64,000 bases of DNA, taken from contig CAZEJU010000001.1 in the NCBI GenBank assembly GCA_964512695.1, positions 7,803 through 71,802 on the forward strand, written 5' to 3'. A program made the translations under genes and the position numbers. Below are positions 1 through 64,000 of this stretch, one piece after another. Source of the stretch: an uncultured Gammaproteobacteria bacterium (lineage in GTDB: Bacteria > Patescibacteriota > Microgenomatia > Levybacterales > UBA12049). The notes under the pieces are model-generated. The model made no database searches, was not told the DNA's origin, and saw nothing but the letters and a program-made list of their open reading frames with translations. Within the stretch, counting starts at the first letter, position 1, and the number at the start of each line of letters is the position of its first letter.

Positions 1-135
1 ACAAAATATGCCTAATAGTGAAACCGCTACGAATAATAATAATTTTTTTCTCATCTATAGTCAGTATCACACGGTTTTCTAATAAAATCAAGCATGTTTC
101 TTGCCTACCTTTCAGAACTACTATACAATACAATT

Positions 136-567
136 ATGAACATGTTTAAAACTACATCAGCAAAAACTCCTGAAGAATATATTGCTATGATTGATGAGCC
201 CCGCAGATCTGAGATTAAAACGCTACATGAATTTATCACCAAGACTATTCCAGATCTCAAACCTCATATCATGGCAGGAATGATAGGTTATGGCACATAT
301 CATTATAAATACCCAAGTGGTAGAGAAGGGGACTGGGCTATCATAGCATTAGCAAATCAAAAACAATATATCTCCATTTATGTATGCGCGTCTGAAGGAA
401 AACAATATATTGCTGAGAAAAATAAAGAGAAGTTAGAAAATGCGAGTATAGGTAAAAGCTGCATTCGTTATAAGAGGTTATCAGATATTAACCTCGAAAA
501 GCTTAGTGAAGTAATAAAAGAAGGTGTCAAAATTGCTAAAGAACAAAATTTAACGACTAATCACTAG
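136..567 (+). CDS. DUF1801/YdhG-like domain protein
   Basis: ORF 94..567. N-terminus (KTPEEYIAMI...) resembles YdhG/DUF1801 proteins. Start trimmed to an internal Met, which is uncertain. Confidence 0.35.
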   Translation: MNMFKTTSAKTPEEYIAMIDEPRRSEIKTLHEFITKTIPDLKPHIMAGMIGYGTYHYKYPSGREGDWAIIALANQKQYISIYVCASEGKQYIAEKNKEKLENASIGKSCIRYKRLSDINLEKLSEVIKEGVKIAKEQNLTTNH

Positions 568-657
568 TACTTACTTCACTAAAAGCATTTGTGAACCTTT
601 GTTAAACTATAAGATATCTGATATAATATAAACATACCCCGTGTGAGGGGTTATTTT

Positions 658-2466
658 ATGAAAAACATACGAAACATAGCCATCATTGCGCACGTTGACC
701 ATGGAAAGACCACGTTAGTCGATGCACTACTGAAGCAATCAAATACAAAAATGCATAAAGACACTGCTGATTCTCTTATTATGGATAGTAATGAGTTAGA
801 GCAAGAAAGAGGAATAACAATTTTTTCAAAAAATGCTTCTGTTGTTTGGAAAGACATAAAAATAAACATTATCGACACCCCTGGACATGCAGACTTTGGC
901 GGAGAAGTAGAAAGAGTGCTTAAAATGGCAGATGGTTGTTTACTCCTCGTAGATGCTAAGGAAGGACCTATGCCACAAACCAGATTTGTTTTAAGAAAAG
1001 CACTTGAGATGAAATTAAAAACTATTGTAGTAGTCAATAAAATAGATAAAGCAGATGCGCGTATTCACCATGTACTTGACAAAACGCTCGACCTTTTTCT
1101 CGAGTTAGGTGCAGATGATAACTCCGCGGACTTTCCAATAGTTTATGCATCCGCCAAAGCAGGTAAAGCAGGACTTACAGAATCCCTTGAAGAAATGACT
1201 GATATTACTCCTCTTTTCAATACAATAATAGAGCAAGTCCCACCACCTTCGGGAGATGATAGTCAACCTCTACAAATCCTAATTACGACATTATCAAGCG
1301 ATTCTCATAAAGGAAGAATTGCTACGGGCAGAATATATAATGGTGTCATTAGAAATAATCAGGAAATTGCTCAAATAACTCGTGAAGGAGTTATTAAAAA
1401 GTGGCGTGTAACAAATCTTATAACTTTTGTAGGACTAGATAAAATAGAAACCCAGGAAGCATTCGCAGGAGATATTGTCGCAATTGCAGGTATAGAAAAC
1501 CCACAAATAGGAGAAACTATAGCTGACCCTATTAACCCTCTCCAACTACCTGTACTAAAAATAGAAGAACCGACAATAAGAATGCTTTTCACTGTAAATA
1601 ACTCTCCATTCGCTGGAAGAGAAGGAGAATTTAAGACGTCTCGACAAATTAGAGACAGACTATATAAAGAACTCGAAACTGACATGGCTTTACGAGTACA
1701 AGATGATCCGGGTGGAGGATGGATGGTTTCAGGCAGAGGAGAATTACATTTAGCAATTCTCATAGAGAGAATGCGAAGAGAGGGGTACGAATTCCAAGTA
1801 GGAAGACCACAGGTTATTGACAAAGTTGTAGATGGACAAATGCTAACTCCCTATGAAAGAGTATTCGTGGAAGTTCCTGAAGATCTTAGCGGAGTTGTTA
1901 TGCAAAAGCTTGGTGCAAGACGAGGAGAATTAAAAGATATGAATACGGATAATGGCATTGTATATATGGAGTTTATTATCTCAACTCGAGGACTTTTCGG
2001 TTATAGAAGTGAATTCGTTACAGATACAAGAGGTTTAGGAATAATTAATACTATGTTTCATGAATACTCTCCGGATAATGGATATACGCATGAACGTGAA
2101 CAAGGATCATTGGTAGCGTTTGAATCAGGAGCGTCAAATCTTTATGGCCTTACAAATATACAGGACAGAGGAACTCTATTTATAGGTCCTGGAGTTGAGG
2201 TATACAAAGGTCAAGTTGTAGGCCAAAATTCTCGTCTGGAGGACATGAGAGTAAATGTCTGTAAAGCAAAACAACTATCGAACATGCGTTCTAAAGGAGA
2301 AGGTACAATGGAACATTTTAATACCCCGAAAAAAATGGGGCTAGAAGACGCGCTTGAATTTATAGCTGATGATGAACTTGTAGAAGTAACGCCACAGAAT
2401 ATCCGTATCAGGAAAATCATCCTTGATGAAGTAGAAGAAAGAAGAAGACGTTCACAAAATCAATAA
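658..2466 (+). CDS. typA: GTP-binding elongation-factor-like protein TypA/BipA
   Basis: AHVDHGKTT G1 motif, DTPGH and NKID motifs. ~600 aa with EF-G-like domain order. Start moved to MKNIRNIAIIAHVDHGKTT. Confidence 0.9.
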   Translation: MKNIRNIAIIAHVDHGKTTLVDALLKQSNTKMHKDTADSLIMDSNELEQERGITIFSKNASVVWKDIKINIIDTPGHADFGGEVERVLKMADGCLLLVDAKEGPMPQTRFVLRKALEMKLKTIVVVNKIDKADARIHHVLDKTLDLFLELGADDNSADFPIVYASAKAGKAGLTESLEEMTDITPLFNTIIEQVPPPSGDDSQPLQILITTLSSDSHKGRIATGRIYNGVIRNNQEIAQITREGVIKKWRVTNLITFVGLDKIETQEAFAGDIVAIAGIENPQIGETIADPINPLQLPVLKIEEPTIRMLFTVNNSPFAGREGEFKTSRQIRDRLYKELETDMALRVQDDPGGGWMVSGRGELHLAILIERMRREGYEFQVGRPQVIDKVVDGQMLTPYERVFVEVPEDLSGVVMQKLGARRGELKDMNTDNGIVYMEFIISTRGLFGYRSEFVTDTRGLGIINTMFHEYSPDNGYTHEREQGSLVAFESGASNLYGLTNIQDRGTLFIGPGVEVYKGQVVGQNSRLEDMRVNVCKAKQLSNMRSKGEGTMEHFNTPKKMGLEDALEFIADDELVEVTPQNIRIRKIILDEVEERRRRSQNQ

Positions 2467-2694
2467 GTTATTTTAAATTTTTAACATATTACTGTAATTC
2501 TTTAAGAATACCCATTGCTATTTCTTTATCTTTGTTTCCACTGTTTAAGTTTTTTTCGGAGAACAACTCCAGACTGTATAATCTTCCTTTTTTAAAACGT
2601 TAGAAAGGAAACGTTTTTTATCATCTTCAGACAATACAAAAAGAACTGTATCGAGTATTGCAGATTAGAATATAGACAAGCTATTATGTAGTAA

Positions 2695-3564
2695 ATGAAA
2701 AGTCCTAAAATTGGGTTAGCATTAGGGAGTGGAGGAGCGCGCGGTTTTGCTCATATAGGCGTCATTCAAACATTAGAAAAGTATAATATACCGATTGATT
2801 ATATAGCTGGATCGAGCATAGGTGCAGTTATAGGCGCACATTATGCTAAGTATAAAAGTAGTGAAAAATTAGTACATGATGCATTTATTTTAAATAGGAA
2901 GAAAGGATTACAATTATTTGATCCTGTTTTTAAATTCGGCATCTTTAAAGGGGAAAAATTCGAGAAACACATCCAGGAACTTCTGCAAACCACTAATTTT
3001 GATGCACTGCAAATACCCTTTGCAGCAGTTGCTACAGATTTACAAACAGCTAACTCTGTTGTTTTTAAAAGTGGTGATTTAATTAAAACGATTCGTGCAA
3101 GTAGTTCTATTCCAGGTTTTTTTCAACCGTTACAATATGAAAATAAAATTCTTGGAGATGGAGGATTATCTAACCCAGTTCCTCACGATGTGGTAAAAAA
3201 GATGGGAGCTGATATTGTAATCGCAGTGAATCTGGATCGAATTTTCGAGAACAGAGATGAAATAAAAATTCCTTCTTTATACAATATACCTATTCAATCT
3301 ATTAATATCTTACGTCATAATTTAGCCCACCACTCGCTTGCAAATGCAGATATTGTTTTATCTCCTCATGTATCCAGTGTCGGTTTAATAGGATTACAGC
3401 ACTTCGTAAATAAAAAAAAGATTGAAGAATTAATTCAAGAAGGTGTTACTGTAACCGAAGAAATGATTCCCTTCATTCTCCAAACTATTAATGAAAAAAA
3501 GAAACTTTCTATTCATGCAAAATTAAAAGGGTATTTTAGAAAAGCCAAAGATGTATTTTTTTAG
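2695..3564 (+). CDS. patatin-like phospholipase
   Basis: GxGxxG oxyanion motif (GSGGARG) and GxSxG nucleophile elbow (GSSIG). Confidence 0.75.
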   Translation: MKSPKIGLALGSGGARGFAHIGVIQTLEKYNIPIDYIAGSSIGAVIGAHYAKYKSSEKLVHDAFILNRKKGLQLFDPVFKFGIFKGEKFEKHIQELLQTTNFDALQIPFAAVATDLQTANSVVFKSGDLIKTIRASSSIPGFFQPLQYENKILGDGGLSNPVPHDVVKKMGADIVIAVNLDRIFENRDEIKIPSLYNIPIQSINILRHNLAHHSLANADIVLSPHVSSVGLIGLQHFVNKKKIEELIQEGVTVTEEMIPFILQTINEKKKLSIHAKLKGYFRKAKDVFF

Positions 3565-5414
3565 TGGAAAAGTTTATTGTAAACAAATGCCAGTCGTTCT
3601 CTTCTGGTACGCTGATAATGAAGTTCATCAACAGGAACGTAAATATATTTCGTTAATGGACAGTTAGCATCATCCATATGTTTATGTGATTCATTAATTT
3701 GTTTGAGAACGCTTTTTAAGGCCTGCAGCGTCGTAGGATAGAAGTTTTTTGCACCTATTACTTCATAAAGACCAGTTTTTTTGAAAATCTCGACTACTTG
3801 TGACTTTACTGTGGAGAAGAATATTTTCTTTCTTGTAACACGAAGAGTTTCTATAAAACCCGCTAGCAATTCTTCACCAGTTGCATCTATTTCGTTAATA
3901 CCGTTCGCAGAAAAAATAATATGCGTTACATGAGGATGTTGTGATAAATATCTAATAATTTCGTTTTCAAAAAAAGTTGCATTTGCGAAAAAAAGAGGAG
4001 CATCGAGACGTACAACAGCTATGTTTTCACATTGATCTAGATTATATAACTTATAATCATGTAAAAAACCATCTTTATACATAGATAAGAAAGCCACCTT
4101 AGGGCGTGTACTTCGAAAAACAAAATGTCCTATCGAAAAAACAATTCCAAGTAACAGTCCTTTCTCTAAGTCGGGCGCGAAGTATAACGTACCGAAGAAA
4201 GTTAATATTGCTGCAATACCATCATATAAACTAACACTAATAATAGGTTTAATTTTAGAAAAATCTATTAACGTTGAAACAGAGATGATGATAATCGCAG
4301 CGAGAACAACTTTTGGTAAATAGTAGAGTAAAGGAGTAAAAAACAGTAATGTGATAAGCACCATAAAAGAGGTAAAAAAACTAGAAAGCCATGTTTTAGC
4401 TCCCGCCTGATAATTAAGTGCTGTTCGAGAAAAAGAGCCTGAAACAGGATAACTAAGGCTAAATGAGCCTACGGCGTTCGCTATGCCTTGACCTATTAGT
4501 TCTTTATTCGGATCTAGCCGCTCTTTGGTCTTTAGAGCAATTGCTTGTGCTACAGAAACAGATTCTGTAAACCCTATAAGGGACATCGTAATAACAGGTA
4601 TAATTAAATGTCCTAGCACACCAGAATCAAAACGGGGAATGCCAATTATAGGTAAACCGTTTGGAATTGTCCCAACCAGAGCTACTGGATAGTTTAAAAA
4701 TTGTACAATGACAGAAAGCACGACAACAGTTATAAGCACATAAGGTATGTTCCGATTAATTTTTCGTAATATAAGCATCCAAGCGACAGCTATGCAACCT
4801 AGTATAAATGTCTGCCAATGAATTGCTGTTATAGCCTTTTGGAATAAAGCTATTATAGTTTGATAATGATGTTCCTGGTTAGGAACACTAATACCGAAAA
4901 AAGCTGATAGCTGTGTAGTAGCGATTATTAATGCCGCAGCATTCGTAAACGCATAAATAACAGGATGTGAAAGAAAACTAACAAGTCCCCCTAATTTCAA
5001 TGTACCAAGAAGAATTTGGAATAATCCTAATAAACAAGCTAAGAGAACAATATTTGAAATGTATTCGTTCGATCCGAGGGGACTAATGGGCGAAACAGCC
5101 GATAACGCTAAGAGAGATAAAACTGCGACAGGACCTGTTGCCAGCTGAGCGCTTGAACCAAATAATGCAGCTAAAAAAGGAGGTAATAAAGCTGCGTACA
5201 GTCCGTAATGTGGGGGCAAACCTGCCAGCTGAGCATACGCTAATGATTGGGGGATCAATACTAGACCCACTGTTATACCTGCAATAATATCTGCACGTAA
5301 AGTTACCTTATGGAGAAAAGGCCGGTAGACTTTAGCTAAAAATGAAGTGTTTCCTGGAAGTTGTTTCATTCTTTTCCTTATTACTAGCTTATCACAAGAT
5401 TTTTTCTCGCTCAA
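3561..5414 (-). CDS. SulP-family anion permease with C-terminal STAS domain
   Basis: Multiple TM segments; DIIAGITVGLVLIPQSLAYA SulP signature region; C-terminal STAS-like domain. Confidence 0.7.
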   Translation of the reverse strand: MSEKKSCDKLVIRKRMKQLPGNTSFLAKVYRPFLHKVTLRADIIAGITVGLVLIPQSLAYAQLAGLPPHYGLYAALLPPFLAALFGSSAQLATGPVAVLSLLALSAVSPISPLGSNEYISNIVLLACLLGLFQILLGTLKLGGLVSFLSHPVIYAFTNAAALIIATTQLSAFFGISVPNQEHHYQTIIALFQKAITAIHWQTFILGCIAVAWMLILRKINRNIPYVLITVVVLSVIVQFLNYPVALVGTIPNGLPIIGIPRFDSGVLGHLIIPVITMSLIGFTESVSVAQAIALKTKERLDPNKELIGQGIANAVGSFSLSYPVSGSFSRTALNYQAGAKTWLSSFFTSFMVLITLLFFTPLLYYLPKVVLAAIIIISVSTLIDFSKIKPIISVSLYDGIAAILTFFGTLYFAPDLEKGLLLGIVFSIGHFVFRSTRPKVAFLSMYKDGFLHDYKLYNLDQCENIAVVRLDAPLFFANATFFENEIIRYLSQHPHVTHIIFSANGINEIDATGEELLAGFIETLRVTRKKIFFSTVKSQVVEIFKKTGLYEVIGAKNFYPTTLQALKSVLKQINESHKHMDDANCPLTKYIYVPVDELHYQRTRRERLAFVYNKLFH

Positions 5415-5481
5415 TGATATAAAAAATTATGGTTCAAGGAAAATTTTAATGAAGTTTTATTATGTTTGAGGAAGCCTCTAC

Positions 5482-6477
5482 TTATTTTATTACTAAAACT
5501 TCATTTTTATCAGAAACTGTCAAACCTGGTTTAGGACCGCCTCCTATCGCATATATTTTACCGTCAACAGCCACAACTGCGAGACCGTGACGGGCAGTAG
5601 GAAGGGGAGGGAGTGAAAACCACTTTCCTTCTTCTATATGAAATGCCTCAACTCTATTAAAAGTCCCTAAGGCTTCTTCGCCACCAATTACTATAAATGC
5701 ATTACGAATAGTGACCCCTCCTATACCGCTTCGCTTCGATAACATTTTGGGTCCTGACGTCCAAACATCTGTAGTCGGATTATATATTTCCAAAGTATCA
5801 AGATTGGAAATTAGGGAATCTTGCCTTCCTCCAGCTACATACACTAATCCATCACTCATACCTATAGCTATATGATCACGCTTCGTAAATGCGCTTTTTT
5901 TCACAGTCCATATATCCGTAACTGTATCGTAGACATGAATACTACCCGTTACTCCATTTTTAGTCACTCCTCCCACAACATAAATTTTTGTCGCGATGGC
6001 AACAGCTGCATGCGCACCTCTCGCAAGAGGCATAGATTTTCCTTTTGTCCATTGTTTTGTTTCCGGGGAATAAATAAAGATATCGGAGGTCGGTGATGAA
6101 TCTTCTGAATATCCACCAAGAATAAATAACTTTCCCGCTACAGCTACTGCTGCAGTATGATGACGAGCCCCGGGCAAATCAGGAGCTGGACTCCATGAAT
6201 CATTCTTCGTATCATAAACCTCAACTTTAGAAGATGTGTTACCTGAATTCTCCAAACCTCCAATAATATAAATCTTACCATCTAACGAAGTACCAGCTAC
6301 TTCAGTCCGTGGTGTAGGAAGAGATTTTTTCACTGCCCATGTAGAAACTGTTTCTAAAAATGTCGTTTTATTTGTATATGATTTTTGTTTTTTTTCATTT
6401 GTAACGAATAGTATATAGAACGAAACAGTAAATAATAGTACAAAAAAAAGAGCAAAAACGAAAAGCTTTTTAATCAT
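5482..6477 (-). CDS. Kelch-repeat beta-propeller protein with N-terminal membrane anchor
   Basis: Repeated GG..(Y/F)..GG / W motifs typical of Kelch blades; N-terminal hydrophobic helix. Confidence 0.55.
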   Translation of the reverse strand: MIKKLFVFALFFVLLFTVSFYILFVTNEKKQKSYTNKTTFLETVSTWAVKKSLPTPRTEVAGTSLDGKIYIIGGLENSGNTSSKVEVYDTKNDSWSPAPDLPGARHHTAAVAVAGKLFILGGYSEDSSPTSDIFIYSPETKQWTKGKSMPLARGAHAAVAIATKIYVVGGVTKNGVTGSIHVYDTVTDIWTVKKSAFTKRDHIAIGMSDGLVYVAGGRQDSLISNLDTLEIYNPTTDVWTSGPKMLSKRSGIGGVTIRNAFIVIGGEEALGTFNRVEAFHIEEGKWFSLPPLPTARHGLAVVAVDGKIYAIGGGPKPGLTVSDKNEVLVIK

Positions 6478-6715
6478 TTAATATAAGTATACATAGCTGT
6501 GACTGTTCAGAAAAGTACTCTGTATATTTTCTTTACTGACTCTAGTTCAGTAGATTTTCTAAAATAAGGAAATAATAACTGTTTTAGGGGTGTAGGTGGA
6601 CTCCCTCCAGGAGCTACAAACACACCTTCACCGACACCGCCTGATGGTTGCATGAACGGAGTGCAAGACCGAGCTTCAGGAAATCCTTAGTGGATTGTAA
6701 AGGAAAAAATAATAA

Positions 6716-7477
6716 TTATAAAATAAATTTTTCTAGAACATCTACTAAACCGTCTTCGTCGACAGTTGAAGCTATATAATCCGCAATTGCCTTTAAATCA
6801 TCTACTGCATTTCCCATAGCTACTTTAAGACCACAAGCCATTAATAATGGAAAATCGTTATACCCGTCACCCACACCTATTACATTATTCTTTTTTAAAT
6901 TCACCTTTTTCATTATGGTTTCAATACCATGAAGCTTTGTTGCATTAACATGCTCAACACTTAGACCATACATTCCCTGATTTCTATGGTGAGACTTTTG
7001 ACCTTTAACATGAGGTAGTTTACTTATTTTTTCTAGAACTTCCTCTACTGTCTGCAAATCATACAATTCATCGGCAAAGAACATATACGCTTTTTTTATT
7101 TCATCATCGTGCGTAAACCTTTTCTGGTAATCTGTGCCAATAACCTGCTGTTTAACATAAAAAGATATTTTTTTTTCTAAAAGTAAATCTTTAATCATAA
7201 TTGCTTCATCTACTGGAAGAGGACAATCATAAAGAAGTTCTCGTGACTTTAAATCCATAACTTGCGACCCATTATTTAAAACAACATAACCTTCATGCAT
7301 TTGTAACTTTGTTAAAACTGGTTCTAAAAAGCTATATGACCTGCCTGTAACAAGACAAACAATGACTTTCTCTTGCGCTTTTTTAATCGCATCAGTGACA
7401 CGTTCAGATGGGAGCGCATCATAATCATAAGGAACAATTGTTCCATCAACATCTAACATGAGTGCTTTATAATTCAT
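6716..7477 (-). CDS. HAD-superfamily Cof-type hydrolase
   Basis: N-terminal DVDGTI motif I; GDGYND motif near C-terminus. Confidence 0.7.
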   Translation of the reverse strand: MNYKALMLDVDGTIVPYDYDALPSERVTDAIKKAQEKVIVCLVTGRSYSFLEPVLTKLQMHEGYVVLNNGSQVMDLKSRELLYDCPLPVDEAIMIKDLLLEKKISFYVKQQVIGTDYQKRFTHDDEIKKAYMFFADELYDLQTVEEVLEKISKLPHVKGQKSHHRNQGMYGLSVEHVNATKLHGIETIMKKVNLKKNNVIGVGDGYNDFPLLMACGLKVAMGNAVDDLKAIADYIASTVDEDGLVDVLEKFIL

Positions 7478-7514
7478 TTTTCTAAGTTTAGCAGGAAAAT
7501 AGAAGCCTACTTGT

Positions 7515-7877
7515 TTAATATAAGTACTTTAGTGTAAAAACAAACGTTGCAAAACTAGAAAACGATGAAAATTTAACAAAGTTCACAGAAAAGTTATCTT
7601 TTTTTTGCATTTTTCTTAAAAGTAAGTATTCAATAACAAAAAGTACAGCTATATATATTCCTATTTTACTACAATAAACTATTGAAGAAGTTTTATCAGA
7701 TAATAAAGCTAATAGCGAACCTGTAATTACTTGCGTTGTGGCAATGGAAGCAATAATTATTGCTAATTTTTTATATGAAGAAAGTAAATTCTTTTTTAAA
7801 ACATACAATGATCTTATGCTAAACAGGAAAAGTAAAGACGCTCCTGTAAGGTGAAGAAGTAATATAAACGTGTACAT
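7515..7877 (-). CDS. small integral membrane protein
   Basis: 120-aa ORF with three hydrophobic segments; no recognisable homology. Confidence 0.3.
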   Translation of the reverse strand: MYTFILLLHLTGASLLFLFSIRSLYVLKKNLLSSYKKLAIIIASIATTQVITGSLLALLSDKTSSIVYCSKIGIYIAVLFVIEYLLLRKMQKKDNFSVNFVKFSSFSSFATFVFTLKYLY

Positions 7878-8121
7878 TCTATGAATAGTATACTAAAGCA
7901 AACCTAATTTCAATAAACTGGTTGGGAAGTTGATAGGTACGAATCTCTACGGGAAACCATTTATGAGGAGAAGCATCTTTTTTTGATAATAATGTCCATT
8001 TTTTAGGTGTCATAGCTATCCTTTAAGTAGAGTAAAACACAGTACTGATTTTAAGCCAGCTGCCTCTTCCATATAGAAATATATTTAATTTCTCCTAAAT
8101 ATGGTATTGTATTAGTAGAGT

Positions 8122-9525
8122 ATGAAATATGTTGTAGTTACTTTTGACGGATCAGGTACTCCAGTCGCACAACACTTGCAGTTGGAAGGCCAAGATGTTG
8201 TTTTGGCACAGATAGAAAACATGAGGAGTTTGGCATCTGAAGAGGATGATGAATATGCAGAAGGTCGAAATGATAAAGAACAACGTCTTTCAGTATTTGA
8301 AGGAGTTGTCAGGAAAAAACCCGCGGAAGAACTTTTGAAAGAAATGAAAACGTATAAAAATCCGCAGGATTATTTCGTTTACTTTGACACGAATGGTTTA
8401 TACGCTCTCGCAGAACAGATTAAAGACTTAGGATTCCACGGCAATTTTCCGACACGTGAAGACTATTTATATGAAGTTGACAGGGATAAAGCAAAAGAGT
8501 TTGTCAAAAAGCACTATTCTAAATTAAATATTGCAAGGAAAAAAGAATTTGCAAAAGTTTCCGATGCAAAAAAGTTCTTAACAGACACCGACGAAGTCTG
8601 GGTATTAAAAGGAAATAGTGATGCTTCAAGTGCTTTTGTGCCCGATGTCGATGATCCAATCCTTGCAGCACGACAAATAGTTGAGGTTTTGGATAATGAT
8701 TCGTCTTCATATGAATCAGAGGGATTCATTCTTGAATTACTTATTCCTTCTGTCATGGAACTTACCCCGGAGAAAATTTATTATGACGGCGAATTAATCG
8801 CTTGCACTTTAGATATTGAAAATAAGCCAATTGGCAGCGGTAACATTTCTGTTCAAACAGGTTGTGCTGCTGATTTGGTTTTTCCCATAGCAAATGACTC
8901 TCGGATTAACCAGATTGCATTTCCTCCAATTGTTGATGAATTAGCAAAAAAACACAAAGGGTTATTTTACTGGGATGCCTCAATTCTGATTAATAAACGG
9001 GATGGAAAAATGTACTTTGGAGAATTTTGTCCTAATAGGCCAGGCTACAATGCTTCATTTACAGAATTTGCTCAGTGCGGAAGTGTTCATGAGTTTTTTG
9101 AGAATGTAGTACAGAAAAAAAGTCCATTTAAATTGGGAACTGTCGCTTCCTCTATTCGCATCTTTAATCTTCATCGTGATAATGAAACCCAACAAATTCT
9201 TGGAGGATTAACTGTGGATTTTGCCCCAGAAGTGGAAAAAGATGTTTGGTTATGGGATGTGAAGAAAAAGGGAAAAAAACTGGTGAATATCGGTTATGGC
9301 GATGCAGTCGCGGCAATTACAGGTGCAGGAGATTCTGTTGAAGAAGCAGTCAGCAGGATGTACCGAAATCTAGAAAAGTTTTCTTTCTTAGGAGCTTATT
9401 ACCGTCCGAAAGCGGATTATTTATCTCTCGGGTATCCCACATCTATTCTTAATCGTTTGAATTACGGAATGGAAAGAGGGCTATATCAAATACCATTTAA
9501 TGTCAAAGTAGGGGATATCCTCTAG
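8122..9525 (+). CDS. ATP-grasp domain protein, PurD-like architecture
   Basis: N-terminal MKYVVVTFDGSG.. resembles the PurD N-domain. Central DKAKEFVKKH..EVWVLKGNSDASSAF matches the ATP-grasp B/central-domain pattern. Confidence 0.4.
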   Translation: MKYVVVTFDGSGTPVAQHLQLEGQDVVLAQIENMRSLASEEDDEYAEGRNDKEQRLSVFEGVVRKKPAEELLKEMKTYKNPQDYFVYFDTNGLYALAEQIKDLGFHGNFPTREDYLYEVDRDKAKEFVKKHYSKLNIARKKEFAKVSDAKKFLTDTDEVWVLKGNSDASSAFVPDVDDPILAARQIVEVLDNDSSSYESEGFILELLIPSVMELTPEKIYYDGELIACTLDIENKPIGSGNISVQTGCAADLVFPIANDSRINQIAFPPIVDELAKKHKGLFYWDASILINKRDGKMYFGEFCPNRPGYNASFTEFAQCGSVHEFFENVVQKKSPFKLGTVASSIRIFNLHRDNETQQILGGLTVDFAPEVEKDVWLWDVKKKGKKLVNIGYGDAVAAITGAGDSVEEAVSRMYRNLEKFSFLGAYYRPKADYLSLGYPTSILNRLNYGMERGLYQIPFNVKVGDIL

Positions 9526-9577
9526 AGTTTCAAAGCAGCAGAATGGCAAAGAACAACTTTAGAACTATTGTTTATCT

Positions 9578-10012
9578 TTACCGTACTTTCCAATTCTTCT
9601 TTGTCTTACTGCCTTTTTTCTTTGTAGGTTTTATTTTTACTTCCACACTATAGACTGCTTTTTGATAATTTTTCCAATCCATTCCCATATTCTCTATAAA
9701 GTGGCGCTCTACGTTATTCGCAATGCGGTGATATTTACAGTATAAATCATACTCTTTCTTGTGTTTTTCAGCAGCCGTATCAGTAGTGTCAAAAGCATCA
9801 ATCATAGCCACAGGAATACCAGCTGATCTAATTAAGGTATACTCAATAAACTCATGCAGCATAATAGCATTATTAATAATTGGGTTTTTCATATCATAAG
9901 CGATAATATGCGTGTCAAAATAGTCACCCACGTCATCATAGCGCATTGACTTACTAACCCTGAATTTAAGCTTAGAGTAATCAATTAATTTCGCTCGGTC
10001 TTTCTGTTTCAT
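9578..10012 (-). CDS. hypothetical protein
   Basis: 144-aa ORF next to an XRE regulator and a disrupted tRNA-Gln locus. No recognisable motifs. Confidence 0.3.
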   Translation of the reverse strand: MKQKDRAKLIDYSKLKFRVSKSMRYDDVGDYFDTHIIAYDMKNPIINNAIMLHEFIEYTLIRSAGIPVAMIDAFDTTDTAAEKHKKEYDLYCKYHRIANNVERHFIENMGMDWKNYQKAVYSVEVKIKPTKKKGSKTKKNWKVR

Positions 10013-10257
10013 AGTCGTTAATTATATCTCAATAGGTTACCTTAGTAAAGCAGTAAGAATCTGAGGCTAAAGCATAATATTATCCTATATTATTTATACA
10101 GAAGTATAATTTTACGAGTCTAATCTCGCAAGAAATAGTCCTATAATAACAGTTACGTTTAAACTAAATACAAGGAACTTAATCAGCTGCCCAACTATTT
10201 AAAAATTCCAACCGCAAGTTCCGCCCATACCATCCTTCCTCAACCAAGATTCAGCAC

Positions 10258-10440
10258 TCAAATTTCTTCTTGATCAATTTCATCATTTTTATACTCAAGA
10301 ATGTCTCCTGGCTGACAGTCTAAAGCTTTGCAAATCGCTTCCAAGGTTGAGAAACGAATAGCTTTTGCCTTTCCATTTTTCAAGATAGAAAGGTTAGCCA
10401 TGGTTATGCCAACTTTCTCAGTAAGTTCAGTAACACTCAT
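10258..10440 (-). CDS. XRE-family helix-turn-helix transcriptional regulator
   Basis: MSVTELTEKVGITMANLSILKNGKAKAIRFSTLEAICKALDCQPGDIL is a classic Cro/C1-type HTH. Start trimmed from the ORF-track 10530 to the internal Met. Confidence 0.65.
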   Translation of the reverse strand: MSVTELTEKVGITMANLSILKNGKAKAIRFSTLEAICKALDCQPGDILEYKNDEIDQEEI

Positions 10441-10720
10441 TTTCCTTTTGACTAACAGGATACAGCCAGGAAAAGTTAGAAGCTCAGTTGAAAAAAGAAA
10501 CAGACTTTGAAACGTTCTTTGTAAATGCACCGCGACTGAATCCCTCGCGATCTTTAATCAAAGGCGTGATTTGTGGCGTCCGAGTGGAGGATAGTAAAGA
10601 ACCAATTATGCGCGAAATTCGCTATCTAGATAAATTAATCGATGAGCTAGCTGGAGGGAAAACGATGGAAAAGATTTTACGAAGGTGATATCTTACTGCC
10701 TTAACTTTTCCCAGTCAGAG

Positions 10721-10791
10721 CTGGGAAGCCTGGATTCGAACCAGAATAAACGGATCCAAAGTCCGTTGTCCTACCATTAGACGACTTCCCA
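10721..10791 (-). tRNA. tRNA-Gln (anticodon UUG)
   Basis: Hand-folded cloverleaf. U1-A72 acceptor typical of bacterial tRNA-Gln, D-loop AAUGGUA, anticodon loop CUUUGGA, T-loop UUCGAAU, discriminator G. CCA is not encoded. Confidence 0.8.
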
Positions 10792-10798
10792 GCACTGA

Positions 10799-11050
10799 CT
10801 ACGAATTTTCCCTTGTTAAGATACTATCCAAATACTTTCTTCCTTGTCCAGTTTTTAAGAACTTTTCTCTTTTGACAGCTTCGCTTCTTGTATAAAACTG
10901 CTCTTGATAAATTAACTTCCATGGTTTTCTTCCTTTTGTATATCTAACTTTACCAGCATTGTGTGCAGCTAAGCGTATAGTTACATTTTCTGCACTTCCT
11001 ACATACCGCGTTCCATAGGTTATACTTTTCGGTACATATGCATACAACAT
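10799..11050 (-). CDS. GIY-YIG nuclease family protein (84 aa)
   Basis: MLYAYVPKSITYGTRYVGSAENV..RLAAHNAGK..YTKGRKPWKLIY matches the small GIY-YIG (UvrC N-terminal-like) family. Start trimmed to the Met just before the GIY motif. Confidence 0.7.
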   Translation of the reverse strand: MLYAYVPKSITYGTRYVGSAENVTIRLAAHNAGKVRYTKGRKPWKLIYQEQFYTRSEAVKREKFLKTGQGRKYLDSILTRENS

Positions 11051-11091
11051 AGTATGATTCTCCGCCGAAGGCGGATGCGCCTCTGGCGCAG

Positions 11092-11185
11092 AACCAGAAT
11101 AAACGGATCCAAAGTCCGTTGTCTCAGCCGGAGGCTGATCTGCCTCTGGCATGACTACCATTAGACGACTTCCCAACGCAAACTC
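11092..11185 (-). pseudogene. partial, disrupted second copy of tRNA-Gln (positions ~1-56) with a 31-nt palindromic insertion in the D-arm
   Basis: Direct repeats of tRNA-Gln sequence: 10739-10770 is repeated at 11092-11123 and 10771-10791 at 11165-11185. The insertion tcagccggaggctgatctgcctctggcatga separates them. Confidence 0.6.
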
Positions 11186-11367
11186 CAAGTTTATATTTTA
11201 AATACCATATCTAAATACTTCTTATATACCCATGAGTTTAAAGCCTTTCTCTCTTAGCGCTTTGCTTCTCATTTCTTCATTGTTCTTTATAAAGCAACAA
11301 CCATTCGATAACTTCAAATGAAAGTTAAAATTAACGCTCTGTTATTATAGCATTGAAAACCGTATAT

Positions 11368-12504
11368 CTAAAGGGTAGGGGAGCTAGCTTCAAAATATTT
11401 CTTCGCAGCGATAGTCCATAACTGAGGAGCATTGCCTTTCTTATGGACTTTAAATTCATCTACATGAAGTAACTCCGGAAAATCATGCAAGTAAGGAATA
11501 ATTCGTTCACAAACCTCCATTACATGCGGTAAATTAAACTTTTTCGCTCCAAGGTGAATAAATGCTTGTTCGAATGGCCAGACAGTATTCGTATGGTATC
11601 CATAATGGTGAGCTATATCATGTTGGAGAGAAATATCATGAGTACTTAATGTAAGATAACCTCGTTTCGTTTCTAAACTTTTAGTAGCTTCAACTATCTT
11701 TCTTACTTTTTCGGTTTTTATCTGATCAGGTTCAAGATAATATAAAATATGTAAGTTATCAGATGAAACACCGGGGAAAAAACCTTTTTGGTCCAGGCCT
11801 ATATGGAAAACTCCACGTTTATCATCAAAAAGAATAAATAAATGCTTATTCATCTCTTCAGCTTTCTTTTCTAAATCTTTCGCACCAAGAAGCCGAGCCG
11901 CACTTCGTAATGCTTTCATATTTTGGACATGTGCAAGTGTAAAAACTGCTGGATATGCTGGTATACCATGCTCGCGGTTGGAGATGTGCGAATCTTTCCA
12001 ATATGTAACCTTTAAAGCGTACCGTTTGGCATCGGCATATTTCGGATCTTCTACGAAAAGGTAATTAACCAGATGATGAAGGATATATGTTACTGCTTTT
12101 TCTAAATAATGGTGTTGTTTTTTAATGAAATAATCATCACCAGTCATATTAAGATATTCGTCATGACCAATAAGAAATAGTGCTGTCGTATCACATGCAT
12201 TATAATCAGTAGAATAGCCTTCTGTTAAAAATGGAGGCATTTCATGAAATATTTTTCCTGGCTCTTCACCTGTCTTTGAATCTTTTTTTGTTCCCTGCAA
12301 AAAGGAACAGTAAATTAATTGATCTCTCAGCATCTTCGCATCCCGCATCAAAATTGCAGAGAGAATTCCGTCCCTTGTAAAATTAGCTGGATAGCTGGGT
12401 AATCCTGCGCTATAGAGTGTTATATGGTTCAACTGGATTACTAATGAGTCAAGCGCTTCTTGAACAGTCATATGATGCTCGTGAAGAGGAGAGTGCTTAT
12501 ACAT
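11368..12504 (-). CDS. six-hairpin glycosidase-like protein (glycogen-debranching-enzyme C-terminal-like)
   Basis: 378-aa ORF. NFTRDGILSA...TTALFLIG resembles the GDE_C/alpha,alpha-toroid glycosidase family. The homology is weak. Confidence 0.3.
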   Translation of the reverse strand: MYKHSPLHEHHMTVQEALDSLVIQLNHITLYSAGLPSYPANFTRDGILSAILMRDAKMLRDQLIYCSFLQGTKKDSKTGEEPGKIFHEMPPFLTEGYSTDYNACDTTALFLIGHDEYLNMTGDDYFIKKQHHYLEKAVTYILHHLVNYLFVEDPKYADAKRYALKVTYWKDSHISNREHGIPAYPAVFTLAHVQNMKALRSAARLLGAKDLEKKAEEMNKHLFILFDDKRGVFHIGLDQKGFFPGVSSDNLHILYYLEPDQIKTEKVRKIVEATKSLETKRGYLTLSTHDISLQHDIAHHYGYHTNTVWPFEQAFIHLGAKKFNLPHVMEVCERIIPYLHDFPELLHVDEFKVHKKGNAPQLWTIAAKKYFEASSPTL

Positions 12505-12602
12505 AGTTCAATTGTATAGAAATGCAAGGAAGAAAAAAAGTAAGGTATTATACAACGAAGTAATGAAGCACAAGTTTTAGCAAGAACTATCTCTGGAGGA
12601 CT

Positions 12603-12690
12603 TTTGAGCGGGAGACGGGTAGTCCGATTAACATCGGACTCTCTTCTTTGAGCGGGAGACGGATAGTCCGATTAACATCGGACCCTCTTC
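12603..12690 (-). repeat. two tandem 44-bp degenerate copies of the 3' half of tRNA-Gly (T-arm replaced by a GUCCGAU..AUCGGAC hairpin)
   Basis: Units 12603-12646 and 12647-12690 are near-identical to each other and repeat the tRNA-Gly 3' end (...CCCGUCUCCCGCUCAAA). Confidence 0.6.
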
Positions 12691-12692
12691 TT

Positions 12693-12765
12693 TGAGCGGG
12701 AGACGGGTATCGCACCCGCGACCTCTTCCTTGGCAAGGAAGCATTCTACTGCTGAACTACTCCCG
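12693..12765 (-). tRNA. tRNA-Gly (anticodon GCC) with non-canonical D-loop (AGCAGUA, no G18G19) and T-loop (UGCGAUA)
   Basis: Cloverleaf closely parallels E. coli tRNA-Gly(GCC): acceptor GCGGGAG/CUCCCGC, anticodon loop UUGCCAA, discriminator U. Confidence 0.65.
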
Positions 12766-12846
12766 CAGTATCTCGCATTATAGCAAATTGACCTATAAAT
12801 AAAAAACCCCTTTACAAAATCATAAAATTTATCTTATCCTAAATAT

Positions 12847-13614
12847 GTGAAGAAAAAAATCAAGAGAAAAGTAGCCTCTAAAAAGAAACGAACTCCTATA
12901 GTACTTACCCGTACCCGATATATATTTATCGGGTTTGCAAGTGTCTGTCTTTTTCTTTTTAGCTTCTTACTGCTTAACCCAAAAACTGAAGAAAAGCATA
13001 GAGAATGCGCAAACTCCCTAAGCTGCGTAGATAATTTATCAGGTATCTACGAAGAAGACACGGTAGGTGTCTTCGCAGGGAGAAAAGTTAAAAGTCCACC
13101 AATAGCATCTCGACCATATATAAGAAACTTGTCTCAAAATATTACCCAGGCTAGTGTTCTCGGTGAAAATACTGATAGTAAACATATCTATGTGGATTTG
13201 ACTAATCAAAAGCTCTATGCCTTTGAGAATAATAGTCTCGTTTATGAATTCAAAGTATCCACAGGTAAACCATGGACACCTACCCCAACTGGTGATTTCC
13301 GCGTATGGATTAAATTGAAATATACCCGCATGAGAGGCGGAAGTGGTAGTGGATACTACGATTTACCAAATGTTCCCTATACTATGTTCTTTTATAACGA
13401 TAAAGTTGCTAAATCACGAGGATATGGGATTCATGGAGCGTATTGGCACGAGAATTTTGGATTTCCAATGAGTCACGGTTGCATTAATTTAGATGAACCG
13501 GATGCAGAGAAACTATATACTTGGGCTACACCCGTATCAGAAAAAAATACAGTGAATGCAACTGCAGAAAATCCTGGAACGCTCATTACTATCTATGGAG
13601 AAACACCAAAGTAA
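12847..13614 (+). CDS. L,D-transpeptidase (YkuD domain) protein
   Basis: YkuD catalytic motif ...HGAYWHENFGFPMSHGCINL. N-terminal membrane anchor. GTG start. Confidence 0.75.
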   Translation: MKKKIKRKVASKKKRTPIVLTRTRYIFIGFASVCLFLFSFLLLNPKTEEKHRECANSLSCVDNLSGIYEEDTVGVFAGRKVKSPPIASRPYIRNLSQNITQASVLGENTDSKHIYVDLTNQKLYAFENNSLVYEFKVSTGKPWTPTPTGDFRVWIKLKYTRMRGGSGSGYYDLPNVPYTMFFYNDKVAKSRGYGIHGAYWHENFGFPMSHGCINLDEPDAEKLYTWATPVSEKNTVNATAENPGTLITIYGETPK

Positions 13615-13620
13615 AGAATT

Positions 13621-13652
13621 TTCCATTTTCCACTTACCATTTGCCATTGATT
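13621..13652 (+). repeat. left arm of an imperfect inverted repeat flanking the four-helix-bundle gene (ttccattttccacttaccatttgccatt)
   Basis: The reverse complement of 14056-14088 aligns at ~75% with a shared ttccattttcca core. Confidence 0.5.
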
Positions 13653-13673
13653 TTTTAGTATAAAATTTATAGA

Positions 13674-14057
13674 TTGGACATAATGACATCTGATGAATTG
13701 TATAACCGGCTCCTTAATTTCGGTAGAGGTTGTCAAAAACATGTAAAAATGTTACCTAAAACAATTTATAACCTTGAATATGGAAGCCAACTTATTCGTT
13801 CTTCAGCATCAACCGATTCCAACTACATAGAAGCATTAGAAGCAGCTGGTTCGAAAGATTTTTGCTATAGGTTAAAAATCTGCAGAAAAGAGACAAGAGA
13901 ATCTAAGCATTGGTTGTATCTTCTTCTTAGTTCCAATCAAGAAATACAACATATTAATAATAATACTAAAGAACTATTATTAGAAGCATCAGAGCTAATT
14001 AGAATATTTACATCATCCATATTAACTTCTGAAAAAAATCAAAAAATGATTAAATAA
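13674..14057 (+). CDS. four-helix-bundle protein (23S rRNA intervening-sequence protein family)
   Basis: QLIRSSASTDSNYIEALEAAGSKDF..LKICRKETRESKHWLYLL matches the four-helix-bundle/IVS protein family. Confidence 0.65.
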   Translation: MDIMTSDELYNRLLNFGRGCQKHVKMLPKTIYNLEYGSQLIRSSASTDSNYIEALEAAGSKDFCYRLKICRKETRESKHWLYLLLSSNQEIQHINNNTKELLLEASELIRIFTSSILTSEKNQKMIK

Positions 14058-14088
14058 TGGAAAATGATACTTGGAAAATGGAAAATAA
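14056..14088 (+). repeat. right arm of the inverted repeat (aatggaaaatgatacttggaaaatggaaaataa)
   Basis: Inverted partner of 13621-13652. A near-identical copy lies at 46157-46189. Confidence 0.5.
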
Positions 14089-14874
14089 TTAGTGACAATA
14101 CCCCTTTTCACAAGCTGCTAATAATGTTCCTGTCGTATTGCCTCCATAATACCGTAAACCTTGTTCGACTCCACCATGTTTAGCAAGATAGTTTGCTGCA
14201 CCGTGGATGGCATCTACAGCATTATTAATATCAGCAATCCCGTCTCCATTTCCATCAACACCATAGGCATTCCATGTACCAGGCATAAATTGCAGAGGAC
14301 CTTGCGCGCCAGATCCTTGGGCATTATAAATAGCTCCATCACGTAAACCTGTTTCAGTTAAATGAAGGCCATAGAGAATTTGCCAAGGTACACCATATTT
14401 TTCCCCTGCTTGCTTATAAATTTCGTCATAGTTAGTTGGCTCACCCTGGGTAGGGAGAATAGGGGAGGGACTTGGGAGAGTCTCCACTTGCGTAATTTGT
14501 GCTGAAAAATTTGTTTTATCTTCTTTATTTGATGCTTTTATAGAATTTTTAAGCAAACTTGCTAGTTTATCTGCCGGTATTTTGGCAACCAGGAGTGGTT
14601 TTTGTAAGGTAATGATTATTTTACTTCCTTCTGGCAAAACATTTGGATTGTTTATTTGAGGGTTATCTAACCAAATGTTCGTCCAGTAATCTTTACTCCC
14701 ATAATACTGTTGGGCCAAATCAGTTATAGTTTGTTGGGAAGAAACAACAAACTCTACCTCTGTAGGATAAAAAATAACAGGATAGGTAAAAGCGTAATAG
14801 TTAGGCTGTGAAAATAACGAGAATATAAAATATCCAAGGGCAGCGAGGGTATTTCCTAATACACCTTGCGTCAT
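14089..14874 (-). CDS. lytic transglycosylase (SLT domain) protein
   Basis: C-terminal GVPWQILYGLHLTETG..GAQGPLQFMPGTW is an SLT-domain signature with a catalytic Glu. N-terminal membrane anchor. Confidence 0.7.
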   Translation of the reverse strand: MTQGVLGNTLAALGYFIFSLFSQPNYYAFTYPVIFYPTEVEFVVSSQQTITDLAQQYYGSKDYWTNIWLDNPQINNPNVLPEGSKIIITLQKPLLVAKIPADKLASLLKNSIKASNKEDKTNFSAQITQVETLPSPSPILPTQGEPTNYDEIYKQAGEKYGVPWQILYGLHLTETGLRDGAIYNAQGSGAQGPLQFMPGTWNAYGVDGNGDGIADINNAVDAIHGAANYLAKHGGVEQGLRYYGGNTTGTLLAACEKGYCH

Positions 14875-15005
14875 AATTGGGGAAATTCAACTATAGTGAA
14901 TTTCTATCGTGGAATTTTAACAATGTTCTTCTATCCTGTCAATAAAACTAATGACATATTACGTGTTTCTTACCCTAATCCATGATGTATGACAAGAGAA
15001 CTAAG

Positions 15006-15078
15006 TGCCGAGGATGTGAGTTGAACACATATCTGATGTTCTTCAGACACCCGCCGTGACCACCTTGGCTACCTCGGC
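15006..15078 (-). tRNA. tRNA-Phe (anticodon GAA)
   Basis: Hand-folded: acceptor GCCGAGG/CCUCGGC, anticodon loop CUGAAGA, T-loop UUCAACU, discriminator A. There is one D-stem mismatch. Confidence 0.65.
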
Positions 15079-15219
15079 TAATCGAACGAAACTATTGAAA
15101 CTAAGCTGTAACTGCTCTTAACTTATCCTGTATCATATTATAGCAAACGCTAAACGCATAGTGTAGATTGAAATTAGCAAGATGTGGTAAGGAGATTTTA
15201 TGAATGATATACTTGAGTA

Positions 15220-16203
15220 ATGGAATTGAAGCGCTACGCAGGCAATCCAATCCTCACCAAAAATCCGAAAAATCATTGGGAAGCAGGATCAGTACTTAAC
15301 CCGAACGTTCTTTACGATAATGGACTGTTCCGAATGGTTTACAGGGCTACAAATGACATTAAAACCGATGAGGATGGAGGGTATGTTTCGTCCATTGGTT
15401 ATGCAGAAAGTATTGATGGAATCCACTTTACTCGCTTCCCTCAGCCTCTTTTAGCACCTGATAAAGAGTATGAACTTAACGGGGGATGCGAAGATGCACG
15501 CGTGACAAAAATTGGGGATACGTATTTTCTCTATTATACCGCTTGCCACGTCGATAACGGAAAATGGAAAGTAAGAATAGCTTTAGCGACTAGTAAAGAT
15601 TTTAAGAACTGGAAAAAGCATGGGATTGTTGGCCCGCAGCACACAAAGTCAAAAGCGGCATGTCTTTTTCCTGAAAAAATAAACGGTAAATACACAATGC
15701 TTTATACATGGAAATCCGACAGTCCACTTTCCTCAATTATGCTTGCGCAATTTGAGACTTTGCAAGAAGTAATAAAACCTCCAAAAGGATTTATGGCAGA
15801 CAATATTGACCATTATCAAGATAATGTTGTATTTGAACCTCCGAAACCAGTATATCGTGGGGCAGAGGTCGGAGCTGTACCAATAAAAACAAAGGATGGT
15901 TGGCTCTTTATTTATTGCAATGCCAATGTATCCAATCATCCAGAATGGACTATTAATGCAGCGCTTCTTGACGTACATGACCCACGAAAGATATTGGCAG
16001 AAACAGAAAAGCCTCTTCTCAGACCCGAAACAGAGACAGAATTGAAAGGTGTGGTAAATAATGTCACATTTCCTGAAGGTGCAGCAGTTGTTGGTGATGA
16101 GTTATATGTTTACTATGGAAGTGGAGATCAGGGATGCTGTCTTGCGACCTGTAGTTTCAGCGAACTCATGAAGTATCTTACCTCGCGGATTCCTCGAAAA
16201 TAA
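15220..16203 (+). CDS. GH130-like glycosidase/phosphorylase (five-bladed propeller)
   Basis: NPIL...AGSVLNPNVLYDNGLFRMVYRA...GYAESIDGIHF...GGCEDARV..YFLYYTA resembles the GH130/GH43-like family. Confidence 0.5.
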   Translation: MELKRYAGNPILTKNPKNHWEAGSVLNPNVLYDNGLFRMVYRATNDIKTDEDGGYVSSIGYAESIDGIHFTRFPQPLLAPDKEYELNGGCEDARVTKIGDTYFLYYTACHVDNGKWKVRIALATSKDFKNWKKHGIVGPQHTKSKAACLFPEKINGKYTMLYTWKSDSPLSSIMLAQFETLQEVIKPPKGFMADNIDHYQDNVVFEPPKPVYRGAEVGAVPIKTKDGWLFIYCNANVSNHPEWTINAALLDVHDPRKILAETEKPLLRPETETELKGVVNNVTFPEGAAVVGDELYVYYGSGDQGCCLATCSFSELMKYLTSRIPRK

Positions 16204-16407
16204 ATTTATGTGGTTACCGTTATCGCTCACTACAGCCGTTGTTCTCTCTACGTATTTCTTTCTTAATAAACAACAAATAAAAACTGTTTCAATCTACACC
16301 AGCTTCAGCAAAGAAAAAAGTCTGTTTACAATTATGCCTACAATAATGATTACAATTATGTGAATTGGAGAAAACTATGTGGGTAGCACGAACAAGTATG
16401 GTTATTG

Positions 16408-16481
16408 TGGACGATTAGGGACTTGAACCCCAGACCTCTTCAGTGTAAATGAAGCGCTCTAGCCAGCTGAGCTAATCGTCC
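16408..16481 (-). tRNA. tRNA-Val (anticodon UAC)
   Basis: Cloverleaf: GGACGAU acceptor, D-loop AGCUGGCUA, anticodon loop UUUACAC, T-loop UUCAAGU, discriminator A. Confidence 0.8.
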
Positions 16482-16485
16482 AGTG

Positions 16486-16569
16486 TGCGGATGAGAGGAC
16501 TCGAACCTCCACGCTTTTTACGGCACTACCACCTCAAGGTAGCGTGTATACCAATTTCACCACATCCGC
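16486..16569 (-). tRNA. tRNA-Leu (anticodon GAG), class II with long variable arm
   Basis: Acceptor GCGGAUG/CAUCCGC, anticodon loop UUGAGGU, T-loop UUCGAGU, discriminator A. Confidence 0.75.
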
Positions 16570-16674
16570 GTAAAAGCAAATAGCCTATGGCTAATAGCTT
16601 ATGGTTTGAAAATTATACCAAAATCTTCTTCCGCAAGCTATTAGCTATATATCCTTAGCCATTTGCTATTTTTG

Positions 16675-16756
16675 TGCCCTGAGGGAGACTCGAACTCCCA
16701 CGGCTTTCGCCACTACCTCCTGAAGATAGCGTGTATACCAATTTCACCATCAGGGC
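16675..16756 (-). tRNA. tRNA-Leu (anticodon CAG), class II
   Basis: Acceptor GCCCUGA/UCAGGGC, anticodon loop UUCAGGA, variable-arm hairpin GGCGAAAGCC, T-loop UUCGAGU, discriminator A. Confidence 0.75.
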
Positions 16757-16936
16757 AATTCTGGACTCATTCTAACAAATGGCTGTAGAGGAAACAACAG
16801 AAAGTATCATATGAAATTATAAACTAGTAAAAAATTCACAAAGAAGATATCGAAGCTTAATTTTTACAGAGTGCGTGTGATTACCTACAATAGCCATTCA
16901 ACTTGACATTCTCAACTGTATCTGTAAATATGAAGA

Positions 16937-17521
16937 TTGATGAGAAAGGTTATACTGCTCATAACGTTTTCAATAATCTCACCCTCGCTGTTGATCTTCA
17001 GCCTTTTATTCTATCTTTTTCTATCTTACCATGGAGATACAACAACGTACGCAAACGCCCGGAAGGCAGCTCTCACACGCACCTATGCAGCTTTACCTCG
17101 TAAAAACGCTATAACAACTGATTCTATTACTATCGAAGAGGGCAGAGTAGAAATAGTAAGGCAATTTTTAGCTAAATATAAATCTCCACTTGAGGAACAT
17201 GCAGCATTTATAGTAAAAATTGCTGATAAATACGGGTTAGATTTTAGGCTAATTCCCGCTATTTCCATGCAAGAATCAAATGCTTGCAAAAAAATTCCTA
17301 AAGATTCATATAACTGCTGGGGATTTGGCATATATGGAGGCAAAGTAACGAGGTTTACTGACTATCCTGAGGCTATTGAAATTGTTACAAAAACTTTAGC
17401 CACAAAATACAGAAAGAAGGGCCTAATAACCCCAGAAGAGATTATGACTATGTATACACCCTCAAGTCCGAATGGTAGTTGGGCAAAAGGCGTTTCGCAC
17501 TTCATGGAAGAACTCCAATAA
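16937..17521 (+). CDS. secreted lysozyme-like/transglycosylase-like domain protein
   Basis: N-terminal TM/signal segment. Conserved core LIPAISMQESNACK..NCWGFGIYGG is shared with the paralog at 17737. Confidence 0.4.
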   Translation: MMRKVILLITFSIISPSLLIFSLLFYLFLSYHGDTTTYANARKAALTRTYAALPRKNAITTDSITIEEGRVEIVRQFLAKYKSPLEEHAAFIVKIADKYGLDFRLIPAISMQESNACKKIPKDSYNCWGFGIYGGKVTRFTDYPEAIEIVTKTLATKYRKKGLITPEEIMTMYTPSSPNGSWAKGVSHFMEELQ

Positions 17522-17736
17522 CTTCTGTAGTCAATTTTTCAGCTATTTGCTTATTGCTTAGATACAGGCTAGCCAGATTGCAAGACTAACCACCTGATAT
17601 GCCTTAATCCTATAGCAAACTACTTGACAAACCTATAGTTTAGTGATACAATCCACATCATGTACCTCGGCTAAAACTCCAAACTTTTGGCTGGGGTATA
17701 TTTTTACCAATATTTTAAATACTATAAGATTAAATT

Positions 17737-18279
17737 ATGAAGATTTTTTTAACTTTATTATTCTTTATTTTTCTTTCTACAGTACCTGCTTATGCTGAGA
17801 CTACAGCAGGAGCTTCTGCTATGCTTGTTCCTCAAAATATACCTTTTAAACAGGCTGATAAGAGAATACAAGTACTCAAGTCATATTTTAAAAAATATAA
17901 TTCTCCTTTAGAAAATGACGCTTCAGTTTTCATCGAAGTTGCTGATAAATATGATATTGACTATAGGATTTTACCGGCTATCGCTGGAGTAGAATCTGGT
18001 TTTGGAAAATTCATTCCATATAACTCTTTTAATGGTTGGGGATGGGGTATTTATGGTGGTAAAGTAACATATTTCTCATCATGGGAAGAAGCGATTCAAA
18101 CCATCTCTAAAGAATTACGGGAACGATATATGGATAAATGGGGAGCAAAAAATGTCTATGATATTGGTAAATATTATGCTTCAGATCCAGCATGGGCATA
18201 TAAAGTAAATAGGTTTATGGAAGATATTGAGAACTTTGCGCAGGAAAAAGAAGACAAAGCTATTTCCATTTCTATCTAA
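17737..18279 (+). CDS. secreted paralog of the 16937 protein
   Basis: Signal peptide. ILPAIAGVESGFGK..NGWGWGIYGG core shows ~40% identity to the upstream paralog. Confidence 0.4.
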   Translation: MKIFLTLLFFIFLSTVPAYAETTAGASAMLVPQNIPFKQADKRIQVLKSYFKKYNSPLENDASVFIEVADKYDIDYRILPAIAGVESGFGKFIPYNSFNGWGWGIYGGKVTYFSSWEEAIQTISKELRERYMDKWGAKNVYDIGKYYASDPAWAYKVNRFMEDIENFAQEKEDKAISISI

Positions 18280-18309
18280 ATAGATTATAATTAGCTAAAC
18301 TGTCTATGC

Positions 18310-18392
18310 GCGGATGTGGTGGAATGGTAGACACGTAAGGTTTAGGACCTTATGGCCGCAAGGCTGTGGAGGTTCAAGTCCTCTCATCCGCA
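18310..18392 (+). tRNA. tRNA-Leu (anticodon UAG), class II
   Basis: Acceptor GCGGAUG/CAUCCGC, anticodon loop UUUAGGA, variable-arm hairpin GGCCGCAAGGCUG, T-loop UUCAAGU, discriminator A. Confidence 0.8.
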
Positions 18393-18423
18393 CTCATACG
18401 CGCACTATATCGCATGCAATACT

Positions 18424-19269
18424 ATGACTAAAGAAGCAACTATTACATCTCTTATAGATAAGAAAGAAGACGGTACTGTACAGTTAACGATAACAATACC
18501 CTGGGGTGATATCAGTAAAACTAAAGAAACAGTTATTCAAAAAGCTGTAGAGCAAGCTGAAGTCGCAGGATTCCGGAAAGGTAAAGCACCTCGAAATATA
18601 GTAGAACCAACTTTAGATACAGCGAAGATCAGAGAAGAAGTACTTCGCGCATTATTACCTGAAGCATATGTAAAAGCTGTTCAGGAACACCAATTACGTC
18701 CAATTATCAATCCCAAAATTCACGTGGAGAAGTTAGAAGATGAGAAAGATTGGGTTGTATCTGCATTAACATGCGAAATGCCTAAGGTCGAGCTTGGTAA
18801 ATACAAAGAAGCTGTTAAGAAGGTTACTGCTGGTTCGAAAATAGTCATACCTGGCAAAGAAAAAAAAGAACCATCACTTGATGAAATTGTTAAAGCCATA
18901 CTAGGTGAAATTACGGTTAAAGTTCCTTCTTTATTAATAGAGCAAGAAGTAGATAGACTATTATCGCAAACACTTGACGAGATTAAACGCTTAGGACTTA
19001 CATTAGACCAGTATTTAGCTTCAACTGGCAAAAATCCTAACCAGCTTCGCGAAGATTATATGAAAAAAGCTGAAGCAGATATTACGTTAGAGTTTGTACT
19101 ACAAGAGATTGCGGAAACAGAAAAAATTACAGTAGAGGAAACGGAAATCAATGAAGCAATTCAAAAAGCAAAAGATCCTATAGAAAAGGAGAACCTCGAA
19201 AGAAATCGATATATGCTTGCAAGCATCTTGAGGCAACAAAAAACACTTGATTTTTTGAAGAATTTATGA
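18424..19269 (+). CDS. tig: trigger factor, short form lacking a recognisable PPIase domain
   Basis: N-terminal ribosome-binding domain signature GFRKGKAPRNIVE. Start trimmed because the ORF-track start overlaps tRNA-Leu. Confidence 0.6.
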   Translation: MTKEATITSLIDKKEDGTVQLTITIPWGDISKTKETVIQKAVEQAEVAGFRKGKAPRNIVEPTLDTAKIREEVLRALLPEAYVKAVQEHQLRPIINPKIHVEKLEDEKDWVVSALTCEMPKVELGKYKEAVKKVTAGSKIVIPGKEKKEPSLDEIVKAILGEITVKVPSLLIEQEVDRLLSQTLDEIKRLGLTLDQYLASTGKNPNQLREDYMKKAEADITLEFVLQEIAETEKITVEETEINEAIQKAKDPIEKENLERNRYMLASILRQQKTLDFLKNL

Positions 19270-19284
19270 TAACTTGCAGCCTAT

Positions 19285-20037
19285 ATGTCAAAACAGAAAA
19301 CGAATTATACCAAGTCATATGCTAATCCTATAGAAAAGGTAAACAACTCCGGAAGATTTTATAGTGGGGATAAACCAAAAACAGTTTCCCAGCAAGTAAA
19401 AGCCCAAATAGACGGCATCGAAGATGATTTCCTTGCTCAACTTCTAGGATACGATTATAAAGATCCAAAAACGAAAATGAGAATGCCTTCTGAACAAATA
19501 AAGAAGGATACCTCCGGAGATATGCAGCAAGGCCAATCTGTTGATTTTGCTTCACAATCAACAAACACTGACAGTATATCTTCATCCTATTCAGAATCAA
19601 TGTTTATCGAAAATACTGATTATTATTCTGAACAACGAGAGAGAAAACCAGAAGTTCTTGCAGGTATTGATTATAGAAGAGAGGTTATGTATGGAAGTGA
19701 ATCGCTTACGAAGAGAGAAGCAGCACAGCTACAACAAAGAGTCCAGGAAATTATTGATGAACTCTCAAGGCTGGTTAGTGCATCTGTCATATTACAAACA
19801 CAGTTCTCAGTATCCGTAGACCAAGCTCCACAAAGTGTCGGTAAATACCATATTAATTTTTTTGAATGGATGCTTATCTGGGTTAAAGAGTTACGAAGGA
19901 AAACAGAAGATGCGGGTTCTTGGTTGAGTGTTATGCAAAGCAAAAAATCCCAAAAAACGTATGGTAAAATGGCGAAAAAAATGGGTACGAAATTTACATT
20001 AGCCAACGAAAGAACCCCAGCAACGCAGACAGGTTAA
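19285..20037 (+). CDS. hypothetical protein
   Basis: 250-aa low-complexity ORF with no recognisable motifs. Confidence 0.3.
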   Translation: MSKQKTNYTKSYANPIEKVNNSGRFYSGDKPKTVSQQVKAQIDGIEDDFLAQLLGYDYKDPKTKMRMPSEQIKKDTSGDMQQGQSVDFASQSTNTDSISSSYSESMFIENTDYYSEQRERKPEVLAGIDYRREVMYGSESLTKREAAQLQQRVQEIIDELSRLVSASVILQTQFSVSVDQAPQSVGKYHINFFEWMLIWVKELRRKTEDAGSWLSVMQSKKSQKTYGKMAKKMGTKFTLANERTPATQTG

Positions 20038-20260
20038 TAATATTTAATTTCTATTTACCAAATACCATTTTCCATTTTGTTTCTTCAGATTTTTCCTTGA
20101 TGTATTAATTGAGGATGTACATATCCCGATTCCTATTAATGAAGCCAGTGCATTGGTTTGCCGATTTTTAGTACTATGCAATGGAAAATTGAAAAACGGA
20201 CAATGGGAAATTTTAATAGTTGTAGGCATAATAAGAATATGTTACAGTTACACAGGTTTT

Positions 20261-21430
20261 ATGATTTCACAACGTGTCGCAAATCTTACTCCCTCGCCTA
20301 CATTAACATTAGACGCAAAAGTAAAAACTTTACAAGCACAAGGACAAAGTGTTATTAACTTATGTGTAGGTGAACCTGATTTTGATACCCCACAGCACGT
20401 CCAAGATGCAGCTTTCCAAGCCATGCAAGACGGTTTCACTCATTACACTGTCACTGCAGGAATTCAAGAACTCAGGGAAGCAATCGTAGAAAAATTTAAA
20501 AAAGATAATACTATAACGTACAATCCTTCTGAAGTAATCGTAGGTATGGGTAGTAAACCACTACTGTACCTCGCTTTTTTATCTTTATTAAATAAAGATG
20601 ATGAGGTACTTATACCTACTCCCACATGGAACTCGTTCGTGGAACAAGTTAAATTGGTTGGGGGGAAACCAGTATTAGTACCTTTACAACCTCCTTTTAA
20701 ACTCCTAGCTGCTGATATTAAAGAGAAAATCACAAAGAAAACAAGAATGCTACTTGTCAATACACCTTCTAATCCTACAGGAGCAATGATAGATAGCATT
20801 GAGCTTGAAAAAATAGCCGAATTAGCAGTAGAAAATGATTTTTTTATTCTCGCAGATGAAATATATGAAAAAATTGTTTACACACAGCAGCATATTTCAA
20901 TCGCGTCACTATCTGCAGCTATTAAACAAAAGACTATTACTATTAACGGGTTCTCAAAAGCATACGCAATGACAGGATGGAGAATAGGCTATGCTGGAGG
21001 ACCTCAAGAGATTATTCAGGCAATGGTAGCTCTGCAAGGACAAATAACTTCAAACGTGGCTTCTTTTGTGCAGAGAGCAGGCATAGAAGCATTAAAAGGC
21101 GACCAGAATGATTTAATGAAAATGACGAAGGCATTTAGTGAACGGCGAAGGTTTGTTATTCAAACCTTAAAAAATATTCCTGGTATCACATTTTCCGAAC
21201 CAGAAGGGGCTTTTTATGTTTTTATATCAGTTGAAAAAAAATTAGGAAAAGTGTATAAGTCATCTTCAGAGTGGTGCGAAGCATTACTTGAAAAGCAAAG
21301 TGTGGCTGTAGTACCTGGAGAGGGATTCTTCCGCCCAGGCTATTTCAGACTAAGCTATGCTGCTTCGATGGAAGAGTTAAAGAGGGGAATAGAGGGAATA
21401 AAAAAGTTTATTTTGGATCAATATACATAG
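20261..21430 (+). CDS. class I (aspartate/aromatic) aminotransferase
   Basis: LTPSPTLTLDAKVKTLQAQGQSVINLCVGEPDFDTPQHV at the N-terminus; SKAYAMTGWRIGY PLP-lysine region. Confidence 0.8.
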   Translation: MISQRVANLTPSPTLTLDAKVKTLQAQGQSVINLCVGEPDFDTPQHVQDAAFQAMQDGFTHYTVTAGIQELREAIVEKFKKDNTITYNPSEVIVGMGSKPLLYLAFLSLLNKDDEVLIPTPTWNSFVEQVKLVGGKPVLVPLQPPFKLLAADIKEKITKKTRMLLVNTPSNPTGAMIDSIELEKIAELAVENDFFILADEIYEKIVYTQQHISIASLSAAIKQKTITINGFSKAYAMTGWRIGYAGGPQEIIQAMVALQGQITSNVASFVQRAGIEALKGDQNDLMKMTKAFSERRRFVIQTLKNIPGITFSEPEGAFYVFISVEKKLGKVYKSSSEWCEALLEKQSVAVVPGEGFFRPGYFRLSYAASMEELKRGIEGIKKFILDQYT

Positions 21431-21554
21431 TCAGAATTTTTATTTGAAATTTTTAATTCAAAATCAAAATTTAATATTTAAATTTTTAAGTTTACATTAT
21501 TTGATATTGAATAAAAATTAAAAACTTAAAATTAAAAATTATACTCATATAAAT

Positions 21555-23063
21555 ATGGCGCGTAAAATACCAGCAACAATGGTCTCACAACATCCTGATA
21601 ATGCGAGTAAACCGTACTGGCATACGGAAGAATTTATTAGCACCCAACATGAAACATTTGAATGTTTCTTATCTTTCTCTGAACTTGGTGTCTCTGAATA
21701 TAAATGGGATTGGGAAGGAAAGCTCGTAGATGAGTCTATTATGGAACGGCTTTTTAGCCAGTATTATGAATTTTTTAAGACAAATCCACTAGGTTATAGC
21801 AAATTTCTCACATTCCGTCTTCCAAACCCAAAAGTAGAAACAGAATTCCGTATAGGGCGCGCTTTCATGGGTATTCTCAGTGCGGATATGTTAGCTCGTC
21901 AGCTTGGATTCTACAGTCCCTCCTTATTTGAAGTAATCTTACCAATGACAGAGTCAGCGCAAGAGATGATAGAAATTCAAGAAGCTTTTCGCGAAATGAG
22001 TGGATTAAAACATAAATTATATCGCATGGCAGATAAATCTCTTCGTCATATCGAATTGATTCCCTTATTTGAAGATGTACATACGATAATTAACTCTGCA
22101 AATATTCTCGAACAGTATATTAAACTTCACAAAAAGAAATTTAAATTTTTACCTTCATATATAAGGCCGTACATCGCTCGTTCTGATCCAGCATTAAACG
22201 CAGGAATTGTGCCTACGGTACTTGCAGCAAAAATCGCTCTTTCAAGATACAAAGCATTTTCAGAAAAAACTGGCATTCCTTTATATCCCGTTATAGGCTC
22301 TGCATCCTTACCGTTTCGCGGAGGGCTTACACCAGTAACTGTCGAAGCGTTTGCTAACGAATATAAAGGAGTCCGAACAGCTTTGCTCCAGAGCGCATTC
22401 CGATATGATTATGATAAAAATGTCGTTAAACAGGCAGTGGAACAGCTTGAAAAATTACTTCCTTCAAATAGTGCAATTTCAATACCCCAAAAAGACGAAA
22501 AAGTTATGATCGAGCTTATTAACTTATTCGAGGGATATTATAAACCTACTATAGAACAATTAGCAGATAAGATAAACGCAGTAGCCACATCTCTACCTCG
22601 CAGAAGAGAACGAGTGCAGCATGTGGGTTTATTCGGGTACTCAAGGGGTGTCGGAAAAGTAAAACTACCACGAGCCATAGGGTTTACCGCCGCTATGTAC
22701 TCACTGGGTATTCCTCCAGAAATAATAGGCACGGGACGAGGCATAAAAGAAGCAAAGGAACGCGGACTTCTGCCAGTACTCGAAAAGTATTATGTTAATC
22801 TACAAGCTGATCTCACTCGAGCAGGGAAATACGTTAATAAACCAGCAATTAAAAAACTCGCGAAAACTGATACGACATGGAATGATGTTTTAACAGATAT
22901 AACGGAAATCGAAAAATTCCTTAAGATAGCACTTGAACCTGAGACAGAAGAAGAGAAACAACATAAAACCATTACGGATGATATTACGAAGAAACTTGCT
23001 GCTGAGGAATCTATAGCAAAACTCATAGAACAAGCAGCAGTACTCCGAAAAAGTTTAGGATAG
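21555..23063 (+). CDS. phosphoenolpyruvate carboxylase, archaeal type (PpcA-like, ~500 aa)
   Basis: N-terminal IPATMVSQHPDNASKPYWH and overall length match archaeal-type PEPC. Confidence 0.5.
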   Translation: MARKIPATMVSQHPDNASKPYWHTEEFISTQHETFECFLSFSELGVSEYKWDWEGKLVDESIMERLFSQYYEFFKTNPLGYSKFLTFRLPNPKVETEFRIGRAFMGILSADMLARQLGFYSPSLFEVILPMTESAQEMIEIQEAFREMSGLKHKLYRMADKSLRHIELIPLFEDVHTIINSANILEQYIKLHKKKFKFLPSYIRPYIARSDPALNAGIVPTVLAAKIALSRYKAFSEKTGIPLYPVIGSASLPFRGGLTPVTVEAFANEYKGVRTALLQSAFRYDYDKNVVKQAVEQLEKLLPSNSAISIPQKDEKVMIELINLFEGYYKPTIEQLADKINAVATSLPRRRERVQHVGLFGYSRGVGKVKLPRAIGFTAAMYSLGIPPEIIGTGRGIKEAKERGLLPVLEKYYVNLQADLTRAGKYVNKPAIKKLAKTDTTWNDVLTDITEIEKFLKIALEPETEEEKQHKTITDDITKKLAAEESIAKLIEQAAVLRKSLG

Positions 23064-23073
23064 ATCAGAATAA

Positions 23074-23658
23074 TTATTGAAACAACGGAACCGTACCAGA
23101 TCCTACTGAATAAGACTTTCTCTGCCATTCATAACCCATTTCTTCAGCTTTTCTTTCATGGACTTTGTTTAAATGTACTCTTACTGAATCTTGAAATCGA
23201 TATTCAGCTTCATCAGGGTCAAGATTTTCAGGAAATTCTGCAAATGGTCCTTCGCGTCTTCTAAACTGCTGATAATACTCACCACTAATCATACTTATTT
23301 CCTGAGGTTCAAGCACTAAGAGATCAGCCGCAAATTGAAATGTAGCACGAATGATTTGTATAGTTTTAGCTTCAGTAATATTTGTTGGGCCATTTCCGGT
23401 ATGCTTATGCGCTTTAACAGCTTTTTCCATAATTCTCCATACTAAGCTCCTGTCTTCAATTACTGCGTTTCCTAATAATCCCGGCTCAGAAAGCCCATCC
23501 CTTTTACAAATTTCAGCAATGACAGCAGCTTGAGCTGTAACAGATCCAGGCGTTCTTACACTTGCTTGGACAAATAAAGACTCTCCCAAAGTTTTTCTGT
23601 CATTTTCTGATACTTGAGAACCATCACGTGGTGTATATAACATTGCTTCTTTATTCAT
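23074..23658 (-). CDS. hypothetical protein
   Basis: 194-aa ORF. Divergent from the DUF62 gene promoter. Confidence 0.3.
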   Translation of the reverse strand: MNKEAMLYTPRDGSQVSENDRKTLGESLFVQASVRTPGSVTAQAAVIAEICKRDGLSEPGLLGNAVIEDRSLVWRIMEKAVKAHKHTGNGPTNITEAKTIQIIRATFQFAADLLVLEPQEISMISGEYYQQFRRREGPFAEFPENLDPDEAEYRFQDSVRVHLNKVHERKAEEMGYEWQRKSYSVGSGTVPLFQ

Positions 23659-23728
23659 AAATACTATAAGACAGAATTATACCAAGAATCTGCTTATTTG
23701 TATAGCACAATATTGAATGTAACACTTC

Positions 23729-23757
23729 TTGACAATAAGCAAAAAGTAGAGTATTAT
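23729..23757 (+). promoter_or_regulatory. sigma70-like promoter TTGACA-N17-TATTAT
   Basis: Read directly from the sequence; 17-nt spacer. Confidence 0.55.
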
Positions 23758-23770
23758 CGGATATAACGAT

Positions 23771-23821
23771 ATGCATTATATAAAAGTTGAAAACATGATG
23801 GCAATGATGATGACTTCCTAA
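23771..23821 (+). promoter_or_regulatory. Met-rich leader peptide ORF (MHYIKVENMMAMMMTS; five Met in the last eight codons)
   Basis: ATG CAT TAT ATA AAA GTT GAA AAC ATG ATG GCA ATG ATG ATG ACT TCC TAA begins ~7 nt after the predicted TSS. Its stop abuts an antiterminator arm, ggaggt at 23823-23828. Confidence 0.55.
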
Positions 23822-23852
23822 CGGAGGTGTATCACGTGCTGTTTGTGAACGA

Positions 23853-23875
23853 CCTCCTTACTAGGAGGTTTTTTT
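23853..23875 (+). terminator. intrinsic terminator CCTCCTtactAGGAGG + T7 (attenuator terminator; 3' arm doubles as SD)
   Basis: Perfect 6-bp GC-rich stem followed by seven T. The upstream ggaggt can alternatively pair with acctcc. Confidence 0.6.
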
Positions 23876-23886
23876 ATTGTAAAAAT

Positions 23887-24684
23887 ATGTTTGTGACCAT
23901 TATTAACGACTGTACAGATCATAACGTAATAGGAAGGCAACTAACCAGAGCAGCTGTCTTATTTTACGCGCCTGTTATTCCGGTTGGGGTTCACAACGAG
24001 TTAGAAGCTGCCGGAAACCTCATAGATGTTCTCGATGCTGCAGAAAAGGGAAAAGGAGTAATCATTCTGAATGTCGCACCCCGACATGGTAACGCGAAAA
24101 AGTGGCCGAATGGAACACCATTTGCGTACTTTAACGTCAATAATATACTTATTATAGCCACAATAGATGGCTACTCCTTGTCTCTTATAAAAAAACTCAG
24201 GATAATAGATTCCGTGAATCTCCTTGATATTCCTGATGTAGTTAACAGGATGCAAGAAGAACATGTCATTTCTTCAGAACTACGAGATCAAATCATTCAT
24301 ACGCAATTTCGAAGTTTCGAGTTCGCTCCCCGCGTAGCAAAGTGGCTGACCGAAAGAATAGAAATCCCCAGCACACCGTATGCTTTATCCCAAGTTCCTG
24401 ATGTACCAAAAGCTATATGGTATATCGATAATTTCGGAAACTGTAAAACCACACTCCTACCAGAAGATGTAAACTTCCAGGCAGGCAAAAAAGTTCATAC
24501 GGAATTAGGTGAGTTAGCTTGCTATAACAGATTAAAAGATGTCCCTGATGGAAAAACAGCTCTTATCATTGGTAGTTCAGGTTATAAAGATAAACGATTT
24601 ATCGAGTTAATAATCCAAGGTAAAAGCGCAGCACAGATATATGGTCTGCAAGTCGGATCATTAATCATAAATACTATTGGTTAA
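23887..24684 (+). CDS. SAM hydroxide adenosyltransferase family protein (DUF62; SalL/FlA fluorinase-chlorinase fold)
   Basis: N-terminal VTIINDCTD..; C-terminal IDNFGNCKTTL... closely parallels the fluorinase motif IDHPFGNVWTNI. Confidence 0.65.
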   Translation: MFVTIINDCTDHNVIGRQLTRAAVLFYAPVIPVGVHNELEAAGNLIDVLDAAEKGKGVIILNVAPRHGNAKKWPNGTPFAYFNVNNILIIATIDGYSLSLIKKLRIIDSVNLLDIPDVVNRMQEEHVISSELRDQIIHTQFRSFEFAPRVAKWLTERIEIPSTPYALSQVPDVPKAIWYIDNFGNCKTTLLPEDVNFQAGKKVHTELGELACYNRLKDVPDGKTALIIGSSGYKDKRFIELIIQGKSAAQIYGLQVGSLIINTIG

Positions 24685-24794
24685 ATTCGACACTACAGAA
24701 ATAACATTTATGGGAATTAAGATTACCATATTAAAAAATAACAGAAAAATACCTCAATGCCTGGACTAAAGGAATCTCGCATTACCGGCTATTA

Positions 24795-24823
24795 TTGACA
24801 AGCTCAGGCTGATAAGGTAAAGT
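24795..24823 (+). promoter_or_regulatory. sigma70-like promoter TTGACA-N17-TAAAGT
   Basis: Read directly from the sequence. Confidence 0.5.
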
Positions 24824-24828
24824 ATGGA

Positions 24829-25107
24829 AAGAATCAAGAGTGATGGGGAGACCCCAGTCTGATCTTCCTTTTCGCCTTAGTAGATTTCTACTTCGGCTTA
24901 AAGAGCGATCTTACCGGGGCGGGAGTTTTGGCTTCATGATCCATCCGGCAACCCTTCGGTAAGTTCAAACAATGCTTGAACAACGAGCAGGGTGCCAAAC
25001 CCAACCCAAGAGATGTGCTACCGAGTACATCTTCGTAAAGGAGGATTTGATCCTGAGACAATCGAAGGATAAACTATGTATTACCTCTCTTTACGAGAGG
25101 TTTTTTT
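24829..25107 (+). ncRNA. SAM-I (S-box) riboswitch with enlarged P3 and terminator expression platform
   Basis: Conserved S-box blocks AUCAAGAG (24833-40), CCGGCAACC (24945-53), GGUGCCAA (24981-88) and AGAGAUG. The P1 3' strand AAGAGA can alternatively pair with the UCUCUU 5' arm of the terminator 25084-25107. Confidence 0.6.
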
Positions 25108-25113
25108 ATTTAT

Positions 25114-26868
25114 ATGGCTAAAGAAGGTGAAATAAAAGGCACATATCAGTTTAGTATAGATGGCCCTCAGCTGACCAGTGACGATATACAGAGGAAGTTC
25201 CCTGGTGTCAAAAATAATGGTCATCTCGGAAAGACTGGTGTAGTACTACATGATACAGCAATTCCTATCGCAGCTATCCGACATCCTCGACTTATACCTA
25301 CGCGGTTAGATGGAATTATACCTGTGTTTGGTGGCCCCCAAACACACAGTAAAATAGAGCATATCCGTATCCGACCAGCTGGTGGCTCAGAAGCGAAAAG
25401 AATAGCAAAAGCAGTCCGTGGAACAACCCCAACACTCGGACCAGAAGCAGAAGCATTTGTACATAACAGAAGAACAGGCAGACTTGTACCTACATTTAAA
25501 GGAAAACAAATTGAAACACAAAAAGCACTGAGAGAAGATGCACTTGGACATACGGGATCGCTTGAAGAACACATCGTAGCATCTGCTAAATTTACAGTTT
25601 TTAGAGCTAATCAAGAGCGCAGACGAGGACGTATCGCAGTTGAAACAAGTGTTCCTATAACCTATGGTGAAGGTAAAGATGCTCGAGATAGTGAAGGTCT
25701 CGCAGGTAGTGAAAATCCATATATTGTGGCTATGACACATCTGTTCCCTGAAAATATGCTCCCTACAGAGAAGCTTGATCCACAAGTTGCAAGCGTTTTA
25801 AATCAATACGCTCTTCGCCATGGGTTTGCGACTATTTCTGATATGACCAGCGCTCTCGGTCTTAACCGCACCTGGCACATGGCTGCAAGCCATCTGAGTC
25901 TTGGTCTACCGCAGGAACAACAACCAGATGGGAAATATATTACTTCTACTGAGATCGCGATAGGAGTTATGAATGTATTTATGAGTGACCTTAATATTTC
26001 GCATATGTTTACTCATGGAACACCTATGCTAGGCGGACAATTAGTAGATGTTCCAGCACGAAATCGTCAATCAGAACATGTGGCCTCAAATCAACCGTTA
26101 CGGGATGTACGACTTGGTGCATTTAAGCATATGTTAGGCACTGCTTATCCTGGCCCGCTTATCGCGAATGAAGAAGATCTCTATGATCGCTGGAGAAAGA
26201 TTGTTATTCCAGGGAAAGCCGCGACTGTAGATCGAGCATCGGCAATTAGTATAGCACCAAATGGAGAAATCTATGCCTCAATGCATGCACGGGCTCGTCT
26301 TCGTGTGGGAGGTGATCCCACAAAACAAACTGTACGAGTCGAATCAGTAGGAGATAGCGCTACACCTTCACGCTACGACTTAATAGCGCGTGACGCGTAT
26401 CTAGTAATGTTATGGAACGGTGCTATGGAGGCAATGGCAAAAGGAAAAACCCCACAAGATTTCTGGGGGGGAAATTATCCAGCAATAACTGACTGGAAAA
26501 AGCAGCAGGAAGCGACATTAGGATTTTCTGTTAATGGACCAGCGAATAGGGAAGCACATGTGCTGATTGAACAAAACCTGGGGTTTTTACGTGATATGAA
26601 AGCTCTCCAACCTACATTAGGTACGTACATCGATTATGTAACAGCACGTATTCGTAATTTTAGTAGACCGACAAAAGCACACACACTCGATGAGTATACA
26701 ACAGATCCATCAGGTAGCATAAGCGAGGTAATTCGACGCATGAAAGAAACCGGATATAAAGATGATGAAATCGTGCGAGCTATTGACACACATCAAACTG
26801 CAGTATCACGAAGAGTTGTTCAAGTTCATGGAGATTTTAAAGCGCTTCTACAAGATGTACAAAAGTAA
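25114..26868 (+). CDS. hypothetical 584-aa protein under SAM-riboswitch control
   Basis: Long ORF with coding-like composition and no recognisable motif. Confidence 0.4.
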   Translation: MAKEGEIKGTYQFSIDGPQLTSDDIQRKFPGVKNNGHLGKTGVVLHDTAIPIAAIRHPRLIPTRLDGIIPVFGGPQTHSKIEHIRIRPAGGSEAKRIAKAVRGTTPTLGPEAEAFVHNRRTGRLVPTFKGKQIETQKALREDALGHTGSLEEHIVASAKFTVFRANQERRRGRIAVETSVPITYGEGKDARDSEGLAGSENPYIVAMTHLFPENMLPTEKLDPQVASVLNQYALRHGFATISDMTSALGLNRTWHMAASHLSLGLPQEQQPDGKYITSTEIAIGVMNVFMSDLNISHMFTHGTPMLGGQLVDVPARNRQSEHVASNQPLRDVRLGAFKHMLGTAYPGPLIANEEDLYDRWRKIVIPGKAATVDRASAISIAPNGEIYASMHARARLRVGGDPTKQTVRVESVGDSATPSRYDLIARDAYLVMLWNGAMEAMAKGKTPQDFWGGNYPAITDWKKQQEATLGFSVNGPANREAHVLIEQNLGFLRDMKALQPTLGTYIDYVTARIRNFSRPTKAHTLDEYTTDPSGSISEVIRRMKETGYKDDEIVRAIDTHQTAVSRRVVQVHGDFKALLQDVQK

Positions 26869-27021
26869 CATTTGACAATATATTTGTAAATATAATTGAC
26901 AATATTACATATCTTTCAGTTAGTAATTATGAGTGCTGCCAATGCCTCTCAATACTTTTCGCACTCACTCACATCCTATAGTTGAATTTCTTCTCATATC
27001 TTTGTTACAATTTACCCCTAT

Positions 27022-28503
27022 ATGTCCCGAATACACGAATTACCAAGTATCCATACACTCTCTTCTACTGATGCTCAAAGATATTGGGATAAGTTACATC
27101 CAATAAAAGTTGTATCTCATGAGAGACCCCTGCAATACGGACATCCAGTTGAAATTCCTCCTAAACTCGCAGGAACTATTGGCAGATCAGCAAATCTCAT
27201 GGAAGAAATTGCGATAGATAGCATTATGCAACAAGGGGCCACTACATGGCTTGGAAATAATGCGGCTTCTTTCGCAGGTGATAGTCTTAACATACAAGAA
27301 ATCAACCACCAGCTCGAAGGTAGGCTTCTTCAAGGCTATCGATTACCTATTAGTTACGATGGAATGATAACAGTCTTTCGTGGAAGACCACATTATACAG
27401 TAGTGGAAGCACAATCTCTAGTTGCTCATGGCCCATGGATTCGGTCTATGCTTCAAGCAGCAGATAAAGATCCAGATGATCCATCATCATGGCAAGGGAA
27501 AGAAAATCCTACCCTCGTAGTTCAACAAATGAAAGACAATTTCGCGAAGGGTGAAGTTATAACAGTATTAGATACCACTCCACTTTCAGGTCCATTTATT
27601 CATGAACAAGTGGGTCTAGCGAAAGCATTAGGAACATCGGGAAGCGTGCCTATTTCTGCGCTTGATATCCAATTTAATCCTGAAATAGGTTATTTTCATT
27701 ACGGTTATGCAGTTGATACTAGAGGCTACCCTATACCAAATGGAAACGGCTTTTTAAGAACATCCGACCGAATACCAATCCGGCATGTGTTAAGCCGTAT
27801 GACGCAACCTGATCTGGATCATTTATACAATCTGGTCCGCGGTAACCCCCAACAAAGTGAACTTATACTCAAGTTCTTACGAGATGAAAAGATTAATTGG
27901 ATCTGGCATCCAGCATGGCAGTCCCTCATCGATAAATCGAGATTACCATATATCTGTAAAAAACTGGAAGAAAGACAAGAAAACGTAACACGCAATCAAT
28001 TTGTTCCGATTTTCGTAGCCGGTGAAACTCCACCCCTAGGAACGTATGTGCGTAAACCCGTAAGCAGCGTCCAAGGTGAAGGAGTAACAATTGTGCAAGT
28101 TAATGGCGTACCTCAACAAGTCGAAGAAGGCACAGTATACCAAAAGTATTTTTACCCGTATCCGTTTTCCATTCCCTTAGACGCAGAAATAGCACGGCAA
28201 TTTCCTGTAACACCCCATGCTCCCAGAAATGTCGCGTCTGGCTTCCAGGAACATTTCGGTTGGGGACAAACCACAACGCCTGCTAGTCTAGAATTATGTT
28301 ATATGGTGCCACCTTGGTGTAAAGGAGAACTTACGGGATATTTTATAGGGAGAGTAGCACCCAGGTATACAGGACCAGATTCAAGAAACATAACCCAAAC
28401 AAACCTCTCAAAAGCGCAAGCTGCGATGTACGAATATATCCGAGATCAGGATCATTGGAAAACACCCTTCGGCTTTTCCCCTGTAACTCTTCAAAAGACT
28501 TAA
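27022..28503 (+). CDS. hypothetical 493-aa protein
   Basis: Long ORF preceded by a TTGACA promoter and a Ser-rich 18-codon uORF at 26929-26985. Confidence 0.4.
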   Translation: MSRIHELPSIHTLSSTDAQRYWDKLHPIKVVSHERPLQYGHPVEIPPKLAGTIGRSANLMEEIAIDSIMQQGATTWLGNNAASFAGDSLNIQEINHQLEGRLLQGYRLPISYDGMITVFRGRPHYTVVEAQSLVAHGPWIRSMLQAADKDPDDPSSWQGKENPTLVVQQMKDNFAKGEVITVLDTTPLSGPFIHEQVGLAKALGTSGSVPISALDIQFNPEIGYFHYGYAVDTRGYPIPNGNGFLRTSDRIPIRHVLSRMTQPDLDHLYNLVRGNPQQSELILKFLRDEKINWIWHPAWQSLIDKSRLPYICKKLEERQENVTRNQFVPIFVAGETPPLGTYVRKPVSSVQGEGVTIVQVNGVPQQVEEGTVYQKYFYPYPFSIPLDAEIARQFPVTPHAPRNVASGFQEHFGWGQTTTPASLELCYMVPPWCKGELTGYFIGRVAPRYTGPDSRNITQTNLSKAQAAMYEYIRDQDHWKTPFGFSPVTLQKT

Positions 28504-28528
28504 GCACACATACTCTTAAGTTTAAATA

Positions 28529-28557
28529 TTGACAATTTATAATTGATCTGGTAAGAT
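28529..28557 (+). promoter_or_regulatory. sigma70-like promoter TTGACA-N17-TAAGAT
   Basis: Read directly from the sequence. Confidence 0.55.
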
Positions 28558-28569
28558 TATAAGACAAAT

Positions 28570-28620
28570 ATGCAACATACGTTTAATTCTATTATTGTCG
28601 TCCTTCTCGTTACCCATTAA
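28570..28620 (+). promoter_or_regulatory. branched-chain-amino-acid-rich leader peptide ORF (MQHTFNSIIVVLLVTH)
   Basis: ATG CAA CAT ACG TTT AAT TCT ATT ATT GTC GTC CTT CTC GTT ACC CAT TAA. Seven consecutive Ile/Val/Leu codons; near-leaderless. Confidence 0.55.
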
Positions 28621-28650
28621 TTGGGCGGAGGACTCGTGTTAAAAAACGTA

Positions 28651-28675
28651 CCCGCTCAAAGAAGCGGGTTTTTTT
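28651..28675 (+). terminator. intrinsic terminator CCCGCTcaaagaAGCGGG + T7
   Basis: Followed by the tiny ORF ATG TTT TAA, then the AAGGAG SD and the main ATG at 28697. Confidence 0.6.
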
Positions 28676-28696
28676 ATGTTTTAAAAGGAGAAATAT

Positions 28697-30556
28697 ATGA
28701 GTTCACATAAAGAATATGCAGGGCAAGCTGCTCTCAAATCCTTAGCTGAAAGATATATTAGAAGGTATGGCTTAAAAGCTGATTTTAATCCCGAAGAGAC
28801 AGGTGGAGTAATTTTCGCTCAAGACGGTACACCACTAAGGCAAGTCCGTGCTCCTTTCTGGAGAGCAGAAAAAGGTGCAAAGGGAACAGGCAGAAAAGAT
28901 ATGCCTAGAGTTTACACTGCTACAAATCCTGACCCGGATAAACCTAACTCAGGATTAGAATTAGAATTCCAAGCTTTCCATGCCATGACAGGAGAAATGG
29001 AACCAGTCATGGATGCAGACCACCCAGTACATCAGGGGTTATTGGAACACAATCGAAAAGCAAAAAATGGACACACTGAAAATAATGGAAATGGACTTGG
29101 AAACGGAAATGGGGTTAATGGATATGTTTTTGTAGAAGACGGCGCTGACTGGGACCATGACTTCCCAACTGGACCTAAAGAAGTAGGATTTAGCCCAGAG
29201 CTAACACGTCATACTTTGGAGGAAAACTTTCCTCCGAATGTAGATTCCGGAACACGAAACAGAGAGACATTATATGGTATTAGCACAGTTGTACAATTAG
29301 CAGAAGCAAATAACACACTTATCTCTCCGTTCTCGACTATACCGCATCGAGATATTACACAAATTGATACGAATCAACATCCATATGTCCAACGCATAGC
29401 GTTCGAACACATGGGTCCCGAAAAAGTTAAACACTTTACAGGTACTTCACTGCAAATTCACGTAGAAATCAAGGATTTAGAGTCAGCTTTACACGCTGCA
29501 AACCGTTGGCAGCTAGTTACACCTATTATGTATGCGGGAACACTTTCAGCACCTTTTATCGCAGGAGAAATAACACCCGATTTACAAGAACGGTATGGTC
29601 AAGTTCCCGACGTGGTTGGCGATCCACTAAAAGAAAGCACATTTGATACTATGACACAAGGACCCCATGAATCATATAGATATTATGGTAGATTAATAGG
29701 ATCACCTTCTGGAGGTGCAATGAGACAGCCTCTACCTGAAACATCTGAAGAATTTTGGTCTGCGGCTAATAATCTTCTAAAATCAGGAGAAAGTCCTTCC
29801 GTGGGTAGAGTAGCAGGACACCATGCAGATTTTCGTATTCGCCCTGACTTGGGACCGTATGGCACAATCGAGTTAGCAGTATTAGATACTGCCGGTGCGC
29901 GCATTCCAAATATCGTAGCCATTCAAGAATTCTCCAGAGCTTTGGGTTGGAAGTTACAGAGACAAGCAGGTAATTGGGAACAAATTATGGAAGATCCTCG
30001 TTTTAAATCGATATTCGGGCAAGCACCTTCTAAGGAAACATTCGAGACTGTTCACTGGAATACTATAGAGGTAGCAAAACATGGAAATAAGGCAATGATT
30101 ACTGGTATGGACGGAGAACAGCATTCTATAGCAGAGTTATGGAGTAAGTTAGTGGAATATGTACAAGAACCTATTGAAGAAACCGGTTATACTGGTTTAC
30201 CGGAAGGTATTATCGAGGTATTAGATAAAGCTTATCAAGACCCATCAGAACTATTTGATGTTTATAAAGACGAAAAAGGAGTTACTTCTGTCAAAGGATT
30301 CTATGAAACCGGAGTCGGAACTATGAGCCAGTGGGCCAGACAACGTGCAGAAGAGTTGAAAGCAAGAGGCTTAGCAGAAAAAGAAGCCATTATCGATACT
30401 ACACTTAATGTAGGCAAAAGCTTTCATGAACATGTAAAGTCAATGACACCCAAAGATCTTAATACTTTATATGTAAGCGCTAACAAGGATGTGGATAAAT
30501 CACCCCAATACAGCGCTAATGGTCAGAATCCATCATACCAAACCACTGCGTCCTAA
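28697..30556 (+). CDS. GCS2/YbdK-like carboxylate-amine ligase family protein
   Basis: Motif order parallels E. coli YbdK: GLELEFQAF; SLQIHVEI (GQHVHVG-like); HHADFRIRPDLGPYGTIELAVLDT (HWDIRP..GTVEVRVMDT-like). Confidence 0.5.
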   Translation: MSSHKEYAGQAALKSLAERYIRRYGLKADFNPEETGGVIFAQDGTPLRQVRAPFWRAEKGAKGTGRKDMPRVYTATNPDPDKPNSGLELEFQAFHAMTGEMEPVMDADHPVHQGLLEHNRKAKNGHTENNGNGLGNGNGVNGYVFVEDGADWDHDFPTGPKEVGFSPELTRHTLEENFPPNVDSGTRNRETLYGISTVVQLAEANNTLISPFSTIPHRDITQIDTNQHPYVQRIAFEHMGPEKVKHFTGTSLQIHVEIKDLESALHAANRWQLVTPIMYAGTLSAPFIAGEITPDLQERYGQVPDVVGDPLKESTFDTMTQGPHESYRYYGRLIGSPSGGAMRQPLPETSEEFWSAANNLLKSGESPSVGRVAGHHADFRIRPDLGPYGTIELAVLDTAGARIPNIVAIQEFSRALGWKLQRQAGNWEQIMEDPRFKSIFGQAPSKETFETVHWNTIEVAKHGNKAMITGMDGEQHSIAELWSKLVEYVQEPIEETGYTGLPEGIIEVLDKAYQDPSELFDVYKDEKGVTSVKGFYETGVGTMSQWARQRAEELKARGLAEKEAIIDTTLNVGKSFHEHVKSMTPKDLNTLYVSANKDVDKSPQYSANGQNPSYQTTAS

Positions 30557-30590
30557 CAAGTATCAACTATTGTTGTGATACAATAACAAC

Positions 30591-31676
30591 ATGATTCAAC
30601 AAGAAAGGCTTCTAAAAACATTCTTCGATCTTGTTTCAATCGATAGTCCTACAGGTGAAGAAGAACGCATTCGTAACGAACTCTCAAATCGTTTGAAAAA
30701 ACTTGGCGCTGAAACAGTGGAAAAAGATACCTATGGTAACCTCATAGCGAAATTCCATGGTGAAGGTGAACCGCTCATGATTAACTGCCATATGGACACT
30801 GTAGAGCCCGGTAGAGGCATAGTACCAATTATGAAAGGTGATAGAGTAGAAACCGACGGGAAGACAATTCTAGCGGGTGATGCAAAGGCAGGTTTAGCGA
30901 TTATCCTCGAAGCCTTAACTTCACTAAAAGAAGAAAATAAAAAACATGTACCTATCGAAATCGTCTTTACTGTAGAGGAGGAAACTGGACTTTATGGAGC
31001 TGTTAACCTCGACTATTCAAAAGTCTCCGCAAAAAAAGGATTTGTTTTTGATGGTTCAAAAGATCCTTGTACCTTAACCACATCAGCACCGGGATATTAT
31101 AGAGTCGATGTTACAATCATAGGAAGAGCGGCTCATGCGGGAGCCGAACCTGAAAAAGGTATTTCAGCTATTAAAATCGCTTCTGATATTATTACGAAGC
31201 TCGAGGTAGGCAGAATTGATGAAGAAACTACGGCAAACGTCGGTATTATAGAAGGCGGAAGCGCCCGGAATGCAGTACCAGAAAAAGCACATTTTAAGGC
31301 AGAAATTCGAAGTAGAAAGCTAGAAAAGCTTGAAAAACATGCAGGTCATTTCCAAGAAGTTTTTGAGGAAGCGATGAAGAAACATCCTGAAGCGAAAATA
31401 GAGATAGACATGCATTTAGAATTTAATCCATATATTTTCGATGAAAACCATCATGTTATTCAGCTTGCGAGTAAAGCGTTAAGCGAACTAGGACAAACAC
31501 CGAAACTTGCACCTTCGAATGGAGGATCCGATGTCAATATTTTTATTTCACACGATATAGAAACAGTGGCTGTAGGAATTGGCGATTATAATGCTCATAC
31601 AACCCGCGAATACGTCGTCATATCTGAAATAGTGTTAGGAGCTAGACTCTGCGAAAAACTCCTTGAGGCGAAGTAA
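30591..31676 (+). CDS. M20 family peptidase, peptidase T (PepT)-like
   Basis: LLKTFFDLVSIDSPTGEE; metal-binding HMDTV, GAVN/DGS region and E-rich catalytic region. Paralog of 39896. Confidence 0.7.
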   Translation: MIQQERLLKTFFDLVSIDSPTGEEERIRNELSNRLKKLGAETVEKDTYGNLIAKFHGEGEPLMINCHMDTVEPGRGIVPIMKGDRVETDGKTILAGDAKAGLAIILEALTSLKEENKKHVPIEIVFTVEEETGLYGAVNLDYSKVSAKKGFVFDGSKDPCTLTTSAPGYYRVDVTIIGRAAHAGAEPEKGISAIKIASDIITKLEVGRIDEETTANVGIIEGGSARNAVPEKAHFKAEIRSRKLEKLEKHAGHFQEVFEEAMKKHPEAKIEIDMHLEFNPYIFDENHHVIQLASKALSELGQTPKLAPSNGGSDVNIFISHDIETVAVGIGDYNAHTTREYVVISEIVLGARLCEKLLEAK

Positions 31677-31759
31677 ATTGGTATATTGCTAAACTGCTAA
31701 TTGTTACGTGAGAGTAACCATACAACAATACCCATATCAATAAATTTTCGCTACAAAAA

Positions 31760-31788
31760 TTGACACGTCATTAACCTCATGGTAGAAT
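31760..31788 (+). promoter_or_regulatory. sigma70 promoter TTGACA-N17-TAGAAT
   Basis: Read directly from the sequence. Confidence 0.6.
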
Positions 31789-31794
31789 TACTAT

Positions 31795-32108
31795 AACATA
31801 CGAATAACAGCGTTGATCCAGTATGGATGGGACTGGGGATTCTCCTTCATTAAAGTTACGCAAGGAGAGCGCTGGGTCTAATCAACCCCGGAGGCGAAAC
31901 CGTAAAAAGATCAGCAACATGTGTCATAGCTGCAGATAAGCACTGATTAAAAGCTGATTCTCGCTGATATAGAGCATGTCATGAATGAGAAGTCCTCCCA
32001 CGCCAAAGCTCCGGAGGATAAAACAAGGTGGCACCGTCCTTAAATAAACGTGGGACCCTTGTAAATAACTACAAAGTAATTTTGTGGTTGTTTACAAGGG
32101 TTTTTTTA
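31795..32108 (+). ncRNA. T-box riboswitch leader (antiterminator AAGG-UGGCACC-GUCC; terminator + T7)
   Basis: AAGGUGGCACCGUCC (~32026-32040) matches the T-box consensus AGGGUGGNACCGCG, including the 7-nt UGGNACC bulge. The 3' strand GGACCCUUG overlaps the 5' arm of the terminator 32057-32108. A candidate Stem I spans GUUGAUC...GAUCAGCAAC. Confidence 0.5.
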
Positions 32109-32120
32109 ATGGTAAAAACT

Positions 32121-33269
32121 ATGAAAGAAGGAGTTATTATACAAGTTGATCCGAGAATACCAGAGCCATATATAACATATATCCGGCAACGAAATGGGAA
32201 TGTCGGCAGAGATATAGCAGATCACCTTGGCCTACCCTATGTAGGAGACAGTCAGGGAGTACAACGTGCAGCTGATTATTATCCTGTACTTGCCAGAACT
32301 GTCACCAGAGAACATGCAAGAGTATTAGGTGCAGAAAATACAAGAGATTTCTATGGTCTTGCAGTTGAAGATTTAAATGTTGTGGGTAAATCTATACTCC
32401 ATCCTTCTATAAGCAGAAGACATCCTTTATTTCATAGAGAACAATTCGCACGAAAAGTCTTAGGTCAAACCCTTCCTGGTATAACCGGTTTCTCTAAAGA
32501 AGATTTATTAGCAGGGTATGAAAATGGTTACGCTGGATCACTGGATCATGCTTTAGATTACGAGCAGTATGGATTACGTGTTAAACTTCCAAATGAATCC
32601 GACGGCGTAGGACAATTTACTATACAAAGCAAGGATGATCTGGTTACTCTTCTAGAAGCTATTGAGGATAAAGATATCCACGAACAAGGACTGGTTCTGG
32701 AAGCTGATGTACAGAAACCTGAGACTATATCAGTCGGATTCGCGAGAATCGGTGATGAACAATTAAGTTTCATAGCCCAACAAAAAGATGCACGTGTGTT
32801 AGTAGATCATAAGGGCAAAACAATAGAGCAGAATAGATATGGTGGGGCATACGTCGTTGTGGCAAAAGGCCCTTTACAGTTACTATGCCAAGCCACGGAA
32901 GCAACTTCGCGTGAGAGATCTGCTGTAGAAAAAACACTGGCGTTTCATGAAGCCTATCAACGCATCTATGATCCTTTAGCTTCGAGATTAAGTTTCGATG
33001 TCATTTTCGGAGAAGGGAAAAACGGTCTCCCACTTGCAGGAATAAGTGACATTACTGGTAGGCTAGGTGGAACGTGTCCAGCACTCATGCAAGCTGCTGA
33101 AGAGTTCAGGAAAAACCCTTCTATTCAAATGGTAGGAACAGAAGTATCTCTTAATTATACTCCCCATGTACGATTTCCCTATGAAGATGAAGCTAAGGTG
33201 TATGTAGACCACCCAACACTCAGACTTACAGCAAGAGTAAACTCAAAACACAGAAGACTCGCAGCATAG
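32121..33269 (+). CDS. ATP-grasp-like protein
   Basis: GLRVKLPNESDGVGQFTIQSKDDL resembles the ATP-grasp central motif, but weakly. Start set at MKEGV downstream of the T-box terminator; the ORF-track start lies inside the leader. Confidence 0.35.
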   Translation: MKEGVIIQVDPRIPEPYITYIRQRNGNVGRDIADHLGLPYVGDSQGVQRAADYYPVLARTVTREHARVLGAENTRDFYGLAVEDLNVVGKSILHPSISRRHPLFHREQFARKVLGQTLPGITGFSKEDLLAGYENGYAGSLDHALDYEQYGLRVKLPNESDGVGQFTIQSKDDLVTLLEAIEDKDIHEQGLVLEADVQKPETISVGFARIGDEQLSFIAQQKDARVLVDHKGKTIEQNRYGGAYVVVAKGPLQLLCQATEATSRERSAVEKTLAFHEAYQRIYDPLASRLSFDVIFGEGKNGLPLAGISDITGRLGGTCPALMQAAEEFRKNPSIQMVGTEVSLNYTPHVRFPYEDEAKVYVDHPTLRLTARVNSKHRRLAA

Positions 33270-33278
33270 ACATGAATC

Positions 33279-33307
33279 TTGACATTACACATGGGCTATC
33301 CTATAAT
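33279..33307 (+). promoter_or_regulatory. consensus sigma70 promoter TTGACA-N17-TATAAT
   Basis: Read directly from the sequence. Confidence 0.65.
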
Positions 33308-33314
33308 CATTTAT

Positions 33315-33371
33315 ATGATACGACAAGCAGTAAATTTCTTTTTCTTTTTTACCCCACTCGCGGGGAGGTAA
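33315..33371 (+). promoter_or_regulatory. Phe-rich leader peptide ORF (MIRQAVNFFFFFTPLAGR; five consecutive Phe codons)
   Basis: ATG ATA CGA CAA GCA GTA AAT TTC TTT TTC TTT TTT ACC CCA CTC GCG GGG AGG TAA. Leaderless. Its 3' end runs through the hairpin CCCCACUCGCGGGG, whose GCGGGG can alternatively pair with the CCCCGC of the terminator. Confidence 0.6.
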
Positions 33372-33398
33372 TTTCGTGATCACACGAAATACTCTATA

Positions 33399-33422
33399 CC
33401 CCGCATAAGGCGGGGTTTTTTT
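33399..33422 (+). terminator. intrinsic terminator CCCCGCataagGCGGGG + T7
   Basis: Directly followed by the ATG of the tiny ORF MEEFYGND, then the main start at 33436. Confidence 0.6.
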
Positions 33423-33435
33423 ATGGAGGAATTCT

Positions 33436-35136
33436 ATGGCAATGACTGAACAAGACATACTAAAAGGTACAATGAACGGCCGAGTTGATTCAGGTTTAAA
33501 GGCAACTGATAACACAGCAGTACCTTTAGGTGAACAATCTCATGGCGGCATAGTCCGAAATACCGATGGACTATGGTGGCTACCTGCCTCACCACATCGC
33601 GGAAGGGGTTTCGAATGGCAAGACTCAAAGGATCCTAGATATAACGCAACACATTTAAGTGAAGTTGGCTACCACCCTGAACCTCTAGAACCACAGAGAA
33701 CCGTAGAAGTATTAGCTGAACATTTACAAGAAAAAGTTGAAGGAAGAATTCCGGAAACAGAAACCCATGGAGTTGAAGTTGAAGGGACTACCTATGATCG
33801 AGAAGGCAATCTCTTAGCAATTCCTGTCGATCAGAAAACAAATCCCGAATTATTAGCTTCTACACATGAAGAAGCCACAAAACTGGAAAACGGACAGTAC
33901 CCGAGAAAACCATTTGAAATAGCTCGAGCAGTAGCCAGTGCAACCCAGCGGGGTATCGCAATCGCTGAAAATCATAGCGGAATACTTGTCCTCACAGAAG
34001 TACCAGAAGGTGGAACATTTCATGATGCTGAAAACAGTACATTTCCATATATAGTACGTCAACAAGGAAGAATTCGAAGACACGCATTAGCACACCTTGA
34101 TGAGATACCTGAAGAAACATGGGCTCTCTATCGACGTTACGGCGTAGATATTCGAGAACTACTGGAATCTAATAGACCGCTCAATTGGCCTACTCATGGA
34201 TTGCATCATCATGCCGGTGCGCCACAAATAGAAGGATTAGTCGACCCGAGAGCCGCACTGGTTATGGGAAAAATGCGTCAAACACTTTTTGCAAAATTAC
34301 TGCAATACCCAGCATTTAATAGCAGTAGATTATATGAAAAAGAAACTGATCTCCGCGGAGTCCGATCTGTCGCAAAACACGCGCTTGCTACAACAGTTAA
34401 TAATGATTTACCTGATAGTGCTGAAGAGCTAATGTGGGATGTGCAACGGGCAATGAGAGAGGGAGAAATCGCTACGCCTTCACGATATCCTTATAAAGGC
34501 CAACACGATGTCGTTCGATTTAGGATGGATGGAAAACATAAAACTGTCGAGTCTATTAAAGATCCTATGACACCTGACCTATTAACAGCGCTTCATCTCG
34601 TGTTCGGCAATCAACTCCTGGATACCATCGGCCAGCAAGCTCTCGTACAAGTAGGTGGAGATGAAAGCAAAGTTATGGGTTATTTACAATCTATACATCC
34701 TGAGCTTTTTGCCACATTGCCTTCATTAGGTCCTGAGTCATCACATAGTGCAGATATGCAGTTTAATAAAGCAGGGTATCTAGGAACATTCCGCGGGAAA
34801 ACTTATGCTGAGCTTATAAGAGATGCACGTGCTGTCGTGGAAGGGGTAGGCAAACATTATACAGCACTTGAGACACAAGCTAAAATTGTAAATCACGTAC
34901 TAGGATACCAAACAGATATTCCTCATCCACAGACTGATCTAGCAACATTTATGGGAATAAAAAATGGAGTTTACCAACCAAATAGTATGAGAGCAGGAAT
35001 TCTAACGGATTATAAAACGGGTATTCCTACAAATGAACTGTTAGTTGTCCAGGCTGAAGCAACGAAATTACAAGCTCAAGCTTTAGCACAAGTGAGAGAT
35101 GATAAAGATCTTCTCGAAGTGTATGGATTACAGTAA
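33436..35136 (+). CDS. GCS2/YbdK-like carboxylate-amine ligase family paralog
   Basis: THGLHHHAG and VVRFRMDGKHKTVESI align with the GxHVHVG and HWDIRP..GTVEVR motifs of the family. Paralog of 28697, 41323 and 56332. Confidence 0.4.
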   Translation: MAMTEQDILKGTMNGRVDSGLKATDNTAVPLGEQSHGGIVRNTDGLWWLPASPHRGRGFEWQDSKDPRYNATHLSEVGYHPEPLEPQRTVEVLAEHLQEKVEGRIPETETHGVEVEGTTYDREGNLLAIPVDQKTNPELLASTHEEATKLENGQYPRKPFEIARAVASATQRGIAIAENHSGILVLTEVPEGGTFHDAENSTFPYIVRQQGRIRRHALAHLDEIPEETWALYRRYGVDIRELLESNRPLNWPTHGLHHHAGAPQIEGLVDPRAALVMGKMRQTLFAKLLQYPAFNSSRLYEKETDLRGVRSVAKHALATTVNNDLPDSAEELMWDVQRAMREGEIATPSRYPYKGQHDVVRFRMDGKHKTVESIKDPMTPDLLTALHLVFGNQLLDTIGQQALVQVGGDESKVMGYLQSIHPELFATLPSLGPESSHSADMQFNKAGYLGTFRGKTYAELIRDARAVVEGVGKHYTALETQAKIVNHVLGYQTDIPHPQTDLATFMGIKNGVYQPNSMRAGILTDYKTGIPTNELLVVQAEATKLQAQALAQVRDDKDLLEVYGLQ

Positions 35137-35139
35137 GCT

Positions 35140-35982
35140 TTATTCTCCTGACCAGGACATGGCATTCATAGCTATTTGAGAATCCATATCCAAATTCTTC
35201 AAAGTAAGTGGCAGAAAAGATACATTACTTAATAAGACAGCTCGTTCTAAGGGGGTATTTTCCAGAATAGGAGCATACAGTCGTCCTTCAATACCATCTC
35301 GGACTTCCTTCACATTAACAGAATCAGTAACACCAACCACAGGTACTGTAATTGAGTGTTTTTCTATCTGTAAATATTTCGAGGGCCAGATAAGATCTGG
35401 ATTTTCACTATCTGAAACGAAAAACTGTCTACCATTCGCAGGAACTACTAAACCTGATACAGCAGGTCTGGTATCAAAACTCTGGCCTTCATCACCCCAT
35501 AACATCTCACGAATGTCCTGGTGTACGTAACCTCTTCCACCTGAAAGGAGCGCAGCGCCATTCGCGTTGGAATAGAGCAATCCGAATGCTATACCTATCT
35601 CATCTAATTCTATGGCAGCAGGGGATGCAGCACGCTCTGAAAGTGATAAAGAAGCAGTACGCATTTGTTGCATCTGACTTATAGCACCTCTATGCTTCTG
35701 CATAACCATTTCTCTAACAGATTCACGTTCTTTATTAAAAGCTGACCATGTAGCAGGGAGAACGTCTATATATGCAGTTATACCCAATTCTTCGCGAATT
35801 GTTTTCTCTAATGCAGCCACCCTATCCATAGCGATCAATCGCTCACGGTCAGCGTGGATACTAGCGCCAATATCCTTACCTGCCAGAGCTTTTAAATAAG
35901 CAGCATGATACTCAGCATATAACGTGCGTAGTTGTTGGGTGTAGATTTGCAGCAATCTCGAATTTTCTCTACGTTCTATCAT
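35140..35982 (-). CDS. hypothetical protein
   Basis: 280-aa ORF downstream of tRNA-Val(GAC) on the minus strand. Confidence 0.35.
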   Translation of the reverse strand: MIERRENSRLLQIYTQQLRTLYAEYHAAYLKALAGKDIGASIHADRERLIAMDRVAALEKTIREELGITAYIDVLPATWSAFNKERESVREMVMQKHRGAISQMQQMRTASLSLSERAASPAAIELDEIGIAFGLLYSNANGAALLSGGRGYVHQDIREMLWGDEGQSFDTRPAVSGLVVPANGRQFFVSDSENPDLIWPSKYLQIEKHSITVPVVGVTDSVNVKEVRDGIEGRLYAPILENTPLERAVLLSNVSFLPLTLKNLDMDSQIAMNAMSWSGE

Positions 35983-36100
35983 GGGTAATATTATATATTA
36001 TAGGATCTAATTCACACAAGCATACGGGTCGGTATTTTCCAGCACAGTTATTTATTAAGCAGTTTGTAATATTAGGAAGACTATTGTAGTTAGTAAAGTG

Positions 36101-36174
36101 TGGGGCCAAGTGGACTTGAACCACTGACCTTTTCAATGTCAATGAAACGCTCTAGCCAACTGAGCTATGGCCCC
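36101..36174 (-). tRNA. tRNA-Val (anticodon GAC)
   Basis: Acceptor GGGGCCA/UGGCCCC, D-loop AGUUGGCUA, anticodon loop UUGACAU, T-loop UUCAAGU, discriminator A. Confidence 0.8.
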
Positions 36175-36306
36175 ATTTTTTACAATCACCATTCTAACAA
36201 AATAGTACTTGTAAAACAATCTTTCTCGTTTTCTAGCATTGTTAATATTTTTACTGTATTTATTGACATAGCTTTATGACCTTCTGTTATACTATCTGCA
36301 TACTTA

Positions 36307-36900
36307 TTGGGGCAACAAATGACAAGATCTGAAGCATATACAATGCTTACAAAATATCTCCATAATAAAAACCTTATTAAGCATTGTCTTGCTGCTGAAG
36401 CGACAATGAAAGCTTTATATAAACGCCTGACTCCACAGCATGAACAAAACCCAGCAGATGAGGAAAAATGGGGGATTGTGGGACTCATGCATGATGCGGA
36501 TTATGAAATTGCACAACAGACAAACCAGCTTGATAAACATGGATTGTTACTCTTTGAAAAAGAACAGGGAACAATACCAGATGATATCGCGCATGCTATT
36601 AAATCTCACAATTTTTTAAACACGAGAGTAATGCCAGAGAATGCCATGGATTGGGCTATAGAAACATGTGATCAACTAACAGGGCTTATCGTCGCAGCCG
36701 CGCTCATCCACCCTGATAGAAAATTATCCTCACTAGATACACAATTCGTATTAAACCGATTTCACGAAAAATCATTTGCGAAGGGAGCAAAACGTGAGGC
36801 GATTATTCTCGCTGAAAAAAAGCTAGGGTTACAGCTAGAAGAATTCATAACAGTTACATTAAAGGCAATGCAAGGAATTAGTACAGAATTGGGATTGTAA
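36307..36900 (+). CDS. HD-domain phosphohydrolase
   Basis: H...HD motif (GLMHDADYE); ~190 aa. A TTGACA-N18-TATACT promoter lies upstream. Confidence 0.6.
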   Translation: MGQQMTRSEAYTMLTKYLHNKNLIKHCLAAEATMKALYKRLTPQHEQNPADEEKWGIVGLMHDADYEIAQQTNQLDKHGLLLFEKEQGTIPDDIAHAIKSHNFLNTRVMPENAMDWAIETCDQLTGLIVAAALIHPDRKLSSLDTQFVLNRFHEKSFAKGAKREAIILAEKKLGLQLEEFITVTLKAMQGISTELGL

Positions 36901-36930
36901 TTTATACTTTTATTCTCCATAATATTTTTA

Positions 36931-37152
36931 ATGTCTTCCGAAAAATATCATCATGTACATAAAGGAAAGATTGAGATTTTCATCAATAATTTTACAGGCG
37001 GAATTGCCTGGGGATTAGGAGCAAGTGTAGGTGTATCAATCCTATTTACGATTCTCGGTTTTATAGCAACTCAAGCAAATCTCGTTCCCTATATAGGAAC
37101 ATTTGTTTCACAAATTATCGACTTCGTGTTAAAACATAACAAACATTTTTAA
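36931..37152 (+). CDS. small membrane protein (73 aa)
   Basis: Two hydrophobic helices (GGIAWGLGASVGVSILFTILGFIA). Confidence 0.4.
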   Translation: MSSEKYHHVHKGKIEIFINNFTGGIAWGLGASVGVSILFTILGFIATQANLVPYIGTFVSQIIDFVLKHNKHF

Positions 37153-37163
37153 TAACTGCTGTA

Positions 37164-37192
37164 TTGACGAACTGTATGACTCATGGTATATT
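37164..37192 (+). promoter_or_regulatory. sigma70-like promoter TTGACG-N17-TATATT
   Basis: Read directly from the sequence. Confidence 0.55.
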
Positions 37193-37202
37193 GCTCAAAT
37201 AT

Positions 37203-37247
37203 ATGAAATCCACTTTTTTAGTTTGTTGTGTTACAACTCTGCTTTAA
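37203..37247 (+). promoter_or_regulatory. leader peptide ORF MKSTFLVCCVTTLL (tandem Cys-Cys, Thr-Thr, Leu-Leu)
   Basis: ATG AAA TCC ACT TTT TTA GTT TGT TGT GTT ACA ACT CTG CTT TAA. Its stop abuts GGGG of the antiterminator, which pairs with CCCC of the terminator. Confidence 0.45.
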
Positions 37248-37274
37248 GGGGTTGTAGTTATCGTGGAATATGCA

Positions 37275-37296
37275 CCCCGCCAAGCGGGGTTTTTTT
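37275..37296 (+). terminator. intrinsic terminator CCCCGCcaaGCGGGG + T7 directly abutting the start codon
   Basis: 6-bp GC stem, 3-nt loop, 7 T, then ATG at 37297. Confidence 0.6.
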
Positions 37297-38289
37297 ATGA
37301 GAAACTTATTAGAATTAGGAATTTTCGAAACATACGGAAATGGTGGAGGAGCAATTACCAAAGATAGAGTATCTCCTCCTATTTATCCAGTAGATGCTAA
37401 TTTAGGTGAATGGAGGATACTAGCAACTGATCATGAAAGAGAATTCCCGGGCGAGCATCTCGAACGTGCTTTTGAAGTGATAAAGCAATGGCAGGAAGTA
37501 TTTCCTCGGGAAGATACCTGGATTAATCGTGCGTATGGTATTCCGTCACCGATTATTAAACTCGATGCAACAATTACTAATAATGAATTACAGGTGTATG
37601 AAGTAGAAGATAGACCAGCAGGAATGGGTTATAGCGAATTAATAAATCCTGACTTACGAACAAATTTTGCTGATATTGTATCTACTTGGCCAGATTTCCG
37701 AGTCGTCGTTTCTCCTCAAAGATCTGGAAATGACGATCATTTATGGGCAAAGCCAGCAGAAGCAGATTGGCATGGTCTAGTTCTCGTCCGGGCAGAACCG
37801 TCTGAAGAAGAATTCCATGCATTACAGCGAAGATCCATAAGTACTCTGCTTACAGAAGGAGACAAATCGTATGGTGAAAAAATGGGTTTATGGAAAAGAG
37901 TTCATACAGCAGATGAGATAGATTTTTCACAAGGTTTTGTCGTCAAGCCCACCCAAGGAAGCAAAGGGAATGGTGTGTATGTATCTTTACCGAAACAATA
38001 CATGAAAGAACATGGGATCGACCCAGGTAGAAATGGCGTAGCTACTGCAGGGAAAATACGAGGTGTAATCGATACTGCAGCAGCAAATGGAGGAGTCTTC
38101 GTACAACAATATCATCCTCCTATGGAAACAGGTATCCCGACCCATCCCTGGGCAGTAAACCGGTTATTCTTCGGGTATGATATGCAAAATGGAGAATGGA
38201 GATATATAGGGGGAACATGGAATGCTCGAAATAATTTGAAAATTCATGGAGCTAGTGATACATTAACTGGCCCGTTAAAAACGGTATAA
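37297..38289 (+). CDS. ATP-grasp-like protein
   Basis: FVVKPTQGSKGNGVYVS and ELQVYEVEDRPAGMG motifs, though in an unusual order. Start placed after the terminator T-run. Confidence 0.35.
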   Translation: MRNLLELGIFETYGNGGGAITKDRVSPPIYPVDANLGEWRILATDHEREFPGEHLERAFEVIKQWQEVFPREDTWINRAYGIPSPIIKLDATITNNELQVYEVEDRPAGMGYSELINPDLRTNFADIVSTWPDFRVVVSPQRSGNDDHLWAKPAEADWHGLVLVRAEPSEEEFHALQRRSISTLLTEGDKSYGEKMGLWKRVHTADEIDFSQGFVVKPTQGSKGNGVYVSLPKQYMKEHGIDPGRNGVATAGKIRGVIDTAAANGGVFVQQYHPPMETGIPTHPWAVNRLFFGYDMQNGEWRYIGGTWNARNNLKIHGASDTLTGPLKTV

Positions 38290-38346
38290 AAAAAATTGAT
38301 TAGATTTTACTTCACTTACCCTCGGTTCGTAAACGTAAATGCTCTC

Positions 38347-38376
38347 TTGACGTCCAAATAGATATAACTCTATAAT
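38347..38376 (+). promoter_or_regulatory. sigma70-like promoter TTGACG-N18-TATAAT
   Basis: Read directly from the sequence. Confidence 0.55.
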
Positions 38377-38390
38377 ACAAAGTGTTCTAT

Positions 38391-38438
38391 ATGAATATCA
38401 TGAATAACAATGGAGCAGTAAAGAAGAACCTCTCGTAA
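38391..38438 (+). promoter_or_regulatory. Asn-rich leader peptide ORF (MNIMNNNGAVKKNLS; 5 Asn, including NNN)
   Basis: ATG AAT ATC ATG AAT AAC AAT GGA GCA GTA AAG AAG AAC CTC TCG TAA. The 3' end overlaps the hairpin CCUCUCguaaGAGGGG, whose 3' arm can pair with the CCCCUUAC of the terminator. Confidence 0.55.
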
Positions 38439-38469
38439 GAGGGGTCTTTCTGTTGTCTGCACAATAGTA

Positions 38470-38492
38470 CCCCTTACAGAAGGGGTTTTTTT
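38470..38492 (+). terminator. intrinsic terminator CCCCTTacagAAGGGG + T7
   Basis: Followed by the tiny ORF MDFLLNQ (38493-38516), then a ~100-nt spacer carrying a GGAGG SD before the 38616 start. Confidence 0.6.
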
Positions 38493-38615
38493 ATGGATTT
38501 TTTGCTGAACCAATAGTTCTACTTAGAAATCCAAATCCTCCAAAAAGCGCTCTTCGAGCCGCAGTTCAAATGAACTAAAGCGGAAAGGAAGCTTAGGAGG
38601 ACAAAGCTTTACATT

Positions 38616-39899
38616 ATGAAAGAAGGACTAAAAGTATTATCACACTCATCTATAGAGGAATATCTATTCGATACTGATGTCGAAGACCGATATTATATTC
38701 CGTGGCGTGCAGCCGCAGAAGCAGCAGCAAGAATCGAACTAGGACAACAAGTTTTGACAATCCTTCCAAAACGTGAAGCTTTTAACGAATACCTCACCCT
38801 TTTACAAATGAAATTACTGGGAGGAAGAAGTATTCCAACGCTGTTTACACCTGATGAAGATTATCTTATGGATACTGATATTAAAAAATATCTTATGGAT
38901 ACTCTTCGTGGCAGATTTAACAGAAGTACCACTATTCATCCCTATCAAGCAACACCTGAATTTTATGATTGGGCGGGGGAGTTAGAACAGAAAGGCGTTA
39001 AAATTTACGCAGATAGAAAACGCAAAGACTTACGTGACTGGTGGGGACATAAAGGAGCATATCATCGATGGATAGATGATCTCGATACTCCCACTCAATT
39101 TGAAGGATTACATTTACCAATACCTCGAGGATACGTGGCTCAAAACCATGGAGAATTACTTGTAGCGAAAAAACTTCTACCAACTGACACTGTTGTGGCA
39201 AAACCAATTTTCGGAGCTGGTGGATTTCAAATAGAGTTCTTAGACGACGATAATATCGATACATATGAATGGCCTACCGACCCCACAACGGAAAAACCCA
39301 TGCCAGTTGCTGTACAAGAAAGACTAAGAATTGGTCGAGATGAATTCGGCGAACGTGTTTTTTCCTACCAGTTTGAGGGCCCACAACCAATGGGACGATT
39401 AACACGACAAATTATGGATCAGGAAACTGGGAAAGTCTGGAGTGGGAATAGAGTACCAGCAGATGTTACACCTGAGTTTGAACGAAGAGCAAAGGATGTA
39501 GTTCATACTTTAGTCATGAAAACAAAACCAAAAGGAGACGGGGGAGTCGATATAGCAGATGTAGATGGAGAACCAGTAATCATCGAAGTAAACGGAGGAA
39601 GGCCAACTGGCGCACATATGCCGAAACGATTTCAACAAGCCTTCGCGCCTGAAGCTCCACATTTCGTATTTCAGAAAGTAGAACCAAACGGATATTCACC
39701 ATTCGATATTTGGGATAGACTCGAAGGAGGAAACTTGCCTCGCACGAATGAAACTCTAGTATTTCAGCGTGAAAGACAACGCGGGGTTTTTCCATTAGTT
39801 TGGTTACCGAACTCTTGGGGAATGCTTGCAAGCTTCGGAGGATCATTCGAAGAAGCAAATAATCAGTTACTCGCAGCTCGTGATAGAATAGGCGTATGA
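38616..39899 (+). CDS. ATP-grasp ligase family protein
   Basis: VVAKPIFGAGGFQIEF (central domain) and EPVIIEVNGGRPTGAHMP (C-domain E.N.RP motif) in canonical order. Confidence 0.5.
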   Translation: MKEGLKVLSHSSIEEYLFDTDVEDRYYIPWRAAAEAAARIELGQQVLTILPKREAFNEYLTLLQMKLLGGRSIPTLFTPDEDYLMDTDIKKYLMDTLRGRFNRSTTIHPYQATPEFYDWAGELEQKGVKIYADRKRKDLRDWWGHKGAYHRWIDDLDTPTQFEGLHLPIPRGYVAQNHGELLVAKKLLPTDTVVAKPIFGAGGFQIEFLDDDNIDTYEWPTDPTTEKPMPVAVQERLRIGRDEFGERVFSYQFEGPQPMGRLTRQIMDQETGKVWSGNRVPADVTPEFERRAKDVVHTLVMKTKPKGDGGVDIADVDGEPVIIEVNGGRPTGAHMPKRFQQAFAPEAPHFVFQKVEPNGYSPFDIWDRLEGGNLPRTNETLVFQRERQRGVFPLVWLPNSWGMLASFGGSFEEANNQLLAARDRIGV

Positions 39900-40966
39900 C
39901 TGAGAAAAGGGTAGTACAAATATTTTTCGATTTAGTAAAAATTGACAGCCCTTCTGGACATGAAGAGAACGTTTTAGAGTATATAGAAGCATATTGCAAA
40001 AAACTCTCACTAAATACACAGAGGGATTCTTATGGAAACCTCATCGTTAAAAAAGAAGGAGTAGGTGAACCACTACTTCTCTGTTCACATGCCGATACAG
40101 TAGAACCAGGGAAAAATATTCAACCACGAATAGAGAACGGAATTATAAAAAGCGATGGTACGACGATACTTGGTGCTGATAATAAATCGTCTATTGCAGC
40201 GATTCTCGAGGCTGTGAAACAATTAGTTGAAGAAAAAAAACACCATAGGCCTCTAGAGCTTGTGTTTACAAAATCTGAAGAAGTTGCTAGCTGGGGAGCA
40301 GTATATCTGGACTACAAACAACTTCAAGCAAAAGAAGGATATACGATAGATAACGCAAATCCTGTAGGAACAATTGTCTACGCGTCTCCTTTTTACTATC
40401 GTTTCGATATTACAGTATTCGGTAAAGATGCCCATGCTTCAAGACCGCATGAAGGAATTCATGCTTTAAAAATCGCTGCAAGCGCCATTCATAAAATAAA
40501 ACTTGGAAAAATTGATACAAATACACTTGCCAATATCGGCATGATCCAATCAGGCCATGTACGCAACACAATTCCAGGTTCAGTAGTGCTTATGGGAGAA
40601 GTACGAAGCTATTCCGATGAGAAAGCTCAAAGGTACTTAAACAAAATTATTGATACATTTAGAAAAACTGCAGAAAAAACGGGAGGATCTATAACGTACG
40701 AAACGCTGAAAGAAAATGCTGGGTATATATATAAAACAAATGATCCCTTTGTAAAAAAAACGATGCAGATTATGAAAAAGATTGGAGTAGAAACGAACTT
40801 AATTAAAACTCTGGGCTGTGCCGATGCAAATGTGATCCAAGAGCATGGAATTAAAATGCTCGACCTGGGCGACGGCTCACGCAGAGCGCATACACTAAAG
40901 GAGTCAATACCGGTAGCACAGTTACAAAGAGTCGTTGAGCTAGTATTAGCTCTTGCTGGAGCATAA
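39896..40966 (+). CDS. M20 family peptidase, PepT-like (paralog of 30591)
   Basis: VVQIFFDLVKIDSPSGHEE; HADTVEPG metal site. Overlaps the stop of 38616 by 4 nt, so the two are translationally coupled. Confidence 0.7.
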   Translation: MTEKRVVQIFFDLVKIDSPSGHEENVLEYIEAYCKKLSLNTQRDSYGNLIVKKEGVGEPLLLCSHADTVEPGKNIQPRIENGIIKSDGTTILGADNKSSIAAILEAVKQLVEEKKHHRPLELVFTKSEEVASWGAVYLDYKQLQAKEGYTIDNANPVGTIVYASPFYYRFDITVFGKDAHASRPHEGIHALKIAASAIHKIKLGKIDTNTLANIGMIQSGHVRNTIPGSVVLMGEVRSYSDEKAQRYLNKIIDTFRKTAEKTGGSITYETLKENAGYIYKTNDPFVKKTMQIMKKIGVETNLIKTLGCADANVIQEHGIKMLDLGDGSRRAHTLKESIPVAQLQRVVELVLALAGA

Positions 40967-41067
40967 AACCATACACTCTTCACCCTCCCTTTTCGAATTT
41001 ACGTGAACACTTCCCGAGGTTTGAATAGAAACCAACCTCCCAGGTTGGCAACTAGTAATTTGAGGAC

Positions 41068-41097
41068 TTGCTTAAGGGAGCGTTTATGCGATATACT
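41068..41097 (+). promoter_or_regulatory. sigma70-like promoter TTGCTT-N18-TATACT
   Basis: Read directly from the sequence. Confidence 0.45.
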
Positions 41098-41106
41098 TTC
41101 TTCAAC

Positions 41107-41154
41107 ATGAGTAAATCAGTTTTCGGAACTACCACTACAACAACCCTTTCCTAA
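41107..41154 (+). promoter_or_regulatory. Thr-rich leader peptide ORF (MSKSVFGTTTTTTLS; six consecutive Thr codons)
   Basis: ATG AGT AAA TCA GTT TTC GGA ACT ACC ACT ACA ACA ACC CTT TCC TAA. Its stop abuts GGGAGGUUG (41155-63), which pairs with CAACCUCC (41180-87), the 5' arm of the terminator. Confidence 0.6.
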
Positions 41155-41182
41155 GGGAGGTTGGCGTGGTATTATTTAACAA

Positions 41183-41204
41183 CCTCCTTAATAGGAGGTT
41201 TTTT
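41183..41204 (+). terminator. intrinsic terminator CCTCCTtaatAGGAGG + T6
   Basis: Perfect 6-bp stem plus a T-run. A ~118-nt spacer follows before the 41323 start. Confidence 0.55.
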
Positions 41205-41322
41205 ATTGGGGAGAACACGTATCCGTCAGCTGAGGGATACCACGATAGAATCCCATGGATTATTGCATGGAATCCTATCGCCCCGGTGTACGTCAGGACT
41301 GAAAGCTGACCACAAATAACAT

Positions 41323-43107
41323 ATGACAAACGAACAAGAACTAAAAATAGGAGGACAAAAATCAGCGACGAAAGTTGATTTCGCTCATGCTGAGCATCCT
41401 TTAACCCATGCACGTCTTTATGAAGCAGTAGAAGAACGACGTGGTACCGTAGGTCCTGTAGGAGATGTTCCCAGAGCATATATAAGGGACTCTGCAACTG
41501 CGGCAATTATAGTAAGCACACCTTCAAAAGAGGTGGTTGCTGCTGTTCGATCACCTCTATGGATTCCTAGTGGTGTACGAAATGGAAGAGTAGAATTTGG
41601 TGGAAGACCAGATAAAGATCATATCGAATTTTCTTACTTACGTGAAACTGATTGGGAGTATGTAAAAGAATCTGCGAGGAAAAGATTAGACGCACTTAAA
41701 AAAGCCACAAAACTTAACGAATTTGTTGCTGAGCATGGAGGCTATCTCGGTATAGGAACAGAGCCGGAAGCATTTCTCCTTCATGAAGATGGCAGTGTCG
41801 TACAGATAAACGCTGGAGAGTCATTTTTAGGCCAGAGAGAAGACGCTCTGCCACCGATAGCGACACCCAGAGAGTATGCCCGCGCACGAGCGGAACTTAT
41901 TCAAAATCGAAGACAGCAATTACAGGCTGGTCAAATTGCCTTCGACGGCTCAGTTCGACCTACGGGGAAGATGAGCGAAACAAGAATAACCCAAGAAGGT
42001 GATGAAGCAATATATAATGTAGCTATCACGCAAGCGCTCCATACACGATACACCCATTGTGCAGATCCATTAACACGACAAATCATGGATCAGCTTGCTA
42101 AAACAGAAAACTATAGAGATTTTGACGAAATCTATAATCATGCTTCAACGATAACATACTGGGGTCCTCCCTCTGCATCGCATGCAGCTATAGGAATGCA
42201 TCAAAGACGCGAAAATGGGACAACCTTTGTACCAGAATGGGAAGCAGTAGCTCATGCAGATGTCATAAATAGCGATTTCGCAACTGCTGATGAACTACTG
42301 ATGATGTCAACGCCAGTCATATTCGGAGAACAACCTCAAGTTTTACATAAAGGTACATGGAGAAAACCACGCGACTATCGTCATTTTATGCGACATGTCG
42401 TTGACACTACCTATCCAGCACCTTTTGTCGGCTCGCCAGAAGCATTACGAGCAAATGTTACCGACAGTATACTCTCCGGCAGATCGCACACACTTGATAG
42501 ATCTGCATATACTGCAGATGTACATGGTTTATTAGTCCCTAACTATCATGGAAGAGTACGGATTAGACAAAAGGTTGATGTTACTCATAAAGGAGAAATT
42601 AAACAATCATGCCGTATAGAAGAAACAGGATGTTCACAGTCCGCATCTTTACCTGATGAATTGGCAAGAAATGCACTTATGCAGCTTAGAGCTGTTGCTG
42701 TCGACGAAGCCCTCGCAGCAGGTATGCATCCCTCTGAATTCTATAAAGAGAAATATCCGCATATGACAACTTGGCAAAAGCAGCAAGATATCGTACTCCA
42801 TGCAAATCTCTATGGTTTCCGACATCCTTTACCATCTGCTGTGATAATGGAAAATATTAGGCTTGTACGAGATATCGGTAAGAGATATCCTGTACTCGGT
42901 CTTCAAGCCGTACTCGCAGAAACACGCTTGAGAAATTTATTTGATGATCCAGCACGCTCTTTAGAAGTTTATGAACAAAAACCTATTGGTCCATTTAGCG
43001 AAGTTCTCCAGAATGAATTACATAATGGTACTTCACCTGTAGAACTCGCTCAAAAAGTAGCCGCTTACCAGGATACAGTAGCGGAAAAGATATTAAGAGT
43101 TCCATAG
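41323..43107 (+). CDS. GCS2/YbdK-like carboxylate-amine ligase family paralog
   Basis: EPEAFLLHED, SHAAIGMHQ and HGRVRIRQKVDVTHKGEI align with the family motifs, weakly. Lies immediately upstream of thrS. Confidence 0.35.
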   Translation: MTNEQELKIGGQKSATKVDFAHAEHPLTHARLYEAVEERRGTVGPVGDVPRAYIRDSATAAIIVSTPSKEVVAAVRSPLWIPSGVRNGRVEFGGRPDKDHIEFSYLRETDWEYVKESARKRLDALKKATKLNEFVAEHGGYLGIGTEPEAFLLHEDGSVVQINAGESFLGQREDALPPIATPREYARARAELIQNRRQQLQAGQIAFDGSVRPTGKMSETRITQEGDEAIYNVAITQALHTRYTHCADPLTRQIMDQLAKTENYRDFDEIYNHASTITYWGPPSASHAAIGMHQRRENGTTFVPEWEAVAHADVINSDFATADELLMMSTPVIFGEQPQVLHKGTWRKPRDYRHFMRHVVDTTYPAPFVGSPEALRANVTDSILSGRSHTLDRSAYTADVHGLLVPNYHGRVRIRQKVDVTHKGEIKQSCRIEETGCSQSASLPDELARNALMQLRAVAVDEALAAGMHPSEFYKEKYPHMTTWQKQQDIVLHANLYGFRHPLPSAVIMENIRLVRDIGKRYPVLGLQAVLAETRLRNLFDDPARSLEVYEQKPIGPFSEVLQNELHNGTSPVELAQKVAAYQDTVAEKILRVP

Positions 43108-43197
43108 GTACAAAGATGCAAGGTTCTACCGTAGTTCTCTGTAACATAAGATCTTCGTAACTATGCAACTATTCGCAGGTATGTTATAGTACAGCTT

Positions 43198-44937
43198 ATG
43201 GATAATAACGAAAAATTACAAAACTTACGACACTCAACAGCGCATTTACTTGCGGCTGCAGTCATGGAATTATGGCCTGATACGAAAAGAACAATAGGTC
43301 CTGCGATAGAAACTGGATTTTACTATGACTTCGATTTCGTAAAACCAATCTCAGTGGAAGACCTTCCTAAAATCGAACAAAAAATGCGGGAAATTCTTAA
43401 GTCATGGACAGGATTTATCAAAGAAGAAGTCTCAATAGAAGAAGCAAAAAAGAAAGTAGCAGGAAATGAATATAAACTCGAACTTATAGAAGAATTCGCG
43501 AAAGATAATAAAACCCTTACATTCTATACATCAGGTAATTATGAAGATTTATGTAAAGGCGGTCATGTAGAAAATCCAAAAATGGAAATCGGAGCATTTA
43601 AACTCCTCTCTCTCGCAGGCGCGTACTGGCGGGGAGACGAGAAAAACAAGATGTTAACTCGCATCTATGGTACTGCTTTTCCGACGAAACAAGAATTAGA
43701 AGAGTACCTAACCATGCTTGAGGAAGCGAAAAAACGAGACCATAAAAAATTGGGGAAGGAACTAGATCTCTTTATTTTTTCTCCTCTTGTAGGAGGGGGA
43801 CTTGCACTCTGGACACCCCGGGGGACAATTATTCGTGAAGAATTAGATAATTTTATTTGGCATATAAGAAAAAAGTTCGGTTATCAGAAAGTAACAATTC
43901 CTCATATTACAAAAAAAGATCTCTATGAGACATCCGGACACTGGGAAAAATTTGCAAATGAACTATTTAAAATCCAAACCCGTGAAGAAGATTTATTTGC
44001 GATGAAGCCTATGAATTGTCCTCACCATACACAACTCTACGCTTATAAACCTCGAAGCTACCGAGAGTTGCCACTACGTTATTCAGAAACAACTATGTGC
44101 TATAGAGACGAGCAAAGCGGAGAACTAGCTGGTTTATCCCGAGTTCGTGCTTTTACACAAGACGATGCGCATGTTTTTCTCAGAAAATCGCAAATAGAAG
44201 AAGAATTCTTACGAACTTGGGATATCGTAGATGATTTCTATAAAACTTTTGGCTTTGAGCTGAGAGTAAGGCTCTCACTTCATGATCCTGAACATATGGA
44301 AAAGTATCTAGGCGATGCGGGAATTTGGAAGGATGCTGAATCAAAAATTCGGGCGGTAGCAGAAAAAAGAAAAGCTAATACTTTTGAAGGAATTGGTGAA
44401 GCTGCAATGTATGGACCTAAACTAGACTTTATGACAAAAGATGCTCTTGGACGTGAATGGCAAGTAGCTACCATTCAACTTGATTTAAATCAACCAAAAC
44501 GCTTTGGCTTAACATGTATTAATGAAGAAGGAAAACAAGAAGACATCGTCATGATGCATTGTGCGGTTATGGGATCAATCGAAAGATTTGCTTCGATTTT
44601 AATCGAACATTACGCGGGAGCATTTCCACTCTGGCTTGCGCCAGTTCAAATCGAACTTTTACCAATAGCTGATCGCCATACAGAATATGCCCAATCAGTG
44701 TATAATCAGCTATCTGCAGCCAATATTCGTGTAAATCTTAATACCGAAAAAGCAACACTCCAGGCAAAAATACGTGAGGCTACTTTACAAAAAGTACCAT
44801 TTATGGGTATAATAGGCGATAAGGAAATTGCTGCAGAAGCGATTTCAGTCCGAACAAGAGAAGGAAAAGATGTCGGCCAACAACAGGTTGGTACATTTAT
44901 AACGGAGTTACAGGAAAAAATTGATAAAAAAGAATAG
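43198..44937 (+). CDS. thrS: threonyl-tRNA synthetase (lacking N-terminal TGS domain)
   Basis: HSTAHLLAAAV..GPAIETGFYYDFDF (editing domain); class II motifs; C-terminal anticodon-binding domain. Confidence 0.85.
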   Translation: MDNNEKLQNLRHSTAHLLAAAVMELWPDTKRTIGPAIETGFYYDFDFVKPISVEDLPKIEQKMREILKSWTGFIKEEVSIEEAKKKVAGNEYKLELIEEFAKDNKTLTFYTSGNYEDLCKGGHVENPKMEIGAFKLLSLAGAYWRGDEKNKMLTRIYGTAFPTKQELEEYLTMLEEAKKRDHKKLGKELDLFIFSPLVGGGLALWTPRGTIIREELDNFIWHIRKKFGYQKVTIPHITKKDLYETSGHWEKFANELFKIQTREEDLFAMKPMNCPHHTQLYAYKPRSYRELPLRYSETTMCYRDEQSGELAGLSRVRAFTQDDAHVFLRKSQIEEEFLRTWDIVDDFYKTFGFELRVRLSLHDPEHMEKYLGDAGIWKDAESKIRAVAEKRKANTFEGIGEAAMYGPKLDFMTKDALGREWQVATIQLDLNQPKRFGLTCINEEGKQEDIVMMHCAVMGSIERFASILIEHYAGAFPLWLAPVQIELLPIADRHTEYAQSVYNQLSAANIRVNLNTEKATLQAKIREATLQKVPFMGIIGDKEIAAEAISVRTREGKDVGQQQVGTFITELQEKIDKKE

Positions 44938-45502
44938 ATATCAACAAGAAAATAAAAAGTTTTATCGGACGAATGAGCGGATATTCGCACAAACGCTCAG
45001 GGTTGTCGATTCTGAGGGAAAGCAAATAGGTGTTTTCTCCAAACAAGAAGCGTTAGAAAAAGCGCGAGAAGAAGAGTTAGACCTTGTTGAAATAGCGCCA
45101 CAAGCGCAACCACCTGTAGCAAAAATCATAGATTTCCGAAAATTCCTCTATCAAGAAGAAAAAAAGAAAAAAGAAGAGAAAAAGAAAGCTAAAACCAGTG
45201 ATACAAAAGAAGTTCGACTCGGTCCTTTCATGTCTGACAACGATTTACAGGTCATGATAAACCGATGTAGAGATTTCCTAACAGAAGGAGATAAAGTACG
45301 ATTAGTCGTTAAGTTTCGAGGAAGACAAGTTACTCGATCAGATTTCGGTTTCGGTGTCGTCAAAAAAGTGATAGCAGCCGTTAACGATATTTCAAAAGTC
45401 GATAAAGATGCAAAAATGGAGGGGAGACAAATAGTAGCCGTTCTCTCTCCAGAAAGGAAAAAACAACATGGGCAAGATCAAAGTGAGAAAATCAGCAGCT
45501 AA
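44921..45502 (+). CDS. infC: translation initiation factor IF-3
   Basis: RVVDSEGKQIGV..EALEKAREEELDLVEI..PPVAKIIDFRKF. The start codon is uncertain and may be non-AUG, as usual for infC. Overlaps the thrS end. Confidence 0.8.
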   Translation: MIKKNRYQQENKKFYRTNERIFAQTLRVVDSEGKQIGVFSKQEALEKAREEELDLVEIAPQAQPPVAKIIDFRKFLYQEEKKKKEEKKKAKTSDTKEVRLGPFMSDNDLQVMINRCRDFLTEGDKVRLVVKFRGRQVTRSDFGFGVVKKVIAAVNDISKVDKDAKMEGRQIVAVLSPERKKQHGQDQSEKISS

Positions 45503-45665
45503 ACGTTTTAAAGTTACAAAAACAGGTAAAGTCATGCATGGTTCACAATATAGTAGTCATTTAAAACTACATAAGTCAAAAAGACGACTACGACGACAAA
45601 AAGAACCAACTGCATTAACAGGTGAATTTGCAAAGAAAATTAAAAGAATGCTCGCAGTGGGGTAA
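45468..45665 (+). CDS. rpmI: 50S ribosomal protein L35
   Basis: MGKIKVRKSAAKRFKVTKTGKVM. Confidence 0.85.
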   Translation: MGKIKVRKSAAKRFKVTKTGKVMHGSQYSSHLKLHKSKRRLRRQKEPTALTGEFAKKIKRMLAVG

Positions 45666-45737
45666 CGATTTTCACTGATCAGAAGCGGATTAACACGGAT
45701 CCGCGAAAATCTGTATAGAATCCGTGTAAATCATAAC

Positions 45738-46085
45738 ATGAGAATAAAAAGAGGGATGGTATCCCGAAGAAAACACAACAAACTATTAGGATTAACCAAA
45801 GGGTATCGTGGAACGAAAAGTAAACTCATAAAAGTGGCTCACGAAGCTGCGCTACATGCTGGCGCATACGCATTCCACGGTAGGAAACTTCGTAAACAGA
45901 ATTTCCGATCACTCTGGACTGTCCGTATAAGCGAGGCTTTAAAAACTGAAGACATGTCTTACAGTGTATTCATCAATAAATTAAAAAAGGCCAACATCAC
46001 ACTTGATAGAAAAATTCTCAGTGATCTCGTCGTAAACGATCCAGCCACATTTAAACACATTGTCAATTCGGTAAAAACAGAATAA
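45738..46085 (+). CDS. rplT: 50S ribosomal protein L20
   Basis: MRIKRGMVSRRKHNKLLGLTKGYRGTKSKL. Confidence 0.9.
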   Translation: MRIKRGMVSRRKHNKLLGLTKGYRGTKSKLIKVAHEAALHAGAYAFHGRKLRKQNFRSLWTVRISEALKTEDMSYSVFINKLKKANITLDRKILSDLVVNDPATFKHIVNSVKTE

Positions 46086-46195
46086 ACTCCCATTCTCCAT
46101 TGTCCATCTTCCATTTACCATTTATTCTCATTTATCTCATTTTTTGAATTTATTCTTTTCAATGGAAATGATACCTGGAAAATGGAAAATAAGTA
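46086..46195 (+). repeat. empty IVS-like inverted-repeat element (ccatt-rich arm / aatggaaatgatacctggaaaatggaaaataa arm) immediately upstream of pheS
   Basis: The right arm 46157-46189 is near-identical to 14056-14088. The left arm is a degenerate reverse complement. Only ~20 nt lie between the arms. Confidence 0.5.
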
Positions 46196-47315
46196 TGTTA
46201 TCCTTAAGCCTATGGAAGAGCGATTATTAACAATAAAAAATAATGCACTACCTCTCATATTCGATGCTGAATCACTTAAGGAACTTGAAGCAGCAAGGAT
46301 TCAGATTTTAGGAAAAAATGGAACATTAACTCTTATAATGAAGGAAATAGCGAAAGCTGATCCAGAAGACCGGCCGAGATTCGGAAAGGCAGCAAATGAA
46401 ATAAAAAGTGTTCTTGAAAATGCAATCTCTGAAAAATTATCAGACCTCAACCGTCAGCAGACAGATCAATTCTCCAGCAAAAAAGTAAAATTGGATGTCA
46501 CAGAACCTGGAATCCGGCCGCAGTTAGGGCATCTCCATCTTATTACACAAGCAATTTATGAAATTACTACTATTTTTGAGAAAATAGGTTTTACACGTGT
46601 CCGATACCCTGAAGTAGAGTGGGATTGGTTTGCATTCGAGGCATTAAACTTTCCTGAAAACCACCCAGCCAGGGATGACTGGGAAACTTTTTTTATAAAA
46701 GAAAAACCAGATCCCAAACTCGGTCCTATGCTACTTACTCCACACACCTCATCAGGACAAGTAAGAGAAATGCAAAAACACATGGAACAAAAGTTAAAAG
46801 TCAAAAGTCAAAAGTCAAAAGTTCAAGAAAATGAAGTTAACACAATTAATATTAAAATGTTAAATATTGCGAAGTGTTATCGCCGTCAATCTGATGTATC
46901 CCATACACCTATGTTTCACCAGTTCGAAGGATTGGTCGTAGGAAAGGATATAGCAATTACACATCTAAAAGGAACTTTGGATTACTTCGTAAGATCATAT
47001 TTCGGAGAGAATAGGAAAGCCCGTATTCGACCCTATCATTTTCAATTCACTGAACCTTCATTCGAAGTTGATGTTTCATGTGGGGTTTGTAATGGTAACG
47101 GATGCAGATTATGTAAAGCTGGATGGCTGGAGATGGGCGGAGCAGGTATGGTACACCCTAATGTACTAAAAGCTGGAGGAATAGACCCTAAAGAATATAC
47201 TGGTTTCGCGTTCGGATGGGGAGTAGAAAGAGTACTGATGATGAAAGAAGGAATTGAAATAGATGATTTACGATTGCTGTATTCGAATAAACTAGAATTT
47301 CTTGAACAGTTCTAA
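46182..47315 (+). CDS. pheS: phenylalanyl-tRNA synthetase alpha subunit (with ~19-aa in-frame insertion KLKVKSQKSKVQ...)
   Basis: HTPMFHQFEGL, FTEPSFEVD and GWGVERVLMM class II motifs. The insertion is encoded by the repeat aaaagttaaaagtcaaaagtcaaaagttcaag. Confidence 0.85.
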   Translation: MENKYVILKPMEERLLTIKNNALPLIFDAESLKELEAARIQILGKNGTLTLIMKEIAKADPEDRPRFGKAANEIKSVLENAISEKLSDLNRQQTDQFSSKKVKLDVTEPGIRPQLGHLHLITQAIYEITTIFEKIGFTRVRYPEVEWDWFAFEALNFPENHPARDDWETFFIKEKPDPKLGPMLLTPHTSSGQVREMQKHMEQKLKVKSQKSKVQENEVNTINIKMLNIAKCYRRQSDVSHTPMFHQFEGLVVGKDIAITHLKGTLDYFVRSYFGENRKARIRPYHFQFTEPSFEVDVSCGVCNGNGCRLCKAGWLEMGGAGMVHPNVLKAGGIDPKEYTGFAFGWGVERVLMMKEGIEIDDLRLLYSNKLEFLEQF

Positions 47316-47383
47316 TAAAAATCCTACATCACAAGTGATTGAGTTAGGACTCATAAATGATAACTTTTTAACTATTATAAATT

Positions 47384-49372
47384 ATGAATATTAAAATACT
47401 TGATTCTTGGTTACGGGAGTATGTAAAAACAGATGCGACACCGCAAAAAATCGCTGAGGTTATGTCCTTAACAAGTGTCTCAATAGAAAAAATTGAGAAA
47501 TGGGAAAATGATTATGCCTATGATATTGAAGTAACGACAAACAGACCAGATTTAATGTCTGTAACTGGCTTAGCCAGAGAAGCAGCAGCTGTATTACCAC
47601 ACTTCGGAATACCAGCAACTTTTGAACAACTACATCTGCAGCGTCATCCTGATAAAGCGGCAATCCAAGATAGAATCTCGTCTTCACTCCAGCATGACAA
47701 CAAGGTCAAGTTTGAAATTGAAAACAATCCGGAACTGGTCAATAGAGTGAGTGGCGTTGTGATGGAAGTACAAGTTAAAGATACCCCCAAAGATATTAAA
47801 AAGAGATTGGAAGCTTCAGGAATACGCAGTCTAAATAACCTTATCGATATTACAAATTATGTTATGAGAGTCATCGGACACCCTACGCATGTTTTCGATT
47901 ATGACCGGTTACAATCTCAAAAACTCCGCATTCGGGAATCGAAAAAAGGAGAAAAGATAATAACGCTAGATGGAAAAACATATGAACTACCAGGAGGGGA
48001 CATCATCGCAGTCGATGAAAAGGGAAGAATAGTAGATCTCCTCGGTATCATGGGGCTCGAAAATAGCGTGGTAACTGACGAAACGAAAAGAATTTTATTC
48101 TTCATCGATAATAATGACCCTGAAAGAATGAGAAAAACATCTATGACTTTAGGGATACGTTCTGAAGCAGTACAGCTAAATGAAAAAGCGATTGATCCTC
48201 ATTTAATAGAAGATGCTCTGTATTATGGAATATCCCTGTATGAACAATTCGCAGATGGGAAAATTATCTCAAATATTTTCGATCACTTTCCCAACCAATA
48301 TAAAAAAAAGGTTCTGATCGTTAGTGAAAATCTTATTAATACAGTAATTGGTATTGAAATACCTTTAAATCAAGCTGCTACAATAGTAACTTCTTTAGGA
48401 TTCGATGTAAAAATAGGTAAAGATATTCTTGATATCACCGTACCTTCATTCCGATATAACGATATCAATAATGAAGAAGATATCATCGAGGAAATAGCGC
48501 GTATTTATGGCTACCATAAAATACCATCTGCTTTGCCACCCCTTTCTCCCAGCAATCTAGCTCATTATACAAATGAATTCTACTGGGAACAGCGAATCAA
48601 AGACGCGTTTAAATATTGGGGTTTTTCTGAAGTATATACCTATTCGATGGTAGGAGAAAATCTTTTCGAGGGCGAGTTATCAGAGGCTGTTACTATTCAG
48701 AATCCGCTTACAGAAGATATGGTCTATATGCGGAAAACTCTCATTCCGAATCTTCTACAAGTTATTCACGAAAACAAAACTAGAGAAGAAATTAAAATAT
48801 TCGAAATAGCAAATATTTACAGAAAACAAATAAACAGTTTGCCTCACGAAAAACTACACTTGGCAGGAATCATGAAAAAACCTAATGTTTCTTTCTTCGA
48901 AGTAAAAGGATTATTCGAACAGCTAGCAGAAGATCTTGGAATTAATGGATTAAAATTTAAAGCAATTGATAACGGTAGTACAGGTGCAGAAATATATATA
49001 CATTCAGAAAGAATTGGAGATATTGAAATACTTGATGCGCAAGTCATTGATTTCGAAATAGACTTCGGATTACTTATAGAACATGCTACCGCGAAAAAAA
49101 CCTACGAACCACTCGCGAAGTATCCACCAATAATTGAAGATATGGCTTTTCTACTACCTGATACAGTTTCAATTGGAGAAATAATTGAAACCATAAAAGC
49201 TCAGAATCAACTTATTAAAACAGTAACATTATTGGATAAATACAAAGATACCAGAACCTTTAGAATAACCTACCAAAACCCAGAGAAAAATTTAACATCA
49301 GAAGATGTAACACCAGTACGAGAAAAAATCGAAAAAGTTTTAAAAGAGAAACTTCAAATTCAACTGAAATAA
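47384..49372 (+). CDS. pheT: phenylalanyl-tRNA synthetase beta subunit (short form)
   Basis: N-terminal MNIKILDSWLREYV; B3/4 and B5 domain pattern. Adjacent to pheS. Confidence 0.8.
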   Translation: MNIKILDSWLREYVKTDATPQKIAEVMSLTSVSIEKIEKWENDYAYDIEVTTNRPDLMSVTGLAREAAAVLPHFGIPATFEQLHLQRHPDKAAIQDRISSSLQHDNKVKFEIENNPELVNRVSGVVMEVQVKDTPKDIKKRLEASGIRSLNNLIDITNYVMRVIGHPTHVFDYDRLQSQKLRIRESKKGEKIITLDGKTYELPGGDIIAVDEKGRIVDLLGIMGLENSVVTDETKRILFFIDNNDPERMRKTSMTLGIRSEAVQLNEKAIDPHLIEDALYYGISLYEQFADGKIISNIFDHFPNQYKKKVLIVSENLINTVIGIEIPLNQAATIVTSLGFDVKIGKDILDITVPSFRYNDINNEEDIIEEIARIYGYHKIPSALPPLSPSNLAHYTNEFYWEQRIKDAFKYWGFSEVYTYSMVGENLFEGELSEAVTIQNPLTEDMVYMRKTLIPNLLQVIHENKTREEIKIFEIANIYRKQINSLPHEKLHLAGIMKKPNVSFFEVKGLFEQLAEDLGINGLKFKAIDNGSTGAEIYIHSERIGDIEILDAQVIDFEIDFGLLIEHATAKKTYEPLAKYPPIIEDMAFLLPDTVSIGEIIETIKAQNQLIKTVTLLDKYKDTRTFRITYQNPEKNLTSEDVTPVREKIEKVLKEKLQIQLK

Positions 49373-49450
49373 TAAAGAAAGTTATTCAAAACCACTTGCG
49401 TATGGTTTAGTCCCAAAACTGAAATATTTCTTTCTCTCTCCGACCAGTAT

Positions 49451-51802
49451 TCATGTAGGAGAAGGGGCATCACTAGGAGGGATAGTCGGTGTAGGTGTTT
49501 GTTCTTCTTTCTTTTCCTCCTCCTTCTTCTCTTCCTTTTTCACTTCCAGAATATCACCTGGAGGATGATATTTCTTATCATCTTTATGGGACTGTTCTAT
49601 CCATGCGTTGATACCTTCTTGCCAACGGTTTTTTCCATCATTTGAGGTAAAATCATCTTCACGGAAAACGAAGTAATCCTGACCATCTTTGTTCTGAAAA
49701 ACACGAGATTTCGTGGTAGGTTCTGTTCCTTTTACGAAATATTCAGTACGTGCCTGTAAACCATCTGTAGCCAATCCTCCAGCTAATGTGTCTACTTGTA
49801 CTGCTATGACATTATCTGGTTTTTTAAATTCCTCATTTGGTTTATCTTTTAAAGCCAATTTCATTAATTTGTTCCAGATAGAAGAAGCGCCTGTCGTTCC
49901 TGAAGCTATAGTGGGATTCATAGCACTATTATCGTTATTTCCTACCCATACACCTACTACGAAAGATGGGGTGTAACCCACAGTCCAGTTATCGCGTTTT
50001 TCGTCAGTAGTACCAGTTTTAACTGCAACAGTTTTTCCAGGAATGACGAGCAGCGAATTAGCACCGAACTCCTGTACACGGGCGTTATTATCAAGCAATA
50101 TATGAGAAATGATATAGCTAATCTCTTCTGATAATACTCGGGAACCTTCACGATTTTTATGTTCAAAAAGAATCTTCCCTTTAACATCTTTTACGTTTAT
50201 GAACGATATCAAATCTTTTCTAACTCCACTATTTGCGAAAACACCATATGCTTTTACTTCATCAAGTAATGATGTTTCTCTTCCTCCCAGAACTAACGAA
50301 TAGCCAACATTCTTCATAGTCTCCGTAGTAGGTTCCCAATTTTCTATACCCATTTCATACCCTTTTTGCATTGCGTCTTTTAGACCTACCATAGCAAGCA
50401 TCTTAACGGCAGGGATATTAAGAGAATTTCCTAAAGCGAAACGCATTTGAACAGGACCTTGGAATTTACCGCTATAGTTATTCGGCAGGTATGAATTCTC
50501 ATTTTCATTTGCTCGAAATTCTGTCTTTACATCCATAAACATGGTAGCTGCGGTATATCCTTTTTCTAAACCTTTAGCATAAATAATGGGCTTTAGTGAA
50601 GAGCCAGGTTGTCGTTTACCGATAGCGGCATTAAAATTCGGCTCGAAAACGCAATTCTTTCCCGGAGTACAACCTTCCGGAAGAGGATCGCTAAAATAGT
50701 CTTTACTTCCTACCATAGCAAGAATCTCTCCTGTTTTCGGATTTGTAATCACAGCTGAACCATTACCCACCTTATACTTCTCTAAATTATCAATCTCATC
50801 CTTTAAAATCTCTTGTGCTTCAGTTTGTAGCTTATAATCAAGAGTCGTAGTTACTTGTAAACCACCACGTTCCACCATCTGTTCACCGAACTGCCGCGCA
50901 AGTTGTTCTTTCACATACAAAACGAAGTGGGGGGCTTTAATCGTAGTATCCCGCTGAGAAAAAGTCATTTTCTCAATTTTTTTAATTGTCTCATCTGACT
51001 GTTTCTGTGTGATATATTTATTAGCTACCATTTGCTTTAAGACTGCTTTTGAACGGTCTATATAAAATTTATTACCAGTAAGCGGAGAATAAATGCTCGG
51101 ATTTTGAGGTAAACCTGCCATAAAAACAGACTCTGCTAAGGTTAAATCTTTCGCTGATTTATTAAAATACATTTGCGCTGCTGCCTCAACACCGACCGAG
51201 GTACCACCATAACCGATGTTATTTAGATACATCTCGAGAATCTGGTCTTTACTGAATTTGCTATCTACCTGAATAGCCAAAATTAACTCTTTAATCTTAC
51301 GAGGTAAACTTCTTTCGCTAGAAAGAAGAACATTCTTAACTAACTGTTGCGTAATACTCGAAGCACCGATTGCACGTCTTTTAAAAACGAGATTATATGC
51401 TATTCTCAAAGGACCCATAGGATCAAATCCTTTATTTTTATAGAAGTTTTCATCTTCTATAGCTACAGTAGCATTGCGGAGATTTTTCGCGATGTTATCT
51501 ATCGTGACATATGTCCTGTTTTGTTCAGCGTATACGGAATAGAGTAACTCGCCATTTCTGTCATAAATTCTCGTAGCATCTGAATATTTCGATTCAGCTA
51601 TCTTTCCTGGCTGCGGTAATTGGAAACTATAGTAAACGAAAAGACCCGCCACAAATATAATTCCAGCGATCACTGCAAAGAGAAGATACTTCATAAGCTT
51701 ATTAACAGTGATAACATCGAGAAGTTTTATTTTCCTTTTTGGAAAGCGAGATCTAAAGCGGTTAATCGCCCGGAGATTCCTTCTTCGTGACCGATAATCC
51801 AT
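49451..51802 (-). CDS. penicillin-binding protein 1A (bifunctional glycosyltransferase/transpeptidase) with Lys/Glu-rich C-terminal tail
   Basis: GT51 motifs EDENFYKH-like (AIEDENFY), RKIKE; transpeptidase SLKP (STGS-like) and KTGT motifs. N-terminal TM. Confidence 0.8.
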   Translation of the reverse strand: MDYRSRRRNLRAINRFRSRFPKRKIKLLDVITVNKLMKYLLFAVIAGIIFVAGLFVYYSFQLPQPGKIAESKYSDATRIYDRNGELLYSVYAEQNRTYVTIDNIAKNLRNATVAIEDENFYKNKGFDPMGPLRIAYNLVFKRRAIGASSITQQLVKNVLLSSERSLPRKIKELILAIQVDSKFSKDQILEMYLNNIGYGGTSVGVEAAAQMYFNKSAKDLTLAESVFMAGLPQNPSIYSPLTGNKFYIDRSKAVLKQMVANKYITQKQSDETIKKIEKMTFSQRDTTIKAPHFVLYVKEQLARQFGEQMVERGGLQVTTTLDYKLQTEAQEILKDEIDNLEKYKVGNGSAVITNPKTGEILAMVGSKDYFSDPLPEGCTPGKNCVFEPNFNAAIGKRQPGSSLKPIIYAKGLEKGYTAATMFMDVKTEFRANENENSYLPNNYSGKFQGPVQMRFALGNSLNIPAVKMLAMVGLKDAMQKGYEMGIENWEPTTETMKNVGYSLVLGGRETSLLDEVKAYGVFANSGVRKDLISFINVKDVKGKILFEHKNREGSRVLSEEISYIISHILLDNNARVQEFGANSLLVIPGKTVAVKTGTTDEKRDNWTVGYTPSFVVGVWVGNNDNSAMNPTIASGTTGASSIWNKLMKLALKDKPNEEFKKPDNVIAVQVDTLAGGLATDGLQARTEYFVKGTEPTTKSRVFQNKDGQDYFVFREDDFTSNDGKNRWQEGINAWIEQSHKDDKKYHPPGDILEVKKEEKKEEEKKEEQTPTPTIPPSDAPSPT

Positions 51803-51869
51803 ATATCACCTACAGTATAACAAAAATAGTACCCGCGAGGCAAAATCTACGGAGTGATATACTTCAGGT

Positions 51870-52526
51870 ATGGAAGAAAAATATTTTAAAGCATTCAAAG
51901 AAAAAAGAGATAAACAATTAGAAAACCTGCAACCTGAAGATGTTATTCCTTTTGACTTCACACCAATTCCTACAAGCTATTCACTGATTCTTCGACCTGA
52001 TCAAGGAACGTATATGAAACTTTCCGCATTACAAGACGAACTGAAAATTATAGATAATGATCAATATTATTATCCTAAGGATAGACTCCACCTAACACTT
52101 ATTGGTGGATTTTCAAGTGCTTTAAACGAAGAATTGATTGTTACAGCGATTAGAGATTCGTTATCTAAATATAATCCTATACGTTTTACGTTAGGAGTTA
52201 TCGCAAGTAACCAGTATTGTTCGTCAGTTTCAGCATTGCCAATTAGTTTTTCACTACATGATTTCCGAGAAGAAATCCGAGCAAAAGTTGGAGAAAACGG
52301 AGATGATTATTACCAGCATGTTTTTTACTATGAATATGTAGGATGGATAAACTATTTGCGTTATCTAAAGCAGCCTAAAGAAGCATTACTTAATGCATTA
52401 AGAGAAAAAAAAGAATATTCGGTTGGTGAGATGACTCCATCATCAATTAGCTTATTTAAAACTTCTAGCAGAATATTACATCCTAAAGAAACAACCATAA
52501 TTCATGAATTTGATGTCTATGCATAA
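51870..52526 (+). CDS. hypothetical protein
   Basis: 218-aa ORF with no recognisable motif. Confidence 0.3.
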   Translation: MEEKYFKAFKEKRDKQLENLQPEDVIPFDFTPIPTSYSLILRPDQGTYMKLSALQDELKIIDNDQYYYPKDRLHLTLIGGFSSALNEELIVTAIRDSLSKYNPIRFTLGVIASNQYCSSVSALPISFSLHDFREEIRAKVGENGDDYYQHVFYYEYVGWINYLRYLKQPKEALLNALREKKEYSVGEMTPSSISLFKTSSRILHPKETTIIHEFDVYA

Positions 52527-52710
52527 GTTCCGATATATATTAGGCCTAATGATAAAAGTTGTACGGAACGACCGTGGATATAATGTACTTACTATTACTA
52601 AACCTGAGAGTAGGGAATCACATGAAACTAAAAAGAAAAATTACCTCGTAACAAACTTGCGTTGCACAAAGATAACTTCATTAATAATATATTCAATACT
52701 TATTTTGCGA

Positions 52711-54291
52711 TTAGGTTGATTCAACAGCATCAAGTTGAGGAGTTATGATAACCGTGTGCATGGTATCGCTACCAACTTGATATGAATCAAGTTCTTTTAC
52801 TTCGAAATGCACTCCAGATCCATGCGTAAATCTATTTAAAAGTCCCCGGGAAATCAGGCGATATGAAGTATCTCCACGCATTTGAGAAAAAATCGGCAAT
52901 AATTTTCCTTTTTTAGCATACTCTTCAACATATTTTTCTATAAATGCTTGAATTAACTTTATGCCACCCATACCTGTGCTGCTATCAAATCTATCGGTAG
53001 CAAAATCCATTATATATATACAAGATTGATCTGCATATTCAGGGTTATCAGCTATTGATATATCACGCATTTTCCCTTCATACGCTAATAAATACCCTTT
53101 AAGCCTTCCCTCTGATGTTCTATATGCAAAACTCATATTAGGTCTACCTTGTCTTGCGTTATTAATATCTTTCGCAATAAGTGTATTTTCCATCCCGTGC
53201 AAACCTAATAATAATCCATCATTTTCTTTGTATATACGGCTTTCTAGAAAACCTACTTGCAAAGAATCTTCAAATGTAAGAGGCGTTATTTGTTGATCTA
53301 AAGCTGGAGGAGTTTTTTTATCTGTTTGGCTAACATGAACCGTTTTATTTCTTATTTGATGTTTTCTCTTACGTTTTTCTTGAAGACCCAATTCGTATAC
53401 TTCATCATCGATATTATCTGAATAGCTCATCGGTGCTTGGGGAGCGAATGTGTTAGGACGCTTTGGAAGTTGGGTAAGTGCATCAGAATATCCCATACCA
53501 ATCACGACTCTTCCCTTTTCTACTCCAAGTTGATCACCGTATTGATCAACATATTCTTTAAAAAAGTCACTATAGAGTAACTCTAATACTTCATCTTTTC
53601 CCTTAAAATTTGGTGTAATTTCAATATTATCGCAGGCAATTATCCCTTCTTGTTTATCAAGAACGGTTTCTGGAAGGACTTCGTCAAGTGGTGTCTTTTG
53701 CTGTAGTGCTCTCGTGACATTTGGTATTGGTATATTCATATTTTTATCCTTAGTTACGACACTTTGTGCAACTGTCCTTTTCTTTCCATTTTTTTGTACA
53801 ATTTGAATAAGAAGTTGACTACAATTTGGATTAAATGTATACACCGTGTTTTTCCCATCCCCGAACGGCATACAACACGCTGTATCATTGCCTGCTACTG
53901 TTGCTTCGGGATCAGACTTTACTGCTATTTCAACAATATATTTAGTAGTTTGTGCCTCGGATTTCGGTATTCCAAATTCTGGATTATATATAAGACTCTC
54001 AAGTCTGGCTGCAATGTCAGCAGGTAAATCAATCCCAGATTCAAGATAGTCATTAAGCGAAATGTTGGGTATACGGAAAATTGCGGCGATTTCTTTATAG
54101 AGTCTCTGAGGATTACGCGCTTCTCCTGCAATTCGACGAGAACGTGATCCTAATGCTTTTTGAGCAACTTCATTTAAAGCGATAGATTCCTTATAATCTT
54201 CAACTTCATATTCAATTCGCATTGGAGGAAATACTTGTAAAGTATCTATTGTTCCTTCCACTAATGCATCGCGTAAATCTTCCGATGTCAT
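52711..54291 (-). CDS. hypothetical protein with C-terminal GNAT-like acetyltransferase fold
   Basis: C-terminal IYIMDFATDRF..STGMGGIKLIQAF resembles GNAT motif A. This is weak. Confidence 0.3.
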   Translation of the reverse strand: MTSEDLRDALVEGTIDTLQVFPPMRIEYEVEDYKESIALNEVAQKALGSRSRRIAGEARNPQRLYKEIAAIFRIPNISLNDYLESGIDLPADIAARLESLIYNPEFGIPKSEAQTTKYIVEIAVKSDPEATVAGNDTACCMPFGDGKNTVYTFNPNCSQLLIQIVQKNGKKRTVAQSVVTKDKNMNIPIPNVTRALQQKTPLDEVLPETVLDKQEGIIACDNIEITPNFKGKDEVLELLYSDFFKEYVDQYGDQLGVEKGRVVIGMGYSDALTQLPKRPNTFAPQAPMSYSDNIDDEVYELGLQEKRKRKHQIRNKTVHVSQTDKKTPPALDQQITPLTFEDSLQVGFLESRIYKENDGLLLGLHGMENTLIAKDINNARQGRPNMSFAYRTSEGRLKGYLLAYEGKMRDISIADNPEYADQSCIYIMDFATDRFDSSTGMGGIKLIQAFIEKYVEEYAKKGKLLPIFSQMRGDTSYRLISRGLLNRFTHGSGVHFEVKELDSYQVGSDTMHTVIITPQLDAVEST

Positions 54292-54419
54292 ATCTAAATT
54301 AGGAAGGCGTGTATAATTAGAAGGTTTTTTTCTATCTTGAATCCAGTCAGGAGTATGGGAAGCTTGAGCATTTAGAACAAGATCGGGATTAAAGGCAAAA
54401 TTTAGTACTGCAGTTTGAT

Positions 54420-55760
54420 CTACTTTACTATTGGGATGAAAGCCGACAGTTGTAACCCATTGATATAATTTTGCTTTTTTTCATCTTTTTTTCCTTCTCT
54501 TCCTAACGTGTTTAATTTTATTAACAAATATTTCTTTTGCAGAAGTTCAGCAAGTTTCGCGAAACGTTTTAGATTATTCCAACTCTCAAAAACTTTTTTC
54601 GGATTTTGAAACTCTGATGCCAGTGCAGAAACTTCTGGTGTATCTTTAGCTTCCTCTAGTAATTGTATGCAAGTCTCCCAATTCGTTAGGATTGTTTGAG
54701 CAATAGGAATAAAAAAGTCATAAGAGGTATATTCAGCTACCTCATCATCATCGCTCAACTTATACCTTCCACGGTCAAGTGAAACTTGATGGAGAATATT
54801 TGCCCAGAATTCATCAGGTGTCAGACCACTGACTTCATATAGCTTTAAGACATCTGGAAATGCATGGATTGCATCATGGGTACTTATATCTTGTTCAAAT
54901 GTTGCTTCATGAGTTTTTGGATCAAGGTGATAGCGTCGTATATATTTAAACATTCTATCATAACCAAATATTTCTCCTGCTGCTCTGAAATTAGTAATGT
55001 CTAACTCCTTCCATTCATTGATCCATGATTCTAAGTTTTTTGATCCACTAGTTATTGCATCAAATGCTCTTTTAAAATCTTCTGAAGATCTTAAGTTAAG
55101 AATGTCAATTCCCGCTTTCTTTACAAACTCTGCATCTATAGGAGATATACCGACTTTATGTGCATAATCAATTTCACTCCTTGTTAAACCAGAAGGTTCA
55201 ATAATTTTATTTAACAAAGCGTAAGCATGATCAAACGGTAAGACATATTCACAAATTGCATAAAGATCTGAGAAGGAATTAACGTTATATGATGCAAAAA
55301 GAGATTGAAGCTGCGGTGGCATATCCTTTTTATATTCTTCTAATAAACCTTTTGAATCGATATCTTTGAACACCTGCATGATCTGACCATTTAGATCGGA
55401 CTCTCTTCCGTAGTTTGTTATTAAGAAATTGGAAAGTACGTTTAAAGGGGGAGGTGTCTGGGAGTGATCATAAATATATTTATAAAAATCAAACCTTTTA
55501 ACTTGTCTAGACCCAGTTCTATTATCATCAGTTAATAATTCATAGGTTTTAGCTGCCTCATCTGGTGTAAGAACTAGGCCATTATATTGAGTTTGTAATT
55601 CTTCTACTAACTTTGTATTATCTTCTCCTTCGACTGTGGAAAATTTTCTAAAAAGATCTTCGAATTTTGCTTTTCTTTCTATTTCAGCAGGATTAACTTC
55701 TACAACACTATTAGTATCTGATATCTGATATCTGATATCTGATATCGACAATATCTTCAT
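54420..55760 (-). CDS. hypothetical protein
   Basis: 446-aa ORF. Divergent from the 56332 promoter. Confidence 0.3.
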   Translation of the reverse strand: MKILSISDIRYQISDTNSVVEVNPAEIERKAKFEDLFRKFSTVEGEDNTKLVEELQTQYNGLVLTPDEAAKTYELLTDDNRTGSRQVKRFDFYKYIYDHSQTPPPLNVLSNFLITNYGRESDLNGQIMQVFKDIDSKGLLEEYKKDMPPQLQSLFASYNVNSFSDLYAICEYVLPFDHAYALLNKIIEPSGLTRSEIDYAHKVGISPIDAEFVKKAGIDILNLRSSEDFKRAFDAITSGSKNLESWINEWKELDITNFRAAGEIFGYDRMFKYIRRYHLDPKTHEATFEQDISTHDAIHAFPDVLKLYEVSGLTPDEFWANILHQVSLDRGRYKLSDDDEVAEYTSYDFFIPIAQTILTNWETCIQLLEEAKDTPEVSALASEFQNPKKVFESWNNLKRFAKLAELLQKKYLLIKLNTLGREGKKDEKKQNYINGLQLSAFIPIVK

Positions 55761-55810
55761 TCATGCTTTATATTATTACATATTTAAAAACATTTTTTTG
55801 AATCGGTCTA

Positions 55811-55839
55811 TTGACGTACTATAGGGAATATAGTATCAT
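55811..55839 (+). promoter_or_regulatory. sigma70-like promoter TTGACG-N17-TATCAT
   Basis: Read directly from the sequence. Confidence 0.5.
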
Positions 55840-55845
55840 TATTTA

Positions 55846-56331
55846 ACAATTTATAAAGGCTATGACGAAGTCAAAGTAGTTTTCGCAGAGTGACACCAGA
55901 GAGAAGACGTCGCTGCAAGATCTTCCGTATCTTCGAAAATGAATTACGCTTCTGAGCTGTATGCCGAATCCGTTAACCGATGGATAGGCAGAACCGGGTT
56001 CGCACCGTGATAGCGAAAGAATGTGTCGCAGAAGAAGTGGAGCATTCGAAAATAAGCGTTTATCGTATTACTTCGAATCCCTTCATAAGGGATTTTTTAT
56101 TGCTAAGATAAGCGAAACCGAGGTGGTACCACGGAGAAAAATTAAAAGGTAAAAGGTAAAAATTGTATAAGGAAAGATAGTAGTAATTTTACTTTGGACT
56201 TTTGACTTTACACTTTTAACTTTCTTGTTCCGTCCTTGAGAATCATTATTGTTCGAGTGAAGTGAGAGTTATTTTTTACACATAAACTTCTCATTTTGTT
56301 CGAAGAATAGTATTTCTGGGACGGTTTTTTT
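55846..56331 (+). ncRNA. T-box riboswitch-like leader (AGGUGGUACCACGG) with an ~85-nt palindromic insertion and GGGACGG+T7 abutting the start codon
   Basis: AGGUGGUACCACGG at 56121-56134 matches the T-box core AGGGUGGUACCGCGG. Downstream CCGUCCUUG (56229-37) can pair with ACGG/CGAGG, forming an antiterminator, and also with GGGACGG (56318-24), forming the terminator. Confidence 0.45.
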
Positions 56332-57711
56332 ATGAAAGACAATGTACTATCAACTGAGCAAGAACAAGAAAACGAGTTAGAGATGCATGAAGCTTTCCAC
56401 AAGCAAGTACATGCAGTTCTAGAATCTGAAGACAGATTCAGAAAAGCTGAAAGAACAACGAGAATTGGCCTTGAAGCCGAATATAGTGTCATAAATGCAA
56501 CGTGTGATCAAGTAGACCAAACAGTCAGAGATCAAATTATTGAAGACAATAGAGACTTCGCTACCCAAGAGTTAGGGGCAGCACAAATTGAATTACGAAC
56601 TGACCCTATTATCCTTTCTGATGGAGGAATCTGGCAGGTATTTGACCAGATGGCATCTAGAGATGACGCTATAAGGAATGCGGCACATAGACGGGGTGCG
56701 CGTATACTGAGAAGCGGCACAAACCCCTTAGTCGATCTTCATGACATACTAAGAACTGATAAACCAAAATACCGGCAAGTACCTGATTTCCATAATAGAA
56801 AGAGAAAGTTTGGCACAGACACAACAATTGGCAATGGAAAAAGAGTTGATGTAGGAGACGCTGCTGTAGTTGCACTCTTAAACTCTTTGCAGACGAATAT
56901 AGAAGCTGTAGATTTCGCAGATGCCACAGATAAATTAAACAGATCGTTAATGATTGGACCGTATGTTACTGCAGTCAGTTCCGGGGCACGGTATATCGCT
57001 CATCAAGACGCAGGCTTAGCTGATTTACGAATTCTTGCTTGGGAAACGAGTCATGACACGAGAACTGACTCAGAGAGAACACTAGGTGAAAAAACCAGAG
57101 TCGGACTGCCAGCACGATACTATACTGATGTAAAGGATTACTTTACACAAGTGGGATCATATCCATTTATTCTCCATAATCCAGAGGCAGCACTTCAAAT
57201 AGGAATCGGTCTTCATTGGAGAGATACACGGTTAAAAGTAATAGGGGACAGCCTTGTGGTAGAATTCCGTCCCATATCTGCACAGCCAACATCTGCAGAA
57301 AATGTAGCTTCTGCTTTATTTTATACAGGAAGACTACATTGGTCTCAAGCCACAAACGAACCATTGCTGCCGTTTGATAAAGTAGAACATAATAGAAAAC
57401 AAGCACTACACGAAGGCCCTAGAGGGACTATGTACTATACAGAAGACAATAATGTACAGCGATATAAAGCTCCAGAAATCATAAAACTAGAATTAGCGAG
57501 AGCAAAACATGGATTAGAGATGATAGGTTGTCACCCAAAAGATATTGAACCATTCTTTTCAGTTCTAGAAAAAAATCTCGATGAAGGTACACCTGCTGAA
57601 CGGATGCACAATGTCGTATCACGTCTCACAGAAAATGTTTCTGAGAAAGATAAAAAAGAGGCTACACATGATGCTCTTATCACAGCCATTCAAGTCTTAC
57701 AATTCGTATGA
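56332..57711 (+). CDS. GCS2/YbdK-like carboxylate-amine ligase family protein
   Basis: RIGLEAEYSVI, AAQIELRTDP and HWRDTRLKVIGDSLVVEFRP parallel the YbdK motifs LGIELEMQVV, ELATDV and HWDIRP..GTVEVR. Confidence 0.55.
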   Translation: MKDNVLSTEQEQENELEMHEAFHKQVHAVLESEDRFRKAERTTRIGLEAEYSVINATCDQVDQTVRDQIIEDNRDFATQELGAAQIELRTDPIILSDGGIWQVFDQMASRDDAIRNAAHRRGARILRSGTNPLVDLHDILRTDKPKYRQVPDFHNRKRKFGTDTTIGNGKRVDVGDAAVVALLNSLQTNIEAVDFADATDKLNRSLMIGPYVTAVSSGARYIAHQDAGLADLRILAWETSHDTRTDSERTLGEKTRVGLPARYYTDVKDYFTQVGSYPFILHNPEAALQIGIGLHWRDTRLKVIGDSLVVEFRPISAQPTSAENVASALFYTGRLHWSQATNEPLLPFDKVEHNRKQALHEGPRGTMYYTEDNNVQRYKAPEIIKLELARAKHGLEMIGCHPKDIEPFFSVLEKNLDEGTPAERMHNVVSRLTENVSEKDKKEATHDALITAIQVLQFV

Positions 57712-57723
57712 TATACTTTCGAT

Positions 57724-58920
57724 ATGGATAAAATAGAAGAAGTACTCACCAGAGGAGTTGCAAACATTATTCCAGGAAAACAAGTCCTAAAGGACGTTTT
57801 AACTTCAGGTAGAAAAATAAATATCTATCTCGGTATCGATCCTACAGCACCGAGAATCCATCTCGGTCATGCAGTTTCTATTCGAAAACTACAAAACTTC
57901 GTCGACTTAGGTCATAAAGTAACATTTCTTATTGGTAATTTTACTTCGCTTATCGGCGATACCTCTGATAAGGATTCAGAAAGGCCCATTCTCACAGAAA
58001 AAGAAATAGAACAAAACTTCCAGACATATAAAGAACAAGCAGAGAAGTTACTTGATTTTTCAAAAGTACACATAGTACGTAACAGAGATTGGTTAAATAC
58101 ATTAACATTTGCCGAAATTGTACGATTAACACAAAACTTTTCAGTTAATGACTTTATCAGTAGAGAGTTAATTAGAAAACGTTTAGATGAAGGCAAACGT
58201 GTACGACTCGATGAGGTACTCTATCCAATTATGCAGGGATATGACAGTTATTTTATGGATACAGATCTACAGATAGGGGGTACTGATCAAACGTTTAATA
58301 TGCAAGCTGGGAGAACATTACAAAAAGTGATGAGAAATAAAGAATCTTTTGTCTTATCTACTGTTTTCCTAACAGGAACAGATGGTCGAAAAATGAGTAA
58401 ATCGTGGGGGAATGCAATCTGGATAAGCGATTCAGCTGAAGATATGTTTGCGAAAGTAATGGCTGTCAGAGATGACCTTCTCCTAGAATATTTCTTATTA
58501 GCTACAAATGTCCCCTTACACCAGGTCGAGGCTATAAAAGAACGGTTACAATCCGGTGCAAATCCTATGGAAATTAAAAAAGAACTCGCTTTTATAATTG
58601 TCGAGGAATTACATGATAAAACTGCCGCGGTAGCAGCTCAAGAAAAATTCGAAAAAACTGTACAGAACAGAGAATTACCCGAAGAGATACCTGTGGTCAT
58701 TATTCCGGAAACACTACAATCAGAAATTGCTATTGCAGACGTTTTAAGCACACTGGGATTAGTAGAAAGTAAATCAGAAGCCAAACGTTTAGTAGATCAA
58801 GGTGGTGTGGAAATAGATGGACAAAAAGTAACGAATACAAATGAAATAATTAGTGTAAAAGATGATATGATAATAAAAGTAGGAAAGAGAAGAATTGTTA
58901 AACTGACAACGACGAAATAA
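57724..58920 (+). CDS. tyrS: tyrosyl-tRNA synthetase
   Basis: HIGH-type motif (RIHLGH), KMSKS, C-terminal S4-like domain. Lies 12 nt downstream of 56332, so it is probably co-transcribed. Confidence 0.85.
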   Translation: MDKIEEVLTRGVANIIPGKQVLKDVLTSGRKINIYLGIDPTAPRIHLGHAVSIRKLQNFVDLGHKVTFLIGNFTSLIGDTSDKDSERPILTEKEIEQNFQTYKEQAEKLLDFSKVHIVRNRDWLNTLTFAEIVRLTQNFSVNDFISRELIRKRLDEGKRVRLDEVLYPIMQGYDSYFMDTDLQIGGTDQTFNMQAGRTLQKVMRNKESFVLSTVFLTGTDGRKMSKSWGNAIWISDSAEDMFAKVMAVRDDLLLEYFLLATNVPLHQVEAIKERLQSGANPMEIKKELAFIIVEELHDKTAAVAAQEKFEKTVQNRELPEEIPVVIIPETLQSEIAIADVLSTLGLVESKSEAKRLVDQGGVEIDGQKVTNTNEIISVKDDMIIKVGKRRIVKLTTTK

Positions 58921-59071
58921 TATGAACTTCGCACGAAAACATCAAAAAATATTCAGAGTGATCATGCTTATTGCTATTATAGCGATGATTCTGTCATCAT
59001 TCCTCATGTACCTACCATACTTCTAACCCTTAGTTTGAAAACTAAAACAAGGCTAAAATAATCTGCTACAA

Positions 59072-61168
59072 TTGCAACATATGACTTTACAAACTCCAGT
59101 TGCGACATTAGGACGAGCCTTTAAAATGTATGCAGGGAGATTAGCTAAGCTGGGAATATTTACAATCGAAGACCTATTTTTTCACTTTCCTTTTCGTTAT
59201 GATAACTTTTCTTTGATTTCTAAAATTGCCAGCATTCAGCCCGGAGAGGTCGTAACAGTTCAAGGACAAGTTTTAACAATTGATAATATCTATACTCGAA
59301 ACAACAAAAAAATCCAGAAAGGTATGGTTGCTGATGAAACTGGTTCACTAGAAGTCGTTTGGTATAACCAACCTTTTCTTACGAAATATATTCATGTAAA
59401 CGACAAGATTTCTCTTTCTGGCACGGCAGAAATGTTTCAAAATAAAGTAGTTCTTACATCCCCAGAGTACGAGCTTATCCACGCAGAAGGCAAAACCTTA
59501 CATACAGGGAGATTAGTACCAATATATCCAGAAACAGCTGGCGTCACATCTAAATGGCTACGACGGCAAATTTATAAACTACTCGATGAAACGCAAGCCA
59601 GCATTCGAGATTACTTACCAGCTAGTCTGTTAATAAAATACAATTACCCGCCTCTCCGTGAAGCATTGTGGCAGATTCATTTTCCTCAAACGCTAGAACA
59701 AGCACAACGGGCAAGAGAAAGACTTTCTTTTGATGAATTATTGCTGATACAACTGAAGTCTCAAGAGCGACGAAAAGAATGGGAAAAAGACTTACGTGGG
59801 TATAAGTTATCAGTTGTAGGTTATCAGAAGGAACTCGACAATTTTATACAATCCTTACCTTTTACCTTAACACAATCACAATCAAGGGCTGTTGATGAAA
59901 TATTTCGAGATATGACAAAAGAAAAACCGATGAATACACTTTTACAAGGTGACGTCGGTAGTGGAAAAACAATAGTTGGTGCTTTTGCTATATATCTCGC
60001 TTATTTAAATGGTTTTCAATCAGTTTTCATGGCTCCTACTGAAATCCTCGCACAACAACACTATGAAACGATTAAAAAGTTTTTAGAGCCTTTTGGTGTA
60101 AAAATTGCGTTGGCAACAGGAAGTAAAAGAGAAGGATTTAAGATTCAAGATTCAGGATTCAAGAATAAAAAGACAAAAGAACATACATCTTTAATCTTAA
60201 ATCATGAATCTTTTCATGTATTAGTCGGTACTCATGCTGTACTTTCGGACAAAATCAAACTCGATAACCTTGGACTTGTGATCATCGACGAGCAACAACG
60301 TTTCGGCGTAGAACAACGGGGAATAATCAGGGAAAAAGGAACAAATCCTCACTTTCTTACCATGACTGCCACACCAATACCGCGAACTGTTGCACTTACA
60401 ATGTACGGAGATCTTGAGGTAGTATTTCTAGGTGATATGCCTAAAGGCAGAAAGCCAATTAAGACATGGCTCGTACCACCAGAGAAAAGAGAGGGGGCAT
60501 ATGGATGGATTCGAAAGCAGATTACTGACACGCATTCGCAAATATTTATTATCTGTCCTTTTATAGAAGAATCAGAAAATATGCAAACAGTAAAAGCTGC
60601 AAAAGTAGAATTTGAAAGACTTCAAAAAGAAGTGTTTCGGGATTTACGGTTAGGATTACTCCATGGAAAATTAAAAGCAAAAGAAAAAGACCAGGTATTA
60701 ACTGATTTTCGTGAAAATAAGTTTGATATCCTTGTAGCTACACCAGTCGTAGAAGTAGGAATAGATATTCCCAATGCGACAGTTATTATGATAGAAGCAG
60801 CTGACCGGTTCGGCCTAGCGCAATTACACCAGTTACGAGGAAGAGTAGGAAGAGGAGAGAAACAATCATACTGTTTACTTTTTACAGAGTCTCCATCACA
60901 GCAAACGTTTACTCGTCTAAAAGCAATGGAAACGAAACACCAGGGTGCAGAACTGGCTGAACTGGATCTTAAGCTACGAGGTCCAGGAGATATTTTCGGT
61001 ACAGCACAGTCAGGACTACCAACATTAAAAATAGCGACATTTTCAGATTTCCCACTCATAGAAAGAACAAGACAAGAGGCTCACAACTTATTTCCAATGG
61101 TAGAAAAATATCCTGCGTTGCAGGAAAAAGTGACAGAGATTACATCAACAATAGTCTCCCCAGACTAA
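59072..61168 (+). CDS. recG: ATP-dependent DNA helicase RecG
   Basis: Wedge domain; helicase motifs GDVGSGKT, DEQQRFG, TATPIPRT; ~700 aa. Confidence 0.85.
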   Translation: MQHMTLQTPVATLGRAFKMYAGRLAKLGIFTIEDLFFHFPFRYDNFSLISKIASIQPGEVVTVQGQVLTIDNIYTRNNKKIQKGMVADETGSLEVVWYNQPFLTKYIHVNDKISLSGTAEMFQNKVVLTSPEYELIHAEGKTLHTGRLVPIYPETAGVTSKWLRRQIYKLLDETQASIRDYLPASLLIKYNYPPLREALWQIHFPQTLEQAQRARERLSFDELLLIQLKSQERRKEWEKDLRGYKLSVVGYQKELDNFIQSLPFTLTQSQSRAVDEIFRDMTKEKPMNTLLQGDVGSGKTIVGAFAIYLAYLNGFQSVFMAPTEILAQQHYETIKKFLEPFGVKIALATGSKREGFKIQDSGFKNKKTKEHTSLILNHESFHVLVGTHAVLSDKIKLDNLGLVIIDEQQRFGVEQRGIIREKGTNPHFLTMTATPIPRTVALTMYGDLEVVFLGDMPKGRKPIKTWLVPPEKREGAYGWIRKQITDTHSQIFIICPFIEESENMQTVKAAKVEFERLQKEVFRDLRLGLLHGKLKAKEKDQVLTDFRENKFDILVATPVVEVGIDIPNATVIMIEAADRFGLAQLHQLRGRVGRGEKQSYCLLFTESPSQQTFTRLKAMETKHQGAELAELDLKLRGPGDIFGTAQSGLPTLKIATFSDFPLIERTRQEAHNLFPMVEKYPALQEKVTEITSTIVSPD

Positions 61169-61248
61169 TGATATAATTACGAAAATTATATTTATAATTT
61201 TTATATATTCACTGACTTATAGGCCAATAGTACTGATATAATATTTTT

Positions 61249-61575
61249 ATGCAATCAATTTGGATTCTCATAAACTGCAATTCTCAGGAAGAAGCCGAAA
61301 AAATAGGAGATAGACTCCTGCATGAATTAATAATTAACTGTTACAATATTTTTGACAGAAAACTCTCAAAGTACTTTTGGCCGCCAAAATCTCATCAGCT
61401 TGAGGCAGCAAAAGGTGCATTATTAATTGCAGAAACTTTTGAACCTTATTATGAACAAGTTCGGACACTAGTAAAATCATTACATAGTGATAAACTCGCA
61501 TTTATAGGATATATTCCAATATATGGATTGGAGAAAGACTTCGTGGATTGGATGAGAGGAGAATTAAAAAAGTAA
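61249..61575 (+). CDS. CutA1-like divalent-cation tolerance protein
   Basis: ~108 aa; pattern resembles the CutA family. This is weak. Confidence 0.35.
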   Translation: MQSIWILINCNSQEEAEKIGDRLLHELIINCYNIFDRKLSKYFWPPKSHQLEAAKGALLIAETFEPYYEQVRTLVKSLHSDKLAFIGYIPIYGLEKDFVDWMRGELKK

Positions 61576-61578
61576 TTT

Positions 61579-62016
61579 ATGAGGTGTAACTTCTGTTATC
61601 CTAATAAATCATTTAAACACTTATGTATTAAACAATATAGATTTTGGAGACTAGAGTTAGGTTGTAATCAATATTTCCTCGGAAAGTCGCTACTAATCCT
61701 TAATAGACACTTAGAAGATTTTATGGAAATATCTACTGAAGAACAAAAAGAGCTGTTTATAATTAGTAAAAAAGTAAAAAAAGCTTTAAATATTTTATTT
61801 AAACCTGATAAATTTAATTATTCTAGTTTGGGAAATGAACAGAACCATGTACATTGGCACATCGTTCCTCGTTATATGCGAAGCAGAAACTATAATGGTG
61901 TTTACTTCGAAGATAAAATTTGGGGCAGAAACTATGCTCATTATGATAAAACTTTTACAATCTCTAAAGAGATTGAGCAATATATTGTTCAGGCAATACA
62001 AAAAAACTTACAATGA
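61579..62016 (+). CDS. HIT-family hydrolase
   Basis: Histidine triad HVHWHIVPRY. Confidence 0.7.
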   Translation: MRCNFCYPNKSFKHLCIKQYRFWRLELGCNQYFLGKSLLILNRHLEDFMEISTEEQKELFIISKKVKKALNILFKPDKFNYSSLGNEQNHVHWHIVPRYMRSRNYNGVYFEDKIWGRNYAHYDKTFTISKEIEQYIVQAIQKNLQ

Positions 62017-62555
62017 AACTCTTACTCATCCGACATGGACAAACAGATATAAATGGAACTGGTTATATGCATAAAATTCATGATCCTGTTAGCTTAAACG
62101 ATACTGGAAAGAAACAAGCGAAAGCATTAGTACCTATCTTAGAAATGCACCAAGTAGAGGCTATTTATTCTTCGCCAGAAAGAAGAGCTATAGATACAGC
62201 AGAAACACTTTCAGCTTCACTCAATATTCCAGTTATAACAACACCTAATCTGGAAGAGAGAAACTTCGGAGAGCTGCAGAAACTGCCTTATAGAGAAATA
62301 AAAGAAAAACTTGATGCCCTGTCCATCGAAAAACGGTATTTATTTAAACCTCCTGGGGGAGAGTCATGGGAAGAAATGGATAAAAGACTCCAACTTTTCT
62401 TAAAGGAAATAAAGAAAAAATCATACGCATCAATCGCTATGGTCACGCACGAAGGCGTACTACGGGCACTCATAACATTAATCAACCAAGAACCAAAAGA
62501 AAAAAGTCTCGAAAAACACTTTGATAACGGTTCATGTAGTGTAATTGAAATATAA
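62013..62555 (+). CDS. histidine phosphatase (phosphoglycerate mutase-like) family protein
   Basis: N-terminal LLLIRHGQTDIN catalytic RHG motif. Confidence 0.7.
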   Translation: MKLLLIRHGQTDINGTGYMHKIHDPVSLNDTGKKQAKALVPILEMHQVEAIYSSPERRAIDTAETLSASLNIPVITTPNLEERNFGELQKLPYREIKEKLDALSIEKRYLFKPPGGESWEEMDKRLQLFLKEIKKKSYASIAMVTHEGVLRALITLINQEPKEKSLEKHFDNGSCSVIEI

Positions 62556-62560
62556 AACTT

Positions 62561-63250
62561 CTAAAGAATCCTTAGTCCCTGGAGTAGTTTTTCGGTTGAT
62601 TCTTCGTCTGAGCCACCAGCGATATAAAATGCACGATTACTATCTATTACGACCATACAAAGTATATTCGTCATAGAAAGATCAACATTATACATACATA
62701 AACCAGATTTACCATTAACTGTGTAATTTTTTTCATATGTCCTGTCTGTAATCATACCTTCTCCATTAGAAGACGATTGTTTATAGAGAAATTGATGTCT
62801 CGAACCCCCATCATACGCTCGAATATTTACTGTATATACGAGGAATTGATATCCTTCTTTCAAGTTAAGAGTAACATAATCACTTGTAGCTGTCGCTTTG
62901 TATATTTGTGGATCATATGCGACTTCAAACGTTTTATCTCCACTTTGCATAGTGGTCCATCCTGCCGGTACTGAATAGGTAAGAGATTTAATTGATTCCT
63001 TTTTACTATTTTGTCCGGGGTTTATTGTCTCTGAAATATATGCCGTAGCGACCGGAGACGCGGTCGCTTGTTTATTCATCTCTCCCGTCTCAGTTGGTGG
63101 TATGTCAACCTTAGAAGAACCATGACGTAAACCTGCAGAATATGATAAATAAGACACCAATAACACAAAAACAATGCCAGCAATAATGAAAAATATTTTT
63201 TTAAATTTATTTGTACTTTGTGGTTCCTGTATCGTGCTTCGCTCTTCCAT
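62561..63250 (-). CDS. membrane-anchored hypothetical protein
   Basis: N-terminal TM helix followed by an extracytoplasmic domain of unknown function. Confidence 0.3.
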   Translation of the reverse strand: MEERSTIQEPQSTNKFKKIFFIIAGIVFVLLVSYLSYSAGLRHGSSKVDIPPTETGEMNKQATASPVATAYISETINPGQNSKKESIKSLTYSVPAGWTTMQSGDKTFEVAYDPQIYKATATSDYVTLNLKEGYQFLVYTVNIRAYDGGSRHQFLYKQSSSNGEGMITDRTYEKNYTVNGKSGLCMYNVDLSMTNILCMVVIDSNRAFYIAGGSDEESTEKLLQGLRIL

Positions 63251-63317
63251 ATAACACTACGATAATATACGAAAAGAACACTGTCAACAAGGAAAAGCTG
63301 TGTTATAATCACATTCA

Positions 63318-64000
63318 TGCAGCCTCAGAGATACTTTATAATTGACTTTGATAGTACACTTGTAACAGTAGAAGCATTGGACGAACTTGCAAAAATCGTA
63401 TTGAAAAATAATGCAAAGAAAGAAACGGTTTTGGAAGAAATAAAACGAACGACTTCTTTAGGTATGGATGGTACAATAAGTTTTCCAGAATCCTTAGCTA
63501 AACGACTTGTATTATTTCAACCTAATAAAGAACATATCCAAAAACTTATAACACATTTAAAGAAACAAATTACACCTTCTATACTCTCGAACAAAGCGTT
63601 TTTTAAAGAAAATGCACAATGTATCTATATTATTTCAGGCGGATTTAAGGAGTATATTTACCCAGTTATAAAAGGATTTGGTATTCCCGAAGATCATATT
63701 TTAGCTAATACGTTCACATTCGCTAAAAATGGAAATGTTACAGGTTTTGATAAAACAAACCCCCTCAGCCAAGAAGATGGAAAAGTAAAACAAATAAGAA
63801 AACTTAAGCTTCAAGGAGAAGTGTATGTGATAGGAGATGGATTTACTGATTATCAAATTAGGGAAAAAGGTCAAGCAACAAAATTTTTCGCTTTTACAGA
63901 AAATGTTAAGAGAGAAATTATTACAGAGAAAGCAGACGATATTGTCAAATCATTTGACGAATTACTTTACAAACTACAGATGCCACGTTCTTTATCTTTT
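63318..64000 (+). CDS. HAD-superfamily phosphoserine-phosphatase-like protein (partial, runs off window end)
   Basis: FIIDFDSTLV (DxDxT motif I), IISGGF and GDGFTD (motif III-like). No stop codon before the window end. Confidence 0.5.

Follow-up and report, generated by a model that had tools for sequence, protein, structure and literature searches.

Lysine codons in a candidate leader-peptide attenuator upstream of an ATP-grasp ligase and M20 peptidase operon

Introduction

Leader-peptide attenuation is found before aminoacyl-tRNA synthetase genes in E. coli, where pheM precedes pheST. In the aminoadipate pathway of lysine synthesis, an ATP-grasp ligase (LysX) and an M20 enzyme (LysK) act as a protect/deprotect pair. 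Leader-peptide attenuators have been reported for Trp, His, Thr, Phe, Leu and Ile/Val, together with candidate Cys leaders and leaders before trpS and leuS (PMC1262725, PMC2659441), the Streptomyces trpS and leuS leaders being candidates (PMC1262725). Lysine genes are placed under L-box riboswitches by comparative studies (PMC1262725, PMC2659441). T-boxes are also known to regulate such genes. Our full-text literature search returned no described leader for lysS and no leader-peptide attenuator with lysine codons.

Here we analyse a leader in a stretch of 64,000 nucleotides (the window, meaning the whole stretch analysed) that precedes the genes of an ATP-grasp ligase and a PepT-like M20 metallopeptidase. 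An earlier note on this DNA had read it as a leader-peptide transcription attenuator sensing asparagine. The attenuator part of that reading is supported by an ORF, hairpins and an alternative 2:3 pairing that recur in seven leaders. As to the signal, we propose a ribosome-mediated, lysyl-tRNA-sensing attenuator in which the adjacent Lys codons 11 and 12 (AAG AAG) are the regulatory ones, a reading to which we give a probability of roughly two in three.

Results

Promoter and leader ORF in the window

The leader region opens with a sigma-70-type promoter on the forward strand (38347-38376), composed of a -35 box TTGACG (38347-52), an 18-nt spacer and a -10 box TATAAT (38371-76). It scores 11 of 12 matches and is the top promoter-like site of the interval 36-42 kb. 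The leader ORF, MNIMNNNGAVKKNLS, follows on the same strand (38391-38438), with 15 codons between the ATG at 38391 and the TAA at 38436-38438. No Shine-Dalgarno (SD) sequence precedes it, and as the ATG comes just 14 nt after the -10 box, the 5' UTR should be about 7 nt long. The five Asn residues among its 15 codons, which the earlier note had counted, are present in the sequence. They include the run AAU AAC AAU at codons 5-7 (38403-38411, forward strand), on which that note laid stress. The proposed regulatory codons, Lys11 AAG and Lys12 AAG (38421-26), lie further downstream and are followed by Asn13 AAC (38427-29), the three spanning 38421-38429 on the forward strand.

Hairpins, terminator and antiterminator

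Hairpin 1 (segments 1:2; 38422-38451, forward strand) consists of a lower stem, 38422-26 with 38447-51, and an upper stem, ACCUCUC (38428-34) with GAGGGGU (38439-45). Its folding energy is -15.0 kcal/mol. As the earlier note had described, the ORF ends inside this hairpin, the GUAA loop (38435-38) containing the stop codon UAA (38436-38). A spacer hairpin, CUGUUGU-CUGC-ACAAUAG, is predicted between segments 2 and 3 (38450-38467, forward strand). The intrinsic terminator (segments 3:4; 38469-38492, forward strand) is formed by ACCCCUU-ACAG-AAGGGGU (38469-38486) and the U7 run (38486-92), in agreement with the terminator proposed before. The claim that the 3' arm of hairpin 1 can also pair with the 5' arm of the terminator is likewise upheld: GAGGGGU (38439-45) and ACCCCUU (38469-75) form an antiterminator of 7 bp (segments 2:3; 38439-38475, forward strand) that encloses the spacer hairpin. 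Each folded alone, the antiterminator has -15.0 kcal/mol versus -8.3 kcal/mol for the terminator.

The fold of the 113-nt leader is more stable than those of 200 of 200 shuffled sequences (z = -3.99). Its minimum-energy structure is the nested alternative, with segments 1:4 and 2:3 paired, and shortened versions of the leader fold into two separate hairpins; the leader sequence can therefore take both states.

Between the terminator and the operon lies a tiny ORF, MDFLLNQ (38493-38516, forward strand). The earlier note had listed it as a second ORF, and it does exist in the window, but it is not kept in the relatives: it is missing in L001, L002 and L004 to L007, whose spacers are short or bear no relation to that of the window, and it is probably non-functional. 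The main gene starts about 120 nt further on, behind its own GGAGG, as had been noted, but the relatives do not keep this distance. This motif (38596-38600, forward strand) stands 15 nt 5' of the ATP-grasp ATG at 38616, a long spacing.

Leaders of relatives

Nine loci were recovered through relatives of the ATP-grasp protein. The leaders compared are seven distinct ones from six lineages, namely those of the window, L002, L001 (identical to L003), L004, L005, L006 and L007, and the ATP-grasp proteins of the compared relatives are 50-80% identical to that of the window. In L008 and L009 the gene starts only 47 nt after the upstream gene and there is no leader. A contig scan of genomes for further relatives gave one locus, a metagenome profile scan gave no additional loci, and an exhaustive HMM search gave one further close ATP-grasp relative.

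All seven leaders keep the promoter, the leader ORF, hairpin 1, the spacer hairpin and the terminator, with the leader ATG 6-14 nt 3' of the -10 box. The leader peptides of the relatives are MLNTNTNTTVKKNLS (L002), MIVKYAVNNSKKHLS (L001 and L003), MKSFIVVNVNKKKLR (L004), MRHQKSIQKLKKQAS (L005), MKNLHLGNKSKKQTLY (L007) and MTMKLTVLVKKSKKNPLMRGFCLG (L006). Their N-terminal halves diverge freely while the ORF stays: its length is 15-16 codons in six of the seven leaders, and 24 codons in L006, where the UAA of the loop is out of frame and the ORF extends. The ATG and the Lys-Lys pair are 30 nt apart in all leaders but one, which has 36 nt, and the stop codon follows the pair at 9 or 12 nt; in L004 the stop codon in the loop is UAG in place of UAA. 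For an ATG-started ORF of at least 8 codons to reach the pair open and in frame, the chance is 0.04-0.06 per leader, and the product over the six lineages is 1.8e-8.

A hairpin equivalent to hairpin 1 occurs in all seven leaders, with energies of -8.5 to -15.0 kcal/mol. The earlier note had pointed to a GNRA loop; this describes the GUAA of the window, but the loop sequence is not kept and reads GUAA, GUAAG, GUUA, UAA, AAU or CUACUA across the leaders. A spacer hairpin is predicted for every relative with a leader, each time with a different sequence. Terminator energies range from -7.5 to -10.8 kcal/mol, except for a weak one of -3.7 kcal/mol in L005, and antiterminator energies from -11.8 to -17.7 kcal/mol, L005 having -4.9 kcal/mol in a truncated fold. 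The antiterminator is the stabler of the two in each of the seven leaders. In L005, a both-sided change relative to the window (G:C to U:A) keeps the 2:3 pairing, as GGUGGGU with ACCCAUC. Helices were compared sequence by sequence, as a MAFFT alignment misaligned those of L004, L005 and L007. A covariance model of the leader matched both strands, the hairpins being near-palindromic, and also paralogous leaders, and its alignment was too mixed for pair counts.

Asparagine or lysine codons

The earlier note had taken asparagine as the signal. On this reading, stalling would occur chiefly at the AAU AAC AAU of codons 5-7, and the operon would make or salvage asparagine. The Asn excess of the window leader is above chance, with P(at least 5 Asn of 14) = 2e-4 from proteome frequencies and 2e-3 from the base composition of the leader, and L002 has four Asn. 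The excess in these two leaders is statistically real; it may stem from a minor contribution of Asn13, or from A-rich codons that favour initiation at a start without an SD sequence. However, the Asn codons are not conserved when the relatives are compared, as that note had suggested doing: the counts over the seven leaders are 5, 4, 2, 2, 2, 1 and 0, the last five belonging to the other lineages.

What is invariant, by contrast, is Lys-Lys. An in-frame AAG-AAR lies directly 5' of hairpin 1 in all seven leaders, and each leader has 2-3 Lys within codons 8-13, which read GAVKKN in the window; relatives have NNSKKH, NVNKKK, QKLKKQ and NKSKKQ. Codon 13 is Asn in the window and L002, and His, Lys, Gln and Gln elsewhere. 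AAG occupies 12 of the 14 Lys-pair codons of the leaders versus 22% of the Lys codons in the genes of the window, where it is the rarer codon. Against the lysine reading, Lys is expected at 0.10 per codon from composition and is common in such an A-rich leader, and the pair is short compared with the runs of 5-7 in the sister leaders described below. AAGAAG also doubles as the lower stem of hairpin 1, and its conservation could come from RNA structure alone.

A ribosome was modelled at each codon by keeping every base unpaired as far as 11 nt beyond the start of the A-site codon, counted from its first base, and taking the probability of the terminator stem, P(terminator), from the partition function; the calculation assumes equilibrium and leaves kinetics aside. 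For the window leader, P(terminator) is 0.96 with no ribosome. It is also 0.96 with the A site at Asn5-7, where hairpin 1 and the terminator stay intact, so a ribosome at these codons would have no effect on termination. It falls to 0.27 at V10, 0.03 at K11, 0.12 at K12 and 0.03 at N13, and returns to 0.95-0.96 at L14, S15 and the stop codon. In each of the seven leaders the Lys-Lys pair sits where termination is low, though only in part for L002 (0.43-0.52) and for the second Lys of L007 (0.59). In the geometry predicted by these equilibrium folds, segment 1 is masked by a ribosome standing at the pair, and segment 2 by one that has reached the stop codon. Asn13 (AAC, 38427-29) is among the positions at which a stall would be effective in both the window leader and that of L002, and Asn may make a minor contribution through this codon in these two genomes.

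Gene context in relatives

[quoted passage not shown] Every class IIb synthetase adjoining the ATP-grasp gene in the relatives is a LysRS, scoring above the NCBIfam cut-offs, and AsnRS models fall far below their own cut-offs on these proteins. The operon of L007 has a class II LysRS gene in third place, 12 nt after the M20 gene, and a second LysRS lies directly 5' of the leader; the operon of L006 likewise has LysRS third, here of class I and 9 nt after M20. A LysRS gene is found directly upstream in L005, L007 and L008/L009 (3 loci), and an aspartate kinase gene near the operon in L005, L007 and L009. Leaders with alternating Lys and Thr codons precede aspartate kinase (MNLELKTKKTKTLQ in L005, MKLTLIVKKTKTTP in L007 and MDLILKNTKKATKTLPLG in L008), and Lys codons therefore serve as regulatory codons in the clade. 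The operon in the window itself has no recognisable lysine gene, its two enzymes have no established function in lysine metabolism, and its link to lysine comes from the relatives.

None of asnS, asnA, asnB and gat adjoins the operon at any of the nine loci, and these loci hold no other asparagine-related gene. The link to asparagine synthesis drawn in the earlier note is not supported: the neighbours are LysRS rather than AsnRS genes, and the fold of the ligase (see below) is nearest to amino-acid/peptide ligases such as BesA and PGM1. Taken with the drift of the Asn codons and the intact terminator at codons 5-7, these results make an asparagine-sensing attenuator unlikely, and we retain the lysyl-tRNA-sensing reading.

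ATP-grasp ligase and M20 peptidase

The first regulated gene (38616-39899, forward strand) encodes an ATP-grasp ligase of 427 aa that matches Pfam ATP-grasp_3 at 2.4e-9. Its family is very small, with 8 clusters among 5.8e9 proteins, and a profile search found the same 8. The AF2 model has a pLDDT of 83. In a Foldseek search its top matches were BesA (8yi6), a Streptomyces peptide ligase (8ynd) and PGM1 (3wvq), with E = 3e-16 to 1e-12 and TM scores of 0.63-0.68, but a sequence identity of only 14-16%; PurK and biotin carboxylases ranked below them. The profile of the family gave weak ATP-grasp matches only against PDB sequences. Given the nearest folds, the protein is therefore assigned to the amino-acid/peptide ligase type.

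The second gene (39896-40966, forward strand) encodes a PepT-like M20 metallopeptidase of 356 aa, and its start overlaps the stop of the ATP-grasp gene by 4 nt. The protein scores 297.6 bits against TIGR01883 (cut-off 274.25) over residues 5-354 of 356, and also matches Pfam Peptidase_M20 and M20_dimer. It is PepT-like, and neither LysK nor DapE. A lysine pathway of the LysX/LysK type with an amino-group carrier is not supported: the ATP-grasp protein has no LysX-type family match, the [LysW]-lysine hydrolase (LysK) model gives the M20 protein 58.9 bits versus a cut-off of 363 bits, and no gene for a small LysW-like carrier was seen in the loci. Most likely, the operon encodes a ligase of the amino-acid/peptide type and a peptidase that act in lysine supply; the pair might protect and deprotect lysine or salvage it.

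Sister leaders in the window

The window carries a series of the same device, with five further leaders in other intergenic regions. A Met-run leader, MHYIKVENMMAMMMTS (ORF start 23771), precedes a gene for 265 aa. MQHTFNSIIVVLLVTH (28570), with VVLLV, precedes a gene for 619 aa followed by a second PepT-like M20 gene. The Phe leader MIRQAVNFFFFFTPLAGR (33315) stands before a gene for 566 aa and MKSTFLVCCVTTLL (37203), with VCC, before one for 330 aa. The Thr-run leader MSKSVFGTTTTTTLS (41107) heads a gene for 594 aa and then thrS. Each of the five has a promoter and a terminator, and none has an SD sequence. The missing SD counts against the attenuator reading of the MNIMNNNGAVKKNLS leader, and it is missing also in those sister leaders whose runs are unmistakable. 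A T-box-like leader is present in the window as well.

The masking model recovered the Thr, Met, Cys and Ile/Val/Leu runs of these leaders and handled the Phe leader poorly. The folds singled out codons 7-13 (G and six T) of MSKSVFGTTTTTTLS, codons 8-14 (NMMAMMM) of MHYIKVENMMAMMMTS, codons 10-14 (VVLLV) of MQHTFNSIIVVLLVTH and codons 7-9 (VCC) of MKSTFLVCCVTTLL; codons 8-13 of leaders of the MNIMNNNGAVKKNLS type are the positional equivalent of these runs. When the segments 3' of the stop codon in the window's six leaders were paired with all six terminator arms, each gave its best pairing with the arm of its own leader. For the MNIMNNNGAVKKNLS leader the cognate pairing of segment 2 with the terminator arm is -11.2, the strongest value in its row and column, and the observed sum of the cognate pairings was reached by only 19 of 720 permutations.

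The gene behind the Met-run leader has the C-terminal domain of SAM hydrolases (PF20257). Enzymes of the SAM hydrolase family free methionine from S-adenosylmethionine, and the regulatory logic thus holds for Met. The 594-aa protein behind the Thr leader forms 3 clusters among 5.8 billion proteins, and its AF2 model (pLDDT 40.6) was too poor for a fold search. Searches of PDB sequences with the 594-aa and 330-aa proteins gave no matches, and hhalign comparisons of the 330-aa protein, DUF3182 and the 449-aa protein of L003 with the ATP-grasp family showed no relationship. Some of the proteins of 566-619 aa encoded behind these leaders weakly resemble carboxylate-amine ligases.

Discussion

Proposed mechanism

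The promoter, ORF, hairpins and terminator, their conservation, their energetics and the gene context are observed features of these loci. From them we infer that the ORF is translated, that ribosomes stall at the Lys codons and that the operon responds to lysine. Transcription would start about 7 nt past TATAAT, and the 15-codon leader would be translated from a nearly leaderless AUG. With no ribosome on the leader, or with a ribosome at the UAA of the loop, segment 2 (GAGGGGU) would be paired or covered, the 3:4 terminator would form, and transcription would stop at U7. If charged Lys-tRNA(Lys) became scarce, the ribosome would stall once a Lys codon occupied its A site; Asn13 may act likewise in the window genome. 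The stalled ribosome would then cover segment 1 (the AAGAAG of the lower stem and CCUCUC), leaving segment 2 free to pair with segment 3 over the spacer hairpin. With the terminator blocked in this way, the ATP-grasp and M20 operon, which includes lysS in L006 and L007, would be transcribed.

Alternative explanations

Apart from asparagine sensing, the two hairpins could form an RNA switch whose reader is not a translating ribosome but, for example, a small ligand, a protein or a tRNA, with the short ORF incidental. The most conserved nucleotides, AAGAAG, the hairpin arms and the U-run, all have structural roles, as expected for such a switch, and the leader has no SD sequence. However, the loop and spacer sequences are not conserved, which leaves no candidate binding pocket, and the length and frame of the ORF are kept while the peptide drifts and the stop codon changes from UAA to UAG. 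Nor did Rfam offer a family. At gathering thresholds only tRNAs were matched in the window and nothing in the leader, and a permissive search of 38200-38700 gave rimP as the best match, with 20 bits versus a threshold of 47 bits; the lysine riboswitch (RF00168), the T-box (RF00230) and the Thr, His, Trp and Leu leader families were among the models without a match. A two-hairpin riboswitch of the guanidine-II type was considered and rejected, since the loops of the leaders are not conserved. Furthermore, at least five sister leaders of the same architecture have unmistakable single-amino-acid runs. We therefore regard a switch independent of translation as even less likely than asparagine sensing.

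Least likely of all is the absence of any conditional switch. The element would then be a constitutive partial terminator, or a separate micro-protein or sRNA transcript with tandem terminators at its end, and the ATP-grasp gene would have its own promoter in the 120-nt spacer. Hairpin 1 with the following UCUUUCU does score terminator-like, and the spacers of about 90-120 nt in the window and L002 have space for a promoter. These two spacers are nevertheless unrelated in sequence, whereas the proteins share 80% identity. In five of the seven leaders (L001, L004, L005, L006 and L007) a mere 7-30 nt lie between the U-run and the start of the gene, too few to accommodate a promoter. The antiterminator, finally, is maintained by compensating changes and is more stable than the terminator.

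Significance

If the lysyl-tRNA-sensing attenuator is real, classical attenuation extends to a new amino acid, lysine. In a wider and more tentative reading, which we hold to be possible but on balance doubtful, this would be the first lysyl-tRNA-sensing attenuator, and it would belong to a lineage-wide set of leaders (Met, Cys, Lys, Lys/Thr, Thr, Phe, Ile/Val/Leu and aromatic) that label enzymes which cannot be annotated otherwise, such as ATP-grasp ligases, PepT-like peptidases and proteins of 566-619 aa. The ATP-grasp/M20 pair would then carry out an undescribed step of lysine supply, either as a protect/deprotect pair (compare LysX/LysK and DapD/DapE) or in salvage. Leader peptides would serve as built-in labels, assigning an amino acid to enzymes without annotation and almost without homologues. 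Among the substrate hypotheses that follow from the leaders are lysine for the ATP-grasp/M20 pair, threonine for the protein of 594 aa and phenylalanine for that of 566 aa.

Comparison with known systems

The leader shares its plan with the enterobacterial attenuators (thrL, hisL, pheL, trpL, leuL and ilvL; RF00506), namely a promoter, a short ORF with clustered regulatory codons, and segments pairing as 1:2, 2:3 and 3:4, the last of these forming an intrinsic terminator. The regulatory codons fall within segment 1 or immediately 5' of it, and the stop codon is flanked by segments 1 and 2. It differs from them in having only two regulatory codons, both Lys, in an ORF that lacks an SD sequence and is nearly leaderless, and in the extra spacer hairpin within the antiterminator. 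It also matches no Rfam leader family and precedes ATP-grasp ligase and M20 genes instead of a known biosynthetic operon. Compared with the attenuators of synthetase genes, the leaders of L006 and L007 similarly head an operon ending in lysS and are rich in cognate codons, whereas the operon in the window has no synthetase gene. The order of the genes, ATP-grasp and then M20, recalls the LysX/LysK pair, a likeness that is mechanistic only.

With the lysine riboswitch (RF00168) and the T-box, the leader would share its target, that is, lysine-responsive premature termination before lysine-related genes such as lysC (PMC1262725, PMC2659441). It differs from both in being about 100 nt long, in having neither an aptamer nor an Rfam match, and in the proposed readout through translation. 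The same difference extends to aspartate kinase, before which this lineage has leaders with Lys and Thr codons in place of L-boxes.

Sister leaders in the window and the genes behind them

Five further leaders in the window combined a promoter, a short ORF and a terminator, and each ORF carried a run of a single amino acid (leader peptides are written here up to their stop codons). The Met-run leader (23730-23875; MHYIKVENMMAMMMTS) preceded a 265-aa gene, the Ile/Val/Leu leader (28530-28675; MQHTFNSIIVVLLVTH) a 619-aa gene, the Phe leader (33280-33422; MIRQAVNFFFFFTPLAGR) a 566-aa gene, the Cys leader (37164-37297; MKSTFLVCCVTTLL) a 330-aa gene, and the Thr leader (41060-41205; MSKSVFGTTTTTTLS) a 594-aa gene. 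All five genes were poorly annotated. When the terminator probability was computed with a modelled ribosome placed at each leader codon, the antitermination window coincided with the codon runs in these leaders, the Phe leader excepted.

The product of the gene behind the Met-run leader (23887-24684) matched the C-terminal domain of SAM hydrolases (PF20257, 2.3e-9), and methionine starvation may therefore turn on the release of methionine from SAM. Under the Ile/Val/Leu leader, a large enzyme and a PepT-like M20 peptidase form a second module (28697-31676), in which the M20 protein (30591-31676) shared 37% identity with that of the ATP-grasp operon. The 619-aa protein of this module showed a weak, sub-threshold likeness to the YbdK/GCL-type carboxylate-amine ligases (TIGR02050, 4.5e-6, 26 bits against a cut-off of 176 bits).

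The 594-aa gene regulated by the Thr leader is directly followed by a thrS-infC-rpmI-rplT-pheS-pheT cluster (43198-49372), where no leader-peptide attenuator was evident upstream of pheS. The family of the 594-aa protein comprised only three clusters among 5.8e9 proteins. The pairing of a leader with this unknown enzyme was kept in relatives: in locus L013, a leader (607-704; MSKSIIITTTTTTLS) preceded a homologue with 76% identity to the 594-aa protein, and in locus L012, an Ile/Val/Leu leader (5873-5990; MKFRVLSVIILVLLITA) preceded a homologue with 37% identity. Another leader in L012 (7831-7945; MITASTSFGFFFFFTPQMAG) belongs to the next gene, which encodes 566 aa.

Leaders and lysyl-tRNA synthetases at the relatives' ATP-grasp loci

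Among the relatives' loci with the ATP-grasp gene, L007 contained two class II LysRS genes (3216-4826 and 7393-8886), one on each side of the ATP-grasp and M20 pair, and L006 contained a class I (archaeal-type) LysRS gene (2655-3731) at the same position. The leader of L006 (138-262) differed in that the UAA in the loop of its first hairpin was out of frame by +1 and adjoined an A5 run, giving an ORF of 24 codons. With one A removed, the peptide would end in KKTL directly before the stop, like those of the other leaders. The shift may be genuine, or it may stem from an assembly error in the homopolymer.

The aspartate kinase genes of the relatives were headed by leaders of alternating Lys and Thr codons, each followed by a terminator. 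These leaders, found in L005 (672-771; MNLELKTKKTKTLQ), L007 (about 1360-1456; MKLTLIVKKTKTTP) and L008 (6300-6415; MDLILKNTKKATKTLPLG), look like combined Lys and Thr attenuators. An aromatic-rich leader (MTNSFAYFWFYFTSQPGRKASA) with a terminator was also observed on the minus strand of L001 (2884-2773) and L003 (1929-1818); the genes that follow it encode a PfkB-family protein and a DAHP synthase.

Longer leaders and a T-box-like element

A 584-aa gene, whose product shares 26% identity with its paralogue, the Thr-regulated 594-aa protein, is preceded by a 283-nt leader (24826-25108) flanked by a promoter and a terminator (CCUCUC-UUUAC-GAGAGG followed by U7). This leader was strongly structured (MFE of -95.5 kcal/mol, z = -4.07), with no ORF carrying an amino-acid run and no Rfam match, and is a candidate RNA regulator of an undescribed kind. 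Another leader of ~250 nt (31765-32027) follows a TTGACA/TAGAAT promoter and precedes the gene of a DUF3182 protein (32028-33269); neither an Rfam match nor an obvious leader peptide was found in it.

Upstream of the gene at 56332-57711 and of tyrS (57724-58920), the region 55853-56072 matched the T-box family below the Rfam threshold (58.2 bits vs 93, E = 3.8e-12). The T-box core GGUGGUACC was displaced to 56122-56130, on the 3' side of a hairpin with a U-run. On visual inspection, a UAC (Tyr) triplet at 55945-47 occupies the expected specifier position, and this putative specifier agrees with the downstream tyrS.

Follow-up and report, generated by a model that had tools for sequence, protein, structure and literature searches.

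The E. coli thrL leader is a short ORF with Thr (plus Ile) codons whose transcript forms 1:2, 2:3, and 3:4 structures, and transcription reads through when charged tRNA-Thr is limiting. A leader-peptide attenuator also precedes aaRS genes in E. coli pheM-pheST. In Firmicutes, the T-boxes of thrS and tyrS bind uncharged tRNA, so that a shortage of the charged cognate form lifts termination and increases aaRS expression. A 2010 survey described leader peptides in Proteobacteria, Actinobacteria and, as a new finding, Firmicutes only, including, in bacilli, a His leader upstream of a hisS paralog and of hisZ (PMC2965389). Shortage of a specific amino acid also derepresses the hmrA-ldmS operon of S. 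aureus, which encodes an M20 peptidase and an ATP-dependent L-Asp-L-Met ligase under the control of CodY/CymR or an S-box riboswitch (PMC9486568). In the literature searched, leader-peptide attenuation and T-boxes were not connected with the candidate phyla radiation in any paper.

Here, a 64,000-nt stretch of a Patescibacteria (Microgenomates-like) genome, referred to below as the window, was analyzed. We propose, with a probability of about 75%, that it carries a ribosome-mediated transcription attenuator that is specific for Thr, controls the gene for a 594-aa enzyme, and adds to the expression of thrS. The features of the locus are listed in Table 1.

Table 1. Features of the proposed Thr attenuator locus and the genes behind it (positions are those of the window)
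Feature	Position	Strand	Description
Promoter-like site	41068..41097	+	-35 TTGCTT (41068-41073), 18-nt spacer, -10 TATACT (41092-41097); read from sequence
Leader ORF, MSKSVFGTTTTTTLS	41107..41154	+	ATG at 41107, TAA at 41152-41154, 15 codons
Hairpin 1:2	41131..41170	+	ACCACUACAACAACCC in the Thr codons pairs with GGGAGGUUGGCGUGGU, spanning the stop codon
Antiterminator 2:3	41153..41189	+	AAGGGAGGUUG (41153-41163) pairs with CAACCUCCUU (41180-41189); excludes the terminator
Intrinsic terminator 3:4	41181..41204	+	AACCUCCU-uaau-AGGAGGUU, then U run
Regulated gene, 594-aa protein	41323..43107	+	YbdK/glutamate-cysteine-ligase fold; rare uncharacterized family
Intergenic region, 90 nt	43108..43197	+	Extended -10 TGTTATAGT at 43182-43190, 7 nt before the thrS ATG
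thrS, threonine--tRNA ligase, 579 aa	43198..44937	+	TIGR00418, 674 bits; Pfam domains

The leader ORF contains six consecutive Thr codons (ACT ACC ACT ACA ACA ACC, 41128-41145), and GGGAGGTTGG (41155-41164) directly adjoins its stop codon on the 3' side. A Thr run of at least six occurred in 0 of 200 Markov-1 randomizations of the window. The run was also the sole stretch of six or more identical residues in any frame of the window, besides its own reverse complement, which reads VVVVVV (41127-41144). Placed from the promoter-like hexamers, the transcription start would lie ∼2 to 4 nt upstream of the leader ATG, and the leader ORF would therefore be nearly leaderless. No Shine-Dalgarno sequence was found before the ORF, and we infer that its translation depends on this near-leaderless start. 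The promoter was missed by a consensus scan with a threshold of 9/12 positions because its -35 hexamer matches at 4/6 positions only.

The minimum-energy fold of the leader RNA consisted of the terminator and hairpin 1:2, which joins the Thr codons to GGUUGGCGUGGU (z = -4.4 versus shuffles). Hairpin 1:2 is predicted to sequester segment 2 when the leader is untranslated. In the DNA, the terminator reads AACCTCCT-taat-AGGAGGTT at 41181-41200, followed by a T run, and was called by the consensus scan with an 8-bp GC-containing stem. The 8-mer CAACCTCC is located at 41180-41187, and a second hairpin with the same 8-mer lies at 41031-41049. In ribosome footprint modeling, antiterminator 2:3 was the minimum-energy structure when the A site was on Thr codons 1 to 5, and the terminator was the minimum-energy structure when the ribosome was on Thr6 or the stop codon, or was absent. 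An Rfam scan of 40900-41400, up to E = 10, returned no Thr_leader match; the best leader-type match in that region was a weak Phe_leader (20 bits, E 0.68), and no family was assigned. Rfam likewise showed no T-box features at 41.1 kb.

Homologous elements were found in the related genomes L002 and L017. In L002, the same Thr6 leader is followed by a ligase-like gene, whose product is 76% identical to the 594-aa protein, and then by thrS. The L002 leader peptide is MSKSIIITTTTTTLS, with three Ile codons preceding the Thr run. Its promoter (TTGCTT, 18 nt, TATAAT) keeps both hexamers in place while the flanks diverge. Also retained are the ATG AGT AAA start, segment 2 with the stop before it, the terminator, and the six Thr residues, with synonymous differences among their codons. 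In L017, a homologous Thr3 leader, MKKLFKINTTTFF, and a terminator stand directly before thrS with no 594-aa gene, and the ThrRS is 89% identical to that of the window. The terminator is kept in both genomes, although its loop has changed and a U-A pair has become U-G. Both hairpins persisted in a consensus fold of the three genomes. A single compensatory pair, C-G to U-A, lies in hairpin 1:2; covariation support is thin because only three homologous attenuators were found. When L002 was modeled at equilibrium with a stalled ribosome, the terminator was still preferred, and a switch there would therefore have to be kinetic.

Four of the features that define a leader-peptide attenuator were found at this locus: a short ORF with tandem codons upstream of a structural gene (41107-41154), an intrinsic terminator between the two, an exclusive antiterminator set by ribosome position (in silico), and conservation of ORF and structures at orthologous loci (three sequences). 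A preliminary description of this DNA had reported the leader with six Thr codons and a stop next to a pairing segment, all of which are present in the sequence. It had also proposed thrL-like logic, in which the stop-adjacent segment pairs with a stretch overlapping the terminator. This segment can pair with the Thr codons or, alternatively, with the 5' arm of the terminator; the logic was reproduced by modeling and is kept in L002 and L017. The reading had been staked on conservation of the leader ORF, and the leader is kept in L002 and, in a shortened form, in L017.

The family of the 594-aa protein has been seen in Patescibacteria sources only. Sequence and profile searches of Pfam, NCBIfam, and PDB gave no genuine match: neither Pfam GCS2 (PF04107) nor NCBIfam YbdK matched the protein, and 0 of 51 family members matched Pfam GCS2. 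PDB profile matches to designed helical repeats, aligned to the C-terminal helices, were rejected. An AlphaFold model was built from a 51-sequence alignment; a 4-sequence alignment, which gave two loci in a scan of a metagenome collection, was unusable for this (pLDDT 40.6). The predicted structure has the catalytic-domain fold of the glutamate-cysteine ligase/YbdK/glutamine-synthetase-like superfamily, at 10 to 13% identity to YbdK/GCS2 and glutamate-cysteine ligases (PDB 1tt4, 1r8g, 2gwc, 3ig5, and 1v4g). Unlike these structures, it has an additional ∼110-residue N-terminal beta-rich domain and a longer helical C-terminal region. Nine residues (G145, E147, E149, E166, E173, R393, R413, R431, and E433) are invariant in the family and four (H287, D351, R353, and R415) are nearly invariant, and we read the conserved acidic, His, and Arg residues as putative ligase active-site motifs.

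The 594-aa gene had been described as a GCS2-like ligase-family paralog of the tyrS-linked gene for a 459-aa protein at 55.8 kb. BLASTP between the two proteins gave nothing significant. A profile-profile comparison of the two families aligned 48 columns spanning the GxExE and ExxxxxxE segment, with no significance (E 0.017, probability 2.7%). Sequence paralogy to the 459-aa gene was therefore not demonstrable, and "paralog" was lowered to "same fold superfamily"; the assignment to the ligase superfamily holds at the level of the fold. The GCS2-like label was dropped, since Pfam GCS2 missed the protein and 51 of 51 family members. The product is a soluble enzyme. Its most likely activity is an ATP-dependent ligation of the carboxylate-amine type with threonine, or a derivative of it, as the substrate, and we infer that it acts on Thr.

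Next to this gene, thrS is the first of a thrS-infC-rpmI-rplT-pheS-pheT string, with the same downstream order in L017 to L021; its product in the window is without a TGS domain. The consensus scan found no terminator-like hairpin on the + strand between the 594-aa gene and thrS. The extended -10 before thrS lies in a conserved island, GT(A/G)TGTTATAGTA(C/G)AGC, in the comparison with L002, and four relatives (L018, L019, L020, and L021) have TG(N)TATAGT or TATAAT 6 to 15 nt before thrS without an attenuator. With 14 occurrences against 7.5 expected, the motif TGNTATART is enriched in the window, where extended -10 motifs also stand directly before other genes and tRNAs. Judging from these sequence elements, thrS probably has basal expression from its own extended -10 plus Thr-responsive read-through. 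The preliminary description had set thrS behind a 90-nt gap with no obvious promoter or terminator. The gap and the missing terminator were borne out, and the missing promoter was not, since TGTTATAGT precedes the ATG. Its suggestion that thrS shares the Thr-responsive read-through agrees with the uninterrupted junction, but because thrS has a promoter-like extended -10 of its own, co-regulation would be partial at most.

Switches for other amino acids were found in the same window. At 55.8 kb, a T-box (58 bits, E 5e-12, under the Rfam gathering score of 93) is followed by the 459-aa Pfam GCS2 protein and tyrS, and the parallel layout described there earlier is real. L014 and L015 likewise pair a GCS2-like protein with a TyrRS, there under Tyr-Tyr-Tyr leader peptides; Rfam found no T-box in L014 to L016, and the TyrRS of the pair in L015 is of a non-orthologous archaeal type. 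Control of the pair is Tyr specific in each case, through a T-box in the window and YYY leaders in the other genomes, which shows that amino-acid-specific control of such enzymes is general in the group. The recurrence also upholds the suggestion of one amino acid per paralog. The expected aaRS linkage of the 594-aa family was not general and was confined to the window and L002. The other loci have Ile/Leu/Val-rich leaders, and there the family gene precedes a gene for an M20 peptidase, a 566-aa remote paralog, or both. Leader and terminator elements stand upstream of all eight of the other family loci with an intact 5' end. The M20 peptidase gene of the window lies upstream of the Thr attenuator, under a separate leader.

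Other leaders of this design, with runs of Met, Phe, and Ile/Val/Leu at the equivalent position, occur elsewhere in the window. The terminator of the Met attenuator (23851-23870) is nearly identical to the Thr terminator, as are the 3' halves of the two elements; these attenuators look like copies of one design in which the codon run was exchanged between Thr and Met. The gene behind the Met element encodes a SAM hydroxide adenosyltransferase domain. Enzymes of this type free methionine from SAM, and such release under a Met leader therefore fits a starvation-induced supply. For a long leader at 24.8 to 25.1 kb, Rfam gave no match, and its reading by eye as a degenerate S-box is not claimed without Rfam support. 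The window thus holds a multi-amino-acid set of switches in one candidate-phyla-radiation genome.

In the proposed mechanism, transcription would begin a few bases upstream of the 15-codon leader ORF. With ample Thr-tRNA, the ribosome would reach the UAA and cover the adjacent GGGAGGUUG, CAACCUCC would pair with AGGAGGUU, and RNA polymerase would stop at the U run at about 41200-41204. If Thr-tRNA runs short, the ribosome would stall in the six-Thr run and mask segment 1, leaving GGGAGGUUG free for CAACCUCC; this pairing would block the terminator, and transcription would proceed into the 594-aa gene. Without translation, segments 1 and 2 would pair and the terminator would form. Read-through transcripts should carry thrS and the downstream genes because no terminator follows the 594-aa gene. 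Thr limitation would thereby raise thrS expression on top of the basal level from its own promoter, without being its sole source. The 594-aa enzyme would belong to an acquisition or salvage response that starvation induces. Inducing a Thr-consuming ligase under Thr starvation is a paradox, which we count against this explanation; the paradox of inducing an amino-acid-consuming ligase in shortage has also been stated for S. aureus LdmS (PMC9486568).

Alternatively, the attenuator might control the 594-aa gene only, with thrS expressed essentially from its own extended -10 and not meaningfully Thr regulated here. Thr control of thrS could be negligible because it has its own conserved promoter-like element, and the similar elements in L018 to L021 and before other genes and tRNAs of the window point the same way. 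We nevertheless consider this reading rather unlikely, as no terminator separates the two genes and read-through should include thrS. Moreover, the homologous attenuator of L017 acts directly on thrS, and Thr-responsive control of thrS therefore exists in this lineage. That same L017 arrangement, in which the attenuator serves thrS without a 594-aa gene, raises an unlikely further alternative, namely, a genuine attenuator with the 594-aa protein as a passenger inserted between an ancestral thrS attenuator and thrS. The protein would then not handle threonine, and its substrate would be a branched-chain amino acid or something unrelated. Every other family member examined lacks thrS and has a leader rich in Ile/Leu/Val/Phe, and the Ile codons of the L002 leader would fit as well. 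Yet the arrangement is retained in two genomes whose enzymes are only 76% identical, the leader amino acid and the neighboring aaRS agree elsewhere (Tyr), and the other window paralogs are each under a different amino-acid leader.

A more radical view denies that the short ORF is translated. The hairpins would then serve constitutively as a terminator or insulator behind the M20 peptidase gene that lies upstream, or they would form an RNA switch that binds a protein or tRNA, and the Thr run would be incidental. The missing Shine-Dalgarno sequence and the promoter left uncalled by the consensus scan are compatible with this view, as are the similar hairpin at 41031-41049 and the occurrence of T-boxes in this genome. 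Against it, the ORF, its start, the Thr run, and the stop adjacent to segment 2 are kept in L002 and, shortened, in L017, a six-Thr run is unexpected by chance, sister elements have runs of Met, Phe, and Ile/Val/Leu in that place, and no Rfam RNA family matches at 41.1 kb. We regard it as highly improbable and retain the Thr attenuator as the preferred reading.

The mechanism itself follows the classical scheme. What appears to be new is the phylum, the kind of genes regulated, and the set of switches for several amino acids. The attenuators here govern an aaRS and uncharacterized enzymes, not biosynthetic operons. The leader peptide labels the amino acid of each uncharacterized enzyme, and the function of a Pfam-less family is therefore directly testable. 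Microgenomates-type Patescibacteria are generally considered amino acid auxotrophs, and the result would bear on the amino acid supply of reduced, host-dependent bacteria. We tentatively suggest, at somewhat less than even odds, a hidden regulon of YbdK/GCL-fold enzymes with M20 peptidases and often the cognate aaRS, each switched on by shortage of one amino acid, with the 594-aa enzyme as the Thr member. At least five genes of the window (584, 619, 566, 594, and 459 aa) would belong to this radiation. Such a regulon would use cassette-like leader attenuators and T-boxes interchangeably and would so far cover Thr, Ile/Leu/Val, Phe, Tyr, and perhaps Met. It would also imply an undescribed acquisition or salvage chemistry, e.g., the formation or cleavage of gamma-glutamyl-type amino acid conjugates.

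In its parts, the element resembles thrL, with a Thr-codon leader, a 1:2 hairpin, a 2:3 antiterminator, and a 3:4 terminator, and the L002 leader shares the Ile codons as well. It differs from thrL in being shorter (15 codons), nearly leaderless, located in Patescibacteria, and without an Rfam Thr_leader match, and it would regulate a YbdK/GCL-fold enzyme and thrS, whereas thrL regulates the thrABC biosynthetic genes. As in hmrA-ldmS, relatives of the 594-aa gene precede M20 peptidase genes, and a ligase would be derepressed by amino acid shortage; however, LdmS is an ATP-grasp enzyme with protein or riboswitch regulators, while the 594-aa protein has the GCL fold and the M20 gene of the window lies upstream. 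In pheM-pheST, the bacilli His leader, and the window alike, a leader rich in the cognate amino acid controls, or in the window would control, an aaRS gene or aaRS paralog. In the window, unlike in those systems, a non-aaRS enzyme stands between attenuator and aaRS, the aaRS keeps its own promoter, and the phylum is another. The thrS switch follows the same logic of charged-tRNA shortage as the Firmicutes T-boxes, with a stalled ribosome as the proposed sensor.

The putative threonine attenuator upstream of the 594-aa ORF was examined part by part. The leader ORF, six Thr codons, stop-adjacent segment, and terminator of the preliminary description were all present in the sequence as claimed, and a consensus scan detected the same terminator. 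A run of at least six Thr residues arose in 0 of 200 Markov-1 randomisations, and leaving aside its reverse-complement reading (VVVVVV, 41127-41144), this run was the sole stretch of at least six identical residues in the six-frame translation of the window. The minimum-energy fold of 41085-41210 consisted of two hairpins (z = −4.4 versus 200 shuffles), the one pairing the Thr codons (segment 1) with the post-stop segment (segment 2), as ACCACUACAACAACCC...GGGAGGUUGGCGUGGU, and the other being the terminator (segments 3 and 4). RNA covered by a ribosome was masked and the remainder refolded, the footprint size being a modelling assumption. When the A site was placed at any of Thr codons 1 to 5, AAGGGAGGUUG (41153-41163) paired with CAACCUCCUU (41180-41189) and the terminator was lost from the masked minimum-energy fold; with the ribosome on Thr6 or the stop codon, the terminator alone formed; and with the ribosome absent, the 1:2 hairpin and the terminator both formed. 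As modelled, these are the three states of classical attenuation at trp and thr. From the promoter-like site, the RNA would start 2 to 4 nt before the leader ATG, which would leave the leader ORF almost without a 5' untranslated region. Just upstream of this promoter lies a hairpin, ACCAACCTCCCAGGTTGGT (41031-41049), which carries the 8-mer also found in segment 3; it may terminate the M20 peptidase gene or be what is left of a duplicated cassette.

Features of the window (leader products end at a stop codon)
Feature	Coordinates	Details
Met attenuator	23771-23875	leader MHYIKVENMMAMMMTS, 23771-23821; terminator 23851-23870; before SAM hydroxide adenosyltransferase-domain gene
SAM hydroxide adenosyltransferase gene	about 23887-24684	domain C-terminal
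584-aa ORF	25114-26868	paralog of 594-aa protein, 26% identity, E 4e-38
Ile/Val/Leu-rich leader	28570-28620 (element to 28669)	MQHTFNSIIVVLLVTH; terminator ACCCGCT-caaaga-AGCGGG-T7; before 619-aa gene
619-aa ORF	28697-30556	weak match to YbdK-family models (TIGR02050), E 4.5e-6
Phe leader	33315-33371 (element to 33416)	MIRQAVNFFFFFTPLAGR, five Phe; with terminator; before 566-aa gene
566-aa ORF	33436-35136	remote homolog of 594-aa family by profile comparison (hhalign), probability 98.4%, E 5e-15
Asn/Lys-rich short ORF	38391-38438 (element to 38486)	MNIMNNNGAVKKNLS; with terminator; before ATP-grasp and M20 genes
Promoter-like site	41068-41073, 41092-41097	-35 TTGCTT, 18 nt, -10 TATACT; upstream of Thr leader
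Thr leader ORF	ATG 41107 to TAA 41152-41154	MSKSVFGTTTTTTLS
Six Thr codons	41128-41145	ACT ACC ACT ACA ACA ACC
Stop-adjacent segment	41155-41164	GGGAGGTTGG; directly after leader stop codon
Segment 3 8-mer	41180-41187	CAACCTCC
Intrinsic terminator	41181-41200	AACCTCCT-taat-AGGAGGTT and T run
594-aa ORF	41323-43107	90-nt gap to thrS
thrS	43198-44937	TIGR00418, 674 bits; secure identification

Among the related loci (L numbers), conservation of the leader ORF was checked in L002 and L017. L002, a 3-kb contig, encodes the closer of two relatives of the 594-aa protein (76% identity) followed by thrS, as in the window. It shares the promoter hexamers and the ATG AGT AAA start with the window; its leader, MSKSIIITTTTTTLS, differs synonymously in the Thr codons; and the stop, segment 2, and terminator are kept, with a different loop and both flanks diverged. 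Under the same equilibrium footprint model, the terminator was still preferred in L002, so that the switch there would need to be kinetic. L017, whose ThrRS is the most similar one (89%), is without the 594-aa gene at the corresponding place and carries directly before thrS a promoter, the homologous leader MKKLFKINTTTFF, the stop-adjacent segment AGGAGGTTG, and a terminator (GCCTCC-caaaaa-GGAGG-T7), an element alignable to the window's attenuator. A consensus fold of the three sequences (window, L002, and L017) retained both hairpins, with one compensatory C-G to U-A change. Because of this conservation and the three-genome fold, the comparison indicates that the Thr attenuator is real, conserved, and tied to thrS in this lineage.

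Coupling of thrS itself to the attenuator would be partial at most. A consensus scan found no terminator-like site in the spacer between the 594-aa gene and thrS, and read-through transcripts should therefore include thrS, the first gene of a thrS-infC-rpmI-rplT-pheS-pheT string. However, the earlier statement that thrS lacks an obvious promoter was wrong: an extended -10, TGTTATAGT (43182-43190), lies 7 nt before the ATG and is the sole conserved island in a spacer otherwise diverged from that of L002. Four loci in which the attenuator is absent (L018, L019, L020, and L021) likewise have TG(N)TATAGT or TATAAT 6 to 15 nt before thrS. We read this as a probable basal promoter of thrS, to which threonine limitation would add upstream read-through transcription. 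TGNTATART occurred 14 times in the window versus 7.5 expected, often right before genes and tRNAs, and this enrichment and position suggest many leaderless or near-leaderless mRNAs in the genome. Examples, often 6 to 17 nt before start codons or tRNAs, are 43182-43190, 61234-61242, and, on the minus strand, 23676-23684 and 12777-12785. In L020, genes for a threonine dehydratase (PALP and Thr_dehydrat_C) and a RidA-family protein (1676-3349) lie just upstream of thrS, with an M20 peptidase gene nearby; this arrangement is a further link of thrS to threonine metabolism genes in this group.

Sequence and profile searches placed neither the 594-aa protein nor any of 51 family members in a Pfam or NCBIfam family, and matched none of them to a PDB entry. 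Among 5.8 billion protein clusters, a word-indexed search returned just two relatives of the 594-aa protein, and exhaustive profile searching matched only 90 proteins out of 1.84 billion representatives; family loci from named genomes were all from Patescibacteria, Microgenomates or Roizmanbacteria. An AlphaFold model built from a 51-sequence alignment was confident (pLDDT 92.6, pTM 0.93) and was read as a YbdK/glutamate-cysteine ligase (GCL) fold, with which Foldseek agreed. The name "GCS2-like" thus holds at the level of fold, but not as Pfam GCS2 membership; in sequence, the protein was not significantly similar to the product of the 459-aa GCS2-like gene beside tyrS. Nine residues are invariant in the family (G145, E147, E149, E166, E173, R393, R413, R431, and E433) and four nearly so (H287, D351, R353, and R415), a putative counterpart, as we read it, of the metal- and nucleotide-binding pattern of the superfamily.

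Linkage to an aminoacyl-tRNA synthetase (aaRS), for which a survey had been proposed, did not extend across this family: outside the window and L002, the gene has no aaRS as a neighbour, and only these two combine the Thr leader, a 594-aa-type enzyme, and thrS. At L001/L009, L003, L005, and L008, the family gene is followed by a homolog of the 566-aa protein and then an M20 peptidase, usually after intervening genes; L006 shows the family gene and the 566-aa-protein homolog only, and L007 and L012 have the peptidase alone. A short ORF and terminator precede the family gene wherever its 5' side is intact, with leaders elsewhere rich in Ile, Leu, Val, or Phe (for example, MKFRVLSVIILVLLITA, MNKSGFSIIVIIICRVGG, and MKARVLSIIFVLFIILA), and tandem leader-plus-terminator pairs occur at L010 (~9440-9840), L011 (~880-1090), and L012 (~5470-5825). 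In the window, M20 peptidase paralogs (30591-31676 and 39896-40966; 37% identity) accompany both clusters of ligase-like genes.

The same design, a promoter, a short ORF, a stop adjoining a G-rich segment, and then a terminator, recurs in the window. The Met and Thr elements have almost identical 3' halves (TTCCTAA(C/G)GGAGGT...ACCTCCTTA(C/A)TAGGAGGTTTTTT) and look like duplicates of a single cassette that differ in the codon run. SAM hydroxide adenosyltransferases release methionine from SAM, and the gene behind the Met element fits control of amino acid supply under starvation; ATG 23887 is its likelier start, since the listed GTG 23827 overlaps the Met terminator. The 566-aa gene, here behind its own Phe leader, lies elsewhere downstream of the family gene in one operon, and the ATP-grasp ORF (38616-39899) overlaps the PepT-like M20 peptidase ORF (39896-40966). 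A weaker candidate leader, MKSTFLVCCVTTLL (37203-37290), has a short hairpin overlapping the start listed for a 339-aa ORF without a family match (37270-38289) and is only a possible attenuator. Before the 584-aa paralog lies a structured leader of ~300 nt (24815-25112; z = −3.4) with a terminator directly ahead of the ORF; it matched no Rfam family, and S-box-like motifs seen by eye (AUCAAGAG, CCGGCAACC, and GGUGCCAAA) are candidates only, a new or degenerate riboswitch being possible. The ~330-nt 5' region (31700-32027) of the DUF3182 gene (32028-33269) has a promoter-like TTGACA...TAGAAT and no significant Rfam match. A 7-mer tandem repeat (ATCTGAT / TGATATC, 55716-55750) lies at the 5' end of a minus-strand ORF without a family match (54420-55760).

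The parallel layout at 55.8 kb, a T-box-like leader, the 459-aa Pfam GCS2 gene, and tyrS, was confirmed. The leader at 55853-56072 scored 58 bits against the T-box model (E 5e-12), short of the 93-bit gathering score, and we read UAC (Tyr) at the aligned specifier position. In the full leader (55853-56331), the GGTGGTACC motif at about 56122 is preceded by a large insertion, and the U run of a long interrupted terminator directly adjoins the GCS2-like ATG; a Shine-Dalgarno sequence is absent. The 459-aa family is common in Patescibacteria. Two other loci carry Tyr-Tyr-Tyr leader-peptide attenuators before orthologs of this gene: L014, in the order tyrS (bacterial-type TyrRS), leader MKNIFEKLINYYYSTVR and terminator (3885-3990), GCS2, and M20; and L015, in the order leader MIVLNTQSYYYFQP and terminator (3789-3885), GCS2, and archaeal-type TyrRS (NF006330, 366 bits). 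L016 has a 459-aa-type gene without an adjoining aaRS. Three of the four genomes thus tie this subfamily to tyrosine, through two interchanged kinds of sensor, a T-box in the window and Tyr-Tyr-Tyr leaders in L014 and L015, and with two TyrRS types that are not orthologous. This tie is the strongest support for the proposal that each ligase-like enzyme is dedicated to one amino acid.

Organisms of this group are generally regarded as auxotrophs. The regulation implies that the 594-aa enzyme would be wanted when charged tRNA-Thr is short, and the modelled fold implies ATP-dependent carboxylate-amine chemistry, although a hydrolytic reaction like that of Dop may apply instead. With modest confidence, we propose a Thr-specific, starvation-induced enzyme of amino acid acquisition or salvage. 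In its logic, the nearest counterpart described is the hmrA-ldmS operon of S. aureus, in which an M20 peptidase and an ATP-dependent Asp-Met ligase are derepressed when sulfur amino acids are short (PMC9486568). Its authors flag the paradox that the ligase uses up the scarce amino acid (PMC9486568), and the same would apply to the 594-aa enzyme.

The attenuation mechanism is of a known kind. In the literature searched, no paper linked the candidate phyla radiation to T-boxes or to attenuation by leader peptides. One survey lists leader peptides for Proteobacteria and Actinobacteria and adds Firmicutes as its new finding, a His leader ahead of a hisS paralog among them (PMC2965389). What appears new here is the phylum, together with leader ORFs that would be nearly leaderless, a cassette-like family of attenuators, its interchange with T-boxes, and the regulated genes themselves: aaRS genes and a radiation of YbdK/GCL-fold enzymes that is so far uncharacterised.

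Follow-up and report, generated by a model that had tools for sequence, protein, structure and literature searches.

A probable tyrosine T-box leader with an expanded 3′ domain upstream of an uncharacterised ligase gene and tyrS in a Patescibacteria/CPR bacterium

T-boxes are textbook Gram-positive riboswitches, and the tyrS leader of Bacillus subtilis is the archetype of the class-I transcriptional T-box leaders of Firmicutes. Several variations on this theme have been described. In staphylococcal glyS, an additional stem of 25–50 nt, stem Sa, modulates read-through as well as tRNA selectivity and is functional (PMC9177973), and for glyQS, a pausing role of Stem III has been proposed (PMC5570125, PMC6197855). 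In class-II T-boxes of actinobacteria, such as that of ileS, Stem I is truncated and the sequestrator has no U-run (PMC11297988; Sherwood et al. 2015, as cited in PMC7778990). Leaders of more than 500 nt were discarded from TBDB as too long (PMC7778990). In the literature we searched, we found no published work on T-boxes in Saccharibacteria, Patescibacteria or the candidate phyla radiation (CPR).

The leader described here was found in a 64,000-nt stretch of DNA, hereafter the window. It occupies positions 55811 to 56331, between a divergent open reading frame and a gene pair on the plus strand:

54420–55760, minus strand: 446-aa open reading frame, divergent from the leader
55811–55839, plus strand: sigma-70-type promoter TTGACG-17 nt-TATCAT (promoter scan, 10 of 12 matches), about 14 nt upstream of the start of the T-box model
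56332–57711, plus strand: gene for a 459-aa GCS2-superfamily carboxylate-amine-ligase-like protein of an uncharacterised CPR/DPANN family
57724–58920, plus strand: tyrS (tyrosyl-tRNA synthetase), 12 nt past the ligase stop codon

The next gene after tyrS is recG. The original prediction for this locus, made from its sequence, had proposed a T-box-like leader ahead of an operon of a GCS2-like ligase and tyrS. Both genes are as it described them: the ligase passes the Pfam GCS2 profile (PF04107, 29.2 bits, cut-off 21), the TyrRS assignment scores 227 bits, and the open reading frames place tyrS at the predicted distance of 12 nt. An independent terminator ahead of tyrS had been named as an observation that would speak against the proposal; we found neither a hairpin nor a terminator in the 12 nt that separate the ligase stop codon from the ATG of tyrS. 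The ligase has homologues in Patescibacteria/CPR bacteria (Saccharibacteria, Levybacteria) and DPANN archaea, and relatives of the TyrRS are annotated as Saccharimonadales or Patescibacteria; the host is an ultrasmall Patescibacteria/CPR bacterium. We read the leader as a real, tyrosine-specific T-box of about 485 nt, belonging to class I, which attenuates transcription and controls ligase and tyrS as a two-gene operon, and assign this reading a probability of about 0.75.

At gathering thresholds, an Rfam search of the 64-kb window returned only tRNAs. With permissive filters, the T-box model RF00230, whose gathering score is 93 bits, matched positions 55853–56072 with 58.2 bits (E-value 5e-12 when the region is searched, 4.5e-10 when the whole window is), and this was the sole T-box in the window. 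The Infernal check proposed with the original prediction thus yielded a significant match, at a score below the gathering threshold. The match covers Stem I to Stem III (55853–56050), beyond which the alignment puts the T-box core in the wrong place, at 56058–72. We attribute the shortfall in score to a 3′ domain that cannot be aligned across its insertions, and the failure of the model at the 3′ end to three expansions, namely a composite Stem IIIb, a 95-nt insert in the antiterminator loop and a long terminator. The sub-threshold score and the misplaced core count against our main reading. The original prediction mentioned neither the UAC specifier, the terminator-like hairpin in Stem IIIb nor the 95-nt terminator hairpin, and did not connect Stem IIIb and the long terminator with the low covariance score. 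Judged by its sequence, the leader appears to be correctly assigned to the T-box family in mechanism and in all sequence-defined features, at a score short of the Rfam threshold.

Five related T-boxes from ligase loci allowed the comparison of six leaders in all, including that of the window:

L010: RF00230 109 bits, bulge UGGU, specifier UAC
L037a: RF00230 101 bits, bulge UGGU, specifier UAC
L038: RF00230 76 bits, bulge UGGU, non-canonical specifier loop CUACUAUUCC
L037b: RF00230 63 bits, bulge UGGU, non-canonical specifier loop CUACUAUUCC
L007: RF00230 60 bits, bulge UGGU, specifier UAC

All six carry the UGGU bulge and four the UAC specifier, the specifiers of L038 and L037b being ambiguous. 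Like the window's leader, those of L037a, L037b, L038 and L007 have a comparable promoter just upstream. Three of the five relatives (63, 60 and 76 bits) miss the RF00230 threshold, as do four of the six leaders when the window is included; since these T-boxes share the same layout, sub-threshold scores are normal for the class.

The 5′ domain of the leader comprises the following elements:

55853–55957, plus strand: Stem I (RF00230 alignment, posterior probabilities mostly marked with an asterisk)
55945–55947, plus strand: specifier codon UAC (Tyr) in the RF00230 register, with GAA-U on its 5′ side and the purine G55948 on its 3′ side
55958–56013, plus strand: Stem II with GAA/AGUA S-turn motifs, and Stem IIA/B with the F-box-like sequence CCGUGAUAG (RF00230 alignment)

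Stem I has, at high posterior probability, a basal K-turn/GA motif (AUGA / UGAGC), a specifier loop (AGUA ... GAA-U-UAC-G), the AG bulge in the form AGAGA, and a distal loop. The specifier layout GAA-N-UAC recurs in L010 and L007, and L037a has CAA-U-UAC. In the following stems, GAA...AGUA and CGG...CCGUGAUAG are aligned to the model, the F-box differing from CCGUUA by one mismatch. The UAC specifier and the UGGU bulge both fit tRNA-Tyr (anticodon GUA, A73), and tyrS lies in the operon. CPR tRNA-Tyr genes end in A73, as seen in the L007 alignment; there is no tRNA-Tyr gene within the 64-kb window.

The 3′ domain holds the switch itself:

56120–56134, plus strand: T-box core, with the A1 5′ strand GAGG (56120–23), the bulge UGGUACC (56124–30) and the A2 5′ strand ACGG (56131–34)
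56135–56229, plus strand: A/U-rich 95-nt insert forming the antiterminator apical loop, with (UAAAAGG)x2.7 at 56143–61 and (ACUUUNN)x5 at 56187–56223 (TRF)
56230–56237, plus strand: shared switch strand CCGUCCUU, which can pair with the core (antiterminator) or with GGGACGG (terminator)
56230–56331, plus strand: terminator T2, a 95-nt hairpin with the base CCGUCCU / GGGACGG (56318–24) and a U7 run (56325–31) that abuts the start codon

The exact 14-nt core AGGUGGUACCACGG (AGGTGGTACCACGG) with its 7-nt bulge 5′-UGGNACC-3′ is found at 56121–56134, where the original prediction had put it, and RGGTGGNACCRCG has a single match on both strands of the 64 kb, against 0.10 expected by chance with at most one mismatch. 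The UGGU of the bulge reads the NCCA end of a tRNA with A73, and the earlier inference of such a tRNA agrees with the tyrosine specifier. The partner strand, expected about 95 nt downstream, is CCGTCCTTG at 56230–56238, 96 nt from the core. The A1 and A2 strands pair with CCGUCCUU at eight of eight positions, and CCGUCCU pairs with GGGACGG (56318–56324) at seven of seven, all in standard pairs, so that the partner overlaps the 5′ side of a GGGACGG-U7 element ending at the ATG of 56332, again as foreseen. Together with the RF00230 match and the exact core, these pairings bear out the claim of a T-box leader. The T2 hairpin folds with −36.9 kcal/mol (z = −6.1). For the region 56116–56331, the terminator fold has −57.0 and the antiterminator fold −48.0 kcal/mol, 9 kcal/mol apart, and as long as the 3′ strand of the terminator has not been made, an antiterminator-like pairing between core and CCGUCCUU gives the best fold. 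Antiterminator and more stable terminator with U-run are thus mutually exclusive through the strand 56230–56237, and the computed energetics are those expected for a T-box.

Compared with the class-I leaders of Firmicutes, the order of elements is the same (Stem I, Stem II, Stem IIA/B with F-box, Stem III, 14-nt core with a 7-nt UGGN bulge), as are the mutually exclusive antiterminator and terminator with U-run, the combination of UAC with UGGU, and the presence of tyrS in the operon. The differences are in the length of the leader (~485 nt), the 95-nt antiterminator loop, the 95-nt terminator and its U-run abutting the AUG, as well as in the second hairpin between F-box and core, which holds a terminator-like hairpin and U-run. 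Further, the first gene is an uncharacterised ligase, the host belongs to the CPR, and the score lies below the gathering threshold.

Transcription would start near 55846, from TTGACG-17-TATCAT, and the GUA anticodon of tRNA-Tyr would be read by the UAC specifier in Stem I. Having passed Stems II, IIA/B and IIIa, the polymerase would meet the IIIb hairpin and its U-run, which may provide time for the tRNA to dock. Pairing of UGGU to the ACCA end of uncharged tRNA-Tyr would have to await the synthesis of CCGUCCUU, 96 nt further on, at which point the A1 and A2 helices would close over the floppy heptamer-repeat insert, in analogy to staphylococcal stem Sa. With uncharged tRNA, the antiterminator would keep CCGUCCUU engaged, the long hairpin would still form in its upper part but end 7 nt before the U-run, and the polymerase would read into the ligase gene and tyrS. 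With charged tRNA, GGGACGG would capture CCGUCCU, giving a hairpin of −37 kcal/mol flush against U7, and transcription would stop. Should a read-through transcript refold, it too would present a very stable hairpin at a distance of 7 nt from its AUG. Owing to the two long inserts, the bulge and the terminator's 3′ strand are separated by about 195 nt, compared to about 40 nt in a typical T-box (PMC6197855), and we infer that this spacing lengthens the decision window.

Two hairpins, IIIa and IIIb, are located between the F-box and the core:

56019–56047, plus strand: hairpin IIIa, GAAUGUGUCGC...GUGGAGCAUUC (fold −9.7 kcal/mol, z = −3.8)
56057–56114, plus strand: composite hairpin IIIb (fold −16.3 kcal/mol, z = −3.4)
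56075–56101, plus strand: T1, the inner hairpin GAAUCCCUU-CAU-AAGGGAUUU followed by UUUAUU (terminator scan), upstream of the core

The IIIa consensus UGUGUCG...GGAGCA is kept in all six CPR leaders compared. In IIIb, an outer helix of CGUUUAUC (56057–64) and GAUAAGCG (56107–14) encloses the inner hairpin, a layout that is also seen in L037a, L037b, L038 and L007, formed by unrelated sequences. The second hairpin ends 5–7 nt before the core in each of the six leaders. A GC-rich inner stem with U5–U7, flagged by the terminator scan, is present in five of them (the window, L037a, L037b, L038 and L007), as the top or near-top match of the scan of each leader; the second hairpin of L010 has no U-run. 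L037b further carries an insertion of about 50 nt, with a duplicated CCUCGUCCUUAUAUUC, between its core and the 5′ strand of its terminator. A direct repeat, AAAAUAAGCG / AAGAUAAGCG (56049–58 / 56105–14), was considered as a target-site duplication flanking a hairpin in the IIIb region and dropped: one copy serves as the 3′ strand of the outer helix of IIIb, and the relatives have the same layout.

As IIIb lies upstream of the charge-sensing core, the core cannot control its hairpin and U-run. We infer that the element acts as a programmed pause or as a leaky first terminator or attenuator. A pause fits the proposal for Stem III of glyQS, likewise a hairpin just upstream of the core, where the polymerase is proposed to wait for tRNA (PMC5570125, PMC6197855). 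The element differs from Stem III of glyQS by its full terminator-like signature, a GC-rich stem with U5–U7 inside an outer helix. A terminator-like hairpin ahead of the core could also abort most transcripts before sensing, which speaks against our main reading.

The IIIb hairpin and U-run may also be a true first terminator, read through upon binding of tRNA to Stem I as a check of identity, with the core and the second terminator then checking charge. Such an arrangement would be compatible with the main reading and accords with the two-step tRNA binding of T-boxes (PMC6197855), with the scoring of the element as an intrinsic terminator in five of six leaders, and with the resemblance of T1 to 'G-rich stem + U7' elements before other genes in the window. 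A route for switching it is suggested by L037a and L037b, where the 3′ strand of IIIa (GGAGC) can pair with the 5′ strand of T1 (GCUCC) at −10 kcal/mol, a value that about 1% of shuffles reach. This alternative pairing is, however, not significant in the window, L038 and L007, and being significant only in L037a and L037b, it was dropped as a conserved anti-terminator for the IIIb hairpin. Moreover, L010 lacks the U-run, no structural route from Stem I-bound tRNA to T1 is evident, and T1 in the window is modest, at −8.9 kcal/mol with an interrupted U-run. We regard two successive tRNA checks as unlikely.

Could the expansions instead have broken the switch, so that what remains is a long 5′ UTR whose terminators or attenuators act constitutively? 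The sub-threshold Rfam score, the huge and weakly structured loop, the terminator-like hairpin ahead of the core and the existence of related tyrS genes without a T-box would all agree with a decaying relic. In the latter, the closest relatives of the TyrRS (L023–L027, 66–69% identical), the tyrS-recG synteny is kept, but neither a ligase gene nor a T-box was found before tyrS, even with permissive filters. T-box control is thus dispensable in the clade, which counts against the main reading as well; it is also sporadic for the module, as we found no T-box in seven long loci with ligase and tyrS. Against decay, the K-turn, specifier loop, AGAGA bulge, F-box-like element, 14-nt core and both sets of pairings (8/8 and 7/7) are intact, and the odd features of the leader recur in the five other CPR T-boxes with the same logic.

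The closest relative, L021, points in the same direction. Its ligase is 70% identical to that of the window and its tyrS also follows after 12 nt; it is the single close relative for a comparison of leaders, covering 101 nt of leader sequence. These have the same five heptamers in register, followed by CCCGUCCUUG. Despite the 30% divergence of the ligase protein, L021 keeps the switch strand CCGUCCUUG and the terminator pairing. Its terminator has been remodelled and is much shorter (~20 bp), yet pairing is maintained and U7-AUG again forms its end, from which we take the long terminator to be specific to the lineage of the window. A relic is, in our estimate, quite unlikely.

The terminator-like helix might mainly act on translation, by occluding the ribosome-binding region. 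The base of the hairpin lies 7 nt from the AUG, the final U-run leads straight into the start codon in the window, L010, L021 and L037b, and the 3′ strand of the helix has GGAGG, GAGG or AAGGA in L021, L037b and L010. A regulated helix that adjoins the start codon is shared with the class-II T-boxes of actinobacteria, making occlusion conceivable, but unlike these, the leader has a full, long, class-I-like Stem I and a terminator whose helix is followed by a perfect U7. GGGACGG is also a poor Shine-Dalgarno (SD) sequence in a genome where SD-like motifs precede 8 of 42 open reading frames (background 11%) and a U7 run often immediately precedes the start codon, and in L038 the U-run is about 50 nt upstream of the start codon. 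The rarity of SD-like motifs and the frequency of U7-AUG junctions weaken the case for SD sequestration by the terminator, which is possible though weakly supported, and we judge control mainly at translation to be very unlikely.

In the antiterminator loop, the original prediction saw a palindrome of about 85 nt, interpreted as a small mobile hairpin. A large insert is indeed present there, with 95 nt, but its inverted repeat is imperfect (24-nt arms, 75% complementary) and its best fold, at −13.3 kcal/mol, is no better than random (z = −0.08; 87 of 200 shuffled sequences reach the same stability or better). According to TRF, each arm consists of period-7 tandem repeats, a type that makes up 13 of the 45 TRF rows in the 64-kb window. 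The proposed search for further copies, run on the window, gave no second copy; the insert matches other A/T-rich repeats over only 25–33 nt, one of them a heptamer array in a coding region. This array, at 46788, is inside a 377-aa open reading frame, probably pheS, and a location at the 5′ end of the frame was ruled out. There are no terminal inverted repeats and no target-site duplication at 56135/56229. The multiple copies, stable hairpin, terminal repeats or polymorphism of a MITE or REP-like element were not seen in the window and in L021. Further, the 3′ arm is identical to that of L021 at 28 of 32 positions in the same register, whereas the two ligase genes are only 44% identical at codon third positions and 37% at four-fold-type sites, with 30% expected at random.

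As the 3′ arm is kept while silent sites are near saturation, the insert is old and inherited rather than mobile. That a palindromic MITE-like element was recently inserted into the loop of an otherwise canonical T-box, which would explain the inverted repeat and most of the extra spacing from the core to its partner, is highly improbable in view of the missing copies and termini, the repetitive arms and the arm shared with L021. The leader has rather been stretched by lineage-specific extra hairpins, and the insert seems to be an inherited expansion whose 3′ arm is apparently constrained.

By analogy, the closest precedent for this insert appears to be staphylococcal stem Sa. The two are topologically equivalent, being lineage-specific insertions that extend the A2 helix or the antiterminator loop and are kept within their lineage, and stem Sa does not abolish tRNA-dependent antitermination. 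The insert differs from stem Sa in its length of 95 nt, its heptamer repeats, the lack of significant predicted stability, the specificity for Tyr rather than Gly, and the phylum. A 95-nt loop without significant structure (z = −0.08) carries an entropic cost, a further point against our main reading; to our knowledge, no T-box with so large an antiterminator loop has been tested.

The ligase belongs to a family which our searches found confined to CPR bacteria and DPANN archaea; a genome search with the single ligase protein as query found no relatives. PF04107, the sole profile passed by the protein, is present in all but one of the 120 homologues listed. While this is shared with YbdK/GCS2 ligases, the protein is far below every NCBIfam cut-off (best score 36 bits against an equivalog cut-off of 371 for glutamate-cysteine ligase/YbdK), and a profile search of the PDB gave 21 bits to plant glutamate-cysteine ligase (GCL), with no close solved structure. 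Unlike YbdK/GCS2, the family is tied to tyrS and tRNA-Tyr, a linkage that is not known for YbdK or GshA.

We surveyed this linkage in 46 ligase loci with 229 kb of flanks. The ligase gene is adjoined by tyrS, tRNA-Tyr or a T-box with UGGU bulge in 17 of the 46, and tyrS is carried by 12 loci, where 0.15–0.4 would be expected (P < 1e-13). Of the 23 loci that span 6 kb or more, 14 have at least one tyrosine link. All nine neighbouring tRNA genes are for tyrosine, two of them assigned by hand from the sequence. These two are archaeal genes with introns, located some 30 nt before the ligase gene, which ARAGORN called tRNA-Asn; we rejected this call in favour of tRNA-Tyr (CU-GUA-GA loop, C1-G72, A73), on what we take to be the archaeal identity elements. 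Recurrent partners are an MR_MLE racemase/epimerase, a C26 gamma-glutamyl hydrolase and an unknown protein of about 300 aa or, alternatively, an AstE/AspA deacylase.

The T-box tracks the ligase and not tyrS: L023–L027 have tyrS but neither a ligase gene nor a T-box, and the T-boxes of L037, L010 and L007 precede ligase-family genes. Both T-boxes of L037 lie before GCS2-family paralogues, those of L010 and L007 before an AstE/AspA-type deacylase and the ligase. The linkage of the family points to a tyrosine-related function, and by the logic of a T-box the operon would raise the supply of charged tRNA-Tyr. One speculative fit is a route of ligation, epimerisation and hydrolysis for D-Tyr or conjugated Tyr.

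Taken jointly, a T-box subclass of Patescibacteria, with a terminator-like pause or first gate in Stem III and inserts that slow the charge decision, and tyrosine members of it which control a ligase-family pathway for tyrosine supply, are a tentative proposal that we hold with considerable doubt. If the subclass is real, long inserts in the antiterminator loop and terminator would suit a slow-growing cell with few tRNAs. If the pathway is, the ligase with MR_MLE and C26 proteins, or with the AstE/AspA deacylase, would be an unrecognised supply of tyrosine, possibly by conversion of D-Tyr or by salvage of acylated or gamma-glutamylated Tyr. CPR organisms are thought to be without amino-acid biosynthesis.

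With four of the six CPR T-boxes below the Rfam threshold, standard annotation will miss such leaders. The class shows how far the T-box scaffold may be stretched, tolerating a 95-nt loop, a 95-nt terminator and a terminator-like hairpin before the core, and would be a natural test of Stem III pausing and of the timing of the decision on tRNA charge. T-box specifiers are reliable functional labels, and a T-box for tyrosine before an uncharacterised ligase, combined with the genomic ties of the family to tyrS and tRNA-Tyr, offers a testable handle on these enzymes. In our view, this leader is most interesting for its CPR-specific architecture and for the ligase regulon linked to tyrosine, which was unexpected.

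In both CPR bacteria and DPANN archaea, genes of the GCS2-like ligase family show genomic linkage to parts of tyrosine translation. The loci behind this link are the ligase gene of the window (56332-57711) and, in other genomes, loci L002, L003, L004, L006, L007, L008, L010, L021, L028, L031, L034, L037, L038, L041, L047, L049 and L054. In 229 kb of flanking sequence, 12 tyrS genes lie near a GCS2-like ligase, where fewer than 0.4 would be expected, and the tRNA genes adjoining the ligase are all tRNA-Tyr (9 of 9, including two archaeal genes assigned by our own reading). Six T-boxes with a UGGU bulge precede members of the ligase family; their specifier is UAC in four and ambiguous in two. 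Recurrent partners of the ligase are MR_MLE, Peptidase_C26, a ~300-aa unknown protein, an AstE/AspA deacylase, GNAT and EamA.

The two archaeal tRNA genes are found in Woesearchaeota, where each contains an intron and lies about 30 nt 5' of the ligase gene:
L006 4853-4972, intron-containing tRNA
L008 4852-4974, intron-containing tRNA
ARAGORN called both as tRNA-Asn, an assignment that depends on a non-canonical intron position and that we rejected; the anticodon loop CU-GUA-GA, the C1-G72 pair and A73 indicate archaeal tRNA-Tyr.

In the bacterial locus L007, the gene order is Tyr T-box, tRNA-Tyr, AstE/AspA-like deacylase and ligase:
3593-4040, Tyr T-box (UAC, UGGU) to tRNA-Tyr gene
3915-3941, T-box terminator, followed by U7
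3955-4040, tRNA-Tyr gene, starting about 8 nt past the terminator
Since the tRNA gene directly follows the terminator, with deacylase and ligase next, the T-box-controlled transcript appears to include its own cognate tRNA gene.

The second T-box (b) of L037, a locus with two T-boxes before GCS2-family paralogues, has a doubled antiterminator 3' strand:
4349-4470, part of T-box b with the duplication
The two copies, CCUCGUCCUUAUAUUC, are at 4371-86 and 4417-32. Copy 1 is able to close a short antiterminator without competing with the terminator, which shares only copy 2. The duplication may act as a decoy or as a staged switch.

A relative lacking the ligase gene has a non-coding stretch of ~500 nt 5' of tyrS, for which an Rfam search gave no match:
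L026 4460-5001, non-coding
L027 1-472, non-coding

Of the 45 TRF rows for the window, 13 are period-7 repeats. A (CAAAAGT)x5 array (46788-46822), encoding EQKLKVKSQKSKVQ in frame within a 377-aa ORF that is probably pheS, is the sole notable match to the insert of the T-box leader. A perfect (TCAGATA)x4.6 array (55715-55746) covers codons 5-15 of an unannotatable 446-aa ORF (54420-55760, minus strand), divergent from the leader. Adding or losing one heptamer would throw the ORF out of frame, which makes it a candidate for slipped-strand phase variation.

Also in the window, a 44-nt unit, repeated 2.4 times (12603-12706), adjoins a tRNA gene:
12694-12766, minus strand, tRNA-Gly
It yields two additional tRNA-Gly 3' ends, each followed by the hairpin GTCCGATTAACATCGGAC. 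Integration at the tRNA gene may have left these copies as scars, or they may represent repeated terminators.

Two nucleotides past the tyrS stop codon starts a 34-codon ORF (58923-59027) for a hydrophobic peptide (MNFARKHQKIFRVIMLIAIIAMILSSFLMYLPYF), which precedes a promoter-like site of recG at 59035-59062. Terminator-like elements, a G-rich stem with U7, lie directly 5' of the ORF starts at 658, 23887, 25114, 32109, 33436 and 56332, and SD-like motifs are scarce, found upstream of 8 of 42 ORFs in the window against a background of 11%. Together, these two features suggest that intergenic regions are laid out very compactly and that initiation is for the most part independent of SD motifs.
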